Positions 1 through 64,000 of a DNA stretch of 64,000 bases are shown piece after piece. Within the stretch, counting starts at the first letter, position 1. Every line of letters begins with the position of its first letter. This DNA comes from an uncultured Prevotellaceae bacterium (GTDB taxonomy: Bacteria > Bacteroidota > Bacteroidia > Bacteroidales > Bacteroidaceae). The position numbers and the translations under genes are program-made. The stretch spans positions 5,986 to 69,985 of the forward strand of contig ONCZ01000002.1 of the NCBI GenBank assembly GCA_900316445.1. The letters run 5' to 3'. The notes below the pieces were generated by a model, which was given only the letters and a program-made list of their open reading frames with translations, was not told the DNA's origin and made no database searches.

Positions 1-251
1 CGCTGCGCCCTCACCCCACGATGCCACGCATCTTCCAGGAGGCGGCCTATCTCTTTGCCGACATGCAGAACAAGGACGTCAGGAGCCTGCCCTTCGACCA
101 GGGCGTGATACGAAGCTATGAGGCCTTCATGCAACAGCTGCAGCGTTACGACGGAGCGACGCTGGTACAGGCGAAGACAGTCCTCTATCCCTATTTCGGG
201 AATACTTATTTCTATGAGTATTTCTTCCTAAAGGACATTACGTATATGTAA
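1..251 (+). CDS. 3' end of an upstream gene (hypothetical, partial)
   Basis: The frame is open from the window edge to the stop at 249-251. The tail is aromatic-rich (YPYFGNTYFYEYFFLKDITYM). No motif recognised. Confidence 0.3.
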   Translation, partial: LRPHPTMPRIFQEAAYLFADMQNKDVRSLPFDQGVIRSYEAFMQQLQRYDGATLVQAKTVLYPYFGNTYFYEYFFLKDITYM

Positions 252-289
252 TTGAGAATTGAAAATTGAGAGTTGAGAATTATGATTAC
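250..289 (+). repeat. AATTGAG heptamer array ending in AATTATGATTAC
   Basis: Reads aattgag aattgaa aattgag agttgag aattatgattac. The last 17 nt (273-289) are identical to 63034-63050. The array runs into the ATG at 282. Confidence 0.9.
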
Positions 290-1841
290 TAAGATAAACG
301 TAGAAAAGTGGCTGAGGGCAAGAGGACGATCGGTACTCACCATCGTCTTCTCTTACCTCTTACCTCTGACATCTTACCTCTTATTGACCGCCTGCGGCAG
401 TGGGATTCCGACGGAGTATCAGGAGGTGAATAAGCTGCCGGAGATTTATCCTGATTATACCAATGTCACCGTGCCCATCAATATTGCGCCGCTGACGTTT
501 GAGATGGAAAAGAAGAACACGGAGATGGCCGTGCGCTTCAAGGCCGGAGACGAGGAGGTGGTCTGCAACGGCACGAAGGCACAGCCCTCGTTCGATGAGT
601 GGCAGGCACTGAAGGAGAAGGCTAAGGGAAAGGCCATCAACGTGGAGGTGTTTGCGGAGAACGACGGCCAGTGGATGCGCTATAAGCCCTTCTCCATCTA
701 TGTTTCCAACGACTCGATTGACCCCTACATCAGCTACCGTCTCATCTCGCCGTCATATGTGTCATACGAGGAACTGACCATCAACCAGCGCTGTCTGGAG
801 AACTACGACGAGAGCATCATCTACAACAACATGCTCTGTACGACAGCGACGGAGGGACAGTGCATCAACTGTCACAACTACCAGCAGTACAATCCGCAGC
901 GCATGCAGTTCCATGCCCGTGAGAACCTGGGGGGCACCGTCATAGCCTACGACGGTCAGATACGGAAGATCAACATGAGAAACGACTCGTTGCTCTCCGC
1001 CGGTGTCTATCCTGCCTGGCACCCCACCCTGCCCGTCATCGTTTATTCCACAAACAAGACGCAACAGACCTTCCACATCACCGATCCCAATAAGATCGAG
1101 GTGTTCGACACCCAGAGCGACCTCATCGCCTACGACGTGGTGAAGAACGAGGTCACGAACATCGAGAAGGATTCCACGGAGTTCGAGGTGTTCCCCTTCT
1201 GGGCACCCGACGGTAAGGCACTCTACTATTGCAGTGCCCACTTTGAATACAACGACACGACTGACCATGGACGAGAGGCTATGGTCCGGACTTATGAGGT
1301 GAAATACAATCTCTATAAGAAAGCCTTCGACATGGAGACGATGACCTTCGGTCCACGGGAACTGGTGTTCGATGCGGCAGCCATCAACAAGAGTGCCACC
1401 CTGCCACGCATCTCACCCGACGGACGGTTCCTGATGTTCACCCTGGCAGAATACGGTGTGTTCCACATCTGGCACCACGATGCAGACCTCTGGCTCCTGG
1501 ATCTCGCCACAGGCCAGGCACGATCGGTGAAGGAGATCAATTCCAACGATACGGAGAGTTACCACGCATGGTCTTCCAATGGCCGTTGGGTGGTGTTCAG
1601 CAGTCGTCGCTATGACGGCAACTACACCCGTCCTTTCATCGCCCATATCGATGCCCATGGACGAGCCACCAAACCCTTCGAACTGCCTTGTGCCGATCCG
1701 GACTACCACCGTCAGTTCATGAAGTGCTACAACATCCCCGAGTTCATGCGCGGTCCTGTCACCATCCGTCCTCAGGACTTTGCTGACGTGCTTCATCGCG
1801 ACGGAGAGCCCGTCAAGTATGTGCAACACCTGAACAAATAA
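282..1841 (+). CDS. Lipoprotein with a CxxCH heme-binding motif and a PD40/TolB-like beta-propeller
   Basis: Lipobox LLLTAC|GSG. CINCH motif. PD40-like repeats (WAPDGKALYY, ISPDGRFLMF, WSSNGRWVVFSSRR). ATG at 282 is preferred over the TTG at 273. Confidence 0.7.
   Translation: MITKINVEKWLRARGRSVLTIVFSYLLPLTSYLLLTACGSGIPTEYQEVNKLPEIYPDYTNVTVPINIAPLTFEMEKKNTEMAVRFKAGDEEVVCNGTKAQPSFDEWQALKEKAKGKAINVEVFAENDGQWMRYKPFSIYVSNDSIDPYISYRLISPSYVSYEELTINQRCLENYDESIIYNNMLCTTATEGQCINCHNYQQYNPQRMQFHARENLGGTVIAYDGQIRKINMRNDSLLSAGVYPAWHPTLPVIVYSTNKTQQTFHITDPNKIEVFDTQSDLIAYDVVKNEVTNIEKDSTEFEVFPFWAPDGKALYYCSAHFEYNDTTDHGREAMVRTYEVKYNLYKKAFDMETMTFGPRELVFDAAAINKSATLPRISPDGRFLMFTLAEYGVFHIWHHDADLWLLDLATGQARSVKEINSNDTESYHAWSSNGRWVVFSSRRYDGNYTRPFIAHIDAHGRATKPFELPCADPDYHRQFMKCYNIPEFMRGPVTIRPQDFADVLHRDGEPVKYVQHLNK
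351..385 (+). repeat. TCTTACC heptamer x5 inside the signal-peptide coding region
   Basis: Reads tcttacc tcttacc tctgaca tcttacc tcttatt. It encodes SYLLPLTSYLLL of the lipoprotein signal peptide. Confidence 0.85.
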
Positions 1842-1846
1842 CTATT

Positions 1847-2491
1847 ATGAGAAAAGAAGAAAGATATGCGAGGGTTCTCGCCTATTTCCGGGAGCAGATG
1901 CCGGAGGTGAACACCGAACTGGAGTTCGGCAGTGTGTTCCAGTTGTTGGTGGCCGTGATATTGAGTGCCCAGTGTACCGACAAACGGGTTAATCAGGTGA
2001 CGCCCGAACTGTTTCGCCACTATCCTGATGCCCGTTCGATGGCTCAGGCAGAGCCCGAGGATCTGTTGGTCTATATCAGCAGCGTGTCGTATCCCAATGC
2101 GAAGGCAGACCACCTTGTGAAGATGGCCCGTCTGTTGGTGGAGCGGCATCATGGTGAGGTGCCTTCAGACATGAACCTGCTTCTCGATCTCCCTGGTGTA
2201 GGTCGGAAGACGGCGAATGTCATCCAGAGCGTTGCCTTCGGGAAGCCCACCCTCGCTGTGGATACGCATGTCTATCGCGTGGCACATCGCTTAGGATTGG
2301 TCCCACAGCGTGCCAACACCCCCTATAAAGTGGAAATGGAACTGACGAAGTGTATCCCGGCTGAGGATATTCCCCGCGCCCACCACTGGCTCCTGTTGCA
2401 TGGCCGTTATGTATGTACATCAAGAAAGCCACACTGTGAAAAGTGTGGCCTCTCTAATGTTTGTTGTTGTTACCCTGTCCCCAATTCCTGA
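1847..2491 (+). CDS. nth: Endonuclease III (DNA glycosylase/AP lyase)
   Basis: HhH-GPD motif LPGVGRKTANV. C-terminal 4Fe-4S cluster cysteines CTSRKPHCEKCGLSNVC. Length 214 aa. Confidence 0.92.
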   Translation: MRKEERYARVLAYFREQMPEVNTELEFGSVFQLLVAVILSAQCTDKRVNQVTPELFRHYPDARSMAQAEPEDLLVYISSVSYPNAKADHLVKMARLLVERHHGEVPSDMNLLLDLPGVGRKTANVIQSVAFGKPTLAVDTHVYRVAHRLGLVPQRANTPYKVEMELTKCIPAEDIPRAHHWLLLHGRYVCTSRKPHCEKCGLSNVCCCYPVPNS

Positions 2492-2888
2492 ATGCCCGAC
2501 GGTGGAACCGTTCCTCGGCAATCAAAACATCAAATACCTTAGATGGACTAATCACACTGAAAAACTTCTGATGATAGAGCTGTTGGATCTTCTTCTGTTC
2601 CAACTCATTGGCGTCACGCCTCTCCACGAGCTTGCGACAGCTGGCATCATCGACAGGCTTGACAAAGCCTTCCTTCCTCACCTTCTCGAAGATGGCACGC
2701 TGTTTCTGCTGCATCTCCCTGAACAGGGGGAAGAACTTGGCTGCCTCCTCAGGGGTCAGATTGGCCTCCTTCGTGATAAACTGCTCCATCTCTGCCTGGA
2801 ACTTCTCCGGAGAGAACTTCCTGGTTTCCTGAGCCATTAACGGTGAAACGGTGAAAAGGTGAAAGAGTGAAAGCCACAAGGCCTTCAT
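2454..2888 (-). CDS. Periplasmic Spy/CpxP-like helical protein, third gene of the ECF sigma operon
   Basis: Signal peptide MKALWLSLFHLFTVSPLMA|QE when started at the internal ATG at 2888. Helical K/E/Q-rich repeat (LTPEEAAKFFPLFREMQQKQRAIF). Sits downstream of sigma/anti-sigma. Confidence 0.55.
   Translation of the reverse strand: MKALWLSLFHLFTVSPLMAQETRKFSPEKFQAEMEQFITKEANLTPEEAAKFFPLFREMQQKQRAIFEKVRKEGFVKPVDDASCRKLVERRDANELEQKKIQQLYHQKFFSVISPSKVFDVLIAEERFHRRAFRNWGQGNNNKH
2842..2873. repeat. GGTGAAAN octamer x4 inside the signal-peptide coding region
   Basis: Reads ggtgaaac ggtgaaaa ggtgaaag agtgaaag. On the minus strand it encodes LSLFHLFTVSP. Confidence 0.85.
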
Positions 2889-2942
2889 CCAGACACTTTT
2901 TACCTGACACCTTATCATACGATATCTCTTCATCACTCTTCC

Positions 2943-2977
2943 CTCTTAATTCTTAACTCTTAATTCTTAATTCTTAA
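2943..2977. repeat. TTCTTAA heptamer x5 (TTAAGAA on the minus strand)
   Basis: Reads ctcttaa ttcttaa ctcttaa ttcttaa ttcttaa. Intergenic, between the anti-sigma stop and the next gene start. One base away from the AATTGAG family. Confidence 0.9.
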
Positions 2978-2978
2978 T

Positions 2979-3371
2979 TTAGTACTCAGATGCCAGACAG
3001 GCATAGATATCCTGATTGTCGAGCATCATATAGTCGGCAGCTTCATCGAAGAAGGCATCGTCAGGCTGACTCTGCTGAATGACTTCTGCCACATGTCCCT
3101 GGTTCTGCTGCGACTCACCGGGAATCACCAGCCAGGCAGCGGTAGACACAAACAGCGCACAGACGGCTGCTGCAGCCCACCACACGGGACGCATCCATAC
3201 CCTCCGAGCCTTAGGACGACGGTCGGGAATCTGTTCCATCACCTTCGTTGTCAACTGCTCGAAATAGCCCTCAGGCACCGTAAAAGGATTCCTGCGGCCA
3301 AGCTTGTCTGATATGTACTTTTCTTCTTCCATCGAATGTTTGACGTATAAGTATTCAATTGGTTTAATCAC
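2979..3371 (-). CDS. Anti-sigma factor (single-pass membrane protein)
   Basis: Overlaps the sigma gene by 8 nt. One TM segment (VWWAAAAVCALFVSTAAWLVI). Small size, typical partner position. Confidence 0.6.
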   Translation of the reverse strand: MIKPIEYLYVKHSMEEEKYISDKLGRRNPFTVPEGYFEQLTTKVMEQIPDRRPKARRVWMRPVWWAAAAVCALFVSTAAWLVIPGESQQNQGHVAEVIQQSQPDDAFFDEAADYMMLDNQDIYACLASEY

Positions 3372-3903
3372 GTAGCTTAAAAAATTCAGAGATTTTCTTC
3401 ACGGCGATGTGATAGGAGGCTTTCAGCGACCCTTCCGTAGTACCCAACATCAGACTGATGTCGCTGTATTTCAGTTCATCAAAATAGCGCAATTGGAACA
3501 CAGTACGCTGAACGTCAGGCAGTTGTGCGATAGCCTCCTGCAACAGTGCCTCGGTTTCCGTACCGTCGAAATAGGGGTCTGCCAATAAAGAGCTGGCCAC
3601 CGAATATTCATCCTCGCTAACGGTCATTCGCCGTTTGTTTTTGCGCAGCAGATCGAGCGCCTCGTTGATGGCGATGCGTGAGAGCCAGGTGAACGCCTTC
3701 GAATCGCCTCCGAAAGTATCGAGGGCGTTCCAGGCCTTCAGGAAAGCGTTCTGCACCACATCGTCGGCATCATCATGGGTGAGCACGATCTTTCGGACCT
3801 GCCAGTAGAGCTGTTCACCATACTGACGCACAGCAGCCTCGAAGCCCTGACGTTGGGTCTCGGGGTTCAAAAGCATCTGTGTGATCTGCTGGTCGTCCAT
3901 CAC
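3364..3903 (-). CDS. ECF-type RNA polymerase sigma-70 factor
   Basis: Region 2 (DADDVVQNAFLKAWN) and region 4 (QRTVFQLRYFDELKYSDISLMLGTTEGSLKASYHIAVKKI). Confidence 0.92.
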   Translation of the reverse strand: MMDDQQITQMLLNPETQRQGFEAAVRQYGEQLYWQVRKIVLTHDDADDVVQNAFLKAWNALDTFGGDSKAFTWLSRIAINEALDLLRKNKRRMTVSEDEYSVASSLLADPYFDGTETEALLQEAIAQLPDVQRTVFQLRYFDELKYSDISLMLGTTEGSLKASYHIAVKKISEFFKLRD

Positions 3904-3910
3904 CTATAAA

Positions 3911-5509
3911 CTATAAACTGTCAACTATATATTCCCCCATCTTCCTACGGATGACCTTGTCATAACCATAGAGGTCCGGATAGTATTTGACCTCTCCCGT
4001 TTCCGGATCTGGATAGGCAGTATAATAAATAATGTACACGGGCACGCGCGGAATAATATCCCGATAAGTGATGACCTTGAGTGGCTTGGGGTCCTCTTCA
4101 TGCTCCTCCATATACTCGAGGCCTCTATCGGTCTCCGGCTTCAAATCCATGGCGATACGGATCTTGTCGATGGTCCACTCGTCAGCACCCTGCAACAGGA
4201 AACGAGCCAGGTCGAAGGGTCTCTGCACCCTCACACAACCATGTGAGAGCGTCCGTCTTTCGCGGTTGAAGGCCCCTCTGTTGTTCGTGTCATGCAGATA
4301 CACACCGAAGTTGTTGGCGAAGCGGAACACGATACGTCCGAGGGAGTTGCCTGCCCCACCCCTCTGGCCCACACGCAGACCACCTTCCATCAGCTGACTC
4401 TTCGTCACCTTCTTTGGGTCAAGGGTATCACCCTTCGCACGGTCTATGATATAATAGCGGTTTCTGGCAAAGTAGGCAGAGTCCCCGCCATGGGCAGACA
4501 CTTCTCCCTTCACGATTGACGGGGGGATGATCCATTCGGGATTCACCTGCATATAGGAGATCTCACTGTTCAGCAACGGTGTCTTCGTCGGTATCGCCCC
4601 ACAACAGATCTTCATGGGCATCACACTGTCAGGACAGATGGCCCACAACTGTTGGGCGGGGATGTTCACCACCACCTGATGGGTTCTGCCATCCGGTCTG
4701 ACGATCTGCCAGCGACAGCGTTCCAGGTTCGCGATGAGCGTCTCTCGTTTGGCACTGTCAGTGGTCTGTTCCAATTGTTTCACAAATGTCTGATAGAGGC
4801 TGTTGGTAGGGACTGAGGTCTGCAGATAGGTCATTCTGTCGGGCGACTTCAGCTTCTGTAGGGGTTCCTCATAGTCTGGGGTCTTCACCTCGTAGTCGAA
4901 GAGTCTGGCATAGCCCGTGCCGTCAGTCTTATAATCCATGTGGTTAAACACCTGGTCTGGCCGCATAAACCCATAGCGCTGTCCGACGGTATATCTGACA
5001 TACGCCTTCGTCAGATGGTATTCCAGTCTGGGAAGCACCTCGTTGATGCTCTGTCCCAGGGAGTCAAAACTGAGCTGATGCACCATCTCAAGGTCTGATG
5101 CAATCTCTGGCAGGAAGAACGCCTTCGGATCCAGTCCCTGTCTCGGCAGTTCTCTTTGCAACTGTGCCAACAGGGTGTCTGCCTGATCCGTCACCCCTGC
5201 CCTATTATACCAGAGAGGCTCAAATATCCGTCCTGTCTGCAGTTGTTTTACAGCTGTCTGATAATACGCCTTTGTCTTTTTGTCTGCCTCCCACTTCGAC
5301 GTGTCGGCATCTAAAAGATGCGTCAGATACTTCCCTTGTTCGGTGGTATCCAACGCATGTACGAATGTTCCAAAGGCGGAAGAGTCGGCCTCGTCATACT
5401 CACGGTTTCCGTTCACACAGGAAGCCAGGAGCATGAGGCCCGTCGCAAGTCCTGTGATTAACGGACGTAGACCCTGCGGACGACCTTGCCTACCTTGACG
5501 ATGTAGCAA
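3911..5509 (-). CDS. L,D-transpeptidase family (YkuD) lipoprotein
   Basis: Catalytic motif YLHDTN...LSHGCVRV. Lipobox LLASC. The start is uncertain because the ORF overlaps the upstream gene by 52 nt. Confidence 0.8.
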   Translation of the reverse strand: MLHRQGRQGRPQGLRPLITGLATGLMLLASCVNGNREYDEADSSAFGTFVHALDTTEQGKYLTHLLDADTSKWEADKKTKAYYQTAVKQLQTGRIFEPLWYNRAGVTDQADTLLAQLQRELPRQGLDPKAFFLPEIASDLEMVHQLSFDSLGQSINEVLPRLEYHLTKAYVRYTVGQRYGFMRPDQVFNHMDYKTDGTGYARLFDYEVKTPDYEEPLQKLKSPDRMTYLQTSVPTNSLYQTFVKQLEQTTDSAKRETLIANLERCRWQIVRPDGRTHQVVVNIPAQQLWAICPDSVMPMKICCGAIPTKTPLLNSEISYMQVNPEWIIPPSIVKGEVSAHGGDSAYFARNRYYIIDRAKGDTLDPKKVTKSQLMEGGLRVGQRGGAGNSLGRIVFRFANNFGVYLHDTNNRGAFNRERRTLSHGCVRVQRPFDLARFLLQGADEWTIDKIRIAMDLKPETDRGLEYMEEHEEDPKPLKVITYRDIIPRVPVYIIYYTAYPDPETGEVKYYPDLYGYDKVIRRKMGEYIVDSL

Positions 5510-5781
5510 CCCTTCGGGATATTAAGTTCGATCTTCTGTTCCGGACTGTCTATCCGCTTGTGCAGCACGACATTGCCGGTGACGGTGACGATTTGCAGCA
5601 CCAGGCCATCTGCCCCTGTAATGGTCAGCGTGCCCTCACTGTAAACCACGTCCACCTCCTGCTCGTCCGTCAGTTCCATGACCCCGGCGAAATACGCTGG
5701 AGCAGCACTGGCGGTCACAGGTACCAGCCAGAGGGCAGCCACGGAGAAGGTAAGAATGAGTAAACGTTTAATCATACGCAT
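5458..5781 (-). CDS. Small secreted protein consisting essentially of a T9SS-type C-terminal sorting domain
   Basis: Signal peptide MRMIKRLLILTFSVAALWLVPVTASA. The tail ...KGCYIVKVGKVVRRVYVR resembles Por/T9SS CTDs. Confidence 0.5.
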   Translation of the reverse strand: MRMIKRLLILTFSVAALWLVPVTASAAPAYFAGVMELTDEQEVDVVYSEGTLTITGADGLVLQIVTVTGNVVLHKRIDSPEQKIELNIPKGCYIVKVGKVVRRVYVR

Positions 5782-5798
5782 GCATATATAGTTTGGTG

Positions 5799-5806
5799 CA
5801 AAGTTA
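5799..5806 (-). promoter_or_regulatory. Bacteroidota -7 box (TAACTTTG on the minus strand)
   Basis: caaagtta lies 18 nt upstream of the ATG at 5781. Confidence 0.5.
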
Positions 5807-5874
5807 GCATTTTTCTTTGAAACCACAAAACTTTTTCGACGGAAAATGCAATTTTTACCTAAAAAGGAGTATTT

Positions 5875-6789
5875 TTACACGTCAATGATATCCATTTCGT
5901 TCGTCAGACGGGTGTTTTCAAACACGGCCTTCGCCTCTTCCAGCAACACGTTCTCGTCGTTATAGCGCGAACTGTAATGGCCCAGCAACAACTGTCCCAC
6001 ACCTGCTTCCTTAGCCACCATCGCAGCCTGTCGGGCAGTAGAGTGACAGTATTTCTCAGCCGATTGGATCTTGTCCTCGCCATAGGTGCTCTCGTGGTAC
6101 AGGGTACTCACACCCTTTATCCGTTCATACAAGGTGGGGATATAACGGGTGTCACTGCAATAGGCGTAGCTTCTGGGCGCATCGGCAGGTTCCACCAGTC
6201 GCTCGTTGGGAATCACATCACCGTCCTCTGTGGTCCAGTCTGCCCCCATCTTGATGTTGTTGATCTGACTGCGTGGCACCCCGTAGGCCTTCAGCATCTC
6301 CGGTCGGATATGGGGCAACAGGGCCTTCTCACGGATGAGATAGCCACAGGTAGGCATACGGTGCTCCAGGGGAATGGTCTCCACGGTGATGCTGTTGTCC
6401 TCATAGACGATGGCCTGCTTGGAGGTATCCACAGGATGGAACGCTACCTCATAACCCAGGTCATGGGTGAAGAAGGCAATCTGGTCGTTCAACATGGGTC
6501 CCAGCGCCTCCGGGGCATGGATATGGAGGGGAGCCGTACGACCTAACAGTCCGAAGGTGGAGATCATCCCGATCAGACCGAAACAGTGGTCGCCATGCAG
6601 ATGCGAGATGAACACCCGACTGAGTTTCGCGAAGTGCAGATGACACTTCCGCATCTGCGTCTGGGTTCCCTCCGCACAGTCGAGCATCAACAGCCTGTCC
6701 CTCACCTCCACCAGTTGTGAGGAGCCATTGTGACGAAGGGTGGGAAGCGCACTTCCACACCCTAAGATATGTACCCTGAAAGGTTCCAC
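5875..6789 (-). CDS. rnz: Ribonuclease Z (tRNA 3' processing)
   Basis: Metallo-beta-lactamase motif HLHGDHCFG. Length 304 aa. Overall RNase Z pattern. Confidence 0.9.
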   Translation of the reverse strand: MEPFRVHILGCGSALPTLRHNGSSQLVEVRDRLLMLDCAEGTQTQMRKCHLHFAKLSRVFISHLHGDHCFGLIGMISTFGLLGRTAPLHIHAPEALGPMLNDQIAFFTHDLGYEVAFHPVDTSKQAIVYEDNSITVETIPLEHRMPTCGYLIREKALLPHIRPEMLKAYGVPRSQINNIKMGADWTTEDGDVIPNERLVEPADAPRSYAYCSDTRYIPTLYERIKGVSTLYHESTYGEDKIQSAEKYCHSTARQAAMVAKEAGVGQLLLGHYSSRYNDENVLLEEAKAVFENTRLTNEMDIIDV

Positions 6790-6794
6790 GACGT

Positions 6795-7484
6795 TTAGAT
6801 CTTATTGAACTCGTCGCCGGTATCTTCCAGTTCCAGTCCGTGGAGGTCCACCTTGGGCTTCGGCTTCCAGCGGCTGTACTCGAAGGTCTCTGTCTCGTCA
6901 CGGGGCTTGCCCAGTGTCTTGAATGCCAGCGTGTCGGCACCGAGGGTGAGGATCTCGTAGCGGTTCAACTCTTCCTCATCACCGCCACCCTCACGCATGA
7001 GTTCGATCTCCAGTTCACCGTTGAAGATCTTCCAGGTGCGATAGACGATCACCGACTGGTCGATGCTCTCTGCCACACCACCCTCTTTGATGCGGATGCC
7101 GATCTCAGCACTGCCGTCGATGGGGTCTGGCATCACCCAATCACCCATGAGCGTGTTCAGGTTGATCACGAGCAGGGCGTTCTTCTTGAGCGAGTCAGCC
7201 AGCACGGCCACACGGTCTGCCACCTGGAGACCACCCAGCACCTTGCCGGCCTCCTGGGCCTTGGTCAGACTCAGCGACAGGGTGTCACCGTTGTCGGTCG
7301 TCAACTCCAACGTGTTCATGGCCGTTCCATCCGTACACACGCCATAGATGGTCTGGTCTCTGAACATGGAAACATCGGTCTTCTCGGTTTCCTCTGTTTC
7401 CTCAACCTGTGTCTGTTGTTTACCACCACAGCTGCCCAATACCATTGCCGCAGCCGCCATCAACAAAAATCCTGTTTTCTTCAT
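6795..7484 (-). CDS. Lipoprotein, function unknown
   Basis: Lipobox MVLGSC|GGK. Acidic mature protein. Confidence 0.55.
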   Translation of the reverse strand: MKKTGFLLMAAAAMVLGSCGGKQQTQVEETEETEKTDVSMFRDQTIYGVCTDGTAMNTLELTTDNGDTLSLSLTKAQEAGKVLGGLQVADRVAVLADSLKKNALLVINLNTLMGDWVMPDPIDGSAEIGIRIKEGGVAESIDQSVIVYRTWKIFNGELEIELMREGGGDEEELNRYEILTLGADTLAFKTLGKPRDETETFEYSRWKPKPKVDLHGLELEDTGDEFNKI

Positions 7485-7511
7485 ATCAATTCGTTATATT
7501 TGTTGTCTTAA

Positions 7512-7538
7512 AAATCCGTTTAATCCGTGAAATCCGTT
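7512..7538. repeat. 3 x 9-nt tandem repeat (AAATCCGTT TAATCCGTG AAATCCGTT)
   Basis: Read directly. Flanked by the 10-nt direct repeat GTTGTCTTAA (7502-7511 and 7536-7545). Same pattern as 62540-62566 and as 63889-63914 read on the minus strand. Confidence 0.85.
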
Positions 7539-7549
7539 GTCTTAATAAA

Positions 7550-8404
7550 CTATCTTTTTGTCTTTGCCTCCTGCCACAGCTCCTCCATTTCCTCGAGTGT
7601 CATCTCCGTCAGAGGCTTCCCTACCCTGATGCTGTGTTCCTCGATATAATTAAACCGTTCGATAAACTTCCGGTTCGTCATCTCCAGCGCATTATCAGGG
7701 TTCAGTTTATACAGTCTCGCAGCATTGATGACGGCGAAGAGGAAATCTCCCAACTCCTCCGTCGAACGCTCCTTGTCATCCTTGTTCAGTTCAGCCTCCA
7801 GCTCGTCCAGTTCCTCACGCACCTTCTGCCACACGTCCTCACGTTTCTCCCAGTCGAAGCCCACGTTCCTGGCTTTGTCCTGAATTCGGTACGCCTTGAT
7901 GACACTGGGCAGCGCAGCTGGCACACCCGACAGTACCCTTTCATTCCCGTCCTTCTCCTTCAGCTTGATCTGCTCCCAGTTCTGCAGCACCTGTGTGACG
8001 GTGGTGACCTTTTCCCCGTTGGCAACGGGGGAAAGATCATCGGGTACGTATGGCAGCGGCTTGGGGTCCTCGGCATCAATCTGCGACGGATGATACACAT
8101 GCGGATGCCTGGTGATCATCTTCTTCGTCAGGGCGTCACACACGTCCGCCATGTCAAACTGTTCCTGTTCCTCTGCGATCTTCGCATAGAAACAAATGTG
8201 CAGCAGCACGTCACCCAACTCCTTGCAGATGTCGTGGATATCGTTCTTGATCAGGGCGTCGCAGAGCTCGTAGGTCTCTTCGATCGTATTGGGCCTCAGA
8301 CTCTCGTTCGTCTGTTTCTTGTCCCACGGACAGTTCGCCCTCAACGCGTCGAGCACGTCCAGAAAACGACCGAAAGCCTTCATTTTTTCCTCTTTTGTAT
8401 GCAT
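7550..8404 (-). CDS. mazG: Nucleoside triphosphate pyrophosphohydrolase MazG
   Basis: Two MazG EExxE-type domains (IEETYELCDAL; STEELGDFLFAVIN). Confidence 0.9.
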   Translation of the reverse strand: MHTKEEKMKAFGRFLDVLDALRANCPWDKKQTNESLRPNTIEETYELCDALIKNDIHDICKELGDVLLHICFYAKIAEEQEQFDMADVCDALTKKMITRHPHVYHPSQIDAEDPKPLPYVPDDLSPVANGEKVTTVTQVLQNWEQIKLKEKDGNERVLSGVPAALPSVIKAYRIQDKARNVGFDWEKREDVWQKVREELDELEAELNKDDKERSTEELGDFLFAVINAARLYKLNPDNALEMTNRKFIERFNYIEEHSIRVGKPLTEMTLEEMEELWQEAKTKR

Positions 8405-8423
8405 AATACATTAATAATTGGGG

Positions 8424-8431
8424 CAAAGATA
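8424..8431 (-). promoter_or_regulatory. -7 box (TATCTTTG on the minus strand) for mazG
   Basis: caaagata lies 20 nt upstream of the ATG at 8404. Confidence 0.5.
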
Positions 8432-8437
8432 CAAAAT

Positions 8438-8466
8438 AATTGAGAATTGAGAATTGAAAATTAGAA
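8438..8466 (+). repeat. AATTGAG heptamer array
   Basis: Reads aattgag aattgag aattgaa aattaga. Lies in the divergent mazG/valS intergenic region, just upstream of the valS -7 box. Confidence 0.9.
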
Positions 8467-8474
8467 TTTTTATG

Positions 8475-8482
8475 TAATTTTG
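8475..8482 (+). promoter_or_regulatory. -7 box TAATTTTG for valS
   Basis: Matches TAnnTTTG, 33 nt upstream of the ATG at 8515. Confidence 0.5.
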
Positions 8483-8514
8483 CACCGATTTTTGAAAATA
8501 ATTAAACATAAAGC

Positions 8515-11217
8515 ATGGAACTTGCAAGTAAATACGACCCAAAAGAGGTCGAATCGAAATGGTATCAGTACTGGCTTGACCACAAACTCTTCGCCAGCAA
8601 ACCCGACGGACGTGAACCCTATACGATAGTCATCCCCCCGCCCAATGTGACGGGTGTGCTCCACATGGGACACATGCTCAACAACACCATCCAGGACATC
8701 CTGGTGCGTCGTGCCCGTATGGAGGGTAAGAACGCCCTGTGGGTACCTGGCACTGACCATGCCTCCATCGCCACGGAGGCCAAGGTGGTGAAGAAGCTCG
8801 CCAGTGAGGGTATCAAGAAACACGACCTCACCCGTGAACAGTTCCTTGAGCATGCCTGGGCCTGGACCCACGAGCACGGCGGCATCATCCTCCAGCAGCT
8901 GCGTCGCTTAGGTGCCAGCTGCGACTGGGACCGCACTGCCTTCACCATGGACGAGAAGCGTTCCGAGAGCGTCATCAAGGTCTTCGTCGATCTCTATAAC
9001 AAAGGGCTCATCTACCGTGGCCTGCGTATGGTGAACTGGGATCCCAAGGCCCTCACCGCCCTCTCCACCGAGGAGGTCATCTACAAAGAGGAGCAGAGCC
9101 ACCTCTTCCACCTGAAATATTACGTGGCTGATCTGCAGACGCTCGATAACGAGGAAGCCCTCAAGGCCGATGGCAATGTCATCCACAAGGATGACCGTGG
9201 CTACTACGCTGTCGTGGCCACCACCCGTCCTGAGACGATCATGGGCGATACCGCCATGTGTATCAACCCCAAGGACCCGAAGAACCAGTGGCTCAAGGGC
9301 CGCAAGGTCATCGTCCCTCTGGTGAACCGTGTCATCCCCGTCATCGAAGACCGCTATGTGGACATCGAGTTCGGTACAGGCTGTCTGAAAGTCACACCGG
9401 CCCACGACACCAACGACTATATGCTCGGTAAGACGCACAACCTCGAGACCATCGACATCTTCAATCCCGACGGCACCATCTCCGACCAGTCACCCATCTA
9501 CGTGGGTATGGACCGTATGGACTGCCGCAAGCAGATTGCCAAGGATCTGCAGGAGGCCGGTCTCATGGAGAAGATAGAGGACTACACCAACAAGGTGGGC
9601 TACTCTGAGCGTAACCCCGACACCCCCATCGAGCCTCGTCTCTCCCTGCAGTGGTTCCTCAAGATGCAGCACTTTGCTGACATCGCCCTGCCACCGGTGC
9701 TCAACGGCGAACTGAAATTCTATCCGCAGAAATACGTGAACACCTATAAGAACTGGTTGGAGAACATCCAGGACTGGTGTATCTCCCGTCAGCTGTGGTG
9801 GGGCCACCGCATCCCGGCCTATTATTATAATGAGGAAGGAGACTTCGTGGTGGCCGAGACACGGGAAAAGGCCCTGGCACTGGCTCAGCAGAAGGATCCG
9901 AAGATCACCGATGCTGACCTCCGACAGGAAGAGGATGCCCTCGACACCTGGTTCTCCTCATGGCTCTGGCCCATCTCCCTCTTCGACGGTATCAACAACC
10001 CCGGCAACGAGGAACTCAAATACTATTATCCCACCAATGTCCTCGTGACTGGTCCCGACATCATCTTCTTCTGGGTATCCCGAATGATCATGTCCGGCTA
10101 CGAGTATGTGGGTGACATGCCTTTCAGAAGCGTTTACTTCACAGGTATCGTTCGCGACAAGCTCGGTCGTAAGATGTCTAAGTCACTCGGCAACAGCCCC
10201 GACCCCATCGAACTCATCGAGAAGTTCGGTGCCGACGGTGTGCGCATGGGTATGATGCTCTCTGCCCCTGCAGGCAATGACATCCTCTTCGACGAGGCTC
10301 TCTGCGAACAGGGACGTAACTTCAACAACAAGATCTGGAATGCCTTCCGCCTCGTAAAGAGCTGGAAAGTGGCTGATAACGAACAGACGGAGGTTGGCAA
10401 AATTGCCACCTCCTGGTTCGAGGCCAAGCTCCGTGAGACCAATGCTGAGGTAGACGACCTCTTCAAGAAATACCGTATCTCCGAGGCCCTCATGGCAGTC
10501 TATAAGCTCTTCTGGGATGAGTTCTCATCCTGGTACTTAGAGATGGTGAAGCCCGCCTATATCAATGGTGAGGCACAGCCCGTGGACCGTGAGACCTACG
10601 ATAAGACACTCTCCTTCTTCGAGCAGCTGCTGAAGATGCTGCATCCCTTCATGCCCTTCATCACCGAAGAGCTCTGGCAGCACCTCTACGACCGTCAGGA
10701 CGGCGAGAGCATCATGCGCGACAAGTTGGAGATTCCAGCTCCTACGGCAGCCGACAGTCAGCTCATCGCCCAGATTGAGAGTGTGAAGCAGATTGTCTCC
10801 GGTGTACGTATGGTCCGTTCATCGAAGAACATCGCCCCGAAGGAACAGCTCGAACTGCAGGTGATTGGCCAGAACGACTTTGAGGCTTTCAACAGCATTA
10901 TCACGAAGATGGCTAACCTCAGTGCCATCAACGTCGTGGCAGAGAAGGATCCCACGGCATCTGCCTTTATGGTCGGTACAGACGAATTTGCAGTGCCCCT
11001 GGGCAATATGATCGATGTCGAGGCAGAGATCCAGAAGATGGAGGCTCAGCTGCAGCATCTCGAAGGTTTCCTCGCTGGTGTCAAGAAGAAGCTCTCCAAT
11101 GAGCGTTTCGTCGCCAACGCCCCCGAGGCAGTCGTCGCCCTCGAACGTAAAAAGCAATCCGACGCCGAAGAGAAAATCGCTTCTCTCCAAGCCTCGATTG
11201 CCGCCCTCAAAAAATAG
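8515..11217 (+). CDS. valS: Valine--tRNA ligase
   Basis: HIGH-type motif ([12 protein letters not shown]), KMSKS, C-terminal coiled coil. Length 900 aa. Confidence 0.97.
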
Positions 11218-11226
11218 TAATTCATA

Positions 11227-12084
11227 ATGAGGAAGCATTATACCGTTGCTGGACACGGCTTCATTGTGGATGCAGAAGACGCTATATTCACAGAAATGAA
11301 GCAGTACGAGCCTTTCATGGATGAAGACGATGGTACCACTCTCTTTACCTTCCGTATCCACAAATCAGATACACCTATTATATATAAAGAGTATCATAGG
11401 CAGGAGGAAGAAGGCCAGTCGATAATTTGTGGGGAAACTCCCGAGGGGAATAATATCCTTGAATACCAACTTGGAAACAAAATCGTGGGTTGGCTGGTAT
11501 GCAGTCATGACTACAAGGAAGGAGATGTTTATTATTTAGGCCCGCAAAGGTTATTTGTGATCAATGGTGCACTGATGATGATGTACACCTTTGCCACATC
11601 CGACAAGTTAACGACTCTCTTCCATTCTTCCGTGGTCAGCTATCACAGCAAGGCCTATATGTTTCTTGGCAAGAGCGGAACTGGCAAGAGTACCCACTCT
11701 CAGCTCTGGATTAAGCATATCGAAGGAACGGAACTGGTCAACGATGACAATCCCGTTGTCCGCATCATCGATGGCGAGGCCCGGGTCTACGGATCGCCTT
11801 GGAGTGGCAAGACGCCGTGCTATAGAAATGTCGACTACCCGATTGGCGGTATCGTCAAACTGAAACAGACGCCACACAATGAAATCCGTCGTATGAAACC
11901 CATTGAAGCTTATGTCGCCCTTGCCATGAGCATATCGGGTATGCGCTGGAAGAAACAAATGGGCGACGGGCTGCATCAGACAGAGAATCAGTTGACGGCA
12001 ACCGTTCCTGTATGGCATCTGTCCTGTCTGCCAGACCAAGAAGCGGCAGAATTATGCTGTAAGACTATCACTAACAAAGATTAA
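11227..12084 (+). CDS. HPr-kinase-C-terminal-like / PEPCK-fold P-loop protein
   Basis: P-loop GKSGTGKSTHS followed by NDDNPVV...YGSPWSGK. It sits directly upstream of a PqqD-family gene, as RiPP-associated HprK-like kinases do. Confidence 0.5.
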   Translation: MRKHYTVAGHGFIVDAEDAIFTEMKQYEPFMDEDDGTTLFTFRIHKSDTPIIYKEYHRQEEEGQSIICGETPEGNNILEYQLGNKIVGWLVCSHDYKEGDVYYLGPQRLFVINGALMMMYTFATSDKLTTLFHSSVVSYHSKAYMFLGKSGTGKSTHSQLWIKHIEGTELVNDDNPVVRIIDGEARVYGSPWSGKTPCYRNVDYPIGGIVKLKQTPHNEIRRMKPIEAYVALAMSISGMRWKKQMGDGLHQTENQLTATVPVWHLSCLPDQEAAELCCKTITNKD

Positions 12085-12098
12085 TAGATTATTATCAT

Positions 12099-12368
12099 AT
12101 GAGACAAAAGAAAGGACTTGTACTTCGCGACGTATGTGGCGAGAAAGTAATCATTGGAGAAGGATTGGAAGCTGTCGACTTCGGCCGTTTGATGTGTTTG
12201 AACGACACAGCAGCCTGGCTTTGGGAGAAAGCATCTGAGATGGGAGAGTTTTCCGTTGAAGGACTTGCTGAAGCCCTCTTCGAGGAATTTGAAGTAACAA
12301 AGGAACAGGCTCTTCACGATGTGAAAGGCATCGTAGCCAAATGGGAAGAGTCCGGTATCTTAGAATAA
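12099..12368 (+). CDS. PqqD-family protein (RiPP recognition element-like)
   Basis: 89 aa. The pattern LNDTAAWLWEKA...FSVEGLAEALFEEFEV..EQALHDVKGIVAKWEESGILE is typical of PqqD/RRE. Confidence 0.65.
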   Translation: MRQKKGLVLRDVCGEKVIIGEGLEAVDFGRLMCLNDTAAWLWEKASEMGEFSVEGLAEALFEEFEVTKEQALHDVKGIVAKWEESGILE

Positions 12369-12371
12369 AAA

Positions 12372-12399
12372 AGTCTGCAGCGTGCTGCAGACTTTTTTA
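12372..12399. terminator. Bidirectional intrinsic terminator
   Basis: agtctgcag-cgtg-ctgcagact, flanked by an A-run and a T-run, between convergent genes. Confidence 0.8.
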
Positions 12400-12421
12400 A
12401 ACCTACAATTTGATCATTAAT

Positions 12422-13072
12422 TTAGAAAGTCTTTCCAAACACAATAAACAGGAAAGTTTTTAATAGAATGGTTATATCCAATGCCCACGAACGATTCTCC
12501 AGATAGTCAAGGTCGTACTGAAGACGTACAAGCATCTTCTCCATCGTGTCCGTATAACCATTATAAAGCGTAGCGTAGCTCGTCACACCCGGCCGAATCT
12601 GATAAAGCATATAATAGCGAGGATCTTCCTTCTCTATCAATTTGATGTAATAAGCTCGTTCCGGACGGGGACCCACAAATGCCATATCACCTATAAAAAC
12701 ATTCCATAATTGCGGAAGCTCATCAAGATGATGCTTTCTTAAAAAACGTCCGATTTTGGTCAGGCGAGGATCTTTATGTCCTTCCTGTAGCAACATGGGC
12801 TTTTCTTTCTCTGCATCCATTTTCATCGAACGGAACTTATAGATAGTGAACGGACGTCCAAAACGTCCTATCCGCTCCTGTTTGAAAATCGCAGGACCAC
12901 CGTCTTCGTGTTTCACAGCGAAATAACAGAACACAAAAAGAGGAGAAAAAAGAATCAAGGCTACCAGAGCAGCCAGACAATCGAGAATACGTTTAGTATT
13001 CCGCTCGAAAGCACTCATGCCGTCTGGAATAAACCGTATTTCCGCATCGTTATCAGTCCTTTTCTCACTCAT
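12422..13072 (-). CDS. Polyprenyl-phosphate sugar-phosphate transferase (bacterial sugar transferase, WbaP/EpsL-like)
   Basis: Motifs KQERIG..GRPF.IYKFRSM and PGVTSYATL. One N-terminal TM segment. Confidence 0.9.
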   Translation of the reverse strand: MSEKRTDNDAEIRFIPDGMSAFERNTKRILDCLAALVALILFSPLFVFCYFAVKHEDGGPAIFKQERIGRFGRPFTIYKFRSMKMDAEKEKPMLLQEGHKDPRLTKIGRFLRKHHLDELPQLWNVFIGDMAFVGPRPERAYYIKLIEKEDPRYYMLYQIRPGVTSYATLYNGYTDTMEKMLVRLQYDLDYLENRSWALDITILLKTFLFIVFGKTF

Positions 13073-13100
13073 TAATTCACCATTATTTCTTTCAAGGGTG

Positions 13101-13108
13101 CAAAGTTA
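13101..13108 (-). promoter_or_regulatory. -7 box (TAACTTTG on the minus strand), internal promoter for the priming transferase
   Basis: caaagtta lies 29 nt upstream of the ATG at 13072. Confidence 0.4.
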
Positions 13109-13133
13109 CTAAAAAAAACGGTAATATCCTCAA

Positions 13134-14312
13134 CTAAATAGCTTCTTTTTTTGTTCCGAACATCTTTTCTACACAAATCTCAGTGGCATGTCCACCTATA
13201 TAGGTGAATTTATTCTTAATCATATCCCGCGTTTTCAGGCATTCTGCCTCGTAATCCATCTGTCGAATGTGATTCAATACTTCATCCTCAGTATAGAGTA
13301 CACCACTTGGCATCTCTTTCTCAAAATCAATATTCAAATGACGACGTTTGGCATAAGTCTGATAGTCATAGGCAAAACAAATAATTGGCCGTTCCAAGAT
13401 GGAGAAATCAGTGATACATGAAGAATAGTCCGAAATCAGAATATCACTGACGACAAACAAGTCATTAATAACAGGATACGATGAATAGTCTCTCACGAAA
13501 TCATTGAATTCTATGCCTAACAACTTCGTGGTATAATGGTGAGTACGGAACAAAAGGACATATTCATCTTTTAGATTTGCCTCCCATTTATCCATCTGAA
13601 TAGGGGGCTTGATAGAATAAGTTTTACCATGATCATCACTGTCACGCCAAGTTGGAGCATACAAAATTACTTTCTTGTCAAGAGGTAATCCCAAAGCTTT
13701 CTTTTTGGTCATCACGTCATCAGCAGACACCTGATATAACATATCATTCCGAGGAAGTCCACTGGGCAGCATGATGGATTCTGGTGCTTTGAAACTCCGC
13801 ATCAGCACTTTCTTATGGAACTCACTCTCATAACAAAAGAAGTTCAGATGACTGAAATCATAGTCTTTACGTCCCGGAACATCGTTACCAACTGCATTCA
13901 GGCTACAGCCATGCCAGGTATTCAGATAGATACAATCCTTCTTCTTATACCGCAAACCGCGTTCGATATTGACACTCGTAATCCAATAACGGGCTTTCAG
14001 AGTTGTTTTGAAATAATGAAACGTATCCACTTTAACCTTAAATGCCGGACCCGGAATCTCTATATCCAAATCTTCCAGCGCCCAAACCATCGTAAAATCC
14101 TTAAATTGCGGCAGACGAACCATATACTCATAAATGGCTTTGGGACTATCATTGTATTTACAACTCAAGGCACTAAACAACACCATTTTATCATCAGTCT
14201 TTACAAAAAAGCCCCAACACCGCGTCACAGCATTGGCAATTATCCTAATTACTTTTAGGATCCAACTGTGATGTTTCAACACATAATCAATCTTTGCTTT
14301 ATAACTTTGCAT
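13134..14312 (-). CDS. CDP-glycerol glycerophosphotransferase family (TagB/TagF-like)
   Basis: Motifs VILYAPTWRD and SDYSSCITDFSILERPIICFAYD. Confidence 0.8.
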   Translation of the reverse strand: MQSYKAKIDYVLKHHSWILKVIRIIANAVTRCWGFFVKTDDKMVLFSALSCKYNDSPKAIYEYMVRLPQFKDFTMVWALEDLDIEIPGPAFKVKVDTFHYFKTTLKARYWITSVNIERGLRYKKKDCIYLNTWHGCSLNAVGNDVPGRKDYDFSHLNFFCYESEFHKKVLMRSFKAPESIMLPSGLPRNDMLYQVSADDVMTKKKALGLPLDKKVILYAPTWRDSDDHGKTYSIKPPIQMDKWEANLKDEYVLLFRTHHYTTKLLGIEFNDFVRDYSSYPVINDLFVVSDILISDYSSCITDFSILERPIICFAYDYQTYAKRRHLNIDFEKEMPSGVLYTEDEVLNHIRQMDYEAECLKTRDMIKNKFTYIGGHATEICVEKMFGTKKEAI

Positions 14313-15493
14313 AATAAATTACTATTCCTTTCCTTTGAAAAAACTTCTATAGCATAATTTAATCCTTTCATCCCTTTTGCTTTCAACTTCTCAGATGACT
14401 CAAAAGCAGCTCTTTTCATCACCTCTGACAACGACTTACAATCCTCTGGTTTTACAGTCCATCCAGCTCCACTCTTCTTAATGCAATCAGCCGTATCGCT
14501 GTCTTGATCTACAGAAGCAATAATAGGCTTAGCTGAAAACATATAAGCTATCAACTTACTGGGAACAGAATACCTTGCATAGCCTTTCTTAATAGGGAGC
14601 AGCATGACATCCGCCTTCGCCTGCGTCTCAGGAACCATTCCCGTTGGCACATCCCAAAACTCTATCTGACAAGAATAGTTCTTGGCCTTTCGCTGTAAAT
14701 CTGCCTTTGAAGGTCCTGAGCCAGCAATGATAAGCCGCGCATCCTTCAAATCAGCCATGGCAAAAGCATCAAACAACAACTCTATTCCTGCCAATGGCCC
14801 GACATTCCCCATATACATAAAGGTAAAAGGAGTTTTCTCAGATAGACGCCCATTTTTCTCGGCATATTCAAGAAATGGCTTTTCGTCCTGCCAATTCCTG
14901 ACAACCACAAAATGATTCCTGTCTATTTGCCGACTCTCTGACAGATAATCAGCCATCTTCTCTGAATTTGTCTGAACGCAAGCAGCATGGCTAAGGGTGT
15001 GTTTATTTAAAGGAAGCAACAAATGCATCACCAGCCATTTCAAAGGTATTAAGTTTGGCAGCTTAGAAGTCAGAGACTCAGGGTAGATATCCTGAACAGG
15101 GGTGATATAAGGTATCTCATATTGGCATGCAGCTTTAGCAACCAAATAGACGCCAAACAAATGCCAGGAGTCATTGTAGACAAAGTCAATCTCCTCATGA
15201 TGCTGACGAATATACTTGGCACACCACCGTCCATGACTGAGACTCTCACGCATTCTGCCTATTGGAGAGGAGGCTGGGCATGTATAGGCATCAAATTCTA
15301 TTACCTCAAATGGCAGGCCTGTATAATCATAGTCCGGAAAAGCAAATCCCTTCGGCCTTGTCGGATGAGGCCGAAGGATTGTTACCTGACAATTCTCTGA
15401 GAGCTTGATTGCCAAATCGGTCTGAAGTCGTGCTGACACAACCGGTTCCGGGTAAAACACGCCACAAACGAACAACACCCTCTTTCTTTCCAT
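14276..15493 (-). CDS. Glycosyltransferase family 4 (GT-B)
   Basis: GT1/GT4 C-terminal pattern (FMYMGNVGPLAGIELL...LLPIKKG..RYSVPSKL). Confidence 0.8.
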   Translation of the reverse strand: MERKRVLFVCGVFYPEPVVSARLQTDLAIKLSENCQVTILRPHPTRPKGFAFPDYDYTGLPFEVIEFDAYTCPASSPIGRMRESLSHGRWCAKYIRQHHEEIDFVYNDSWHLFGVYLVAKAACQYEIPYITPVQDIYPESLTSKLPNLIPLKWLVMHLLLPLNKHTLSHAACVQTNSEKMADYLSESRQIDRNHFVVVRNWQDEKPFLEYAEKNGRLSEKTPFTFMYMGNVGPLAGIELLFDAFAMADLKDARLIIAGSGPSKADLQRKAKNYSCQIEFWDVPTGMVPETQAKADVMLLPIKKGYARYSVPSKLIAYMFSAKPIIASVDQDSDTADCIKKSGAGWTVKPEDCKSLSEVMKRAAFESSEKLKAKGMKGLNYAIEVFSKERNSNLLCKVIKQRLIMC

Positions 15494-16600
15494 TTACGCT
15501 TTTTTCTTAGCGTCAAAACGATCCTTGATCTTCCAACGCTGATTAGTCAGTTTTGCAAAAGGCTTCCATAGCGCCTCCGACGGGAACATACGCGCCAACA
15601 GGAAATCTCTATAAATATCTGTCAAGGCCGTAGCTAAAGCACCGTGTTCCCTGAAGGTGTATCGTGTATCCATCGTTCCAAAGTTTCCTGTCTCGAAGAT
15701 CTCCTCTGCAAGGAATTCTCCTGCTTTATCATTAGGTTGCATCAATAAATAGCGATGATCCAAGCCCAACACCTTCTCAAGAATCCACATCACAGCTCCG
15801 GCAAACTTCTTCATCCCAAGATAATTGACCGCCTTGCAGAATTCTTCCTTCTCAGCATCAGAAAAGCCCTGTTTCAACAGATAATAATAGTCTATGAACT
15901 GCCGCAGTCCGATTCCCTCATTAAAGAAATGACGCATCATATGCGACAACAAGAAAATGGCATTGAAACCATTCGTTGGTGTACAAACATGTTTACCTAA
16001 CACAGGATTGTTGTTTGCGAACTGCTCAGCCTGATGGCTTTTATAATAGTTTTGCAACCGTCTGTTGTGCAAAGGACTTGCCATCTGCGAAGGAAGATAA
16101 TGAACTTCAACGTCCACATCCTTATATATGGGGAAATCTATATGATGAAACTGCTCAAATGTACCCGGTGTCTTCGAATGTACGAAATCCGTAATGGTCT
16201 TACGGTCACCTTCTACCCAAATATCAATATCACCAGCAGCACGACCTTCAGGATTTGGATACATCAATGCAAGCCCCTGCCCTTTCAGAATGCATGACCT
16301 TAGACCTGACTGTGCAAACATTTCTGACAGATCCGCAACTCTGCGATTAACCACTTCGAAATGTCGTCTTTTCTTTTCCGTGGCATAAAGCCACCTCATC
16401 ACCTCCTGTCTCTCCACATATTCAGGATACTGTTGACGACACAGCTTCACACCTTCAAAAACCACTCCTACAATAGCCTGCTTCGCTGCAAAAACCTTAA
16501 GTTCTGACCAGTCCATCGACTGAATAGTTCCCTTAGTGGCACTTTTACCCTGGAGGGTACTTCTAAGAAATGATAATATAGGTGTATTTAGTGATAACAT
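15494..16600 (-). CDS. Uncharacterised nucleotidyltransferase family protein (NTP_transf_5-like)
   Basis: Pattern ILKGQGLALMYPNPEGRAAGDIDIWV. Confidence 0.6.
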   Translation of the reverse strand: MLSLNTPILSFLRSTLQGKSATKGTIQSMDWSELKVFAAKQAIVGVVFEGVKLCRQQYPEYVERQEVMRWLYATEKKRRHFEVVNRRVADLSEMFAQSGLRSCILKGQGLALMYPNPEGRAAGDIDIWVEGDRKTITDFVHSKTPGTFEQFHHIDFPIYKDVDVEVHYLPSQMASPLHNRRLQNYYKSHQAEQFANNNPVLGKHVCTPTNGFNAIFLLSHMMRHFFNEGIGLRQFIDYYYLLKQGFSDAEKEEFCKAVNYLGMKKFAGAVMWILEKVLGLDHRYLLMQPNDKAGEFLAEEIFETGNFGTMDTRYTFREHGALATALTDIYRDFLLARMFPSEALWKPFAKLTNQRWKIKDRFDAKKKA

Positions 16601-16603
16601 ATT

Positions 16604-17440
16604 TCAATCTAATTGCTGTTGCCGTATCCACAATGACAAGATGCTGTACGATTCTTCGTGATTCTCCCATGAATTACTCTGAATAGTCGAACTGGCTCCC
16701 TCCAAGTGTGTGACTTCCAACTTTGGTACATAATATACAGGAATTTGTAACTGGCGACAACGATAAGCCAGATATAATTCCTCATTGTATAAGAACATTT
16801 CTTCATGAAAAATAGGACTTAGTGCCTGTGAAGCCTGACACGTCAGTATGATGAATGAGCCATGAGCAGAAAACACCTTCACCTTTCGACCTCCATTCAA
16901 TTTGGTCCAGATTACCAATAATTCCCTCATAATACGGTTAAAAGCAAACGCTACGTTCATCAACAGGTTACTCTTCCACCGGTATGACAAATCAAGAAGT
17001 TTCAAATATAGCCCAACCTTAAATGGCAGATGAGGGTTCTGACGATGACCATTCTCCATTCTGACATCTGCTGCATATACAGCCTTTAAATCATCCATTT
17101 GGTTCAAAAAATTTATATCCCTGATAATGATGTCTGAATTGGAAAGGACCAGGAAGCGATATTGATAATGTTCCATAGCGTATCTGGATCCAATATTGTT
17201 ACCTGCCCCGTACCCTTTATTTGGTACTGAAATAAAGTCCGCATCATATCCTAAAGACAACGTCCGACAGGCCTCCTCTGTTTCCTGATTGCAGAAACTG
17301 TTGACAACAATAACACGATAGCTATATGGCAATACCAAAGAAGCAAAGAACTGCTGCAACACTTCTACATTCTTATATACCAACACCACAAAGACCAGCT
17401 CGTAGTATGGCTTTTCTATTTGATTCTCGCTAACAGCCAT
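16604..17440 (-). CDS. Glycosyltransferase family 2
   Basis: N-terminal GT-A pattern (FVVLVYKN...VVNSF...GYGAGNN). Confidence 0.8.
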   Translation of the reverse strand: MAVSENQIEKPYYELVFVVLVYKNVEVLQQFFASLVLPYSYRVIVVNSFCNQETEEACRTLSLGYDADFISVPNKGYGAGNNIGSRYAMEHYQYRFLVLSNSDIIIRDINFLNQMDDLKAVYAADVRMENGHRQNPHLPFKVGLYLKLLDLSYRWKSNLLMNVAFAFNRIMRELLVIWTKLNGGRKVKVFSAHGSFIILTCQASQALSPIFHEEMFLYNEELYLAYRCRQLQIPVYYVPKLEVTHLEGASSTIQSNSWENHEESYSILSLWIRQQQLD

Positions 17441-18198
17441 GGTTTTATGATTCTATCCACCCAATTGATAATACCTCCCAAGAGACGATGCCTTTCACAA
17501 AACCATTTGAAATGTCTCCAATATCGGATATACCACTCAACTGTATTATGCGGCCAAGTCTCAAAATAAGGATTTCTCTCAATGTTTTCTTCAAAGAAAG
17601 AATACTTCACCTGGTTTAGGTAAAGCACATACGACAGACATGTCTGATCTCTACCAGAATAGTTGACAACATGGTAATACCAGTCATCCATCAGTTTTTT
17701 TCCCAACTCACTATGGTGATTACGCAAGATAATTTTATTATCAGAGATTCCTGCATGCTCGGGCATTCCTGCCTTTTTGTAATCTTCAAACTGTTTCTTT
17801 AATAGTGCGGGATCGGCATTTCTACGCCTTAGACACCTCTTTATCTCCACAAATATGCAATCATTATGTGGATGACGGAAGTTCATCATAACCAGATCCT
17901 TTGATATGTATTTATGAAGGAATGCGCTGATATCACCTTTTATCATTATGGAACCATCAATATAGAGTGAATACTCATATTCCTTCAATACTGTATATGG
18001 ATACAACAGTTTTATTTCCCTGTTTAATAAAGATGGGGACTCTCCATTCGTATCCACCTTAACAATCTTCCAAATCTTTGAACGAACCTTATCTGAATCA
18101 GTATAACAGATGAAATCTATTCCTTTTGGAACCACAACAGGATCTTTCAGCCAGTCATAGTTATTAAATATCGCCGTATAGACAACAAACCTGTTCAT
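17416..18198 (-). CDS. DUF616-type putative glycosyltransferase
   Basis: VVYTAIFNNYDWLKDP start and overall DUF616-like pattern. Overlaps the downstream gene by 25 nt. Confidence 0.55.
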   Translation of the reverse strand: MNRFVVYTAIFNNYDWLKDPVVVPKGIDFICYTDSDKVRSKIWKIVKVDTNGESPSLLNREIKLLYPYTVLKEYEYSLYIDGSIMIKGDISAFLHKYISKDLVMMNFRHPHNDCIFVEIKRCLRRRNADPALLKKQFEDYKKAGMPEHAGISDNKIILRNHHSELGKKLMDDWYYHVVNYSGRDQTCLSYVLYLNQVKYSFFEENIERNPYFETWPHNTVEWYIRYWRHFKWFCERHRLLGGIINWVDRIIKPWLLARIK

Positions 18199-18199
18199 G

Positions 18200-19321
18200 T
18201 CAGATTTCCAACAACTGATAGTTTACCCACAGGATATCAGAAGCACTCTTAAAGAAGAAGAAGCTATTGAAAAGTATATATATAACAGCACATGCGAACT
18301 GCCATGATGACGACTTGAGATATTGGAGTGTATTAGGTATAATCAGAAATGTCATATTAGTAAAAAACATCGCCACACGACTCGTCAGTCCAAATCCGAA
18401 TCCCATACCCGCCGAATAGACGATGACGGCAAGTATCATGACAATGGACAAGAGGCGGTTGATACCTTCTTCATAAAAATGTTCCTTCATCACAATTATC
18501 CTGAAAAGGAGAATGGCAGATAATAATGCAGGCATCTTCCAACTAGCTCCTTCATAATTATCAGCATTAATTATATAATAGGCATATTCTGGAACGACGT
18601 ACTCCACAAACCATGGCAAAAGAGTATCGAAACCGGCAATCAACAACACTGTCAAAAACAGCAATAACAATAACAAATATCTCCAATTCTTTATCCCATA
18701 TAGGAAATAAACTGGTAAGAAAATGACAGACGACATATGTACCGAAAAAGCGATACCACTGAGCAAGAGGAAAGGAATGACCTTCCTATTGATGATAAAC
18801 GGAAAAGAAAACAGATAAATACTAATGGCCAAAAATGCCCTCAGAATAAATAGGGACTGAGGGAATGAATCTGTCATAAACACAAATACTGAAACCCATA
18901 ATATTGGAGAATACTGCCTGACAGAGAAATAAACGGCATAGAGAATAAAAACGCTCGTCAGTATAAACAAGATCTGGTCAGAACTGAACAAGCTTGAAAC
19001 AGCCTTGATAACTAATGCAAATCCTGTTTCCGTTTTCAAAGACTCATACCCCAAACCAATAACTCTTGTCCACGAAACATTATCTGATTCATAAAAAGCA
19101 TCCACATAGAAAGGGATATCATCAAGTGTCAAAGGATTCTTAAAAGCATGAAAAATAAAAATAGCACCTAATGATAGGAGCAGATACACATTCAAACGCT
19201 CATCAGAAAGATATCGCAATGTCCGTTCTTTCACAGGCATAAAGGTATACTCCACTACATTGGTGAATGCTGTAATGGCGATAACGATTTCAATAATAAA
19301 AAGAAGATAAAAAAGATGCAT
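18200..19321 (-). CDS. wzy: EpsG-family polysaccharide polymerase (Wzy-like)
   Basis: 373 aa, about 10 TM segments, located inside the capsule locus. Confidence 0.7.
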   Translation of the reverse strand: MHLFYLLFIIEIVIAITAFTNVVEYTFMPVKERTLRYLSDERLNVYLLLSLGAIFIFHAFKNPLTLDDIPFYVDAFYESDNVSWTRVIGLGYESLKTETGFALVIKAVSSLFSSDQILFILTSVFILYAVYFSVRQYSPILWVSVFVFMTDSFPQSLFILRAFLAISIYLFSFPFIINRKVIPFLLLSGIAFSVHMSSVIFLPVYFLYGIKNWRYLLLLLLFLTVLLIAGFDTLLPWFVEYVVPEYAYYIINADNYEGASWKMPALLSAILLFRIIVMKEHFYEEGINRLLSIVMILAVIVYSAGMGFGFGLTSRVAMFFTNMTFLIIPNTLQYLKSSSWQFACAVIYILFNSFFFFKSASDILWVNYQLLEI

Positions 19322-19323
19322 GA

Positions 19324-20580
19324 CTATCTTTCTGATAACATTTGGTTTGCTATCTTCTTAAATTTCAGCACACGATAGATAAACTCAACAAGATATGCTA
19401 CCATGGAAATCATAACAAACGCCATGAGAGAATTCATATGATGAGTCATATAACAACAAATGAGTAATACCAAATAAAAGCCTGTAGTAATCAGAATACT
19501 ATTTAAGACATATCTGTTATACCCGAATGCGACAAAAACATTAAAAGCGATCAGTACACTGACCGATAGCAACATTGGTGCCATTGTGAAGAGTCTGAGA
19601 GGTAGAAGATCAACTTCTTCATTCAAGAAGAACCGACCAATAAAAGGCAGGGTTATATTAACAACGACAACTAATATGAATGATATGAAGACAGATACAA
19701 TGATAGTCTTTCTAACCTCTGGAATACTTCTGTCCTTTGCTGCACGGGGGAACATTGCAATCCGGAGGATCTCGGTGGGCTTTGATACCAACAAATTTAT
19801 TTTCATACCCAAATCATAGATAACAACATTACCCATTCCAATAAGTCCACCCATTAACAAGATATTAAAGCGATCCTTGATTGCCGTTATCATATCAGAA
19901 GCAAAAATGGGCAAAGACTCCTTTATCAATGAGAATACTGCCCTGCTACTGACTTTCTTCAATCTCAAGCCCAATAGGCAAAAAACAATATACAAAGAGA
20001 AAAGGCCACCCAAAAGATAACCTATAGAATATAAAAGCGGCACCAGATAAAGATCTGATGAATCTTTAACCAATGCAAAAATCAACACGATGAAAAATGA
20101 CTTAACCATCACCACGACGAAAGTGGCATACTTCATTTTCTCCAAACCTTGGAACAGGTATTGTGGAAATAATACGTCATAAATGGCCATGCCATAGGTA
20201 AGCGTGAATATCAGGCAGCTTTCACGATAGGTTGGTGTTAACAATACAATCAATAGAAAAACGGCTAAGCCTATCAGCCAGACGACTGCTCTTCCTACAA
20301 AAACAGAACTGAATATCTCAGACAATTTTTGTTTATCGTCTCTATAGATGGAGATATATTTGGCACAAACACTGTCTGAACCCCAGATTACAAACAAAGA
20401 GATATATGATACCAGCACCTGGGCCGTGATAAACACGCCATACATATCACGCCCGATGACTCTGACCAGATACGGATAGGTAATTAGAGGGGCTATCACA
20501 TTGAATACTTGAAGAATCGTTATGTATGATGTGTTCTGTACAAGTGTTCTGTTTCTTTCTGTATTGATCTTAAGCATCAT
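19324..20580 (-). CDS. wzx: Oligosaccharide flippase (Wzx, MOP superfamily)
   Basis: 418 aa polytopic membrane protein. The N-terminus is typical of polysaccharide biosynthesis proteins. Confidence 0.8.
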   Translation of the reverse strand: MMLKINTERNRTLVQNTSYITILQVFNVIAPLITYPYLVRVIGRDMYGVFITAQVLVSYISLFVIWGSDSVCAKYISIYRDDKQKLSEIFSSVFVGRAVVWLIGLAVFLLIVLLTPTYRESCLIFTLTYGMAIYDVLFPQYLFQGLEKMKYATFVVVMVKSFFIVLIFALVKDSSDLYLVPLLYSIGYLLGGLFSLYIVFCLLGLRLKKVSSRAVFSLIKESLPIFASDMITAIKDRFNILLMGGLIGMGNVVIYDLGMKINLLVSKPTEILRIAMFPRAAKDRSIPEVRKTIIVSVFISFILVVVVNITLPFIGRFFLNEEVDLLPLRLFTMAPMLLSVSVLIAFNVFVAFGYNRYVLNSILITTGFYLVLLICCYMTHHMNSLMAFVMISMVAYLVEFIYRVLKFKKIANQMLSER

Positions 20581-21469
20581 ACTTTTTCAAGTCCAACCAA
20601 CCGCCTATGATATCATCCCATTCATCAGGTGTCACACTAAAGAAACCAGAAAGATGGAAGAAAGTCATTTCACCAAAGAATATGTGATTATTAATTAAAT
20701 ACATATCAACACGGACATGAGGAATTCCTTTTGAAAGCGTACGAGCAATTTCTTTCATTTCCTCAAACTTATCAGGCATGGATGGTCTTACTTCTGCATG
20801 AGGATCTTTAAATTTAAAAGGAAGATAATTCCAGTCCATATCAAAAAAATCTGTTCTTGGGTCTGCTGACACGTCCTTTGAAATATACATCATTTTAGGT
20901 TCTCCATTAAAACAGAAGAACTTATAATCCGTCAAAGCATCACCATTCCCATTTTCCAAGTACTTTTCCGCGATTATCCTTGGCTGAATGTCCTTATAGG
21001 GCCATTCACGCTTATTCCAATAATAATTCTTTCTAAGCTCTCTATTGAAAAAAGAACGGGCTTTAACCTTGCTGAATGTACTCTTGTCTTTGCAGATCAT
21101 AAACCCACCAGAATCATGAGTACACTTCAAGACAAACCGCTCTGGCAAATGATCAAAGTCAATCTCATCGAAAGAGTTCCATACACCTAACAGAGGGACG
21201 ACTTTATCTACACCTATTTTTCTACTCACATAATCTTTAACCGCATATTTGTCTGTCAACTTCGTATATAGCGGATTCCTATCATGCAGTTTCAGCCAAT
21301 TCAACTTTTCACTAAATGTATGGGGGGTCTTCAAATCTGGCCATTTCTTTAAATGCAGGTAATAGAAAATTTTGATGTACAACTCCGCCGGCCAAAGCCT
21401 GGCTGTCAGCACCATAAAGTAGATACCAGCCATCTCTGGCTCCTTCAGAATCTTACGAAGGTATTTCAT
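20570..21469 (-). CDS. ATP-grasp fold amidoligase (TupA-like)
   Basis: Motifs KLNWLKLHDRNPLYTKLTDKYAVKDYV, VLKCTHDSGG, DYKFFCFNGEP. Confidence 0.7.
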   Translation of the reverse strand: MKYLRKILKEPEMAGIYFMVLTARLWPAELYIKIFYYLHLKKWPDLKTPHTFSEKLNWLKLHDRNPLYTKLTDKYAVKDYVSRKIGVDKVVPLLGVWNSFDEIDFDHLPERFVLKCTHDSGGFMICKDKSTFSKVKARSFFNRELRKNYYWNKREWPYKDIQPRIIAEKYLENGNGDALTDYKFFCFNGEPKMMYISKDVSADPRTDFFDMDWNYLPFKFKDPHAEVRPSMPDKFEEMKEIARTLSKGIPHVRVDMYLINNHIFFGEMTFFHLSGFFSVTPDEWDDIIGGWLDLKKYDA

Positions 21470-21479
21470 CTTAGTTCAT

Positions 21480-23822
21480 TTATTTATGGTTGAAAATGAT
21501 AACAGGCGACGCAAGGCGCTGGCTCTCAGCCCACTCGTTCAGATGATAGATGGCAGTCTTGGGGGTCTTCCCGGAACGGCATACATAGCAGGTCATATCA
21601 GCCAGACCGTCAATCAGAATATCACCATATTGACCAACTGCTGATGTATCAAGCACGATGAGGTCGTAGTGTTCTTTCAGGATAGTCAGAACCTTCATCA
21701 TATTTTTGTGTGCCAATAAATCGGCAGGATGAACAGAAGGAATCCTACCTGCTACAAGAATGTCTGGTACACCAGAAACGGAGGATTTCTTCACTAAGTC
21801 CATAACTTGATTGATATCACTCTCCCCATTTATTAATATGCTGCACAAACCCTTCTCTTCCTGGAGGTTAAAAGCACGCGCCACTGAAGGATTGCGGAAA
21901 TCCATATCACATAACAAAACTTTCTTACCCATCTCGGCTAAGGATTCTGCAAGATGGATGGCCATATATGTCTTTCCATCACCTGTTGCATTTGAGGTGA
22001 CAAGTACGGTCTTTTGCCCTTCTTCCATTTGATGCAGCAGACTTGACCTGCAATTGACGAATGCTTCTTTTGTCAGAGATCCTTCTGAAGGGATCTCACC
22101 GCAGACAGGCAGACTGGTCAATCCTTTCAAATCCTGACTATCACTGATGGTGCCTTTCAACCATCTACGAAGATGTAATGTGATAAATGGCAGCAATATG
22201 CCTATTACCAAAGCTAACAGTAAGACAATCTTCGTTCTAGGCTTAACTTTCCTGTCGTATTGAACCATGTCTATGAAACGACCTTTATCCACCGTATTAA
22301 TCAAGTCCATGGCATTCTCCTCACGCTTCTGCAGCAATGACAGGAACACACCCTCCTTGATCTTACGTTGACGACCTATCTCCGTTAAGGCCCGTTCTTG
22401 TTCCGGCGCGTCAGCGACACGGCCCATATACTTATTATACTCCCGTTCCAGACTGCTACTGCGCAGACGAAGAGACTCTATGTCACGCTTCAGGGCATTC
22501 TTAATCACAGGTTGGAGCTCATCAAGCATCGCTGTGACGCGCATCACCTGAGGAGACTTTTCTGTAGCGCTCTTCAACAGAAGGTTCCGCTCTGTCACCA
22601 GACTATTATGACGGACGATGACTGTGACAACATCCCCGAGAGTGGCATTTGAAGAAGAGGCAGGAACAGCATCCGAAGAACTTACAGACGAAGAAACAAG
22701 ACCACCAAGATTGACAGGTATGATTTCATAGACATTGGCAGGATCATCCACATACTCCTTCATATAATTCAGAAGTTGCAATTGAATGCCAAGTCCTACA
22801 ATCTGCGACTCATAGCTACTTTTCTTCTTCATCACCTCTTCAGCGTCCACCCTCACATCGGTCACCTGATAACGTTTCTTATAACTTTCCAAATTCTCGT
22901 CGGTTAGTCCAAGATCCTTATCTACCATAGTCAGACGCTCTTTGACAAACAGATCATACTTGCTGACTTCTTTATGCTTCTCTTCCGTGGAGAATGTATT
23001 ATACTCATCTACCAAGCTATTAATGTAATCATATCCCCGTAAGATACTCTCGTCCTTCATCGACAACAGGACTGTACTCGTCGCTTTCTTAGAGGCAGTG
23101 CTGATAGCAATCCTCTTGGAGAATTGCTGGGCAGCAAGGGTCGGTGGAATGACAGACACATTCAGCTGATAGTCTTCCCGATAAGGTTTCATCTGTTCAG
23201 ATGTCAGATCTTTATTCTCTGTAAGCACCAGATTGCCGATACTGGTTTTAACTGTAAATGGGAACTGAGAAAAATGTTGCTCAGATAGTTCTGTTTTGTT
23301 CTTACCAGAATACACGATTCCCTCTACGCGGAAACCTTCGTCTGACTTATAGATTGAAAGACTGATACGATGTGCAGTCATTGGCAGGTCGTCATCCATC
23401 AGCTGAATCATCTCAGGACTGACGGACACATTGATAGGTTGATTCTTATACACCAATCGGTCCTTTAAGAATTTATGAATGCGATATTCAGTATGAAGTC
23501 CGAGTTGATTAACAACGTTTCTGGCTAATAATTTGGAACCCAGGATCTCCTTCTCATTCTCGACACCATTCGCACCACCGAGGCTACTTCCAAGACCTAA
23601 AGGAAGTTGGTTTGATAACAACAGGGCGGCACTGGAAGAACTCGAGTTACTCTTCTTCTCCGTCACTAAGATTTTACCTGTCACACTATATGCCGGATGG
23701 GCAAAGTAAATGTATAAAAGACCGCATAATAGGCATAGAACAACCGATAATGCAAACCATCTCCTATTTAACTTAAAATCCATCCAAATCTGGTGGACAT
23801 CATATATTTTTTGTTTCTTCAT
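21480..23822 (-). CDS. wzc: Polysaccharide co-polymerase / tyrosine autokinase (Wzc/GumC-like)
   Basis: N-terminal TM plus Wzz domain, coiled coil, second TM, and a C-terminal P-loop (VTSNATGDGKTYMAIHLA, LCDMDFRNP). Confidence 0.85.
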   Translation of the reverse strand: MKKQKIYDVHQIWMDFKLNRRWFALSVVLCLLCGLLYIYFAHPAYSVTGKILVTEKKSNSSSSSAALLLSNQLPLGLGSSLGGANGVENEKEILGSKLLARNVVNQLGLHTEYRIHKFLKDRLVYKNQPINVSVSPEMIQLMDDDLPMTAHRISLSIYKSDEGFRVEGIVYSGKNKTELSEQHFSQFPFTVKTSIGNLVLTENKDLTSEQMKPYREDYQLNVSVIPPTLAAQQFSKRIAISTASKKATSTVLLSMKDESILRGYDYINSLVDEYNTFSTEEKHKEVSKYDLFVKERLTMVDKDLGLTDENLESYKKRYQVTDVRVDAEEVMKKKSSYESQIVGLGIQLQLLNYMKEYVDDPANVYEIIPVNLGGLVSSSVSSSDAVPASSSNATLGDVVTVIVRHNSLVTERNLLLKSATEKSPQVMRVTAMLDELQPVIKNALKRDIESLRLRSSSLEREYNKYMGRVADAPEQERALTEIGRQRKIKEGVFLSLLQKREENAMDLINTVDKGRFIDMVQYDRKVKPRTKIVLLLALVIGILLPFITLHLRRWLKGTISDSQDLKGLTSLPVCGEIPSEGSLTKEAFVNCRSSLLHQMEEGQKTVLVTSNATGDGKTYMAIHLAESLAEMGKKVLLCDMDFRNPSVARAFNLQEEKGLCSILINGESDINQVMDLVKKSSVSGVPDILVAGRIPSVHPADLLAHKNMMKVLTILKEHYDLIVLDTSAVGQYGDILIDGLADMTCYVCRSGKTPKTAIYHLNEWAESQRLASPVIIFNHK

Positions 23823-23829
23823 ACAAGTT

Positions 23830-24600
23830 TTATTTCAAAATACTAACAAGCAGTGTAGCCACTGACACTAAGATACTTGTAGCCGACAACCAAAGTGTTG
23901 TCATACTACCAATGGTGGAGTTTTGTGCCTTGATTTTGTTCGGCTCCACATAGAGAATGTCGTTCTGCTGCAGATAGTAGTAAGGCGAATTAACGATATT
24001 GGCATCGTTCAGATTCAGAGTATGGTAGCTCTTGGTTCCGTCACTTTCCTCTCTGATGAGGGTCACATTGTTTCGGACACCATAGATAGTCAGATCTCCA
24101 GCCTTTGCCAGTGCTTCGAGAACATTTATTTTCTCACGCTCTATTTGGAACGTTCCAGGCTGATCCACCTCTCCCAACACAGAGACAGAAAAACTCGACA
24201 TCCGCACGTTCACAACTGGTTTTTCTAATTCCTTCAGATAGGGACTGATCTTCTCGGTAATCAGCTTTTCCGCCTCTGTTTTTGTCAGCCCACCTATTTT
24301 CAACTGTCCGACGATGGGGAAATTGATCATTCCATCATTATCCACAAGATAGGTCTGTAGCTGGGTCTGAGAGGTCGGCGTCACCAAGTTGAACTGTTTA
24401 GCAGCCTCAGGCGTCGTAGTACTGACAGTGATGGTCAACACGTCTTTCGGCATGATACGGGCATCTGCGAGATAACCTTGTACAGTCTTTTCTATCGCTT
24501 CGCGATTTTGGAAGTAAGTCACATTCTTGGGTGAGGCGCATGATGTCAGCAGACAAACTGCCGCAAATACCAAGAACAATAGGATATGGTTCTTTTTCAT
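23830..24600 (-). CDS. wza: Polysaccharide export outer-membrane lipoprotein (Wza-like)
   Basis: Lipobox LLTSC|ASP when started at the ATG at 24600. Poly_export and SLBB patterns (MPKDVLTITV, DGMINFPIVGQLKIGGLT). The longer ORF reaching 24738 is unlikely. Confidence 0.85.
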   Translation of the reverse strand: MKKNHILLFLVFAAVCLLTSCASPKNVTYFQNREAIEKTVQGYLADARIMPKDVLTITVSTTTPEAAKQFNLVTPTSQTQLQTYLVDNDGMINFPIVGQLKIGGLTKTEAEKLITEKISPYLKELEKPVVNVRMSSFSVSVLGEVDQPGTFQIEREKINVLEALAKAGDLTIYGVRNNVTLIREESDGTKSYHTLNLNDANIVNSPYYYLQQNDILYVEPNKIKAQNSTIGSMTTLWLSATSILVSVATLLVSILK

Positions 24601-24760
24601 AAATGATGATAATTTGTTTGCGAGTGAAGACAAAAAGAGAGGGTCACCCTGTTTCTGCAGAGTGGCTGACATATACAGTTCAATGTCCTTTACCCTCATA
24701 ATGCACTGATTCCCAGCCACATTACGCATTCCAAACATTGATATGGCATATAATTGGGTG

Positions 24761-24768
24761 CAAAGATA
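24761..24768 (-). promoter_or_regulatory. -7 box (TATCTTTG on the minus strand) of the capsule operon
   Basis: caaagata at this position. It implies a leader of roughly 155 nt before the wza ATG at 24600. Confidence 0.5.
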
Positions 24769-24832
24769 CGTAAAAAATAGCGAAAAACAAAGAAAAAGCC
24801 TCCTAATTATTCTTTCTTTGAAAGAAAAGCAT

Positions 24833-24840
24833 TACCTTTG
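24833..24840 (+). promoter_or_regulatory. -7 box TACCTTTG for the UpxY-like gene
   Basis: Matches TAnnTTTG and ends 8 nt before the ATG at 24849, giving a near-leaderless mRNA. Confidence 0.45.
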
Positions 24841-24848
24841 CCCTCGAA

Positions 24849-25388
24849 ATGGAAAGTAACGACATCATCAGATGGTACCCGATGCGGGTCACTTACCACC
24901 GCGAACTGAAGATCAAGGAACAGTTGGATCTCATGGGCATTGAGAATTTTGTGCCCATGCACTACGACCTGACAGACTCGTCTGAAGGTCCACGTAAAAC
25001 GCTTGTTCCTGCCATCCACAATCTCATCTTTGTCCACGCTTCTCAAGAGGTATTGACAAATCTGAAAATGCATCGGAAAGAATTTGACCCTATGAGATAT
25101 ATGACAAAGACCTCATCCGATGGACATAACAATTTACTTTACGTTCCTGACCGTCAAATGGAGGACTTCATGAGGGTTGCATCCGTACAAGATAACCACA
25201 TCATTTTTCTTGACGCCAGAGACTCCGCCAACATGGGCCGCCGGGTTCGCATCACCGCTGGGCGTTTCAAGGGTATCGAAGGGGTCATCAAGCGCATCAA
25301 GAAGAACAAATACTTCCTCATCCAGATCGACGGTGTGGCTGCCGTTGCCATCACTTACGTCCCCGCCGACTGTTTGGAGTTGGTATAA
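24849..25388 (+). CDS. UpxY-family transcription antiterminator (NusG paralogue)
   Basis: NGN-like N-terminus (WYPMRVTYHRELKIKEQL) and KOW motif (GRRVRITAGRFKGIEGVIKRI). Confidence 0.85.
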   Translation: MESNDIIRWYPMRVTYHRELKIKEQLDLMGIENFVPMHYDLTDSSEGPRKTLVPAIHNLIFVHASQEVLTNLKMHRKEFDPMRYMTKTSSDGHNNLLYVPDRQMEDFMRVASVQDNHIIFLDARDSANMGRRVRITAGRFKGIEGVIKRIKKNKYFLIQIDGVAAVAITYVPADCLELV

Positions 25389-25401
25389 AATTTTTATAAT
25401 T

Positions 25402-25431
25402 ATTCCCGAAACGGTCAAGCGTTTCGGGAAT
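25402..25431. terminator. Conserved CCCGAAAC hairpin, copy 1
   Basis: attcccgaaacg-gtcaag-cgtttcgggaat, a 12-bp stem between convergent genes. Confidence 0.75.
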
Positions 25432-25460
25432 AATTTATTACAAATGAGGTATAGTATTTC

Positions 25461-27950
25461 TTATGACTGAAGCATCTTGATGAGGAGTACAAGGTCTGCG
25501 GCATCCACCTTATTATCACCGTTCAAGTCGGCATTCTTGAGGTTAAAGCCTTCGAAGTCTCCCTCCATGATATATTTTACAACGGCATCAATGTCTGCAG
25601 CTTCTACCTTACCATTGCCGTCAGCATCACCAGAGATAGGTGTATCTTCCGGTTCTTCTGGATCTACCGGCTCTTCCTTCAAAATAAAAGACGTTTCAGC
25701 AGGGATTAACTCCACACCCATGTTTTCCGAGTAATACCAGATAGAATAGAAATACTTACCGTCAAGGTCAAGATCCTTAACCTCGAAGTTGACTTCCATC
25801 GTTTCTCCTGGCAGAATAGTGGTCATCACGGACTTTGTTTTATCGTACGAATAACCATAGCTTCCTGTCTTAGGATCTTCCCATGTGATCTTACACAATT
25901 GCAGCTTTATGCCATTCTCATACGTATTCGAGCCTTCATTCTTAACAATGGCATTAACCTTCAGTGTCGTACCTGTCAGTACATTATTCACGAGACCAGG
26001 CGTCGTTGCCGTAGCCGACAACAATTGCGGCTTAGCCGCTTCCACCGTAACTTGTTCAGACCAGACCTCGTTCGAAGCATAATAATCAGTTGATATCTTA
26101 AGAGTCATTGTGCCCACCTGAGCAGGTGTCAAATGCAACTTGACGTTTCCGGTCTGCCCAGCCTCCACAGAACCGCAAACGACAGTTTTCTGACTTCCCA
26201 ACGAGAGGTACACCAATTCCTGATAGGAGTCGCCATTGTTCGTCAGGTTCACTGTCACTTCTACAGGCTTTCCATACTCTAACGATGTTGGGTAGAAACT
26301 GACACTATTGACAGTAATCTTTGATGTATATTCATCTGGTTCAGACTTTCTCAGTGTCAGGTTATTGCCAGATACGACGGCCTCTATAAAGGTAATCGTC
26401 GGTGACCCATAATAATCATACGGAGTCTTGCATAACTGCCACTCTGTCGATCCTTGAAGTCTGTACATCTGACGGAACTGGTATCGGCCGTCATCTAGGT
26501 CTTTACCGAAGGAGATTGTGGGACTATTTAAGACGGCATTACTATTAATAAAATCCAAGGTAACGGGTTCTGAGACACCCAACACTTGCAGCAGACTGCC
26601 ATCCTTATACAAACCCCATCCCGTCTCAAAAGTACAGCCGTCAGTCTGGTCTGTATTTTCATATTGGAAGAAAACGAGGCCTGGAAAGACTACATCCGTG
26701 AAATCCTCATTGGCCGATACACGGCTAAACTCAGAGTTCACCAGATTCCCTTTAAACTTTCCATAAAATTGAGGTATTTCAACTTCCCCAGCTGTGCCGG
26801 GTTTCAGTCCGATGATGGCATGCTGATCCATGGAATAGCCGTCAGTACTCGTACCGCCTCCAGCTCCCAATTCATCGGGATTGGCCAAAGAGAGTACAAA
26901 GTAACCATCGCTCATGCCGCCCCATCCCCAGTTCATGTGGAAGAGCCCATTGCCATCATAACCATCGACGATAAATTGGTGACCACCGCTCATACTTGAT
27001 CCGCCATAGAGCACTGGACGGTTTTCAGAAATATCCTTATAGATCATATTCTCCCATTCTGACGATGAATACATGGATCTTATTACCTGTTTCGCATTGT
27101 TGCTAAACCCAAAATAATAGGCCATATCTACAGGAGTTATACCGGCAGACGATCCACCTAAATTATAATCCATTTCGACAGCCTGACCACAATAACGGAA
27201 CAGTTCTGCGACGGCCTCTGCCGATTCGTTTGTCTCATCTCCACGATACGTCTCTTTCATCTGAGACCACTTGAAGGTTGTTGCAGGCAACGCTTTCATT
27301 GTCCATCCATACGTACTCGTTTTATAGTCAGTAATAGCCGGGCAATCATCGAGGCATTTCCAATAATAGATCACCTGAGCCATTGCGGCAGCGACACAGC
27401 CCGTGACGCAGTGATAATTTGTCTGATCAATTGTCATGAGATGGTCTGTGTCAAAGCCAGCATCCCGCCAGTCTTTTCCACTCCAGTCGGGACACATCAT
27501 ATTATATGGGTAATTCTGATTCCACTTTGTCTTAATCAGCGGATCGACAGCATTCCAACTGTCTACCCCACGGGTCTTGACCTTTTGTACAGGCTTTGCC
27601 GAGGTGCCCAATGTCCCTATTTGACGGGCATAATTGTCGAGCCACCATTTCAGGTTCTCTGGCAACTGTTCCATATCGAGAGTGCCTGTATTGGAATAGC
27701 CAAGAATCTCCGTCGTGCGGTCATCGCCAGAAACGATGACAAAGCCCTGATTGCCATCGGCATTGAACACATAGAACGGCTCTCTTTCGGAAGAACTGGC
27801 GGAGCGAGCGAAACTTCTGGCCTCGCCAAACTGCTTACCTGGCATAAACTGTTGCGCTTTCTGCAGTGCCTGCTGTTTAGAAATTTGATCTGCATTCATG
27901 GCTACCGTCACCATGAAAGCCAATAGAGTTAATAGAACTTTCTTCATCAT
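25461..27950 (-). CDS. C10 (streptopain-like) cysteine peptidase with Ig/CARDB-like domains and a C-terminal dockerin-like module
   Basis: Signal peptide. Spi-type propeptide (ISKQQALQKAQQFMP...FYVFNADGNQGFVIVSGDD). Catalytic Cys (VTGCVAAAMAQV). His/Trp motif (GGHQFIVDGYDGNGLFHMNWGWGG). C-terminus GDADGNGKVEAADIDAVVKYI...NADLNGDNKVDAADLVLLIKML. Confidence 0.85.
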   Translation of the reverse strand: MMKKVLLTLLAFMVTVAMNADQISKQQALQKAQQFMPGKQFGEARSFARSASSSEREPFYVFNADGNQGFVIVSGDDRTTEILGYSNTGTLDMEQLPENLKWWLDNYARQIGTLGTSAKPVQKVKTRGVDSWNAVDPLIKTKWNQNYPYNMMCPDWSGKDWRDAGFDTDHLMTIDQTNYHCVTGCVAAAMAQVIYYWKCLDDCPAITDYKTSTYGWTMKALPATTFKWSQMKETYRGDETNESAEAVAELFRYCGQAVEMDYNLGGSSAGITPVDMAYYFGFSNNAKQVIRSMYSSSEWENMIYKDISENRPVLYGGSSMSGGHQFIVDGYDGNGLFHMNWGWGGMSDGYFVLSLANPDELGAGGGTSTDGYSMDQHAIIGLKPGTAGEVEIPQFYGKFKGNLVNSEFSRVSANEDFTDVVFPGLVFFQYENTDQTDGCTFETGWGLYKDGSLLQVLGVSEPVTLDFINSNAVLNSPTISFGKDLDDGRYQFRQMYRLQGSTEWQLCKTPYDYYGSPTITFIEAVVSGNNLTLRKSEPDEYTSKITVNSVSFYPTSLEYGKPVEVTVNLTNNGDSYQELVYLSLGSQKTVVCGSVEAGQTGNVKLHLTPAQVGTMTLKISTDYYASNEVWSEQVTVEAAKPQLLSATATTPGLVNNVLTGTTLKVNAIVKNEGSNTYENGIKLQLCKITWEDPKTGSYGYSYDKTKSVMTTILPGETMEVNFEVKDLDLDGKYFYSIWYYSENMGVELIPAETSFILKEEPVDPEEPEDTPISGDADGNGKVEAADIDAVVKYIMEGDFEGFNLKNADLNGDNKVDAADLVLLIKMLQS

Positions 27951-27987
27951 TCTTTATTTTTTAGTTATCATTTCTTATTTTAGGCTA

Positions 27988-27995
27988 CAAAGATA
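27988..27995 (-). promoter_or_regulatory. -7 box (TATCTTTG on the minus strand) for the 829-aa protease gene
   Basis: caaagata lies 38 nt upstream of the ATG at 27950, immediately downstream of hairpin copy 2. Confidence 0.5.
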
Positions 27996-28001
27996 CAAAT
28001 A

Positions 28002-28032
28002 AATCCCGAAACGACCAAACATTTCGGGAATT
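28002..28032. terminator. Conserved CCCGAAAC hairpin, copy 2
   Basis: aatcccgaaacgaccaaacatttcgggaatt. The loop is identical to copies 4 and 6. It ends the long protease operon. Confidence 0.75.
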
Positions 28033-28058
28033 ATTTATTAATAACTAAGGTGTAATAA

Positions 28059-31000
28059 CTACATCTTCTTAATCATGTTCACAAGGGTTACGATATCTTT
28101 GGCATTAATCTTATTATCACCATTCACATCGGCATTCTTGATATTAAAGCCATTGATGTCGCCATTCATGATATAACGGACTATGGATTCAATATCCTTA
28201 TTGTCTACTTTCTCATCATTATTGGCATCACCCAACATTTCTGACTCTTTAATAACATTTGTACGGTCTGCATTCATAATCTCGCCCGACTTGTTGTCTA
28301 TCAGTAACGTCACGATGCGGATGTTCTTCTTGTCTTGAATGTTGTCTGGAAGGTCGAAGGTGTATTCGTATTCATACGTTTGCCCAGCCACGACCGATGT
28401 CGGTACGCTGCCCTCCATTCCGTTCAGATCAGGATAAATTCCACGGGCCACATCGTTGAACCTCATCTCTACAGGACTACCTTTCTTATACCATTCATTC
28501 ATATAGTCATCAGGGTTGTCTGGCATAGAAGAGTCGCTGTAGAAATTAGCTTGACTATAAGGGCCAACGTTGTCCTCTACTACAACGTATGCAATACGGA
28601 AATCGGTATGCCCTTCATCCGTGAATCCAAAAGTAGTTGAAGTCTTCACCGTCACCGAAGTATTGTCCTCTGGTACAAAGACGACATTAGATTGAATTAT
28701 AGCGTCGGCATGGTCCTTTTGTTCCTCGTATGCTTTGGCTGCTTCATCAAGAGTGGAATCAATTGTTTTAAGCCGGTTGATGAGGAAAGTTGGAGTGGAT
28801 GAGTATTCTGTTATGTACTTACCATAATTGTAAGGTTCTCCCACAGCGTCAGCTGCTCCATAACAACTATTCTCATGTATTTCAATTGGAATGAAGTTGT
28901 TGGGATATTTCTCATGCATTTTTTCGGTAGCGACATAACCACGTGGAGACCATCCACACCATGTGCCAACAAAATCTTCCAAGACCATCTTGCGAGGATA
29001 ATGATTAGCAGAACTGGTAAATTCATAGACTAAGTGGCTGTTGGCTGGTATGGCATCTTCTATTCCATTCACACTGACCACATCTAATGTGAGTGTATGA
29101 TGGTAGCCTTCCAACTCTGTGGGGACATCAATTTCTAAAGTCTCTGCCAAACATGAGGCCAAGCAGGTCTCGATGGTCTTTGTTCCATTCACCTTGCCAT
29201 CGAAGTCCCATTTTATGGCATAAGATGTAAGAAGATCAGCACATCTGTTGACAACAGATACCTGAATCTTGTTTGTAGAATCTTCATTTACCATTTTCGG
29301 CTGACATAATCTCAAATCCTTTGGTAGGTTCTCACCTTCAATGATAAAACGAAGGGTCAATGGATGACCTGTTTCTTCATTGTAGCGATTCTCCCAAGTC
29401 TTATCCCCACCCATAATTCTGCACCATTGACCATCGTAATCATGGGGTTCAAATGAGGATATACCAAAATCATGCACATAATACCTTCCAATTCCAACAT
29501 AAAGCTCATCGCCAGTTATTATGTATGGTTCGGATAAAATTATGCTCTTCCACCCTGTTGTCCGAGAAACAGTTACTGATTGCTTTACCAGATAGTCTGT
29601 ACCAGGTTTGGTGATAAACACGTAGTCAGGAAAGTTTGAGTTGAGCATATTTATACAGAAGAACTCAATGCCAGTAATTTTTTGATCTTTATACTTGCCA
29701 ATCATCTCGGCAGGTACATGAATGGCAAGATCCACATCACATCTCTCGAGTGATCCTATTTCTGGCGAATTATAGTGTCCCGTATTATTATCATTAACAT
29801 ATCCCCATTTTACTGCCTTGTTTTCTACAACCAGGTCATCAGACAGGTTCCAGCTCTTCCATCCAGATTTTTGGTAATCAGGCATGGCTCCCTTTGGAAT
29901 ATGAAGTGTCACGTTTTCTTTTACCGAGAAATTATCCTCCCCATAAAATGGAGGCTGAGATGGCGGATATATCGACATGAAATACACATCTGTCAAAGCT
30001 GGCAGATAATCCTCAAACGGGCAGCCTTGAAACAGCAATTGATTAATGGTGTTAAACTTTATTGTTTTTAGTTTGTCACACAAGAATATCCTGTTTTTAT
30101 CAGGGTAATCAGTAGTACCTTCACGAAATTCTATGGTCTTCAATTTCGGACAATTCCATATACGAGGACCTTGAATCATAGAAATGGACAGCGATGTCAG
30201 CTCCTGACAATTCTCAAAAGTTGTAAGGTCGGCATCATAGACCTTATAATCTTTAGAATTATGTGAAATCACATCAGGAATTACTATGTCTCCTGAATAA
30301 TGACCTGATTGAGGTGTAATCACTGTTGCGTAATGTTTCTCATCTAAATCCTGCCATAAATCAAAAGCGATACCATCTTTAATCAAGTATCCATGATTAT
30401 CTCTTTCAAAAGACTTTGAAGTACCATCATAAATAAGCTTCATCAGATTATTGGATATTCGTATTTCAGTATAATAATCTGGCCGCAATCCACTTCCATA
30501 TAAATTCGCAACATCAGCAGACCATTCTTCTGAATCACTGCCCCTACATACTGGCAATAGGCAATAATCACCATCAGCAATTTTGTCATCTATGACAATA
30601 GAAGCAAAATAACCATAGCTTTCAGATTCGTCAGATCCAATTTCATGCTGTTCTTGGGCATAGACTGTAACAAAACCTTTTTCGTTAAAGAGACCCCAGC
30701 CCAACTGAAGTTTTTCCTTCTCACCAGTTGTGCTATATACATTCGCGAACATATTAAATTTTGGAAACGTCCCATCATCCCGTCGCCAAAAATACTTTTT
30801 TTCGCCATTATAAACTACGGAATAAACTTGTGCCTTAGGCTTAACAATCCCAGATGTTCCTTCAGGTGACTGAATTCCTATGACTGCATCTTGATAATCA
30901 TTGAAAGAATTGCCTGTGACGTTGAGACCTGTGAGCATGAAGAATCCATTGCTTTGACCATCCCATCCCCAATTCACATGATAGCGCCCAGAGTCATATC

Positions 31001-31922
31001 CGTCAATGACAAAAGCATGTCCTCCATAACCTGTCATAGATTCTCCGAAGCCAGAGTATATCACAGGTCGGCCTCCTGCCATCTCAGCATACATCAGGTT
31101 ATCCCACTCTTCGTCTGTATATTCTTCCTTAACGACAAATTGCGCACCATCTGGATATCCAAAGATATTCTTTAGCAACTCTGGTATGATTGAAGTATCT
31201 GCGGCAGACTCATCTACACCATAATTCATCTGAACTGCTTGTCCACAATAGAGCATCAGATTGCCAAGGAATTGCAGGCTCTCAGTTCCCCAGCCGAATT
31301 TGATGGGCTCCAACTGAGGCATGTATATCTGATTAGACCATGTGGTATATGCGGGGACTGTAGACGTGTAATCCTTAGGCCAACGGTTATAATTCAGAAC
31401 CTGAGCCATAGCAGTTGCCACACAGCCGGTCACAGAGCGTTGCCCATTATAAATAGGACATTTGGTATTATATGGGAAATCCTGTCCCCATTCTGTTGCC
31501 ATCAGTGTCTCTACTTTTGCACGTCCTTCTGCTCCACGGGTTCTGGCAGGGCGGATATAGTTCTTGTCGTTGGCAATAGCAGTGAGGACCTTCTCGTAAT
31601 AGTTAAGAAGTTCTTTTACATTGTCAGGAACGCTGTCAACATTCAGGCTACCACGGTCTGAATAGCCGAGGATGGGCTCTGTACGGTCATCACCTGAGAC
31701 AATCACAAAGCCCTTCTTGCCTTCAGCATTGAAGACATAAAAGGCTTCATATTCCGCAGGGCTGTCAGCTTTCTCACCTCTGGCAAAGGCTTTCACTTCC
31801 CCGAACTGTTTCCCCGGCATAAACTGCCGGGCCTTCTGCAAGGCTTCCTGCTTGGATACTCTCTCAGCATTCACAACCACCGTCACCATGACGGCCAAAA
31901 GTGTTAACAGCAACTTCTTCAT
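28059..31922 (-). CDS. Giant C10 cysteine peptidase with BspA-type LRR, thioredoxin-like (degenerate CxxC) domain and dockerin-like module
   Basis: VTGCVATAMAQV and GGHAFVIDGYDSGRYHVNWGWDG. LRR_5-like segment (NCQELTSLSI..NCPKLKTIEF). TWCGWSPRG. C-terminus GDANNDEKVDNKDIESIVRYI...NADVNGDNKINAKDIVTLVNMI. Confidence 0.85.
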   Translation of the reverse strand: MKKLLLTLLAVMVTVVVNAERVSKQEALQKARQFMPGKQFGEVKAFARGEKADSPAEYEAFYVFNAEGKKGFVIVSGDDRTEPILGYSDRGSLNVDSVPDNVKELLNYYEKVLTAIANDKNYIRPARTRGAEGRAKVETLMATEWGQDFPYNTKCPIYNGQRSVTGCVATAMAQVLNYNRWPKDYTSTVPAYTTWSNQIYMPQLEPIKFGWGTESLQFLGNLMLYCGQAVQMNYGVDESAADTSIIPELLKNIFGYPDGAQFVVKEEYTDEEWDNLMYAEMAGGRPVIYSGFGESMTGYGGHAFVIDGYDSGRYHVNWGWDGQSNGFFMLTGLNVTGNSFNDYQDAVIGIQSPEGTSGIVKPKAQVYSVVYNGEKKYFWRRDDGTFPKFNMFANVYSTTGEKEKLQLGWGLFNEKGFVTVYAQEQHEIGSDESESYGYFASIVIDDKIADGDYCLLPVCRGSDSEEWSADVANLYGSGLRPDYYTEIRISNNLMKLIYDGTSKSFERDNHGYLIKDGIAFDLWQDLDEKHYATVITPQSGHYSGDIVIPDVISHNSKDYKVYDADLTTFENCQELTSLSISMIQGPRIWNCPKLKTIEFREGTTDYPDKNRIFLCDKLKTIKFNTINQLLFQGCPFEDYLPALTDVYFMSIYPPSQPPFYGEDNFSVKENVTLHIPKGAMPDYQKSGWKSWNLSDDLVVENKAVKWGYVNDNNTGHYNSPEIGSLERCDVDLAIHVPAEMIGKYKDQKITGIEFFCINMLNSNFPDYVFITKPGTDYLVKQSVTVSRTTGWKSIILSEPYIITGDELYVGIGRYYVHDFGISSFEPHDYDGQWCRIMGGDKTWENRYNEETGHPLTLRFIIEGENLPKDLRLCQPKMVNEDSTNKIQVSVVNRCADLLTSYAIKWDFDGKVNGTKTIETCLASCLAETLEIDVPTELEGYHHTLTLDVVSVNGIEDAIPANSHLVYEFTSSANHYPRKMVLEDFVGTWCGWSPRGYVATEKMHEKYPNNFIPIEIHENSCYGAADAVGEPYNYGKYITEYSSTPTFLINRLKTIDSTLDEAAKAYEEQKDHADAIIQSNVVFVPEDNTSVTVKTSTTFGFTDEGHTDFRIAYVVVEDNVGPYSQANFYSDSSMPDNPDDYMNEWYKKGSPVEMRFNDVARGIYPDLNGMEGSVPTSVVAGQTYEYEYTFDLPDNIQDKKNIRIVTLLIDNKSGEIMNADRTNVIKESEMLGDANNDEKVDNKDIESIVRYIMNGDINGFNIKNADVNGDNKINAKDIVTLVNMIKKM

Positions 31923-31961
31923 ACTTATTTTGCTTTTAGATTATTCTATCTTGTCATTCCT

Positions 31962-34900
31962 TTATTTGATCTTGTTTATGAGCACAATATCAACGATATT
32001 CACTTTCTTGTCACCATTCACATCGGCATTCTTGAAGTTGAAGCCATTGGCATTGCCTTCTATGATATATTGTGAGATAGCATCAATGTCTTTGGAGTCC
32101 ACCACCCCATCGCAATTGGCATCACCAGGAATGTCAGTTTCCTGTACGACTTTCGCCTGGCCGGCATTAATAATCCGACCCGTGTTCTTGTCTAACAACA
32201 GTGCGACAGCAGAGAGCTTTGTCTTGTCCTGGATATGGCTGTTGTCCGTGATGTCAGCCCTCAAGGTATAGGGATTCGCCTGGCCAGCCTTGACACTGGT
32301 CGGGATGGTTCCTTCGATGCCTTTATATGGGCTCCAAGCAGCCACTGGCACGTAGTCATATTTCAAGCCTTCAATCTTGCTGGGCATATTGCACCATTTG
32401 TCAAACATAGGATCTTCTGGATATGGATTATTATCTGCAAAGCCATTGACCTGAGCCCATGCAGAGCCTGTCCCGCTTAAACCATCCTCTAACAAGACAA
32501 AGCCCAACTGGAATGGCAGATTGTCGGCATCCATTTCAAACTGGGTATCAGCACTAATGTCAATCTTGTTATGATCCTCATCTGCCCAAACAGCACGTAC
32601 GTTGACAGAACCTGGCACAACCATATTCAAGGCATACTGTACATCCCTATCAATTCCAAAGCGATCTGACATCCAGTATGTTAAATACTCACGTTTCGAA
32701 CCAATGTAAACATCTACCGCTTTCTTACGATTAACATATGTAACAGAAGAATTAGTGAGTGTCAAAATTTCATGATAATCATCAATTTCCATGATATCCA
32801 GATGGTGAATGACTATCGGAATAATCTTATCTCCATACATCTCACATAGTTTCTCTCTGACGGATATCCCCATAGGGCTATAATTGTATACCACTCCTGT
32901 TTTCTCCTCAAAGACGACATTCGTCTCTGGTTTTTTAGTCAAAGTAAACAAAGTACCTGTATCCGAGATATCTTTCTGGGCAGTATTGGCTACGCCATTG
33001 ACTTTCGTGATGGTGATGGTCTTCTCGTCATAACCTTGAACAGGGTCGGAATCTAACTCAAGGGTAACAGCCCTTTTGTTAAATGCCGGAATAGAGAGAG
33101 TAGCTTCTTTTTCGTATGAACCACTTTTTTTACCTGATACCTTATAGCTGATACTATTGACATTATTACCACCGTCATTAACGAGCACAAGTTCGGCTTG
33201 AGCCTTTCCATTCAAAATTGCAGAAGCGTGATTAAACCCAAGGACTCTGACGGCATTCTGATTGTAATTGCCACCACCAAACAACACATAAACCCTCAAA
33301 TTACCCCATTGGGGAACCAAATTCTCCCAATTGGACTGAAATGAAGGTCTTACCCAGAAAGCGCCTTCGCGATTCAACTCAGATCTTACACACTGCAAAG
33401 GATAACCCGCATTCATACCGCCCTCTGTGATATCAAAGGAATAGCCTACATAGAGACCTTCTTCAGGTATCACATGAGAATGTTTGAATGCTACTTGATG
33501 GTCTCGGAACATCTCTGTAGCCAACTGGCTATTGGGAACATCCAAAATCTCTACATCAGCATCCATTTCAGACTTAGGCAAATGAGTAGATACCCATAAG
33601 GTAACATTTTGCATCGCAAGAGTATTCCTGTAGATGTTGATACCATCAATAGTCGTACCTTGTCCACCCACCAAGTTGAAGGGGATATAAACGGCTACAT
33701 GATATCGTATGCCAACCCGTTCCTTACCAATGATATTAGTATTTTCACCCTCGCTATTATACATTTCCACTTCATCATGATTGCTCCACCACATCTGTCC
33801 TTCCTTCAGCTCCACATTATTGACAATCTGTACACCATCATCAATGGGTGTATCCGATGAAGCGAAAGGAATAGCTCCAGAGCTGTTGGCAGCCAGGGCG
33901 TCATCCTTACCATTAACTTTTGTAACCTGATAGATCAACTTATGGTACCTGTCAGAGAAGGTAGCTTCAAAGTTGAAACCTGCTTCCATCGAATGTCCTG
34001 GGCGCAAATCTGCCTCCAGCATTTTACTTCCTTGGTGACTGCCGTCAACATCCCATTCTAAGACAAACGATTTTACAATTTCCTGCGAATGGTTTTGCAC
34101 GGTCATCTTCACATCATAATGGTCTTCTTTCACATCAGATTTCTCCACTTGGATATCCATTACTGCCACATCGAGTGCCATATTATCACCACTGATGACA
34201 AACTTCAAAGGGATGGGATGCTCAAAATCTATAGTCTGATCCGGCATATACTTCCATGTTCCGGGCTCCATACCCTGACTATGATCATCACCCATCGTCC
34301 TGTACCAAAAACCGTCAGGAGCACTCACTTCGATATTTGACATATAAGTAGATATCAAACCATGACGGCCTACACCCACATACAGCTCGTCACCCGTGAT
34401 GGTATATGGCTCTGACAGTTCTATATCCATCCAGGCATTCTCCAAGATCTCAGCGTTCTGCTTCACGATATAGTCAGTACCCGGTTTGGTGATAAAGACA
34501 TAATCGCAAGCCTCTGTCGGCTGATAGAATAGTATATGGCTGATGGACTTTCCTATGTATGGAACCAGTACCTCAGCGGGAACATGAATGGCATACTCAC
34601 CATCGTTGTCACCACACTCGTCATAAACGGAATAAGGAGACACCTCATCACCATTGCAATAGCCCCACTCTATACCGTTAACCTCTGGCACGGGCTGGTC
34701 ATCCACGATATTCCACCCCTTCCAGCCTGCCGTTTCATAGTCAGCCTTGGCACCCTTGGGCACATGGATGGTGGTATTTGGATTCACAACAAACTCTCCG
34801 TCTTTCCAAGTAAAGACTGGTGGTTCTGGGGATGCGAAATAGACATCCGTCAAGGCAGGCAGAGACTCGGTATCCCAGTGAGGGTAGGAATAGAGAGTAA

Positions 34901-36788
34901 ACTGCCGTGGATTCTTGAAACGGATGGTCTTGAGCTTGGAACACCATTCTATACCATGATCTATCGTTGATAAAGATTTTGGGAACTCGATACTTTCAAG
35001 AAGATTACAACCAGAGATCTGTTTCAACGTGCATACGCCCTCACGCAGTTCTAACATTGAAAGTTTGGGGAAACCGCTCATATATGAGAAATAAGTGGTA
35101 GACAACGAAAGGGATGTCAGGTCTGGGAAATCGGAAAAGAGATTTTCGTCAAATTTACTGACATAATAATCCTTGGACTTGTATGATATCTGGCTGGGGA
35201 TATTTAATGTTCCCTTAGGTTTGCTGTCACCAAAGCTGATGATGGAGGCCCGGCCTCTGTCGTACTGATTGTAGACTGAATACGTGATGCCATCGACTGT
35301 CATCACTCCCACATCATCAATAGAACGTTCTTCCCAACTCAGCATAAAGGTACGTAAACGCATCCACTGCCCATCAATCTTAATCTCCAGATAATAGTCT
35401 GACGAGTTGGCTGCTGCCAACCAGTTGGCTGATTCATCTGTCCGGCAAATGGGCACAACACGATAGGTTCCGTCAGAGATGGTAGAGGGTATTGCAAATG
35501 TAGCATCCATACGGTATTCCTCGCCAACAGGGAAGGTATGACTCTCTTCATATAGCACTTGTTGCAATCCGTCACTGTCATAAAGACCATATCCAATTTG
35601 TATGGACATGCTTTCAGACAAGTCGCTGACAAGTGCTGACGACAAATTGATGTTGGTAAATGAGCCACTGGCATTACGAGGCACAATACGGCTGCCACCA
35701 TAATTGACTTCCTTGACCACAGCCTTAGGCCTGTCCACCACATTGCCAGTAGGAGGTTGGATGCTGATTGTTGCAGATTGATCTGAAGTAAAATCACTGC
35801 CACCTGGATTAAGATTCGTCAGCGCAAAGAAGCCATCTTCACTACCACTCCAGCCCCAATTGAAATGAAAACGACCATTTCCATCATAGCCGTCACAAAC
35901 AAACTCATGGCCTCCAGCACTGCCCTGTCCGTCATAGATAATGGGACGACCTTCTGCCAGTTCATTGTACAACAGTAATTCCCAGTCATCATCTTGATAA
36001 CTACTGCGTTCCACACGGTGAGTGGTCTGGCTATAGCCAAACACATTGATCAACGCAGGAGCAATCAGAAAGGAGTTAGCACCAGACTCACCAACGCCAT
36101 ATTCCATCCGGACAGATTGTCCACAATAGAGCATGAGCCGCGAAATGTCTGCATTGGTCATATTATCCCAAGCAAACTCTGTCGGTTCAAGTTGAGGCAT
36201 TTCTATGCCTATAGACTGTGGCGTGTAGGCATCCACACTATTCGTTGGTCCCTGAGGCCAACGGTTGTAGTAAATCACCTGGGCCATGGCCGTCGCCACA
36301 CAACCTGTAACACAACGGTGTCCATTATACACAGGACAGAGATCATTATAGGGAGTACCCTGATCCCATGTCGTCGTGATCAATGGATTAATAGCCGACA
36401 TGGAAGACCTGTCCAAAGAACGTGTCTTTATCTTATTGGGCTGTTCATTTAAAGAGTTGGCCACCTTCTTATAATAGCCCAATAGCCATTTCACGTTGCA
36501 GGGAGCCGTCTGCTGGTCCAGGGATCCATGATCAGAATAGCCAAGGATATCAGGCATGCGGTCATCACCGCTGATGATCACAAAACCACCCTTGTTCTCT
36601 ACATTGAAGATATAGAACGGTTCAACTTCAGCTATTCCTCCAGAACGGGCAAAGGCTTTTGTTTCCCCAAACTGCTTGTCAGGCATAAACTGCCGGGCCT
36701 TCTGCAAGGCTTCCTGTTTGGATACTCTCTCAGCATTCACAACCACCGTCACCATGACGGCCAAAAGTGTTAACAGCAACTTCTTCAT
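31962..36788 (-). CDS. Giant C10 cysteine peptidase with LRR, Ig-like domains and dockerin-like module (1608 aa)
   Basis: VTGCVATAMAQV and AGGHEFVCDGYDGNGRFHFNWGWSG. C-terminus GDANCDGVVDSKDIDAISQYI...NADVNGDKKVNIVDIVLINKI. Confidence 0.85.
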   Translation of the reverse strand: MKKLLLTLLAVMVTVVVNAERVSKQEALQKARQFMPDKQFGETKAFARSGGIAEVEPFYIFNVENKGGFVIISGDDRMPDILGYSDHGSLDQQTAPCNVKWLLGYYKKVANSLNEQPNKIKTRSLDRSSMSAINPLITTTWDQGTPYNDLCPVYNGHRCVTGCVATAMAQVIYYNRWPQGPTNSVDAYTPQSIGIEMPQLEPTEFAWDNMTNADISRLMLYCGQSVRMEYGVGESGANSFLIAPALINVFGYSQTTHRVERSSYQDDDWELLLYNELAEGRPIIYDGQGSAGGHEFVCDGYDGNGRFHFNWGWSGSEDGFFALTNLNPGGSDFTSDQSATISIQPPTGNVVDRPKAVVKEVNYGGSRIVPRNASGSFTNINLSSALVSDLSESMSIQIGYGLYDSDGLQQVLYEESHTFPVGEEYRMDATFAIPSTISDGTYRVVPICRTDESANWLAAANSSDYYLEIKIDGQWMRLRTFMLSWEERSIDDVGVMTVDGITYSVYNQYDRGRASIISFGDSKPKGTLNIPSQISYKSKDYYVSKFDENLFSDFPDLTSLSLSTTYFSYMSGFPKLSMLELREGVCTLKQISGCNLLESIEFPKSLSTIDHGIEWCSKLKTIRFKNPRQFTLYSYPHWDTESLPALTDVYFASPEPPVFTWKDGEFVVNPNTTIHVPKGAKADYETAGWKGWNIVDDQPVPEVNGIEWGYCNGDEVSPYSVYDECGDNDGEYAIHVPAEVLVPYIGKSISHILFYQPTEACDYVFITKPGTDYIVKQNAEILENAWMDIELSEPYTITGDELYVGVGRHGLISTYMSNIEVSAPDGFWYRTMGDDHSQGMEPGTWKYMPDQTIDFEHPIPLKFVISGDNMALDVAVMDIQVEKSDVKEDHYDVKMTVQNHSQEIVKSFVLEWDVDGSHQGSKMLEADLRPGHSMEAGFNFEATFSDRYHKLIYQVTKVNGKDDALAANSSGAIPFASSDTPIDDGVQIVNNVELKEGQMWWSNHDEVEMYNSEGENTNIIGKERVGIRYHVAVYIPFNLVGGQGTTIDGINIYRNTLAMQNVTLWVSTHLPKSEMDADVEILDVPNSQLATEMFRDHQVAFKHSHVIPEEGLYVGYSFDITEGGMNAGYPLQCVRSELNREGAFWVRPSFQSNWENLVPQWGNLRVYVLFGGGNYNQNAVRVLGFNHASAILNGKAQAELVLVNDGGNNVNSISYKVSGKKSGSYEKEATLSIPAFNKRAVTLELDSDPVQGYDEKTITITKVNGVANTAQKDISDTGTLFTLTKKPETNVVFEEKTGVVYNYSPMGISVREKLCEMYGDKIIPIVIHHLDIMEIDDYHEILTLTNSSVTYVNRKKAVDVYIGSKREYLTYWMSDRFGIDRDVQYALNMVVPGSVNVRAVWADEDHNKIDISADTQFEMDADNLPFQLGFVLLEDGLSGTGSAWAQVNGFADNNPYPEDPMFDKWCNMPSKIEGLKYDYVPVAAWSPYKGIEGTIPTSVKAGQANPYTLRADITDNSHIQDKTKLSAVALLLDKNTGRIINAGQAKVVQETDIPGDANCDGVVDSKDIDAISQYIIEGNANGFNFKNADVNGDKKVNIVDIVLINKIK

Positions 36789-36828
36789 ACTTTTTATGCT
36801 TTTTAGTTATTTCTTTTTTGTCATTCCC

Positions 36829-39800
36829 TTATTTGATCTGGTTCAAAATTTTTACAATGTCTATCACATTCACTTTCCGGTCATTATTCGTTTCGGCATT
36901 CCACCAATTGAAACTTTCGGGTTCCTCGGCAGTCATAATGAAATCAGTAACAGCATCAACGTCTTTTTGATCAATGACCTTATTACAATCAGCATCTCCG
37001 CTCAATAGTTCACCCACGTCAACAATCTTGGCATTCTTAAGATCGAAACTATTACAATTAATAACAGGTTTCCCTGTCGTCTTACCTTCCAGATCCTCTT
37101 CTATGAAAGCAATAATATGCATATTATCTGTATTCCATTCTTGATTAAGACGCATATAATAACTCATTTTATAATGATTACCATGCCATATGATGGGATC
37201 TCCCCATAAATCTGAAGCGGTATCTTGTAAAACACCCTTATGTTTATAATCGGCAATCCAAGTATTATTCATTTCATCATACTGGGGAGCCACAAGATTG
37301 TCTTCCGTAAGATATACACTTAGTTTTGATGTAGCATGCAGAATATCAAATTCACTATTCTTATCTCCTTCTACGATTATTTTCAGTAACCGTTTATTTT
37401 TATCGTACTCCACATCAATATTCACATCAGCAAATGACGGCATTTCACGAAGCTTAGCAAAATAATATGAATCTGCCCCAAAATGTCTATTGGCATCTAA
37501 CACCAAACCGATAATACCACACTCATATTTCTTGAAAAACTCTTCACTGGCATTTGATGTCAGTTCATCCCGACAATGATAGGCAACAAGAGCCAAATCA
37601 TCATTTTCTTCTAACAACACATCCTGACGATTATTAGTATTGAGCGCATCGTGACACCATGTTGATGTAATATTCTCGACGAGTATCTTCTGTCTGGTCA
37701 TGCCCTCCTTATATACTCTAAAAGTATATGTGCCAAAGTCATCGTTGGGGAAAAGAGGCTTCTCACCACAGATCTCGTCAACATAGATTTTCACTTTGTG
37801 AAGTCCAACTGAGAGATTGTCAGGAAGATTAAAAGAATATATCTTATATGCTGCAGACGTTTGATCCAATTCCAGACCATAATAGTCTCCGCCTATAATA
37901 TCTTTCCCATCAATTTCTCCCTTGATGTGGAAATCATTACCTATCAACTTTTTACCCCAATTTTTCAGGAACAATGCAAACTGTAATTGCGCATGACTAT
38001 CATATTTATAATAATAAGGGTCAGGATCATTGAGTACCATGGATGTGACATGGATATCATATAAAGGAAGATGATCCCCCTCCAAGATACATTGCATGGC
38101 CAGGCAATTGTCATCTTCTTCAAGCCATTCGTATTCGTTGTTCTCTCCGTATGGTCCATATAAGCAAGCACTCCCTGGCTCCGCTGCACGAGAGCCACTA
38201 CTATTTGTGCCTCCCAAAATATAACTTATCGGATAAATATATCCTTCAGAGTTGTATTCAATACCCATAAAGATACTATCTCCTGTTATTACATACGGTT
38301 TTTCCAAAGACAACACATTCCAACCTAACTTCACATCTCCTATGGCCTGTTTGTAAATGTCCTTCTTGTCGCGAGATGATCCAATCCAGAAATAGACATC
38401 CGAAATATTCTTATCTATCAGGGCAAAGCGGAAATGTTTGATTGAAGCACCGACAAAAGACTGTATTGACTCTTTTGAGAAACTGATGAATGCCTTATAT
38501 GTACCAGCAGCCTGGCCTCCATAACCAAACAATTCGCTATATTCATCAGAACGATAATAACCAAAAAGCATCTGGCTTTCATCAATGTTTTCGAAAGGGT
38601 TGTCGCTGATTATCACATCTGGCATGTCTATTTCTTCGATGCTCTTGAAGTTCTCCCATCCTGCAGAGTTTTTATATATTCTGGCACGACCCTTCGGAAC
38701 ATATAAGGTTGCCTTCTGATAGGTTTCTTCTGAGAAAATATTCGCATTGATAGGAAGATATCCCTTACGGACCACAATCGATTCCAATTGAGTGCAATTG
38801 TAAAAAGCATAATCTCCGATGCTCATCAAAGATTGGGGGATTTCCAAGGATTTCAATTTCTCACAATTTACAAAAGAACTCTTTCCGATTTCTTTGAGAT
38901 TGGGTGGCAACTTGAGATTCTCAAGTCCTGTTCCATCAAATGCTCCTTCTTGAATGATTGTTATATGATCAATATGATGTATTTCCTTCAAGGAAGAACA
39001 ACATGAAAATGCTTGAATAGGAAATCCCGGTAATTTTGAATTCCAATGAATGACTTCAAGGTATTTTGCCCCCATAAAAGCACCCCAAGCCATACTCTCT
39101 ACACTTTCAGGAAGCGTGTATTCTTTCTGAGTCAATCCTCCAGCATACCCCATAAGATGATCCTTATTTGTTGTCAGCAATGCCCCATTCTCAACACAAA
39201 AATCCGTATTGCCTTCCTCAACAATCAATTCTGTTAAGTTATCACACATAGAGATGCAGTATTCCATGGTCCACATTCCATTCAAGGTGTTAAGTTTCAG
39301 TGACTTGGGAATGGTCAGAGTCTTTATCTGAGAACAACCCTCAAAGGCTCCTAAGAACCAATACTTCATGGAAGAAGGCATCTTTATTGATGTCACATTT
39401 TTACAATAGCTAAAGCCGTGGGCTGCAATTGCTGTTACTTTATACAGTTTTCCTTCTATTTCGACCGCTTCTGGTATAACAATGTCTCCTTCTATTTCCT
39501 GATTGGCTGCACTTACTTCTACTTCGTCCGTAGTATAAGGATTAAACTTCAGCCTCTCATCATGCGCAGCATCGGGCATCACTTTCTGTATCAGACTGTT
39601 GCCGCTAATGACAGCCTGAACATACCGCCAGTCTGAGCCTTCATCTGCTACCCAATCTGCAGTCTCACTCTCACGATAGATAGGAACAATGCGATAAACG
39701 CCTTCAGCCAAACCACTGCCGAATGAGAAGATGGCATTAAAGGTGATATTGAATCCAGGGGTGATGTCTATATTACCATATCCCAGCACTTTTTTCAACT

Positions 39801-41037
39801 CCGTACCCCGATAGAGTGCAAAGCCAATCTGGGCTGTCCCCTCCTCCATGAAAGCATGCTGAAGAATGGTCTTGATGGTGATGTCCGTGAAATCGGCAGA
39901 GGCAGATGCTCTTGTGACCGTCTCATTCGAAAGGAGTTCCAACTTTGTCACAGTCACCAAAGAATTACTGACGGCAGCATCACCCGTTGGCTTCTGGATG
40001 CCAATGATGGCAGTCTGGTCCTGACCGTAAGAACCTGTGCCGTCAGGATTGAGTGCCGTCAAAGTGAAGTAGCCATCAAACAAGCCGTCCCAGCCCCAGT
40101 TGATGTAGAACATACCATCCTGGTAGCCATGACAGATAAAGGAGTGACCACTGGTTATCGACTTTCCACCATAGATGACTGGACGCCCAGCCTTCAGTTC
40201 ATTGTAGATCATCGTCTCCCAGTTCTCAATGTTATAGCCATTGCGATAGACAATGCGCAGGCCTTTGTCATAGCCGAACTTTCCAATCATGGCTCCTGGG
40301 ATACGGGCATCGTAAGCACCAGAATTATCAAGGCCATAGTCCATGCCTACCGACTGGCCACAATAGCGCATCAGGCTGGCGATTTCATCATCAGTCATGC
40401 TGTCCCAGTTGAAGGTCGTGGCCGACAGTTTGGGCACCTGGAGGTTCAGGGTCTCTGTGGTATATGAAGCAATCTCACCTGTCGGGCCCTCTGGCCATCT
40501 GGTATAGTTCATGACCTGTGCCATCGCCGTAGCAATACAACCTGTCAGGCAGTTTTTGCCATGATAGGTCGGACACTGGTTGTTATAGGGAGAATCCTGT
40601 CCCCAAGTAGTGGTGATGAAAGGAGCAATGGCCTCCTTGACTCCTGACGTTCCACGAGTTGCTGACCTTTTGGCTCGTACTGCTGTATCGGATTTGCCAA
40701 GGTTTTCGAGTGCCTTTGTATACTCTCCAAGCCACCAGCGGACATTTTCAGGCATTCTGCCAAGATCAAAGCTACCGTGTTCTGCATAACCCAAGATGGA
40801 CTTCATACGGTTATCACCACCAACAATTACAAAGCCTCCATTATTCTCAGCATTGAAGATATAGAAAGGTTCATTGTTGTCTGGACGCTCTGATCGGGAG
40901 AAAGCCTTTGTCTCCTTGAACAGCTTGCCTGGCATAAACTGCCGGGCCTTCTGCAAGGCTTCCTGCCAGGATACTCTCTCAGCATTCACGGCCACCGTCA
41001 CCATGACGGCCAAAAATATTAATAGCAACTTCTTCAT
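36829..41037 (-). CDS. Giant C10 cysteine peptidase with BspA-type LRR and dockerin-like module (1402 aa)
   Basis: LTGCIATAMAQV and SGHSFICHGYQDGMFYINWGWDG. About 8 LRR_5-type repeats (AFEGCSQIKTLTIPKSL..., SFVNCEKLKSLEIPQSL...). C-terminus GDADCNKVIDQKDVDAVTDFI...NAETNNDRKVNVIDIVKILNQI. Confidence 0.85.
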   Translation of the reverse strand: MKKLLLIFLAVMVTVAVNAERVSWQEALQKARQFMPGKLFKETKAFSRSERPDNNEPFYIFNAENNGGFVIVGGDNRMKSILGYAEHGSFDLGRMPENVRWWLGEYTKALENLGKSDTAVRAKRSATRGTSGVKEAIAPFITTTWGQDSPYNNQCPTYHGKNCLTGCIATAMAQVMNYTRWPEGPTGEIASYTTETLNLQVPKLSATTFNWDSMTDDEIASLMRYCGQSVGMDYGLDNSGAYDARIPGAMIGKFGYDKGLRIVYRNGYNIENWETMIYNELKAGRPVIYGGKSITSGHSFICHGYQDGMFYINWGWDGLFDGYFTLTALNPDGTGSYGQDQTAIIGIQKPTGDAAVSNSLVTVTKLELLSNETVTRASASADFTDITIKTILQHAFMEEGTAQIGFALYRGTELKKVLGYGNIDITPGFNITFNAIFSFGSGLAEGVYRIVPIYRESETADWVADEGSDWRYVQAVISGNSLIQKVMPDAAHDERLKFNPYTTDEVEVSAANQEIEGDIVIPEAVEIEGKLYKVTAIAAHGFSYCKNVTSIKMPSSMKYWFLGAFEGCSQIKTLTIPKSLKLNTLNGMWTMEYCISMCDNLTELIVEEGNTDFCVENGALLTTNKDHLMGYAGGLTQKEYTLPESVESMAWGAFMGAKYLEVIHWNSKLPGFPIQAFSCCSSLKEIHHIDHITIIQEGAFDGTGLENLKLPPNLKEIGKSSFVNCEKLKSLEIPQSLMSIGDYAFYNCTQLESIVVRKGYLPINANIFSEETYQKATLYVPKGRARIYKNSAGWENFKSIEEIDMPDVIISDNPFENIDESQMLFGYYRSDEYSELFGYGGQAAGTYKAFISFSKESIQSFVGASIKHFRFALIDKNISDVYFWIGSSRDKKDIYKQAIGDVKLGWNVLSLEKPYVITGDSIFMGIEYNSEGYIYPISYILGGTNSSGSRAAEPGSACLYGPYGENNEYEWLEEDDNCLAMQCILEGDHLPLYDIHVTSMVLNDPDPYYYKYDSHAQLQFALFLKNWGKKLIGNDFHIKGEIDGKDIIGGDYYGLELDQTSAAYKIYSFNLPDNLSVGLHKVKIYVDEICGEKPLFPNDDFGTYTFRVYKEGMTRQKILVENITSTWCHDALNTNNRQDVLLEENDDLALVAYHCRDELTSNASEEFFKKYECGIIGLVLDANRHFGADSYYFAKLREMPSFADVNIDVEYDKNKRLLKIIVEGDKNSEFDILHATSKLSVYLTEDNLVAPQYDEMNNTWIADYKHKGVLQDTASDLWGDPIIWHGNHYKMSYYMRLNQEWNTDNMHIIAFIEEDLEGKTTGKPVINCNSFDLKNAKIVDVGELLSGDADCNKVIDQKDVDAVTDFIMTAEEPESFNWWNAETNNDRKVNVIDIVKILNQIK

Positions 41038-41070
41038 ATTTATTTTGCTTTAGGTATTTCTTGTCACATC

Positions 41071-42165
41071 CTATTCAATCATGTTCACGATGAGTACAAT
41101 GTCGGTGGCATTGACTTTTTGATCACCGTTCATGTCGGCAGCATCCTTGTTGAAGTCCTCCGTTGGGTTCACGATATAGTTTGCCACCGCATGCGCATCA
41201 TTGATGTCTACCTTTCCATCACCATTCACGTCGCCTTTATTCAGACAAATGCGAGAGATACCCTTGAGTGTAGACCCCTCATAATAATAGAAATAGATGA
41301 TGCCTGAAAAAACTTCCTCAGGAGCCGTAAAGTTCAGCGTTTTACCGACAATCTCCACTGTACCTTTCGATGCGTATGCCGAAGTCAAAGAATAGTCCTC
41401 AGGAAGTCCTGTTTCCAGTGACACCGTTTTTCCTGCCTCTACCCTATAGTACTTGGGCGGTATGGCATAAGTAGTTATGGTTTTTTCTCCGTTAGTAAGT
41501 GTCACCTCTGTCGTTTCTGTGAGCCTTGTTCCCAGAATAGCCGTATGACTATCTCCGTCTATCTGAGCTGCCTCACTGACAGAACCACATTTTATGCTGG
41601 TGGCAGCCGACATGTTTGTATAACCCCGATAGCTGATCATTGGCTGACCACTACCATCAATATTCGCATAGAACTGGTATATGTCAAAGTAGGGCGCATC
41701 CTTCTCCATCTGCGAGCCCATTCCATAGAATGTGATATCACACAGACCAGGTGTATAGAAATAAGAGAAGTCGCTGATGTAGTTGTTGCTGACATCCAAC
41801 TTCAGGCTTTCGGACTGTATAAATGCCAGGATATTGATGTTCTCCAAATGGTTGTTGCTCAGGTTGAGCTCACGCAGTGATTCCAACGGCACCAATGGCG
41901 ACACATCGCTGATATCGTTATAACTGAGGTCGAGCTTGGATACTGCTGTCAGGTTAGCGACATCACGGATATCCGTAATCTCCAGTCCTGACAGGTTCAG
42001 CGTAGTGATGGTATCTGTTTGGGTCTGCAGCACATCGTCTGATTCACCAAGACCAATATGATGCCGTACACCATTTTCAAACTCAGGCGAATAAAAAGTC
42101 ACCTTCTGGGCCTGCGCCACCAATGCAGTCATCATGAGGACTGCTATACTTGCTATCTTTTTCAT
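41071..42165 (-). CDS. Internalin-type LRR protein with a C-terminal dockerin-like module
   Basis: Signal peptide. 22-aa LRRs ([28 protein letters not shown]). C-terminus [21 protein letters not shown]...[23 protein letters not shown]. Confidence 0.8.
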
Positions 42166-45100
42166 TCTCTGTCTTTGTTTGATCCTAAATAAATGTCGTC
42201 TGCCATATTATCCATTCCCGACTTAGTGGCAAGGGTAACGCTATAAAGCGATGGCTTCAGGTCTTCACCCTTGAAATCACCAGTCCTTAGGGTTCCGCAT
42301 GTTATTTCTACACCATTAGTTTCCTGATTAAGCGGGATAATGGTTATGCGATCATTGGCCCAATAAATGGTCATATAGAATTGCGTCAGGTTCGAACCAC
42401 CACCTTTTTCTTTATCTGTCATCGGCTTGACAGCATTAGGGAAGAGCGTATCATATCGCTTGAGCTTCAGCATAATGCCATCATCAAGATATTGCATATC
42501 AAAGTGATACGTCGCAACAAACAGTTTTTCAGGATCATTGGATGCGCTAATCGTGATGTCTTTTATCTGTTTGTTACGTTTCTCTTTTTGAAAGTTCATT
42601 TTGATTCCCAAGCTGTTTTTAACCATTAACTTGAAATCGCAAGTAGTGTTATAGCTCGGATCGCCACTCTCATGCAGACCGTTCTTGGCATTTAAGCGGG
42701 AGTCATTTGCAATCAGACGGTCAGGAAGTTCTGCGTCATGCATGACTTGCTGCAGTTGTTTTGCGGCATTCACCAAGGTCTGGCCGGCTTCCATATAAGT
42801 ATACATCATACTCTTCAATGGCAAGTAAGTATCTGCAGTCAGCCCGTACAGCGTGCTGGCGCAGGTCATCACCTGCTCCAAGGTACTACCGAATTGAACG
42901 CTTTTGGCAGCATTAAACGCACTTACTACATTGCCCATCATCGCATTGGCATAATGGATATCATCAATGTTCACGATCATGTCTTTTCTGAATTTCTGCA
43001 AGATGGATTTCTCTGGCAGGAATATATTCTTTAGTTCCATGACGATGTCTTTGATCGTAGAAGAGCCGTTGTATATTCTATTGGCCGGGCCTATCTCGTT
43101 CAAGGTTTCCAGGGCAGTCTTTCCACCCACCCATTCATTCACATATTCAAAAAAGACTTTTACTGCTTCAAACTTGTCACGCTCGCCAGTATATAATTGG
43201 GCGAACTCCATCATCTTGTCTTTATACTGATAGCTGGAGAAGTCACCGAACACACCATCCATTCCTGGTGTCAGGCTGCTCAATCCCATCATCAGATAGC
43301 TGAAGTCTTCTTTGGCTTCACGATTCCAACTGTCCCACTTGTTCGGGTGTGTCTTGTTGATTAAGACTTCCTCTCCAGCCAACTTCCAACCCGACATCGT
43401 AACGATTGTTTTTTCAGTGATTTCTTCTTGGATACCGCTCCTATCCCATCTGCCCTTGGATATGAGATACAGTTTGAATTCAGTATCTCTTCTGAGCTCC
43501 ATGTCATCAAAAACAATATCTATCTCCTGGGGCTTTTTATTCAAAATCCTGATGTCAGACACTTCACCACGAAAGACAGGCTTTTCTCCATTCAAAATGT
43601 CTTTCCATGTATCGAAATATGTAAGATGGTTTTGCTGGACAAGCTCTGCGATGACCGATCCAACCCAGGCGTATTCTTCATTGGGATTAACGATGGTAAA
43701 CCTAAGATGATGCTTCCCGTCCTCCACGTAGAATTGCATGTCGGAAGATTTTTGCAGATCATACTCACCCTCGTTAGGTGTATAGTCCTTTTTCAATGTA
43801 CCATGGATGGTCACAGTATTCAATCCCGGCTGTATGGTGGCTGTTGCAGACTCATACTCATGTGACTCGTCTCCCAGTACGGTCATGGTCACTTTCGTTC
43901 CTACCGGTATCCTCTGGCGGGAGAAGATGGTACCACGGGCATTGACGGTCACATCATTATCAGAGAATTTCACCTTCAGCCCTCTTACCGGCGGGTACTT
44001 GTCACATTCAATACGTCCTGTGATCATACCATACTCCAAAGCAGCTTTTTCCTCGTCCAGAGGCTCTGACACCGTCACTGTCAGCGTGTTCGACTTAGCC
44101 ACCTGCTTCTCACCATTTTCATCATAATAAGCCATCATTAATGAATAGGTGTATGTGCCAGCAGCAGGCGGATAGTCAACATATTCCAGATTGCCAGAAT
44201 CATGTCTTACCTGATCATTGTAATCAAATTGTACACCATTGATATCTGTACGAGTGATGCGGTAGCTGATTTCATCAGGAACAACATTGAACTTCAAACG
44301 AACCAGGCCGTTCTCTTCAGTTGCAGACATATTCAATTCGACAGGCGAAACGTTATTTCCTTCTATTGCAACGATGCTCTTAAACTTATTCCAAGGTTCT
44401 ACTGCCGCATACTTGTCTATACTTTCTTCTGGTACATGGAGGATGACATTTTTAAGCTCTACACTAGAAAATACAGAAGTATCTGTTGATGGCACCTCTG
44501 TAGCTAAACAGACAAAGTCGGTTAGGCCGCTGCAATGACTGAAAGCATATCTATCAATGATTGTTACGCTATTGGGAATCGTGATGGAGATCAAGCCGCT
44601 GCAATACATGAAAGCCCCCTCTCCTATGCTCGTTACGCTGTTGCCAATTGTGACGGAGCTCAGGTTGCTGCAATACATGAAAGCATAGTTCTCTACGCTC
44701 GTCACGCTGTTGCCAATTGTGGCGAAGGTCAGGCTACTGCAATAACTGAAAGCATCTTTTCCTATGCTTGTCACGCTGTTAGGAATCGTGATGGAGGTCA
44801 GACTGTTGCATCCTTCGAAAGAACTACTACCTATACTTGTCACGCCGTTGGGAATCGTGACGGAAGTCAGACCGGTGCAGCCACTGAAAGCAGACTCTCC
44901 TATACTTGTTACGCTGTTGGGAATCGTGACGGAGGTCAGTCTGCTGCAACCTGAGAAAGCATCGTCTCCTATGCTTATCACGCTGTTGGGAATCGTGATG
45001 CAGGTCAGGCCGCTACAATAAGAGAAAGCATCGTCTACTATGCTTGTCACACTATTGGGAATCGTAATAGAGGTTAGGCCGCTGCAATAAGCAAAAGCAC

Positions 45101-45857
45101 CGTTTTCTATGTTCGTCACGCTGTTAGGGATCGTGATGGATGTCAGACTTTTGCAGCCAGAGAAAGCTCCGTGTCCGATGCTCGTTACGGTTTTGGGAAT
45201 GGAGATAGTGGTCAGGCTGCTGCAGTTATTGAAAGCATCGTATCCTATGCTCGTCACGCTGTTGGGAATCGTGACGGAGACCAGGTTCGTGCAATCACAA
45301 AAAATTCTATTACTTATGCTTGTCATGCTATTGGGAATCGTGATGGAGGTCAGACCGCAGCCTTCGAAAGCACCGTGACCTATGCTCGTCACGCTGTTAG
45401 GAATCGTAATGGAGGTCAGTCTGCTACATCTATAGAAAGCACCGCTACCTATGCTCGTCACGCTGTTAGGAATCGTGACGGAAGTCAGGCCCCTGCAACC
45501 AGCAAAAGCATAGTCTCCTATGCTTGTCACGCTGTTAGGAATCGTAACGGAGGTAAGGCTCCAGCAGCCATCAAAAGCAAATTTTCCTATGCTCGTCACG
45601 CTATTGGGAATCGTAACGGAGGTAAGGTCCCAACATCTTTGGAAAGCATATTCTCCTATGCTCGTCACACTATAGTTGACGCCCTCATAAGTAAAGTACG
45701 GAGGGATATCTACATGGCCGGAGTAATAGTTTTGATTACTTACCACTTCAGCTTCCCTGTTTTCGCTTATGTTGTACATAACGCCATCAATCTCAACCGC
45801 TGCATTTGCCGCCAACGGTAAGATGATGAGGAGAAATAGTAATAATAGTTTTCTCAT
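42162..45857 (-). CDS. BspA-type LRR surface protein (17 x 23-aa repeats) with a large uncharacterised C-terminal region
   Basis: Signal peptide [19 protein letters not shown] when started at the ATG at 45857. Repeats of [14 protein letters not shown].xAFxGC. No dockerin and no CTD recognised. Its stop overlaps the next gene's start (ATGA at 42162-42165). Confidence 0.8.
44500..45675. repeat. Coding tandem repeat, about 69-nt period x17 (LRR units)
   Basis: Recurrent gctcgtcacgctgtt(g/a)ggaatcgt(g/a)a(c/t)ggaggtcag blocks on the plus strand. Confidence 0.85.
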
Positions 45858-45891
45858 TGTTATTGTTGTCTTCTTGTTAATGATTTGTCTG

Positions 45892-45899
45892 CAAAGATA
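45892..45899 (-). promoter_or_regulatory. -7 box (TATCTTTG on the minus strand) heading the LRR/C10 operon
   Basis: caaagata lies 35 nt upstream of the ATG at 45857, just downstream of hairpin copy 3. Confidence 0.5.
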
Positions 45900-45905
45900 C
45901 AACAA

Positions 45906-45936
45906 ATTCCCGAAACGAGCAAGCGTTTCGGGAATT
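45906..45936. terminator. Conserved CCCGAAAC hairpin, copy 3
   Basis: aattcccgaaacg-agcaag-cgtttcgggaatt. Confidence 0.75.
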
Positions 45937-45959
45937 ATTTATAAATAAGGTGTAAGTTG

Positions 45960-46430
45960 TCACCACAGCCAGTCTTCCTGCTCGCCGTCGTAGACGAGAG
46001 GACCGTCCCAGCCGTGAGAGCGGCAGATGGCGGCGATGACTTCCTGGTCTTCGGGGGTGATGAGGCGCTTACCCTTACGCATCTCGAAATACTGGGTACG
46101 GCCGAAGTGCCAGATGAGTTCCTGACGGATGGCATGTTCGATACGACCAGGCATGTCGTAGTAGAAACGGGTCATGCCCTGTTTCTTTACGACACGTATG
46201 TTCTTGCGGAACTTCACACACTGTTCCCCTCCGACCTGCGGGTTACGAGGGTTGATGGATATCTGGGCATAGGGCATCGTGTCGGCATACTGTCCCACGA
46301 GCCAACGCAGACATTGCTCCTTGAGCGGACAACGCTCGATGAAACACACTAAGTAGTTGTGGATCTTCCCACGAAAGACCTCTTCCTGCGACGGCGTCGC
46401 CTGTTTTTGTTGTTCTTTCTTTGTATTCAT
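45960..46430 (-). CDS. Conserved hypothetical protein (Cys-x-rich, CPLKEQCLRW motif)
   Basis: 156 aa from the ATG at 46430. The -7 box TACCTTTG (46436-46443) sits 6 nt upstream, so the longer TTG-started ORF is unlikely. No catalytic motif recognised. Confidence 0.5.
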   Translation of the reverse strand: MNTKKEQQKQATPSQEEVFRGKIHNYLVCFIERCPLKEQCLRWLVGQYADTMPYAQISINPRNPQVGGEQCVKFRKNIRVVKKQGMTRFYYDMPGRIEHAIRQELIWHFGRTQYFEMRKGKRLITPEDQEVIAAICRSHGWDGPLVYDGEQEDWLW

Positions 46431-46502
46431 GGGGACAAAGGTACAAAGAAAATGTGATACTGCAAAACTTTTCAAAAGAAAATTATTACAAAAATGGCAT
46501 AT

Positions 46503-46587
46503 AACGTCACTCTTATGACTAAATATCTGATAATCAAAGGATTATAATATGACGTTATGTATTTTGAAACGTCATATTAACGTCACT
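46503..46587. promoter_or_regulatory. Cluster A of TGACGTTA / TAACGTCA motifs (4 copies)
   Basis: Copies at 46503-10, 46550-58, 46568-77 and 46578-87. Includes the inverted repeat atatgacgtt-N12-aacgtcatat (46547-46578). Confidence 0.6.
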
Positions 46588-46703
46588 TTTGCCGCATATT
46601 TGCTGTTTTCCTATGTAAAAATCACCTAAAAGATAGACTAAACCACTGAAAACCATATAGTTATACAATAGTATATATGGCTTGTACTATGAGTTTATAA
46701 AGA

Positions 46704-46756
46704 GTAAACTGATAGTTTAGGCTATGTAAACTGACAGTTTAGGCTGTCTAAACTTT
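46704..46756. promoter_or_regulatory. Two tandem 20-nt palindromic operator-like repeats plus a half-site
   Basis: gTAAACTgatAGTTTAggct (46704-23) and gTAAACTgacAGTTTAggct (46726-45), 22-nt period, followed by gtcTAAACTtt. Confidence 0.6.
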
Positions 46757-46817
46757 CGCAAACTATTTTCCTCTATCTGACTCTAAATGGCCTAAAATGG
46801 GCGTTTTTGACCGAAAA

Positions 46818-46903
46818 GTGACGTTACGATGACGTTACAAAACAGTAAACGTCATAGTCTAATATCCTGAAAATCAATAAGAAAGGTCAAAAAGTGACGT
46901 TTC
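46818..46903. promoter_or_regulatory. Cluster B of TGACGTTA / TAACGTCA motifs (4 copies)
   Basis: gtgacgttac (46818-27), atgacgttac (46829-38, 11-nt period), aaacgtcata (46848-57), gtgacgtttc (46894-903). Confidence 0.6.
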
Positions 46904-46963
46904 AACCCAAAAATAAAGAAAAAAATTTCAAAAAGTTTATTTGCACATTTCAGATATTTTCCG

Positions 46964-46971
46964 TACCTTTG
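46964..46971 (+). promoter_or_regulatory. -7 box TACCTTTG for the VirE-like gene
   Basis: Matches TAnnTTTG, 24 nt upstream of the ATG at 46995. Confidence 0.5.
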
Positions 46972-46994
46972 CAGAGAATACAAACGAAGGCATT

Positions 46995-49190
46995 ATGGCA
47001 CCAAGAATCACGTTAATCAAGAACTACCGGAACAAGGAAACCCTGCGGCTGATGGAGCAGCGGGAAGTGGCAGAACTCATCAGCCAGGGCGAGTACGAAG
47101 ACCAGGTCAGCACGTTCCGCAGGGACCTGCCGACGATGCGGTATGCCCATGTCAGCAACAACGGCACCCTTGAGGGCTACGAGAACTGGCCGAAGGACCT
47201 GCCGCGTATTTGTTTTGCGCTGGAACAGGAGAACCGCAACCACGAGTTAGTGACACGAGGATACACAGGGCTCGTATTATTAGAGGTAAACAACCTGACC
47301 AGCTACGATGAGGCCGAGGCTGTGCGTCGCGGTGCCGGAGAGATGCCCCAGACGCTGATGGCGTTCGTGGGGGCCGACGGAATGTCGGTGAAGATTGTAT
47401 GTAGGGGGGAGTTGTTAGAGGCAGTTCAGGTAGAGGCGGTTCAGACCACCCCGCCCTACGGGCAACCCCTCCTGACTCAGGAGGGGAAGGGATTACCACT
47501 TTCCGCTGAACAGATTGCTCTGTTCCATGAGAACCTCTATGAGCGGGCAAGGCTGATTTATAATGGACAGTTAGGCGTCACCATCGAGAAGCTGGAGCCG
47601 CTGACACAGCGCATCTGCTACATGAGTTCAGATCCGAGATTAGTTTATAATCCGTTGGCAACGCCTATTTATGCCAAGGCCGAGAAGCCGACTGCTTCAA
47701 TCTCCCATCAGACCGCCTACAGCCAGAGGACGGAGATTTCTGACCGTGACCTCTATCGCAGTCAGCAGGTCATCTTCGAGTTCAACCTCACGAAGGCCTA
47801 CGACGACACGGAGGGCATCGCCGACAAGGAGGAACGCCGTCACGCCACGTTGAAACGTCTGGCACAGTACTGTCAGGAGACGGGCATCCCGATGGCCGTC
47901 GCCCAGCGGCAGGCCATCATGCAGTCGGCATTCTGGGGCGAGGAGCAGCTGGTGAAGAAGGTGTTTGAGAACGCCTATCGGGAGGAGCATGTCAGGAAAT
48001 ACATGGAGAAGAAAGGCATCCAGCGCACGAAGACCATCCCGCCGGAAACGCTGCTGACGATGAAGATCAACATCTTCCTCAACGCGAACTACGAACTGCG
48101 GAAGAACGTGATGCGGGGTGTCGCCGAGTACCGTATGAGGACGGGCGTCGGCTTCTCTTATCAGGATCTGACGGAGGAGGCCCGCAACTCCATTACGATG
48201 CGGGCCCTGGAACAGGGCATCCGCTGCTGGGACAAGGACATCCGCCGCTATGTGAACTCCGACGACATCGAGCGTTACGATCCTGTGAATGACTATCTGG
48301 AGCATCTGCCGAAGTGGGATGAAAAAGACAGAGTGACGGCGATGGCAGAGAGAGTTCCTACGGAATGGGCGGACTGGACTCACCTCTTCCATATCTGGAT
48401 GCGCTCGATGGTAGCGATGTGGTTAGGCAAGGGCCAGTTGACGGGAAACGCCCTCGTACCTTTATTAATAGGAAGGCAGGGCTGCGGCAAGTCATCGTTC
48501 TGCCGTATCCTGCTGCCCCGCGACCTGATGGACTACTACAACGACCGCATCAACTTCAAGAACGAGCAGGACCTGAACCTCGGTCTGTCGTCGTTTGCGC
48601 TGATCAACCTCGACGAGTTCGACCGTGTGACGCAACGCCAGCAGATCGTGCTGAAGTACCTCGTCTCGACGGCAGACCTGAAATACCGTCCGCCTTACGG
48701 CAAGGCGTACACCTCTAACCGCCGCTATGCCTCGTTCATCGGCACCACCAACGAGCAGATGCAGCTGACGGACCCGACGGGTTCGCGTCGTTTCGTCTGT
48801 GTGGGCATCGACGGCGACATCGACTTCCTGACGCCTGTGCAGCACGACCAGCTCTATGCCCAGCTCGTGCAGGAGATCCGCCAGGGAGAGCGTTACTGGC
48901 TGACGAAAGAAGAGGAGCGCAGTCTGATGGAGCACAACCTGCAGTACCAGCGCCTCAACGGTCTTGGCGAGATGCTGATGGCCGTTGTGCAGAGACCTCG
49001 CAACGATGAGGAAGGCGAGTGGCTATCGCTCAATGATCTCTCCTCAATGCTCAAATCCCACTTCAAAGGCTACAAGGAAGATGAAGGCACCTTCCGCAAG
49101 ATCGGCAATTACCTCAGCCGTTCAGAATACAAGTTCCAGAGCAAGCACACCAACGCCGGTGCCCTCTATTGGGTGATGCGGAAAGTGTAA
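46995..49190 (+). CDS. VirE-like (virulence-associated protein E) P-loop primase/helicase-type protein
   Basis: Walker A (LLIGRQGCGKSSF) and Walker B-like (ALINLDEFD). The long N-terminal domain is typical of Bacteroidales VirE/BT4734-like proteins. ATG at 46995 is preferred over the TTG at 46941. Confidence 0.75.
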   Translation: MAPRITLIKNYRNKETLRLMEQREVAELISQGEYEDQVSTFRRDLPTMRYAHVSNNGTLEGYENWPKDLPRICFALEQENRNHELVTRGYTGLVLLEVNNLTSYDEAEAVRRGAGEMPQTLMAFVGADGMSVKIVCRGELLEAVQVEAVQTTPPYGQPLLTQEGKGLPLSAEQIALFHENLYERARLIYNGQLGVTIEKLEPLTQRICYMSSDPRLVYNPLATPIYAKAEKPTASISHQTAYSQRTEISDRDLYRSQQVIFEFNLTKAYDDTEGIADKEERRHATLKRLAQYCQETGIPMAVAQRQAIMQSAFWGEEQLVKKVFENAYREEHVRKYMEKKGIQRTKTIPPETLLTMKINIFLNANYELRKNVMRGVAEYRMRTGVGFSYQDLTEEARNSITMRALEQGIRCWDKDIRRYVNSDDIERYDPVNDYLEHLPKWDEKDRVTAMAERVPTEWADWTHLFHIWMRSMVAMWLGKGQLTGNALVPLLIGRQGCGKSSFCRILLPRDLMDYYNDRINFKNEQDLNLGLSSFALINLDEFDRVTQRQQIVLKYLVSTADLKYRPPYGKAYTSNRRYASFIGTTNEQMQLTDPTGSRRFVCVGIDGDIDFLTPVQHDQLYAQLVQEIRQGERYWLTKEEERSLMEHNLQYQRLNGLGEMLMAVVQRPRNDEEGEWLSLNDLSSMLKSHFKGYKEDEGTFRKIGNYLSRSEYKFQSKHTNAGALYWVMRKV

Positions 49191-49195
49191 AAAAT

Positions 49196-49227
49196 AAATC
49201 CCGAAACGACCAAACATTTCGGGATTT
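49196..49227. terminator. Conserved CCCGAAAC hairpin, copy 4
   Basis: aaatcccgaaacgaccaaacatttcgggattt followed by a T-run, between convergent genes. Confidence 0.8.
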
Positions 49228-49369
49228 ATTTTTAATCTTTTCTGTTTTCATGTTACCAGCCAAGGAAACCGTCAAGAATCTTGTTCAAATCGACAGCATT
49301 GTTTTGCTTTGTGGACTTACTGCCCTTTCCTGCAGTTTTATTAGCAGACTTTTTTACTTTACCCTGATT

Positions 49370-49828
49370 CTACGATTTGCTATTTGACGATTTATTATTC
49401 ATAAAAAAGTCATACATGGCATCGTTATCAATACCTCCGGCATCATGAGCACCTTTGAAAGCGCGGTTCATTTCATAATCTGCCTCTGTTGCCTTTACTT
49501 TTCCAGCCCCATCACAGGCTTCGCAAGTTGTTGTTGTAATCACACGTTGCTTTCCTGACTCGCGTTCCTCGGCATGGTTCCATGAATCGTCACTGATAGT
49601 TCCGCTTCCGTGACAGGATGAGCATATCTTGTAACCATTCTCGTCGATAGACATGGGATTGCTGGCAATTTCACCCAAAATGCCGCCAATCAGATGCCGT
49701 TTCATGTCTTCCTCCTGCTGTTCATAGTCAACTTTCTCCTGCAGCGATTTCAGCTTTTTGGGGTTAATGTCGATGATACCGCTTCTGGCCAGCAGTTTGG
49801 GATTAACTTCATCATACATCACGAACAC
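49370..49828 (-). CDS. Hypothetical protein with a DnaJ-type CxxCxGxG zinc-finger pair
   Basis: CSSCHGSG and CEACDGAG motifs. No signal peptide. GTG start is uncertain. Confidence 0.45.
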   Translation of the reverse strand: MFVMYDEVNPKLLARSGIIDINPKKLKSLQEKVDYEQQEEDMKRHLIGGILGEIASNPMSIDENGYKICSSCHGSGTISDDSWNHAEERESGKQRVITTTTCEACDGAGKVKATEADYEMNRAFKGAHDAGGIDNDAMYDFFMNNKSSNSKS

Positions 49829-49933
49829 TTGGGCATGCAGAATCTCTTCCTTGCCATTTAGCTTTTCGTTATCTATGAATATGGCACTTCCACCTCAGAG
49901 GTCTTCTGTGTCGTGGCAGCTTCAAGATCCTCA

Positions 49934-50155
49934 CTACCGAAACAATATGTCTGGGCAGACTCCAGCAACAAGATTGATTCCCGTGGGACCCATCTCGTCA
50001 AACTCCGGCATGAATCCCAATGCCTGAACATCGTCAATTGTAGCACGCTGAGCCTGAACCGTCAGACCTAAGCCCAGCATCAATACCATTATCAGTTGTT
50101 TTCTTATATCCTTAAAAGTAAGTATATTCATTGTCTTTTCTTCTTTAGAATGCAA
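49934..50155 (-). CDS. Small secreted hypothetical protein
   Basis: Signal-like segment IRKQLIMVLMLGLGLTVQAQ. Overlaps the stop of the upstream gene. The start may be the ATG at 50131. Confidence 0.3.
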   Translation of the reverse strand: MHSKEEKTMNILTFKDIRKQLIMVLMLGLGLTVQAQRATIDDVQALGFMPEFDEMGPTGINLVAGVCPDILFR

Positions 50156-51131
50156 GGAATGGGCGGATGCGCAGATCGTTCTTGGAAATGATATGAGTTA
50201 TTTGGAAACCAGAATTTGCCAAGAAATATGTAAGAATGACTCGGGTTGTTTTGGGATATGTCTTTTCAGGAGAACATGTCCAAAATCTATAGTTATTGAT
50301 ATTGACCGTTGTATCGCCCGCTTTTCTCAAGTCACCCAAAATCAGATCTCCAGCTTTGGAGCCATTATAGATCGGTTTCCCATTGGCATTATATCCATCA
50401 AATAGAGCGAAAGATCTCCAGTCAAGTTCAATACTTTCGTCAAATGTGAGACCGAATGACTGGTAGAAGGCTATATACTGTCCTGCACTGGGCATGAACC
50501 AACCACTGGTAATATTTCCAGGAGGAACGGGAACATCATAAGAAATAGGGACCTCAAGACCATTCCTGGCATCAATTTCAAAGAGTTTGTTAATGGATTC
50601 ATATCCAGAGGATTTATTGTTGATATGTTTACTACCATCTGTAATTTCCAAATCCGACAGGGCAATAGCCAATCCGCGATAGGTGTCGCTATTCTTGTCA
50701 GCCGATCCTGGTAAACCAACATACACGATCATGGCAATCGGCGTGATGCCGATAGTTCCTGCCGGATAGACCTTGCCGTCCAAGGCAATCACACTGCCCA
50801 GATCTTCTGCTGTGGCTTCACTCAACGCCTTGCCACGGTTCTGGCGCTTTGCCTCACTCATCATCAGATAGTCAGCAATGGTCTTCACGTCTTCCATATC
50901 GATTTTCCCATCGACATTGGCATCAGCCCAGATCTTCTTGACATCGACAATGACAGAAGTCCATAAGTTGTCTAAGTCAGAACGAGTCTTTAAGATGTAT
51001 TCTGATACAATCTCCACGATGTCAGCGACATCTACCTTACCGTCATTGTTGGCATCGCCCGATCCTGCGAACATAGCCGACGGCGTAAAGCACGCAAAAA
51101 ACAGAATTAACAGTTTCTTTCTCATATCCAT
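50145..51131 (-). CDS. Secreted protein with an N-terminal dockerin-like module and a DUF1566/Lcl-like C-terminal domain
   Basis: Signal peptide, then GDANNDGKVDVADIVEIVSEYI...ADANVDGKIDMEDVKTIADYLM. C-terminal motifs SGWFMPSAGQYIAF, FWTCSPE, LRIRPFLAF (weak DUF1566 resemblance). Confidence 0.65.
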   Translation of the reverse strand: MDMRKKLLILFFACFTPSAMFAGSGDANNDGKVDVADIVEIVSEYILKTRSDLDNLWTSVIVDVKKIWADANVDGKIDMEDVKTIADYLMMSEAKRQNRGKALSEATAEDLGSVIALDGKVYPAGTIGITPIAMIVYVGLPGSADKNSDTYRGLAIALSDLEITDGSKHINNKSSGYESINKLFEIDARNGLEVPISYDVPVPPGNITSGWFMPSAGQYIAFYQSFGLTFDESIELDWRSFALFDGYNANGKPIYNGSKAGDLILGDLRKAGDTTVNINNYRFWTCSPEKTYPKTTRVILTYFLANSGFQITHIISKNDLRIRPFLAF

Positions 51132-51162
51132 CGAATTTAGAAGTTACTTTCTTCAAACTGTG

Positions 51163-51170
51163 CAAAGTTA
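51163..51170 (-). promoter_or_regulatory. -7 box (TAACTTTG on the minus strand)
   Basis: caaagtta lies 32 nt upstream of the ATG at 51131. Confidence 0.5.
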
Positions 51171-51300
51171 AGCATTATTTTCTAAACTGCCAAGAAAAAT
51201 GTTGGGAAATTCATTTCATTAGCCTAAACTGCATAAGACCAAGGACAGTCTAAAACCATTGAAAATTATAGACTTTCTTGGTTATATCATTATAAATTTG

Positions 51301-51308
51301 TAACTTTG
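51301..51308 (+). promoter_or_regulatory. -7 box TAACTTTG for the radical SAM operon
   Basis: Matches TAnnTTTG, 19 nt upstream of the ATG at 51327. Confidence 0.5.
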
Positions 51309-51326
51309 CAGGCAAAATAGCGAATC

Positions 51327-52691
51327 ATGCAGACGATCTATCAGACAGCCAAACCCTTCGACCAGCTCCTGAAGAAACAAATGATGGCGGCAGGGCAGAC
51401 GTATAGGCCGATGTATTATGTGGTGGAACAGCCCGTAGAAGAGGGGCTGCTGCTCTACCATACGATGACAAAGGCGATGCTGTTGCTCACTCCTGAGGAA
51501 GCGGAGACGTACAGGACAAGCCCTACTGCCCTACCCCAACTGGTTGAGCAGTGGTTTCTGGTGCCAGAGTCGCATGACGACCGTCTGCTGAGCCGTCAGA
51601 TCAGAGACGTGGCCAGGATGCTTGAGAAGAAAACGGGAGCCATCACTTCGTACACCATCCTCACCACCACCGACTGCAATGCCCGCTGTTTCTATTGCTA
51701 TGAGTTGGGGCGTCCAAGAGTTCCTATGAGTGAGGAGACCGCCATAAAGACAGCAGACTATATCATCAACCATTGCAAGGGCGAAAAAGTTTCAATACAC
51801 TGGTTCGGCGGAGAGCCTCTATACAACAAGCCCGTTATCTCGCAGATCTGTCAACGACTTAAGGATGCAGGTATCCAATACGCTTCTACGATGACCTCAA
51901 ATGGCTATCTGTTTGATGACAGCATCGTCACTGAGGCCAAGGAAGAATGGCGTCTGGAAAAGGTGCAGATCACGCTTGACGGTACAGAGCAGACCTACAA
52001 CCGCTGTAAGGCCTATATATATAAAGATGTGAATGCCTTCCGCCGTGTGATTGGCAATATCCACAAACTACAGGATGCCGGCATCCACGTCAGCATCCGA
52101 CTCAACATCGATATGCATAATGCCGAGAACCTGTCGGAACTGGCAGATGAACTTCACAGGGAATTCAACGATTCCAAAGGTATTTCGGTCTATATACATG
52201 CGCTGTTTGAAGAAGTGAAAGGAAGTAAGGCCATACACGATGAGGAGAAAAGGAAGTTCGTCTTCGACCAAATCAACGACATCGAGAGTCGGCTGGCAGA
52301 TTACGGCTTGTTAAAACCCCGCCAACTGAAACGAGAAGTCAAGACAAACCGCTGTATGGCTGACAACGACCATAGCGTTGTCATTGTTCCAGACGGACAT
52401 ATCGGGAAATGTGAGCACTACTCAGAGGATCATTTCGTCGGACATATTGGACAAGAGGAATGGGACGCTCAGATGCTGGATCATTTCAGGGACACACGTG
52501 ACGAGATCACTGCCTGTGCCACCTGTTTCAACTATCCGGACTGCATCAGGCTGAAACTGTGTAAGGATAATCCCAACTGTTATCAGGAGGAACGTGAGCA
52601 CAAGCACAGCAAGTTACGTCAAAGCATTTTGAGAGCCTTCAACAATTATAAAGACCAGCAAGAAGAAAAACAAGATGAAGCACAAGATTGA
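51327..52691 (+). CDS. Radical SAM / SPASM-domain peptide-modifying enzyme
   Basis: CxxxCxxC (TTDCNARCFYCYE), GGEPL, and a C-terminal Cys-rich SPASM-like region (NRCMA...GKCEHY...CATCFNYPDCIRLKLCKDNPNCY). About 100 aa of N-terminal extension. Confidence 0.85.
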   Translation: MQTIYQTAKPFDQLLKKQMMAAGQTYRPMYYVVEQPVEEGLLLYHTMTKAMLLLTPEEAETYRTSPTALPQLVEQWFLVPESHDDRLLSRQIRDVARMLEKKTGAITSYTILTTTDCNARCFYCYELGRPRVPMSEETAIKTADYIINHCKGEKVSIHWFGGEPLYNKPVISQICQRLKDAGIQYASTMTSNGYLFDDSIVTEAKEEWRLEKVQITLDGTEQTYNRCKAYIYKDVNAFRRVIGNIHKLQDAGIHVSIRLNIDMHNAENLSELADELHREFNDSKGISVYIHALFEEVKGSKAIHDEEKRKFVFDQINDIESRLADYGLLKPRQLKREVKTNRCMADNDHSVVIVPDGHIGKCEHYSEDHFVGHIGQEEWDAQMLDHFRDTRDEITACATCFNYPDCIRLKLCKDNPNCYQEEREHKHSKLRQSILRAFNNYKDQQEEKQDEAQD

Positions 52692-52929
52692 GATAGCACC
52701 TTTGCTCGACTACTATGTCATCGCCGTCAAGGATAAGGAAACGGGCGATCTGGTTGAGACCTTCACGCTCAACGAGAGTGGCACAGATATGCTCAGGCTC
52801 TTCTGCCAGGATAAGGATGCGGCAACTGTTGCTCAGGAAATAGCAGAGATGTATGAAGCGCCATTGGAATTAGTCACAAAAGACGTATCAGCCTTTGCAG
52901 AAAAGTTACAGGAGAAAGGACTGATTTAG
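52675..52929 (+). CDS. PqqD-family protein (RRE-like peptide chaperone)
   Basis: 84 aa. Pattern LNESGTDMLRLFCQDKDAATVAQEIAEMYEAPLELVTKDVSAFAEKLQEKGLI. Overlaps the radical SAM gene by 17 nt. Confidence 0.8.
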   Translation: MKHKIEIAPLLDYYVIAVKDKETGDLVETFTLNESGTDMLRLFCQDKDAATVAQEIAEMYEAPLELVTKDVSAFAEKLQEKGLI

Positions 52930-52954
52930 TGACATTAAATAAGCAATATCAAAA

Positions 52955-52986
52955 AATGGGGACTGACATGATTGTCATTCCCCATT
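52955..52986. terminator. Hairpin terminator between the convergent PqqD gene and the small peptide gene
   Basis: aatggggactgaca-tgat-tgtcattccccatt, 13 of 14 bp paired. An A6 run on the plus-strand 5' side gives a T-run for the minus-strand transcript. Confidence 0.7.
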
Positions 52987-53010
52987 AAATTTCAGATGTG
53001 TGTGAGAAGA

Positions 53011-53139
53011 TTATGCTTCACCATCATCATCACATTCATCAGCAATTTTCTCTTTACTCGGCTCAACAACGTTGTCCAATACAACAACCTCATCAACCTT
53101 TACTTCTTCCATTTCGGGAGCAAAATACTTCTTTTTCAT
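53011..53139 (-). CDS. 42-aa acidic single-cysteine peptide (candidate RiPP precursor), not in the ORF track
   Basis: Hand translation: MKKKYFAPEMEEVKVDEVVVLDNVVEPSKEKIADECDDDGEA*. It has its own -7 box (53206-53213), its own terminator (52955-52986), and is preceded by hairpin copy 5. Confidence 0.5.
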   Translation of the reverse strand: MKKKYFAPEMEEVKVDEVVVLDNVVEPSKEKIADECDDDGEA

Positions 53140-53205
53140 TTCTCAATTATTTTTAAACGTTTAAAATATTAATATCTTTTAAGTTGCAATTACACTTTTG
53201 CGCTG

Positions 53206-53213
53206 CAAATTTA
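53206..53213 (-). promoter_or_regulatory. -7 box (TAAATTTG on the minus strand) for the small peptide gene
   Basis: caaattta lies about 67 nt upstream of the ATG at 53139. Confidence 0.45.
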
Positions 53214-53218
53214 AGCAT

Positions 53219-53250
53219 AAATCCCGAAATGACCAAACATTTCGGGATTT
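53219..53250. terminator. Conserved CCCGAAAC hairpin, copy 5
   Basis: aaatcccgaaatgaccaaacatttcgggattt, one mismatch relative to copies 2, 4 and 6. Confidence 0.75.
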
Positions 53251-53303
53251 ATTTTACGATTTAGTGCAATATTTTGTCAATTTACTCACTTAACAATCAT
53301 CAC

Positions 53304-54806
53304 TTACTTAACCACGACCTTCTTACCATTCTTGATGTAGAGACCCTTTCTGGTCGGAGTGCTAATGCGCTGACCCCTCAGGTTGTACCAAGCGTCGTTG
53401 CCAGATTCTGCAGCAATACGGCTGATACCTGTGGCACTCTCTTCATCACCATCAAAAAGAATTCTGCTCAACTCGGCAACTTTCTCGTTAAGAACGATAT
53501 CTTCGGAACCACGGACAGAAGCCTTAGCCGTATATGAAGTCAAGATCTGGAGATATGCCTTATGTGCACCTGTCGTACGAGCCTTTGTAACCGGCGTGAA
53601 GCCCTTGCTACCAACGTAGAAATTCGAGTAGAGTCCGTCTGTCGGCTGAATCGTGATTGCCTCATCGGTGTTATTGCCTACCATCATGTTGGCATAGTTT
53701 GCCTGAACAGCAGCAGACTTAATCGTATAATCACCCTGAGGACCCTTAATATAAAGCGGAGTACCAGCTGATACACGCTTAACAGGTGTAATCCAAAGTG
53801 AACCATTCTCATATCCTATCACGGTATAGGCAGTCACTGACTTCTGGTCGGTGAAATCAAGGTCAACATTAGCACAGAGAGAAGTCTGATTTGCTTCACC
53901 TATCGACAATGCCCAATCTGTACCAGCCTTAGCAGCAGGCAGAGCAGCTACACGGATGTAAGCTTTATGAGCACCAATGTTACGTGCAGATGTAAACGGC
54001 GTGAAGCCCTTGGTTCCCAAGAAATAGAACTTGTCTTCACTTCCTGTAGGATCAACACTAATAGCCTCATCCGTATTGTTACCAATCAGGAAGCTCTTGA
54101 AATAAGTCTTTGTCAGTGTTGTCGTAGCCACAGCGAAGGTTCCGGCCTCATTACCTTTGACGTAAATTGGCGTTCCAGCTGGAACCTGGCTAATGCGTGC
54201 CGACCAAATACCGTCCTCGTCAATACCTGTTACAAGGTAAGCGGTCAAATCTTTATTATCTGTGAAGTCTAGATCTTTGTCACAAATAAACGTCGTCGCC
54301 TTAGAATCACCAATAGTAATTGAAACGCCCTCAGCAATCGTGACAGTGGCAACATCGCCACCAGCCTGCTTTGTAGAGGTGCCTTCGGGATCAACAACCA
54401 GGTTCTGGTCTTCAGTACCATTGAGTGAAACTTTTCCAGTCTCTGCTTCATTTTCAGCCTCCAAGGTAATCAGCACACCATCACCGTCACTTGTCAAAGT
54501 AGCATTCTCATTATCGTATGACAAGAAACGATAGATATTGTTACTGGGATCAACCTGCTGGAACTTCAACTCACGGCCGGCACCGTATGAGCCTTTCATG
54601 CCTGCGCTTTTGACACTCACCTTAGCAGGCAACTTCAGATCGAATTGGAAAGCCGTGTTGCTCGTAGGTTTGTCAATCGTGACCTCCATCTGACCCGTAC
54701 CGCCTTTAGTAAGGGTAACATCTTTAACACTAATTGCCGACTGGGCATAAGCCATTGCTCCACAAAGGGAGACAGCCATCATCGTAAATAGTTTCTTCAT
54801 GTTCAT
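53304..54806 (-). CDS. Surface protein with an N-terminal cohesin-like domain, two copies of a ~125-aa repeat domain and a T9SS-type C-terminal tail
   Basis: Signal peptide. AISVKDVTLTKGGTGQMEVTIDKPTSNTAFQFDLKLPAKVSV resembles the cohesin beta-sandwich start. Internal duplication (LDFTDNKDLTAYLVTG...GAHKAYIRV and LDFTDQKSVTAYTVIG...GAHKAYLQI). Tail WYNLRGQRISTPTRKGLYIKNGKKVVVK. Confidence 0.55.
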   Translation of the reverse strand: MNMKKLFTMMAVSLCGAMAYAQSAISVKDVTLTKGGTGQMEVTIDKPTSNTAFQFDLKLPAKVSVKSAGMKGSYGAGRELKFQQVDPSNNIYRFLSYDNENATLTSDGDGVLITLEAENEAETGKVSLNGTEDQNLVVDPEGTSTKQAGGDVATVTIAEGVSITIGDSKATTFICDKDLDFTDNKDLTAYLVTGIDEDGIWSARISQVPAGTPIYVKGNEAGTFAVATTTLTKTYFKSFLIGNNTDEAISVDPTGSEDKFYFLGTKGFTPFTSARNIGAHKAYIRVAALPAAKAGTDWALSIGEANQTSLCANVDLDFTDQKSVTAYTVIGYENGSLWITPVKRVSAGTPLYIKGPQGDYTIKSAAVQANYANMMVGNNTDEAITIQPTDGLYSNFYVGSKGFTPVTKARTTGAHKAYLQILTSYTAKASVRGSEDIVLNEKVAELSRILFDGDEESATGISRIAAESGNDAWYNLRGQRISTPTRKGLYIKNGKKVVVK

Positions 54807-54856
54807 TTAATATTTTAAATTAATTATTAGTTACACATTTATATACTATTTGGTTG

Positions 54857-54864
54857 CAAATTTA
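54857..54864 (-). promoter_or_regulatory. -7 box (TAAATTTG on the minus strand) for the cohesin-like gene
   Basis: caaattta lies 51 nt upstream of the ATG at 54806. Confidence 0.5.
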
Positions 54865-54869
54865 AAAAA

Positions 54870-54906
54870 AAATCCCGAAACGACCAAACATTTCGGGACT
54901 TTTTTT
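54870..54906. terminator. Conserved CCCGAAAC hairpin, copy 6, with runs on both sides
   Basis: aaaaaaaaatcccgaaacgaccaaacatttcgggacttttttt. Confidence 0.8.
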
Positions 54907-54938
54907 CAAAAATAGTATGATTTTTCTTTTTTCCCCCT

Positions 54939-56207
54939 TTATTCTGCTATGGTGTGCTCCTTCACAATCTGGATTACCTTCACCAAATCAGCCACATTGA
55001 CAGTACCATCTCCATTGACATCGGCCAGTGTCAAATTAAAGACAACGGGAGGTGCGCCCATGATATAATCGACAATGGCATTTACATCATTCAAGTCAAC
55101 AATACCGTTGCCATTGACATCGCCTGGGAGATCAACACTACCGGTACACTTGGCATAGTAGATCTTGCCATGAGCCGTGGCGCGTCTTCCGATTCTGGTG
55201 CCAGCCCGGACAGCACTGGCTTTCTCTACCATATATATATATACATAGGTGTCTTCATTTACATCGTATGGTACTGACAGCCATTTGCGTGTCGTACTGG
55301 ATATTTGGACTGGGGCATTGTCGCCAACCTTCACATGGAAGGCAAAGTCTGACTCATTCTCTGCTTCTATTTTGATGAAGCCCTTACCTTTGCTCACCAT
55401 CATGGTGATACCTCCGGCAAAGTCAATGGCATAGCCACCATCTCCAGGAGAATAGCTATGATTTTTAACAGCATTATTCACATTATCGACAGCAGCGTCA
55501 GTAAGTAGCGACCCAATATAAATGACACCCTCGCCATCCTCATCCTCAAAACCATCATCATTCGACCCGTCCAATGTAAAGAGAATGCCTCTATAAGAAT
55601 AGTTAGACAGGTCTGCTGACGACAACTCCGAAGGATCAAAGGCCACAGTTTTATCATTTTCGAGAGGAACTACTGCATCATCAATATAGACCGTGACACT
55701 CCTTAGCCCAGAGACTGACGCGCCATTCGTTGCTGACTGAGGTGATGCGATAAACTTTAGGGACAATGGTTCTGACAGCATGCCATAGGATAATTGTGTA
55801 ATACCGTAATCCATTGTCTTCTGATTATAAACCAGTTCTCCCAACTCTGTCTGACCGACATACGCCTTGAGTTCCAAGCCGTAAGCATTATCGCATGTGA
55901 CACTGACACTCTTAATCGTGCCAGAAAAAGTTTGTGCGGACGTCAGTGTCAGTGAACTCTCTGCGACGTCAGAAGGACTGAGATAGAAGTAAAGAGCATC
56001 GGCATCTTCAGAATAGCCAAAATTGCCGACGGTTCCTGTGTCGGAGTAAGTCCACACTATGGCACCATTTGCATTCATGATGCTGCCTTTTGACGGAGTG
56101 CCAAAGCCGATAGTATATTCTGAGGCCTGGCCTGTCAACGAACTCAGCAATAAGGGCAGAGCCAACATGAATGCCCTCCAGTTTTTTGAGTAGTGATAAT
56201 TTGACAT
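54939..56207 (-). CDS. Secreted protein of unknown function with a C-terminal dockerin-like module
   Basis: Signal peptide (AFMLALPLLLSSLTGQA). C-terminus GDVNGNGIVDLNDVNAIVDYI...LADVNGDGTVNVADLVKVIQIV. Only 26 nt downstream of the PP2C gene, with no promoter box between. Confidence 0.7.
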   Translation of the reverse strand: MSNYHYSKNWRAFMLALPLLLSSLTGQASEYTIGFGTPSKGSIMNANGAIVWTYSDTGTVGNFGYSEDADALYFYLSPSDVAESSLTLTSAQTFSGTIKSVSVTCDNAYGLELKAYVGQTELGELVYNQKTMDYGITQLSYGMLSEPLSLKFIASPQSATNGASVSGLRSVTVYIDDAVVPLENDKTVAFDPSELSSADLSNYSYRGILFTLDGSNDDGFEDEDGEGVIYIGSLLTDAAVDNVNNAVKNHSYSPGDGGYAIDFAGGITMMVSKGKGFIKIEAENESDFAFHVKVGDNAPVQISSTTRKWLSVPYDVNEDTYVYIYMVEKASAVRAGTRIGRRATAHGKIYYAKCTGSVDLPGDVNGNGIVDLNDVNAIVDYIMGAPPVVFNLTLADVNGDGTVNVADLVKVIQIVKEHTIAE

Positions 56208-56233
56208 AAATGATTACATTTGAATATGATTGA

Positions 56234-58234
56234 CTATTGTTGATTGCCTTGTATCCGCAGACAGAGTATCGTCAGGTCGTCGCTCTGCTCTGCCCCTTTC
56301 ACATGCTTCTGTACCTCGACATTCAGCATACCGATGGTCTGCTCCGCACTCTCATAGTCGAGCTGTTCCATCAGTTCAAGCAGATGCTCATCGCCGAACT
56401 GTTGTTTATCTGCATCCTCTGCCTCATTGAGACCATCGCTGTACACCAGGAAGGGCATCATGCTGATATCCTCGACACACTCACCCTGATACTCCAGATC
56501 GGGCCAGAAGCCCAGGGGTGCATTGGGCAGCATATCCAGGAAACGGGCATGTCCCTCAGCATCCTTGATGACAGGGGGATTATGACCGGCATTGCAGAAC
56601 TCCAGCCTGCCGGTCTTGAGGTCTGCCACGCCGATGAACATCGTGACAAACATCATGTTCTCGTTATGATCAGCCAGCACCCCGTTCAGTCTGGTGGCAA
56701 TCTCTGCCGGCTGCAGCTGTTGTTTAGATGCCACGCGGAACATATTCACGGCAACAGCCATGAACAGCGAGGCGGGAACGCCCTTGCCACTGACATCCCC
56801 CAGACAGAAATACAGTTTCTCATTGAGGATGAAGAAGTCGTAGAGGTCTCCTCCGACAGCCTTTGCCGGCGTGATAGAGCCGAAGAGGTCGATATCCGTA
56901 CGTTCCGGGAAAGGCGGGAACACCCGTGGCACCATGCCCATCTGGATATCCCTGGCGATGCGGAGATCGCTCTCGATACGTTCTTTGGCCGTCGTGGTCT
57001 CCTCTAACTGGTCGTAGGCCGTCAGCAACTGCTGGTGAGCGTCCTCCAGTTTGTTGTGGGCAGCCTTCAGACGCCTGGCTGCTATATACCTGAAGAGGAT
57101 GAACACGATCAGGGCAACGATGACGATGCCCACGATGATGAGCGTATTGCGGTACTGAGCCCGCTGCTTCTCCAGTTCAAGCTCTCCCACATGGAAACGC
57201 GCATTCATCTCCGTCAGCTGCTGTTTCACATCGTGGGAATTAATGGAATCATTGAGGTTATACATCTCATGATAGAGCTGGGCTGCCTCTTGATAGCGTC
57301 CCAACACCTCCATGAGTTCTGCCCGCTGCTGACGCGTCTGGATCAGCACCGACTTATCGTCGGAGTCCATCATCAAGCTGACACTCTGGTCGTTCAGCTT
57401 TAGCGCTTCCTGATAACGCCCTTGTTTCTGGTATAACTTGGCCTGGTAGTAAAGCCACAACCTTTGGATATAGACCTCATCCTCCGCTCCCAGTTCCTTC
57501 ACCTTATTGAGCATCTCCTCCGCCCGTTCCAGTTTTCCCAGTCCGAGGGCTGCCTGGGCACAAGACATATAGTAATATCGCCAGCGGTTGGCAATCTCAC
57601 TTTCCTTAAATGTGGCTTGCTCATCCTTATAATAGGTGGTCAGGAACTTCTGCCACAGATCTGTCACATGTTCCAGGGTCCGGAAGTCCTCTGTTCTCAC
57701 CAGTTCCTCCGCATAATAAGAGAACACATCCGACAATTGTACGGGAAGCGAATCCAGCTCCATCAGGATGTCCACGCTCTTCTGATAGGAGGAGAGCGCC
57801 TCGTCAGGGTTGTACATGTTAGAATACACATTTCCCATGGCGTAATAGGCCATACCCATCCCGAAACGGTCCTGACGGTCTTTGGCATCATGGTACATGT
57901 CGTTCACCTCCTTGAGTCCGGCACTGGTATCTCCAGAGAAATTATAGAGGTTCACCAATAGCGTCCACACATCATAATAAGACTTCCACGACTTATGACT
58001 CTTCAACAGTTCCATCGTCTGCGGAAGTTCTTTCTTGAGGGAGTCATCCCATTCATTATTATAGAAGAAGGTCATTTTCAGCACCAAGGCTTCATCCTCC
58101 TTATTCATGTCTCCTTGCTGGCGTGCTTTGCGGAGAATGGAATCAAGCCGACTGATTTCCGTGGTTTCGTCAGCGAAAGCGACAACCGCAGAAATCTGCA
58201 TGATCATGATGATAGCCATTCTTACCAACCGCAT
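56234..58234 (-). CDS. TPR-repeat sensor fused to a SpoIIE/PP2C-family serine phosphatase (RsbU-like)
   Basis: N-terminal signal/TM, TPR-like repeats, a central TM (LIIVGIVIVALIVFILF), and a PP2C region (GGDLYDF...LGDVSGKG...NAGHNPP...SDGLNEA...DDLTILC). The ATG at 58234 is preferred because the longer ORF runs through the promoter box and hairpin. Confidence 0.8.
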   Translation of the reverse strand: MRLVRMAIIMIMQISAVVAFADETTEISRLDSILRKARQQGDMNKEDEALVLKMTFFYNNEWDDSLKKELPQTMELLKSHKSWKSYYDVWTLLVNLYNFSGDTSAGLKEVNDMYHDAKDRQDRFGMGMAYYAMGNVYSNMYNPDEALSSYQKSVDILMELDSLPVQLSDVFSYYAEELVRTEDFRTLEHVTDLWQKFLTTYYKDEQATFKESEIANRWRYYYMSCAQAALGLGKLERAEEMLNKVKELGAEDEVYIQRLWLYYQAKLYQKQGRYQEALKLNDQSVSLMMDSDDKSVLIQTRQQRAELMEVLGRYQEAAQLYHEMYNLNDSINSHDVKQQLTEMNARFHVGELELEKQRAQYRNTLIIVGIVIVALIVFILFRYIAARRLKAAHNKLEDAHQQLLTAYDQLEETTTAKERIESDLRIARDIQMGMVPRVFPPFPERTDIDLFGSITPAKAVGGDLYDFFILNEKLYFCLGDVSGKGVPASLFMAVAVNMFRVASKQQLQPAEIATRLNGVLADHNENMMFVTMFIGVADLKTGRLEFCNAGHNPPVIKDAEGHARFLDMLPNAPLGFWPDLEYQGECVEDISMMPFLVYSDGLNEAEDADKQQFGDEHLLELMEQLDYESAEQTIGMLNVEVQKHVKGAEQSDDLTILCLRIQGNQQ

Positions 58235-58263
58235 AGGCAGATAGGGTTTAGTTGATTTGGCTG

Positions 58264-58271
58264 CAAAAATA
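58264..58271 (-). promoter_or_regulatory. -7 box (TATTTTTG on the minus strand)
   Basis: caaaaata lies 30 nt upstream of the ATG at 58234. Confidence 0.45.
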
Positions 58272-58277
58272 AACAAA

Positions 58278-58307
58278 ATTCCCGAAACGGCCAAACGTTT
58301 CGGGAAT
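58278..58307. terminator. Conserved CCCGAAAC hairpin, copy 7
   Basis: aattcccgaaacg-gccaaa-cgtttcgggaatt. Confidence 0.75.
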
Positions 58308-58320
58308 TATTTCAAAATAA

Positions 58321-60090
58321 TTATAGAGCGACGGTGACATCGAGGGTGTTACCCGAGGTGCCAATGGCAACCTGCGACTTGGGGAAGAGCTTATCCGTCA
58401 GCCACCAAGTGAGTTCTGTAGAGGCAACACCGAGGGCAGCACCTGCAACGACATCATACCAGTGGTGCTTGTCGTTCACGACACGCTCCACGCCAATGGC
58501 CGTAGCAGCGGCATAGCCGGTGATGGGAATCCAGATACTCTCCTTACGGAACTCCTTGTCAATCGACCGTGCAGCAGCAAAAGCCATGGCGGCATGGCCT
58601 GAAGGGAATGACTTGTTATCCGAATGGTCTGGACGCTCCTCCTTGGTGACAGCTTTCAGGGCTGTCTTTCCGACATAAGCCACACCCACTGATGCCACTG
58701 TGTTCAAGATAAACCGTGACCAGTTGTGACGTCCCATAGGTCCTGCATAAGCTTTCTGCTTCTCCTCGGTAGTCCTGTAGAACCTGTTTCTGCCGAGGTC
58801 ATACACCACACCGAAGTCGATGTCGAAGAAGCCATTGCTGCCGGCAGCCACCTGCATGCCCGTGGTACTATAGCCCATGCCCTCGCTCGTCGATACCTGA
58901 TAACCCGCAGAAGCAAACAGGCTCAGCTTATCCGACAGCCGATAGGTCTGCTCCAGGCCTGCACCCCACAAAGGAGAGGCAGAGCTCTCAACAAACTGAG
59001 TGATCAGCCCACCGCCCATATATAAAGATGTATGCCATTTCTTCTCCGGGTCATAGCCGGCTATGACATTCGTCAGGTTCAACATGGCATCGAGCCTGGC
59101 CGTTCCGATGCCACCTTTCTTATAATTCTGACAGGGATCCTCCCTGGGGGCCACCCACTCCAGATTTTTGTTCTCGATCAGGCCGTTATCCCACTGCACA
59201 CGGGCTCTCAGCGCGAACTCCGGTGTGAATCTCTTTCCGAAAGCGGCATTCAGTCCGAACGTCATACCCTTGGGGATTACCTTCGAGAAATTGCAGCCAT
59301 AGGGGTTCATCAGGCTCATGTCGATACCGGCCTGCAAAAACCAGTTGTCCCAAATCCCGTTCGTCAGCACCCCATCGCTCACTGAGGCCAGATCAGGCTG
59401 TGTGCGGATTTTACCAAGGTCCACCTGGGCACCGATGCCGAGGGAGAAATAACCGTTGCTGTTTGAACCGGTACCCGTACCTTCCACCTTCTCGCTGCCG
59501 ACGAAGCCACTGCCAGTCATGATATAGGCCGCGTCGAGGTACACACTCCAACGGTTACTCAGGCGATAGGTGTTCAGAACACCGAATCCGAGCAGCAAAG
59601 CGCCCTTGCTCACGCCGAAGTTATAGTTTACACCGACACGCGGATAGACACTCAGGTTCCAGGTCCGGTCAGGACGATAGGCCCCGAAGAAGTTGTGCAT
59701 ATTGAACAGCTCATCGAAATATAAAGCCACATAGCCACCCTTTTCCCTATTCACGCCAGGCTCATAAAACGGTGCCACCCAGTTGGCGTGGTCGTTCTTC
59801 AGCAGCGGCAGTTTATTTTCCCAATTGAACTTCACGCGGTAGCCCACCTGTGGGGTGAACCACTTTCCCACAGCGATATCGAGACCGAAAGTCTTGCCGT
59901 TGGGGAAGACTTTCGAGAAGTCATAGCCATAAGGGTTCTGCAGTGTCATGTCAAGGTCCATCTGCAGGAAGAAGTCATCCCAGATACCATCGGTACGCAC
60001 TGAACCTGGTTCATCCCCCGGCTCAAACAACTGGGCCTTTGTTGTTCCGAAACAACAAAGTGCCACTATCATAAAATACAGTTTTTTCAT
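58321..60090 (-). CDS. Duplicated beta-barrel-like domain fused to a C-terminal PAP2 acid phosphatase domain
   Basis: Signal peptide MKKLYFMIVALCCFGTTKA. Two homologous ~200-aa modules (GIWDDFFLQMDLDMTLQNPYGYDFSKV... and GIWDNWFLQAGIDMSLMNPYGCNFSKV...). PAP2 motifs K..ERP, PSGH, ERVVNDKHHWYDV. An alternative start exists at 60105. Confidence 0.75.
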   Translation of the reverse strand: MKKLYFMIVALCCFGTTKAQLFEPGDEPGSVRTDGIWDDFFLQMDLDMTLQNPYGYDFSKVFPNGKTFGLDIAVGKWFTPQVGYRVKFNWENKLPLLKNDHANWVAPFYEPGVNREKGGYVALYFDELFNMHNFFGAYRPDRTWNLSVYPRVGVNYNFGVSKGALLLGFGVLNTYRLSNRWSVYLDAAYIMTGSGFVGSEKVEGTGTGSNSNGYFSLGIGAQVDLGKIRTQPDLASVSDGVLTNGIWDNWFLQAGIDMSLMNPYGCNFSKVIPKGMTFGLNAAFGKRFTPEFALRARVQWDNGLIENKNLEWVAPREDPCQNYKKGGIGTARLDAMLNLTNVIAGYDPEKKWHTSLYMGGGLITQFVESSASPLWGAGLEQTYRLSDKLSLFASAGYQVSTSEGMGYSTTGMQVAAGSNGFFDIDFGVVYDLGRNRFYRTTEEKQKAYAGPMGRHNWSRFILNTVASVGVAYVGKTALKAVTKEERPDHSDNKSFPSGHAAMAFAAARSIDKEFRKESIWIPITGYAAATAIGVERVVNDKHHWYDVVAGAALGVASTELTWWLTDKLFPKSQVAIGTSGNTLDVTVAL

Positions 60091-60112
60091 TCCCTTAATA
60101 TGCATTCATCGG

Positions 60113-60120
60113 CAAAGTTA
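60113..60120 (-). promoter_or_regulatory. -7 box (TAACTTTG on the minus strand)
   Basis: caaagtta lies 23 nt upstream of the ATG at 60090. Confidence 0.45.
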
Positions 60121-60177
60121 CACATTATTTTTATAACTACCAAATAACTCGCACTTTTTCTTGTTATTAGCAAAAAA

Positions 60178-60207
60178 ATTCCCGAAACGTTTTGCTGTTT
60201 CGGGAAT
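60178..60207. terminator. Conserved CCCGAAAC hairpin, copy 8
   Basis: aattcccgaaac-gttttgct-gtttcgggaatt. Confidence 0.75.
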
Positions 60208-60236
60208 TATTATATTATTAATAAGGTGTATGTCTA

Positions 60237-62372
60237 TCAGAAGAACAGATAGCGGTTGTCGACGACGTTGGCCTTCTGGTAGAGCTCCTGCATGAAACGA
60301 CCGGCGGCCTGCTGGGCACGCTGGCTGAGCTGACGCTCCATGGCCTTCTCATCGAAGTTGGCACCTTCGCGCTGGGCCTTCTTGATGACACGGAAGAGGA
60401 AGGCACCGCCATTACCCTTGACAAGGGCCTTGCTGAAGTCACCCTGCTTGAGGGCTGCCACAGCACCTGCGAGGGCAGGCTCACTGGAACCGGTAGCCTG
60501 AACGAAGGCAGGGGCAGAGAAGGTGATCTGCTTCACAGAGTCGATGCGGGCACCCTTGGCCTTGGCTGCTGCGATGTCAGCAACACCAGCGAACTTAGCC
60601 TTGATCTGCTCGAACTTCTTGTCGCGGATGACCTCGGGCTTCACCAACTCCTGAACGTCGCTGAGTGAACGGTAACCGATGGGGTTGACCTTTGTCAGAG
60701 CCACCACAAGGAGGTTGTCGTTGCTGCCGCACTCGTAGAGGGGGCTGACCTCACCGACCTTGGCGTCGAAGATCCACTTCATGGCCTCACGGGTGGCACG
60801 AAGACCCACGACGTTGTGCTCAGAGTTGAACATATCCTTGCGCTCCTGCACCTTGAAGCCGAACTTCTCGGCGTTCTTCTCGAGATCCTCGATGGTCTTG
60901 TTCTCACTAACGTACTGACTGAACTTGTTATAAGCGTCAGAGTAGGTAGCCTTGGAGAAGTCGATGGTGTGCTTGACGACAGCGACGTCGTACTTGTCTA
61001 CCATGGCCTTGCGGGCTGTAACCTGGAGCACGATGTTACCCTGAGAGAACTCGAGGTTCTTCACATCGTTGACTGCCAGGGTGTTGATGCTGTTAAGGTA
61101 GTTCTTCGATTCCTCATCCATCGCGTTGGAGTTCTCGTACATGGCAGAGGTGAGCCACTGCTTGTCACCTGTCTGACCGTACTTCTGAGCGAGTTCCTCG
61201 AAGTTGGCACCGGCCTTGAGGGCGGTGTAGATGCTGTCGGCTGTCTTGCGGACCTCGTCGATGGTGGCACCACCCACCTGGATCTGACGATACTCGATGG
61301 AGTCAGGCATCTGGACCTTGGAAAGGAGCTTCACGACGTTGAGGGTGTTGTCGGACTTGGTCTCGAAGACACTTGAAGTCTGACCGACAGACATAGAGTC
61401 GAGCTTGGCTGCGATGTCAGAGGGATATGCCTTACGAGTGGCAGCGATACCAGTATAAGGGAACTGTGACTGGGCCTTGCGCACCACCTCAGCGGGGCTG
61501 GCACCACTCTGCAGCTTCTCAGAGGCCTCCTTCATAGTAGCCATAAGGGCCTGACGGTCAGCAGCAGAAGCGAGAACCTGATAGGCGACATACTTAATGT
61601 CGCGGGTCTCCACGGTCTGCTTGAACATCTCCTTCTGAGCGTCGTACTTGGCCTTGAGGTCTGACTCCGTCACCTGCACGTCGTTGTCGTTGACAGTACT
61701 ATAAGCAATAGAGGCCAGCTCCACATCGCTCTCCTGCGTCTGACCCTCGAAAGCCATCTTGGCTGAGACGGGGTTAGAAATCAGGCTGTTGGCGATGAGG
61801 GCCTGGAACTTCTGGGCAAGGGTCTGCGTGCGCAGCTGCTTCTCGATGAACTGCCAGTACTGGTAGATCTTCTGGTAAGACTCTGCCAGCTGGGGATTGG
61901 AAGAATTCTTCTTATAATCTGCCAGGAACTTGGTGAGCATGGTGGCGTCGAAACGACCTGTCTGCTGGTTGACGAAGGGTGAACGCAGAAGCATGGGGTT
62001 GGTACCCTCCTTCATGATGTTCTGCATCTCCTCGTCGGTGACGGTGAGACCAATCTTACCAGCCTCGCTGGCGACAATCTGCTCGTTGACGTAAGAGCTC
62101 CAAACCTCGTCTTTCAGGCTGTTGAGCTGCTCCTCAGAGAGGTTGTCGACGTTCTGAGACATCTTGAGGACCTCCTGGTACTCGTCGACCAGAGACTGGA
62201 ACTCCTGTACGTTGATTTTGTTACCTAACACTTCGCCTATCTGCTGACGCTGCTGGTTCTTGGTTGCTTCGCAAGAACGGAAGGCTTCTTCAGCAATGAA
62301 GGCGAAAAGGCCAAGGCCGATGATGATCACAAGGGCCACGCCTCTTTTTCTGATTTTTCCTAATGCTGCCAT
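60237..62372 (-). CDS. PpiD/SurA-N-like periplasmic chaperone / peptidylprolyl isomerase
   Basis: N-terminal TM anchor (GVALVIIIGLGLFAFIA) and a long SurA_N-like helical region. Length 711 aa. Confidence 0.75.
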   Translation of the reverse strand: MAALGKIRKRGVALVIIIGLGLFAFIAEEAFRSCEATKNQQRQQIGEVLGNKINVQEFQSLVDEYQEVLKMSQNVDNLSEEQLNSLKDEVWSSYVNEQIVASEAGKIGLTVTDEEMQNIMKEGTNPMLLRSPFVNQQTGRFDATMLTKFLADYKKNSSNPQLAESYQKIYQYWQFIEKQLRTQTLAQKFQALIANSLISNPVSAKMAFEGQTQESDVELASIAYSTVNDNDVQVTESDLKAKYDAQKEMFKQTVETRDIKYVAYQVLASAADRQALMATMKEASEKLQSGASPAEVVRKAQSQFPYTGIAATRKAYPSDIAAKLDSMSVGQTSSVFETKSDNTLNVVKLLSKVQMPDSIEYRQIQVGGATIDEVRKTADSIYTALKAGANFEELAQKYGQTGDKQWLTSAMYENSNAMDEESKNYLNSINTLAVNDVKNLEFSQGNIVLQVTARKAMVDKYDVAVVKHTIDFSKATYSDAYNKFSQYVSENKTIEDLEKNAEKFGFKVQERKDMFNSEHNVVGLRATREAMKWIFDAKVGEVSPLYECGSNDNLLVVALTKVNPIGYRSLSDVQELVKPEVIRDKKFEQIKAKFAGVADIAAAKAKGARIDSVKQITFSAPAFVQATGSSEPALAGAVAALKQGDFSKALVKGNGGAFLFRVIKKAQREGANFDEKAMERQLSQRAQQAAGRFMQELYQKANVVDNRYLFF

Positions 62373-62414
62373 TTGATGAATTTATTTTTTAGTTTTAAAA
62401 TTTCTACCACCCAA

Positions 62415-62468
62415 CCCTCCTATCAAGGAGGGCTTTTGAGAGGGGAGTTTCCCGCCAGTGGCGGGAAA
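62415..62468. other. Two adjacent stem-loops in the putative leader of the PpiD-like gene
   Basis: ccctcc-tatcaa-ggaggg (62415-32) and tttcccgcc-agt-ggcgggaaa (62448-68). They lie between the -7 box and the ATG at 62372. Confidence 0.5.
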
Positions 62469-62496
62469 TCTCCAATGATTCTATGAAATCAGCGTG

Positions 62497-62504
62497 CAAA
62501 ATTA
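62497..62504 (-). promoter_or_regulatory. -7 box (TAATTTTG on the minus strand)
   Basis: caaaatta lies about 125 nt upstream of the ATG at 62372. Confidence 0.4.
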
Positions 62505-62539
62505 CGACTTTTCTTTGAAACGGCAAAATTTTTATGAGA

Positions 62540-62566
62540 AAATCTGCATAATCTGCGAAATCTGTG
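62540..62566. repeat. 3 x 9-nt tandem repeat (AAATCTGCA TAATCTGCG AAATCTGTG)
   Basis: Read directly. Same architecture as 7512-7538. Located 6 nt after the stop of the CorC/GldE-like gene. Confidence 0.85.
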
Positions 62567-62571
62567 GTTTT

Positions 62572-63870
62572 TCATTTGAGCACGGTGAGGCGGACAAGTT
62601 CAATCTTTGTCGCGGTGTTTTTGACGATCTTGAACTCATAGTTGTCAAACTTGACCACCTCGTTGAGCTTGGGGAAGGACTGGTAGACATGGAGGATGAG
62701 TCCACCGAGCGTCATGTATTCATCACTCTCAGGGAGTTCGAGGTCGAACTGTTCGTTGATCTTACTGATCTCCAGACGTGCGGAGAGGATGTATTCATGG
62801 TCGGAAAGCTGTTTAGCCACGTGGTTGGTGCTGTCGTGCTCATCTTCAATCTCACCGGTGATCTCCTCCACAATATCCTCGAGAGAGACGAGGCCACTGG
62901 TACCTCCAAACTCATCGACGACAATGGCGAGGGAGCGTTTCTGTTGCATGAGCTGCTTCATCAGGCGAGAGGCGAGCATGGTCTCAGGGATGAAAGAGAT
63001 TTCCCTAATAAATTGAGAATTGAGAATTGAGAATTGAGAATTATGATTACCTGGTTCTGCATCCTTGGTACCGATAGTAAACATGTCGGAGGAGTGGATG
63101 TAACCGATGATGTGGTCGATGTCTTCGTGATAGACGATGATCTTGCTGTGGCCACTCTCGATGAAGGTCTGTTTGAGCTCCTCGATAGTGGCAGTGTCTT
63201 CAACGGCATCAATCTCCGTACGGGGCACCATACAGTCACGAACCTTCGTTTCGGAGAAGTCGAGGGCGTTCTGGAAGATTTTCACTTCCTCGCCAATCTG
63301 GTCTTCATCTTCGGCATTATCGATACTGGTCTGCACGAGGTAGTCGAGATCGACTTTCGTGAACTCGCGTTCTTCGTTCTCCTTGGTCATACGGATGCCC
63401 ACCAGTCGGAGGAGTCCTTTGGAGAGGAGGGTTGCCAGACGGGAGATGGGATAGAGGATGACGTAACAGAGCCAGGCCGGGATGGCAAAGACGGTGAGCA
63501 TCGTGTTGGGCGTGTTCTTGAAGATGGTCTTCGGAAGGAACTCACCTGTGAAGAGGACGATGACTGTGGAGAGGAGGGTATCGAGGGTGACGCGTATGCC
63601 GTCGCTGAATGGCTGGAACAGCGTGGCGTCGAAGATACGTGCGAAGAGGATGCCATAGATGACGAGGGCGATGTTGTTGCCCACAAGCATGGTCGAGACA
63701 AAGTTGTTCGGGTGCTGATAGAAGACGCTGATGGCCTTCTGGGACAGACCGTTTTTCTCACGGTCCATCTCTGCCAGGAGCCGATTGCTCGAGACAAAGG
63801 CGATCTCCATACCAGAAAAGAAGGCGGAGAAGAGCATCGCGACGATGAGACCAATGATGAGATTAGACAT
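62572..63870 (-). CDS. CNNM/CorC/HlyC-family transporter (DUF21 + CBS pair + CorC_HlyC), GldE-like
   Basis: N-terminal 4-TM DUF21, a CBS pair, and the C-terminal CorC_HlyC pattern (EYMTLGGLILH..). Confidence 0.85.
   Translation of the reverse strand: MSNLIIGLIVAMLFSAFFSGMEIAFVSSNRLLAEMDREKNGLSQKAISVFYQHPNNFVSTMLVGNNIALVIYGILFARIFDATLFQPFSDGIRVTLDTLLSTVIVLFTGEFLPKTIFKNTPNTMLTVFAIPAWLCYVILYPISRLATLLSKGLLRLVGIRMTKENEEREFTKVDLDYLVQTSIDNAEDEDQIGEEVKIFQNALDFSETKVRDCMVPRTEIDAVEDTATIEELKQTFIESGHSKIIVYHEDIDHIIGYIHSSDMFTIGTKDAEPGNHNSQFSILNSQFIREISFIPETMLASRLMKQLMQQKRSLAIVVDEFGGTSGLVSLEDIVEEITGEIEDEHDSTNHVAKQLSDHEYILSARLEISKINEQFDLELPESDEYMTLGGLILHVYQSFPKLNEVVKFDNYEFKIVKNTATKIELVRLTVLK
63011..63050 (+). 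repeat. AATTGAG heptamer x4 + AATTATGATTAC element, antisense and in-frame inside the CorC/GldE-like CDS
   Basis: Reads aattgag x4 then aattatgattac. It encodes GNHNSQFSILNSQF on the minus strand. 63034-63050 is identical to 273-289. Confidence 0.9.
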
Positions 63871-63888
63871 GTATTTTATTTAAAAACA

Positions 63889-63914
63889 ACGAATTACACG
63901 AATTACACGAATTT
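63889..63914. repeat. About 3 x 9-nt tandem repeat (ACGAATTAC ACGAATTAC ACGAATTT)
   Basis: On the minus strand it reads AAATTCGTG TAATTCGTG TAATTCGT. Same family as 7512-7538. Confidence 0.85.
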
Positions 63915-63917
63915 AAA

Positions 63918-64000
63918 TTAGGGAGTGGAGTGACGGCGGGACTTCTCGAGCTTGGGACGGAGGATGGGCTCGGGGGCACGAGTAGTGTCAGCAGGCGAGG
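63918..64000 (-). CDS. 3' end of a minus-strand gene running off the window (hypothetical)
   Basis: Open frame ending ...PKLEKSRRHSTP* at the stop 63918-63920. Too short to identify. Confidence 0.25.
   Translation of the reverse strand, partial: SPADTTRAPEPILRPKLEKSRRHSTP

Follow-up and report, generated by a model that had tools for sequence, protein, structure and literature searches.

What do the dockerins of rumen Prevotella bind to? Dockerin proteins of this group, including a 'peptidase C10 family protein-DOC', are known from a bovine rumen metagenome (Bensoussan et al. 2016, PMC6487960), and the same survey contains almost no Bacteroidetes cohesins, 1.7% of 61 (PMC6487960). Similarly, a later survey lists bins of Bacteroidetes in which 11 dockerins stand against 0 cohesins (PMC6071333). 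Because such surveys show many dockerins and hardly any cohesins, the binding partner of the dockerins in this phylum is a puzzle. Here we have analysed a 64,000-nucleotide stretch of Prevotellaceae DNA, the whole of which is called the window below. Could its gene at 53304-54806, which lies among genes for seven dockerin proteins, encode such a partner?

The gene and its product

The preliminary description of this DNA had proposed that the protein consists of a signal peptide, a cohesin-like domain, two repeats and a conserved tail. This build agrees with the open reading frame, the HMMs of the repeats and the family profile, and every peptide stretch quoted in that description is present in the translation. 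The features of the gene are as follows.

53304-54806, minus strand: gene for a 500-aa protein (list of open reading frames) with signal peptide, cohesin, repeat 1, repeat 2, linker and conserved tail
54744-54806, minus strand: signal peptide, residues 1-21, with a predicted signal peptidase I site after AYA
54327-54743, minus strand: cohesin domain, residues 22-160, assigned from family-level PF00963 matches, the NagJ profile match and Foldseek
53922-54314, minus strand: repeat domain 1, residues 165-295, all-beta (repeat HMMs, model)
53523-53921, minus strand: repeat domain 2, residues 296-428, with 41% identity to repeat 1
53307-53495, minus strand: putative C-terminal sorting region, residues 438-500, made of a short beta-hairpin, an acidic disordered linker with a TGI motif, and the tail core
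53307-53396, minus strand: tail core WYNLRGQRISTPTRKGLYIKNGKKVVVK, residues 473-500, within the measured segment 471-500, at the extreme C-terminus
54857-54864, minus strand: TAAATTTG, a Bacteroidetes-type -7 box (TAnnTTTG) of the cohesin gene, read directly
54865-54897, minus strand: hairpin CCCGAAATGTTTGGTCGTTTCGGG and T-run, read directly; a candidate terminator of the upstream dockerin gene and/or operator
53217-53252, minus strand: downstream copy of the same GC-rich hairpin, then TAAATTTG

Homologs of the protein form a family of 274 members, each of about 500 aa, which public sources name only "hypothetical protein". In the signal peptide of the family A19 is near-invariant and A21 invariant, and Q22 is the consensus residue; with cleavage after AYA the mature protein would start with an N-terminal Gln. 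The Cys at position 15 is not conserved across the family, and the protein is therefore not a lipoprotein. For its structure we used an AlphaFold model of the full protein based on an alignment of 116 sequences (pLDDT 89, pTM 0.76), since prediction from the single sequence was unusable (pLDDT 37). Residues 1-21 are disordered in this model.

The gene had been described as an independent unit, and it does possess its own -7 box at 54857-54864 and hairpins on either side. The box, read from 54864 to 54857, probably acts as the promoter. The upstream GC-rich hairpin occupies 54874-54897 and is followed by the T-run; this element is kept at the same position in loci L001, L002, L004 and L007. The hairpin is repeated in six copies, five of which are followed by the TAAATTTG box, and the copy at 53217-53252 is likely to be the terminator of the cohesin gene.

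The N-terminal domain

For the N-terminal domain, the window protein itself gave no match to Pfam PF00963 at E <= 1, none in NCBIfam, and none to PDB sequences with phmmer. Its family behaves differently: when 35 full-length homologs, 39-70% identical to the window protein, were scanned against Pfam, 10 of them matched PF00963 with a best E of 1.1e-7, and precomputed PF00963 marks are found on the members P0064, P0067, P0069, P0076, P0082 and P0096. The search with PF00963, suggested in the preliminary description as a check of its cohesin call, was thus negative for the protein itself and positive for part of its family. The family profile matched the NagJ cohesin in the PDB over the whole domain (residues 29-153), although weakly, with E of about 0.1.

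Residues 22-160 are all-beta in the AlphaFold model (pLDDT 89), and this predicted structure shows the flattened beta-sandwich (jelly-roll) of a cohesin, about 140 residues in size. When the model was compared with the PDB by Foldseek, a structural check of the kind that had also been proposed, the top 19 or so matches were all solved cohesins (target TM 0.6-0.77, rmsd 3-4 Å), among them 2w1n, 2jh2, 6kgf, 1g1k, 5nrm, 4ums and 2xdh with target TM up to 0.77 and rmsd of 3.0-3.6 Å. Taken with the family matches and the weak profile match to NagJ, this predicted fold supports the earlier assignment of the domain as a cohesin.

Dockerins in the window and their linkage to the cohesin gene

The window contains seven dockerins, and both calcium-binding repeats are intact in each.

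25461-27950, 28059-31922, 31962-36788 and 36829-41037, minus strand: four tandem Inhibitor_I69-Peptidase_C10 genes, each with a C-terminal dockerin (Pfam; C-termini read directly)
41071-42165, minus strand: LRR protein of 364 aa with a C-terminal dockerin (Pfam Dockerin_1, E = 1.2e-13)
50145-51131, minus strand: 328-aa protein with a dockerin (residues 25-89) right after the signal peptide (Pfam Dockerin_1, E = 5.4e-5, above the gathering score)
54939-56207, minus strand: conserved partner gene for a 422-aa secreted protein with a C-terminal dockerin (Pfam Dockerin_1, E = 2.2e-9)

Six of the seven dockerin proteins pass the gathering score of Pfam Dockerin_1 (PF00404), 22.9 bits. The seventh dockerin is the C-terminus of the 36829-41037 product, a protein which additionally has LRR_5 and Omp28 domains (Pfam); it was seen by eye, aligns with both repeats and reaches 92.5 bits with a local dockerin HMM, a score that is circular because the HMM was built from these same seven window sequences. 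The four C10 proteins, which also contributed to that HMM, score 89-95 bits with it. We had considered the 50145-51131 product, which ends in ...RIRPFLAF, as an outer-membrane beta-barrel with a periplasmic dockerin, and dropped the idea on inspecting the sequence, although visual inspection gives weak grounds for doing so. Adjoining the dockerin cluster is a locus for a capsule or exopolysaccharide that includes a glycerophosphotransferase.

The preliminary description had counted one cohesin for seven dockerins, and within the window the cohesin HMM, Pfam and the dockerin scans give the same numbers. No second cohesin was detected by the family cohesin HMM in all open reading frames of at least 60 aa, or by Pfam in nearly all of those of at least 150 aa (24849-25388 was left out).

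Is the neighbourhood of the two kinds of gene accidental? Among 69 Prevotellaceae loci, a dockerin was present in 25 of the 27 that have the cohesin and in 2 of the 42 that do not (Fisher p = 2.7e-14). The gene for the 422-aa dockerin protein lies immediately upstream of the cohesin gene both here and in the orthologous loci L001-L004, where its orthologs are full-length and 49-57% identical. The same pair of genes is found on three of four independent metagenome contigs among the matches listed; the fourth contig is truncated on its upstream side. This linkage, like the fusion pattern described below, indirectly supports the view that the cohesin binds the dockerins encoded in the window.

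A C-terminal cassette common to unrelated proteins

Behind the cohesin follow the two copies of a domain which the preliminary description had put at about 125 aa. They correspond to residues 165-295 and 296-428 and are 41% identical over 129 aa (E = 6e-37), each copy matching both repeat HMMs at E <= 1e-33. The repeat domain has no sequence match in Pfam, NCBIfam or the PDB, and Foldseek with the full-length model, dominated by cohesin matches, did not identify its fold.

That description did not mention that the two repeats and the tail are a generic C-terminal cassette, common to hundreds of unrelated Prevotellaceae proteins. The tandem of repeats is present in at least 900 protein cluster representatives, and it always ends about 73-86 aa from the C-terminus; of the 144 representatives listed, the tail is present in 137, and the number of repeats is exactly two in 137 as well. 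The tail terminates 30 of 32 open reading frames with repeats and is found on 28 of 61 with a cohesin, while none of the dockerin-only frames carries it. Cargo domains of the I69-C10, BspA-type LRR and Omp28 classes are fused directly to the cassette in P0274, P0276, P0279, P0277, P0286 and P0273, whereas their counterparts in the window bear dockerins instead. Because dockerin-only proteins never have the tail and the fused cargo classes are those of the dockerin cargo, it is most likely the cohesin protein that provides the dockerin cargo with the cassette in trans.

The tail and the type 9 secretion system

No part of the family is as conserved as the tail (residues 471-500), whose mean top-residue frequency is 0.89 compared with 0.53-0.57 in the folded domains. 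The tail stands at the extreme C-terminus in 94 of 99 open reading frames that carry it, and tail-bearing proteins have signal peptides. Of 92 tails, 91 have GxY(I/V) and 87 have a terminal KxxxK, and there is also a D/N-x-x-G-R/K hairpin motif. The C-terminal domain (CTD) signal of T9SS cargo is PxGxYVV and KxxxK within the last 22 residues (PMC5445135, PMC4804311), and the two tail motifs appear to correspond to it, at the motif level only. In the model, short strands at 440-450 and 472-499 are separated by a disordered loop, 451-470.

Is the tail then a T9SS signal, as had been claimed? The motifs speak for the claim; the profiles, hhalign and the length do not. A T9SS CTD is a seven-strand Ig-like beta-sandwich of about 70-80 residues (PMC4804311). 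In the tail about 45 residues are conserved and only 5-7 separate the hairpin motif from GxYI, so there is no standard seven-strand CTD and strand s5 is absent. PF18962, TIGR04183 (the profile proposed as a check) and TIGR04131 matched neither the window protein nor 35 family members nor 10 other tail carriers. The tail profile matched no solved T9SS CTD in the PDB, and hhalign of this profile with the CTDs of L058, L055 and L023, from the same contig set, gave insignificant probabilities of 0.3-4.4%, for which reason we do not claim homology.

It may be that the cohesin docks dockerins as we suppose and that the cassette is a Prevotellaceae-specific module outside the T9SS, serving to bind surface glycans or outer-membrane proteins or to package vesicles. 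The failed profile and hhalign searches and the missing strand s5 fit such a module, as do the capsule or exopolysaccharide locus beside the dockerin cluster and the more canonical CTD-like ends of the Prevotellaceae contigs L023 and L058, whose existence makes the short tail a distinct class. We nevertheless consider this somewhat unlikely. Even the recognisable CTDs of L023 and L058 score 19-20 bits, under the PF18962 gathering threshold, so this model is weak in Prevotellaceae. The GxY(I/V) and KxxxK ends, their extreme C-terminal place and the cargo (C10 peptidases, BspA-type LRR proteins, GH43) are typical of the T9SS, and we know of no other route by which Bacteroidota translocate large folded non-lipoproteins across the outer membrane. 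A sortase- or exosortase-type anchor was ruled out because the tail, as read from its sequence, has no hydrophobic segment.

Other searches concern the wider occurrence of the tail and of the T9SS. Two PDB chains, 4kca (E = 7.7e-12) and 7jvi (E = 1e-6), end in a sequence that the tail profile matches; we found no description of the tail in the literature on these two entries, nor by a text search for the motif. Against a database of 5.8 billion proteins the tail-only profile gave more than 1000 matches, those listed being short fragments at contig ends without names or T9SS domains. The T9SS machinery genes porK/L/M/N, sov/sprA, porU and porV do not occur within the 64-kb window. P. intermedia uses the T9SS (PMC5445135).

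A model for the cohesin protein

Taken together, we think it reasonably probable that this Gram-negative bacterium, a rumen Prevotella, has a cohesin-dockerin system in which the gene encodes a monovalent anchoring scaffoldin, targeted to the surface by its cassette and probably by way of the T9SS. According to this model, the protein is exported by Sec and loses its signal peptide, and its N-terminal cohesin then binds the calcium-dependent dockerins of the neighbouring proteins: the four C10 cysteine peptidases with I69 pro-inhibitors, the LRR protein, the upstream 422-aa protein and the protein with the N-terminal dockerin. The cassette, in which a flexible acidic linker joins two beta-sandwich repeats to a tail of 30 nearly invariant residues, and which hundreds of Prevotellaceae proteins possess in cis, would most likely direct translocation across the outer membrane and retention on the cell surface. 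Because the cohesin would bind dockerins and the cassette would direct surface targeting, any cargo with a dockerin could borrow this cassette in trans from the protein. Seven local dockerins to a single cohesin would mean competition or exchange among the cargoes. A monovalent anchor had been suggested before; the combination of a cohesin and a conserved, presumably anchoring, cassette in one protein, with seven dockerin genes in the window, fits that reading, and the conserved synteny and the fusion analysis strengthen it.

How does the cargo itself reach the surface? The dockerin proteins have Sec signal peptides and, as read from their sequences, no tail, no lipobox and nothing beyond the dockerin. 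We could recognise in them no signal for passage across the outer membrane, and therefore simple extracellular docking leaves their export unexplained. Perhaps the cohesin binds folded cargo already in the periplasm, and the complex crosses the outer membrane by means of the cassette, through the T9SS or another pathway, and is then tethered to the surface. The lack of the tail on every dockerin-only frame would be expected, the closest relatives of the dockerin cargo appear to depend on a covalently fused cassette, and the T9SS moves folded cargo (PMC5445135). On the other hand, export of seven large cargoes (up to 1608 aa) by one cohesin would be stoichiometric and slow, vesicles, lysis or an unrecognised signal could free the cargo instead, and the cassette itself may not depend on the T9SS. 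No precedent for piggy-back transport through the T9SS is known to us, and we regard such co-export as unlikely. If true, it would be the first mechanism of this kind for the T9SS and a new role for cohesin-dockerin pairs, and among the C-terminal sorting signals of Bacteroidota the tail would form a class of its own, new and minimal.

Lastly, that the N-terminal domain is a generic beta-sandwich, such as a carbohydrate- or host-binding module, which has the cohesin fold without binding dockerins and lies near them through co-regulation of surface proteins, is highly improbable: the window protein does stay under every cohesin sequence threshold, and other beta-sandwich proteins (YcnI, immunoglobulin domains) appear further down the Foldseek list, but Pfam Cohesin is reached by ten homologs, only cohesins stand among the best structural matches, cohesin and dockerin genes co-occur, and the same cohesin HMM also finds cohesin-dockerin adaptor proteins and multi-cohesin open reading frames, which are hallmarks of true cohesin-dockerin systems.

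If the anchoring model is right, this family, overlooked by standard cohesin profiles, probably supplies the receptor so far missing, by which proteases and adhesins with dockerins are kept on the cell surface, and it offers a concrete and testable candidate. The assembly would be a non-cellulosomal one in a Gram-negative bacterium, built from SpeB-like cysteine proteases and BspA-like LRR proteins and not from cellulases, which bears on how a genus among the most abundant in the rumen degrades protein and adheres. As a candidate sorting module, the unannotated cassette occurs in at least 900 protein clusters, and a definition of it would make predictions of the Prevotellaceae secretome better. 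The natural pair of arrangements, cargo fused to the cassette or cargo with a dockerin beside a cohesin with the cassette, gives a direct handle on cassette function.

Comparison with known systems

The Prevotella proteins of the rumen survey (PMC6487960) resemble those studied here in organism group, dockerin type and protease cargo; that survey does not describe the cohesin receptor family, the cassette or the fusion pattern.

Like the T9SS type A cargo RgpB of P. gingivalis, with its IgSF-CTD, and BspA of T. forsythia, the cohesin protein has a Sec signal peptide, beta-sandwich domains, a flexible linker and a C-terminal beta-hairpin ending in GxY(V/I) and KxxxK, and the cargo classes, cysteine peptidases and BspA-type LRR proteins, are also shared. 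Unlike their CTD, a seven-strand sandwich of about 72 residues, the Prevotella tail has about 45 conserved residues, lacks motif C (strand s5) and matches neither PF18962 nor TIGR04183; the likeness is known from sequence.

Monovalent anchoring scaffoldins exist in Firmicutes, namely ScaE of Ruminococcus flavefaciens, which has a sortase signal, and SdbA of Clostridium thermocellum, which has SLH domains. The Prevotella protein shares with them a single N-terminal cohesin, spacer domains, a C-terminal module for (here putative) surface sorting or anchoring, and dockerin partners encoded nearby. It differs in that its host is a diderm member of the Bacteroidota, its anchor would be the repeat-repeat-tail cassette and not LPXTG or SLH, its cargo consists of C10 cysteine peptidases and LRR adhesin-like proteins and not of carbohydrate-active enzymes, and its cohesin is in most members too divergent for Pfam.

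The best sequence-profile match, and one of the best structural matches, is the cohesin of Clostridium perfringens GH84C/NagJ (2jh2, 2ozn, 2o4e, 2w1n), with which only 14-22% of residues are identical. This cohesin assembles non-cellulolytic, host-directed hydrolases and not a cellulosome. However, NagJ is an enzyme, from a Firmicute, and its cohesin is internal, whereas the Prevotella protein would be a dedicated anchor.

Results

The gene followed here encodes a signal peptide, an N-terminal domain (residues 22-160), two repeats (residues 165-295 and 296-428), a linker and a conserved tail (core, residues 471-500).

Features of the window
53304-54806, minus strand: gene for the 500-aa predicted cohesin protein (ORF list)
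Four Inhibitor_I69-Peptidase_C10 proteins (829-1608 aa) with a C-terminal dockerin
One LRR protein with a C-terminal dockerin
One 422-aa protein with a C-terminal dockerin, gene directly upstream of the cohesin gene
One 328-aa protein with the seventh dockerin just after its signal peptide
28005-28028, 45909-45932, 49200-49223, 53223-53246, 54874-54897 and 58281-58304, minus strand: copies of a 24-nt hairpin
12422-24738, minus strand: polysaccharide locus (sugar transferase, CDP-glycerol glycerophosphotransferase, glycosyltransferases, EpsG polymerase, flippase, TupA-like ATP-grasp enzyme, Wzc-like kinase, Wza-like exporter)

All the sequence stretches quoted in the preliminary description are present in the 500-aa translation. 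The family consensus begins at the second ATG (MKKLF...) of the ORF, and the true start may lie at 54800. Our search for homologs gave 274 relatives, almost all of about 500 aa, in uncultured rumen and gut genomes of Prevotella and Prevotellaceae; they are unnamed or called "hypothetical protein". An identical protein occurs on five contigs, and the four shown are from independent metagenome assemblies.

Searched alone, the protein gave no cohesin or T9SS domain in Pfam (a single chance-level match) and no match at all in NCBIfam or, with phmmer, among PDB sequences. Although the Pfam Cohesin profile (PF00963) thus missed the protein itself, it matched 10 of 35 aligned family members, which are 39-70% identical to it (best E = 1.1e-7), and over the whole domain (residues 29-153) the family profile could be aligned with the NagJ cohesin of Clostridium perfringens, although the E of ~0.1 is borderline. 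AlphaFold gave an unusable model from the single sequence (pLDDT 37) and a model of pLDDT 89 and pTM 0.76 from a 116-sequence alignment. When the latter was compared with the PDB by Foldseek, all of the top ~19 matches were cohesin modules (NagJ/GH84C, C. acetobutylicum CohA2, C. cellulolyticum, A. cellulolyticus ScaB and ScaA, R. flavefaciens ScaB, P. cellulosolvens), with target-normalised TM up to 0.77 and rmsd of 3.0-3.6 Å. On the family matches, the NagJ alignment and the predicted fold, we conclude that the N-terminal domain is a cohesin, as first proposed, and a divergent one that lies below the sensitivity of Pfam.

Seven dockerins were identified in the window by Pfam, direct reading and a local HMM, six of them at the extreme C-terminus. 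None of the window dockerin proteins has the tail of the cohesin protein or a lipobox. No second cohesin was found with the family cohesin HMM in window ORFs of at least 60 aa, or with Pfam in the scanned ORFs of at least 150 aa, and the local ratio of one cohesin to seven dockerins noted earlier holds. In the intergenic region upstream of the cohesin gene, a GC-rich hairpin and its T-run precede TAAATTTG (54864-54857), which agrees with the Bacteroidetes -7 consensus TAnnTTTG, and a nearly identical hairpin stands 3' of the gene; the gene is therefore rightly described as an independent transcription unit.

The 24-nt hairpin, CCCGAAATGTTTGGTC(G/A)TTTCGGG, occurs six times in the window (none expected by chance), always between genes, and five of the copies are followed, at constant spacing, by a TAnnTTTG -7 box. 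Downstream lie the cohesin gene, a C10-dockerin gene, an LRR operon and a SpoIIE-type phosphatase gene. Among the relatives, only the closest loci (L001-L007) have it at equivalent positions. One possibility is a terminator-promoter cassette that is used repeatedly, another an operator that defines a regulon. A 1247-aa BspA-type LRR protein (42162-45905, minus strand) has neither dockerin nor tail, and the stop of its gene overlaps the start of the LRR-dockerin gene (41071-42165) by 4 nt. On the plus strand (51327-52929), convergent with the cohesin gene, the gene for a 454-aa radical SAM enzyme overlaps that for an 84-aa PqqD-like protein; the two resemble a peptide-maturase (RiPP-like) pair. 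The stretch 45960-49190, which separates the dockerin gene cluster from the cohesin region, encodes a DUF6078 protein and a VapE/BT4734-like primase-helicase protein, each characteristic of mobile elements. The Wzx/Wzy-type polysaccharide locus, of low GC (0.37-0.44), directly adjoins the C10-dockerin genes; a link to surface anchoring is speculation. GC is 0.37-0.47 in the dockerin, cohesin and polysaccharide segments (12000-46000, 50000-56000) and 0.50-0.55 in the housekeeping flanks (ValRS, SurA-like, CorC), a contrast that would fit regions that are accessory or have been exchanged horizontally.

With local HMMs for dockerin, cohesin, repeat and tail we searched every ORF in the window and in 69 related loci, which had been gathered by tail and cohesin motifs and not by dockerins. 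Dockerins were present in 25 of the 27 loci that have a cohesin and in only 2 of the 42 that have none (Fisher p = 2.7e-14). In the four orthologous loci L001-L004 the gene directly before the cohesin gene always encodes an ortholog of the 422-aa dockerin protein, full-length and 49-57% identical, and this pair also occurs on independent metagenome contigs. Other Prevotellaceae loci encode small cohesin-dockerin adaptors (~220 aa), ~1900-aa proteins with a dockerin-cohesin-tail end, a 213-aa "cohesin-tail" protein and ORFs with 2-4 tandem cohesins. Such arrangements are the mark of true cohesin-dockerin networks.

Another type of locus is also conserved in Prevotellaceae (L009, L013, L019, L024, L034, L037, L048, L054, L057, L067; e.g. 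L009 8151-17057). Besides a small dockerin protein and a repeat-tail protein of ~380 aa, it encodes a cohesin-dockerin adaptor of ~220 aa, a further cohesin-dockerin adaptor and a protein of ~1900 aa with a dockerin-cohesin-tail end. It looks like a multi-component network, possibly a self-polymerising one. Multi-cohesin, scaffoldin-like ORFs adjoin dockerin genes at L069 7396-9651 (four cohesins, a weak PF18962 match at the end), L030 6287-13140 (cohesin-dockerin-cohesin-tail plus cohesin-cohesin) and L055 9995-12343. The last, from an Ignavibacteriaceae MAG, has three cohesins and neighbours two dockerin proteins of 1420 aa, on a contig that also bears strong canonical T9SS CTDs.

The two-copy repeat reported earlier was recovered, the copies being 41% identical (E = 6e-37), and it matched nothing in Pfam, NCBIfam or PDB sequences. 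An exhaustive phmmer search with the repeat pair gave at least 900 cluster representatives at E <= 1e-3, 316 of them at E <= 1e-10, in proteins of ~180 to 2551 aa; the distance from the tandem to the C-terminus is always ~73-86 residues, the window protein included. The 144 new representatives listed include 137 with the tail, 137 with exactly two repeats, 17 with a cohesin and one with a dockerin, which has a cohesin as well. The tail ends the ORF in 94 of 99 carriers (141-2802 aa, with GH43, BspA-type LRR and CBM77 proteins among them) and stands at the end of 30 of 32 repeat-containing ORFs. Repeats and tail form a generic cassette. Its closest carriers without a cohesin are I69-C10-LRR-...-rep-rep-tail (P0274, P0276), I69-C10-rep-rep-tail (P0279), LRR-rep-rep-tail (P0277, P0286) and Omp28-rep-rep-tail (P0273) proteins. 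The cargo classes fused to the cassette are those that bear dockerins in the window, and the N-termini of the cassette-fused and dockerin-bearing peptidases are clearly homologous. Across the window and the 69 loci, the tail is found on 28 of 61 cohesin ORFs and on no dockerin-only protein.

Is the tail a T9SS signal, as the preliminary description suggested? The CTD is described as an Ig-like sandwich of seven strands and ~72 residues that bears motifs A-E; its last 22 residues, with PxGxYVV and KxxxK, form the export signal (PMC5445135, PMC4804311). No part of the family is conserved as strongly as the tail core (0.89 versus 0.53-0.57 for the domains), 91 of 92 tails have GxY(I/V) and 87 of 92 a terminal KxxxK, and a hairpin, Y-(D/N)-L-x-G-(Q/R)-(R/K)-V, resembles the D-x-x-G-R turn of motif B. 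As in RgpB, beta-sandwich domains and an acidic, disordered linker come before the tail, and the classes of cargo that bear it are those usual among T9SS substrates. These likenesses stand, but TIGR04183 and the other T9SS profiles matched no carrier tested (the window protein, family members or other carriers), hhalign of the tail profile with CTDs was not significant, and at least one canonical strand must be missing, since just 5-7 residues separate the hairpin from GxYI. PF18962 is itself weak in this clade, as recognisable CTDs on the Prevotellaceae contigs L023 and L058 score 19-20 bits against a threshold of 27. No T9SS machinery genes occur in the 64-kb window. The only PDB matches of the tail profile are the C-termini of 4kca and 7jvi, gut or rumen metagenome enzymes; as far as we checked, their authors do not discuss it. 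On balance we lean slightly towards dependence of the cassette on T9SS. A sortase- or exosortase-type anchor is ruled out because the tail lacks a hydrophobic segment.

A Prevotella protein (L058 8726-9040) has a longer CTD that opens with the ...AGIERI... motif of the short tail and matches DUF6383 above threshold (25.7 bits) and PF18962 weakly. It may link canonical CTDs with the short tail.

Discussion

The best-supported model, from sequence and predicted structure, is that the protein would act as a monovalent surface anchor, its one cohesin being open to at least seven proteins that bear a dockerin tag. The simplest reading of the fusion pattern is that "cargo-cassette" was split into "cargo-dockerin" and "cohesin-cassette", in which case the protein would supply the cassette in trans. 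How, then, would the cargoes get through the outer membrane? Their only recognisable sorting signals are Sec signals, and their fused relatives rely on the cassette, carried in cis. This leaves room for a hitch-hiker model, with docking in the periplasm and export of the cohesin-cargo complex as a unit; we consider it improbable.

Prevotella dockerins, including "peptidase C10-DOC", were reported in 2016 (PMC6487960), and Bacteroidetes bins rich in dockerins with no detectable cohesin in 2018 (PMC6071333). In a literature search covering part of the journals, we found no description of this cohesin family, the cassette or the split/fused relationship. Supplying the cassette in trans is the logic of an anchoring scaffoldin. 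A cohesin-dockerin system with such a scaffoldin is known; what appears to be new here is the diderm host, the protease and adhesin cargo and the new sorting cassette.
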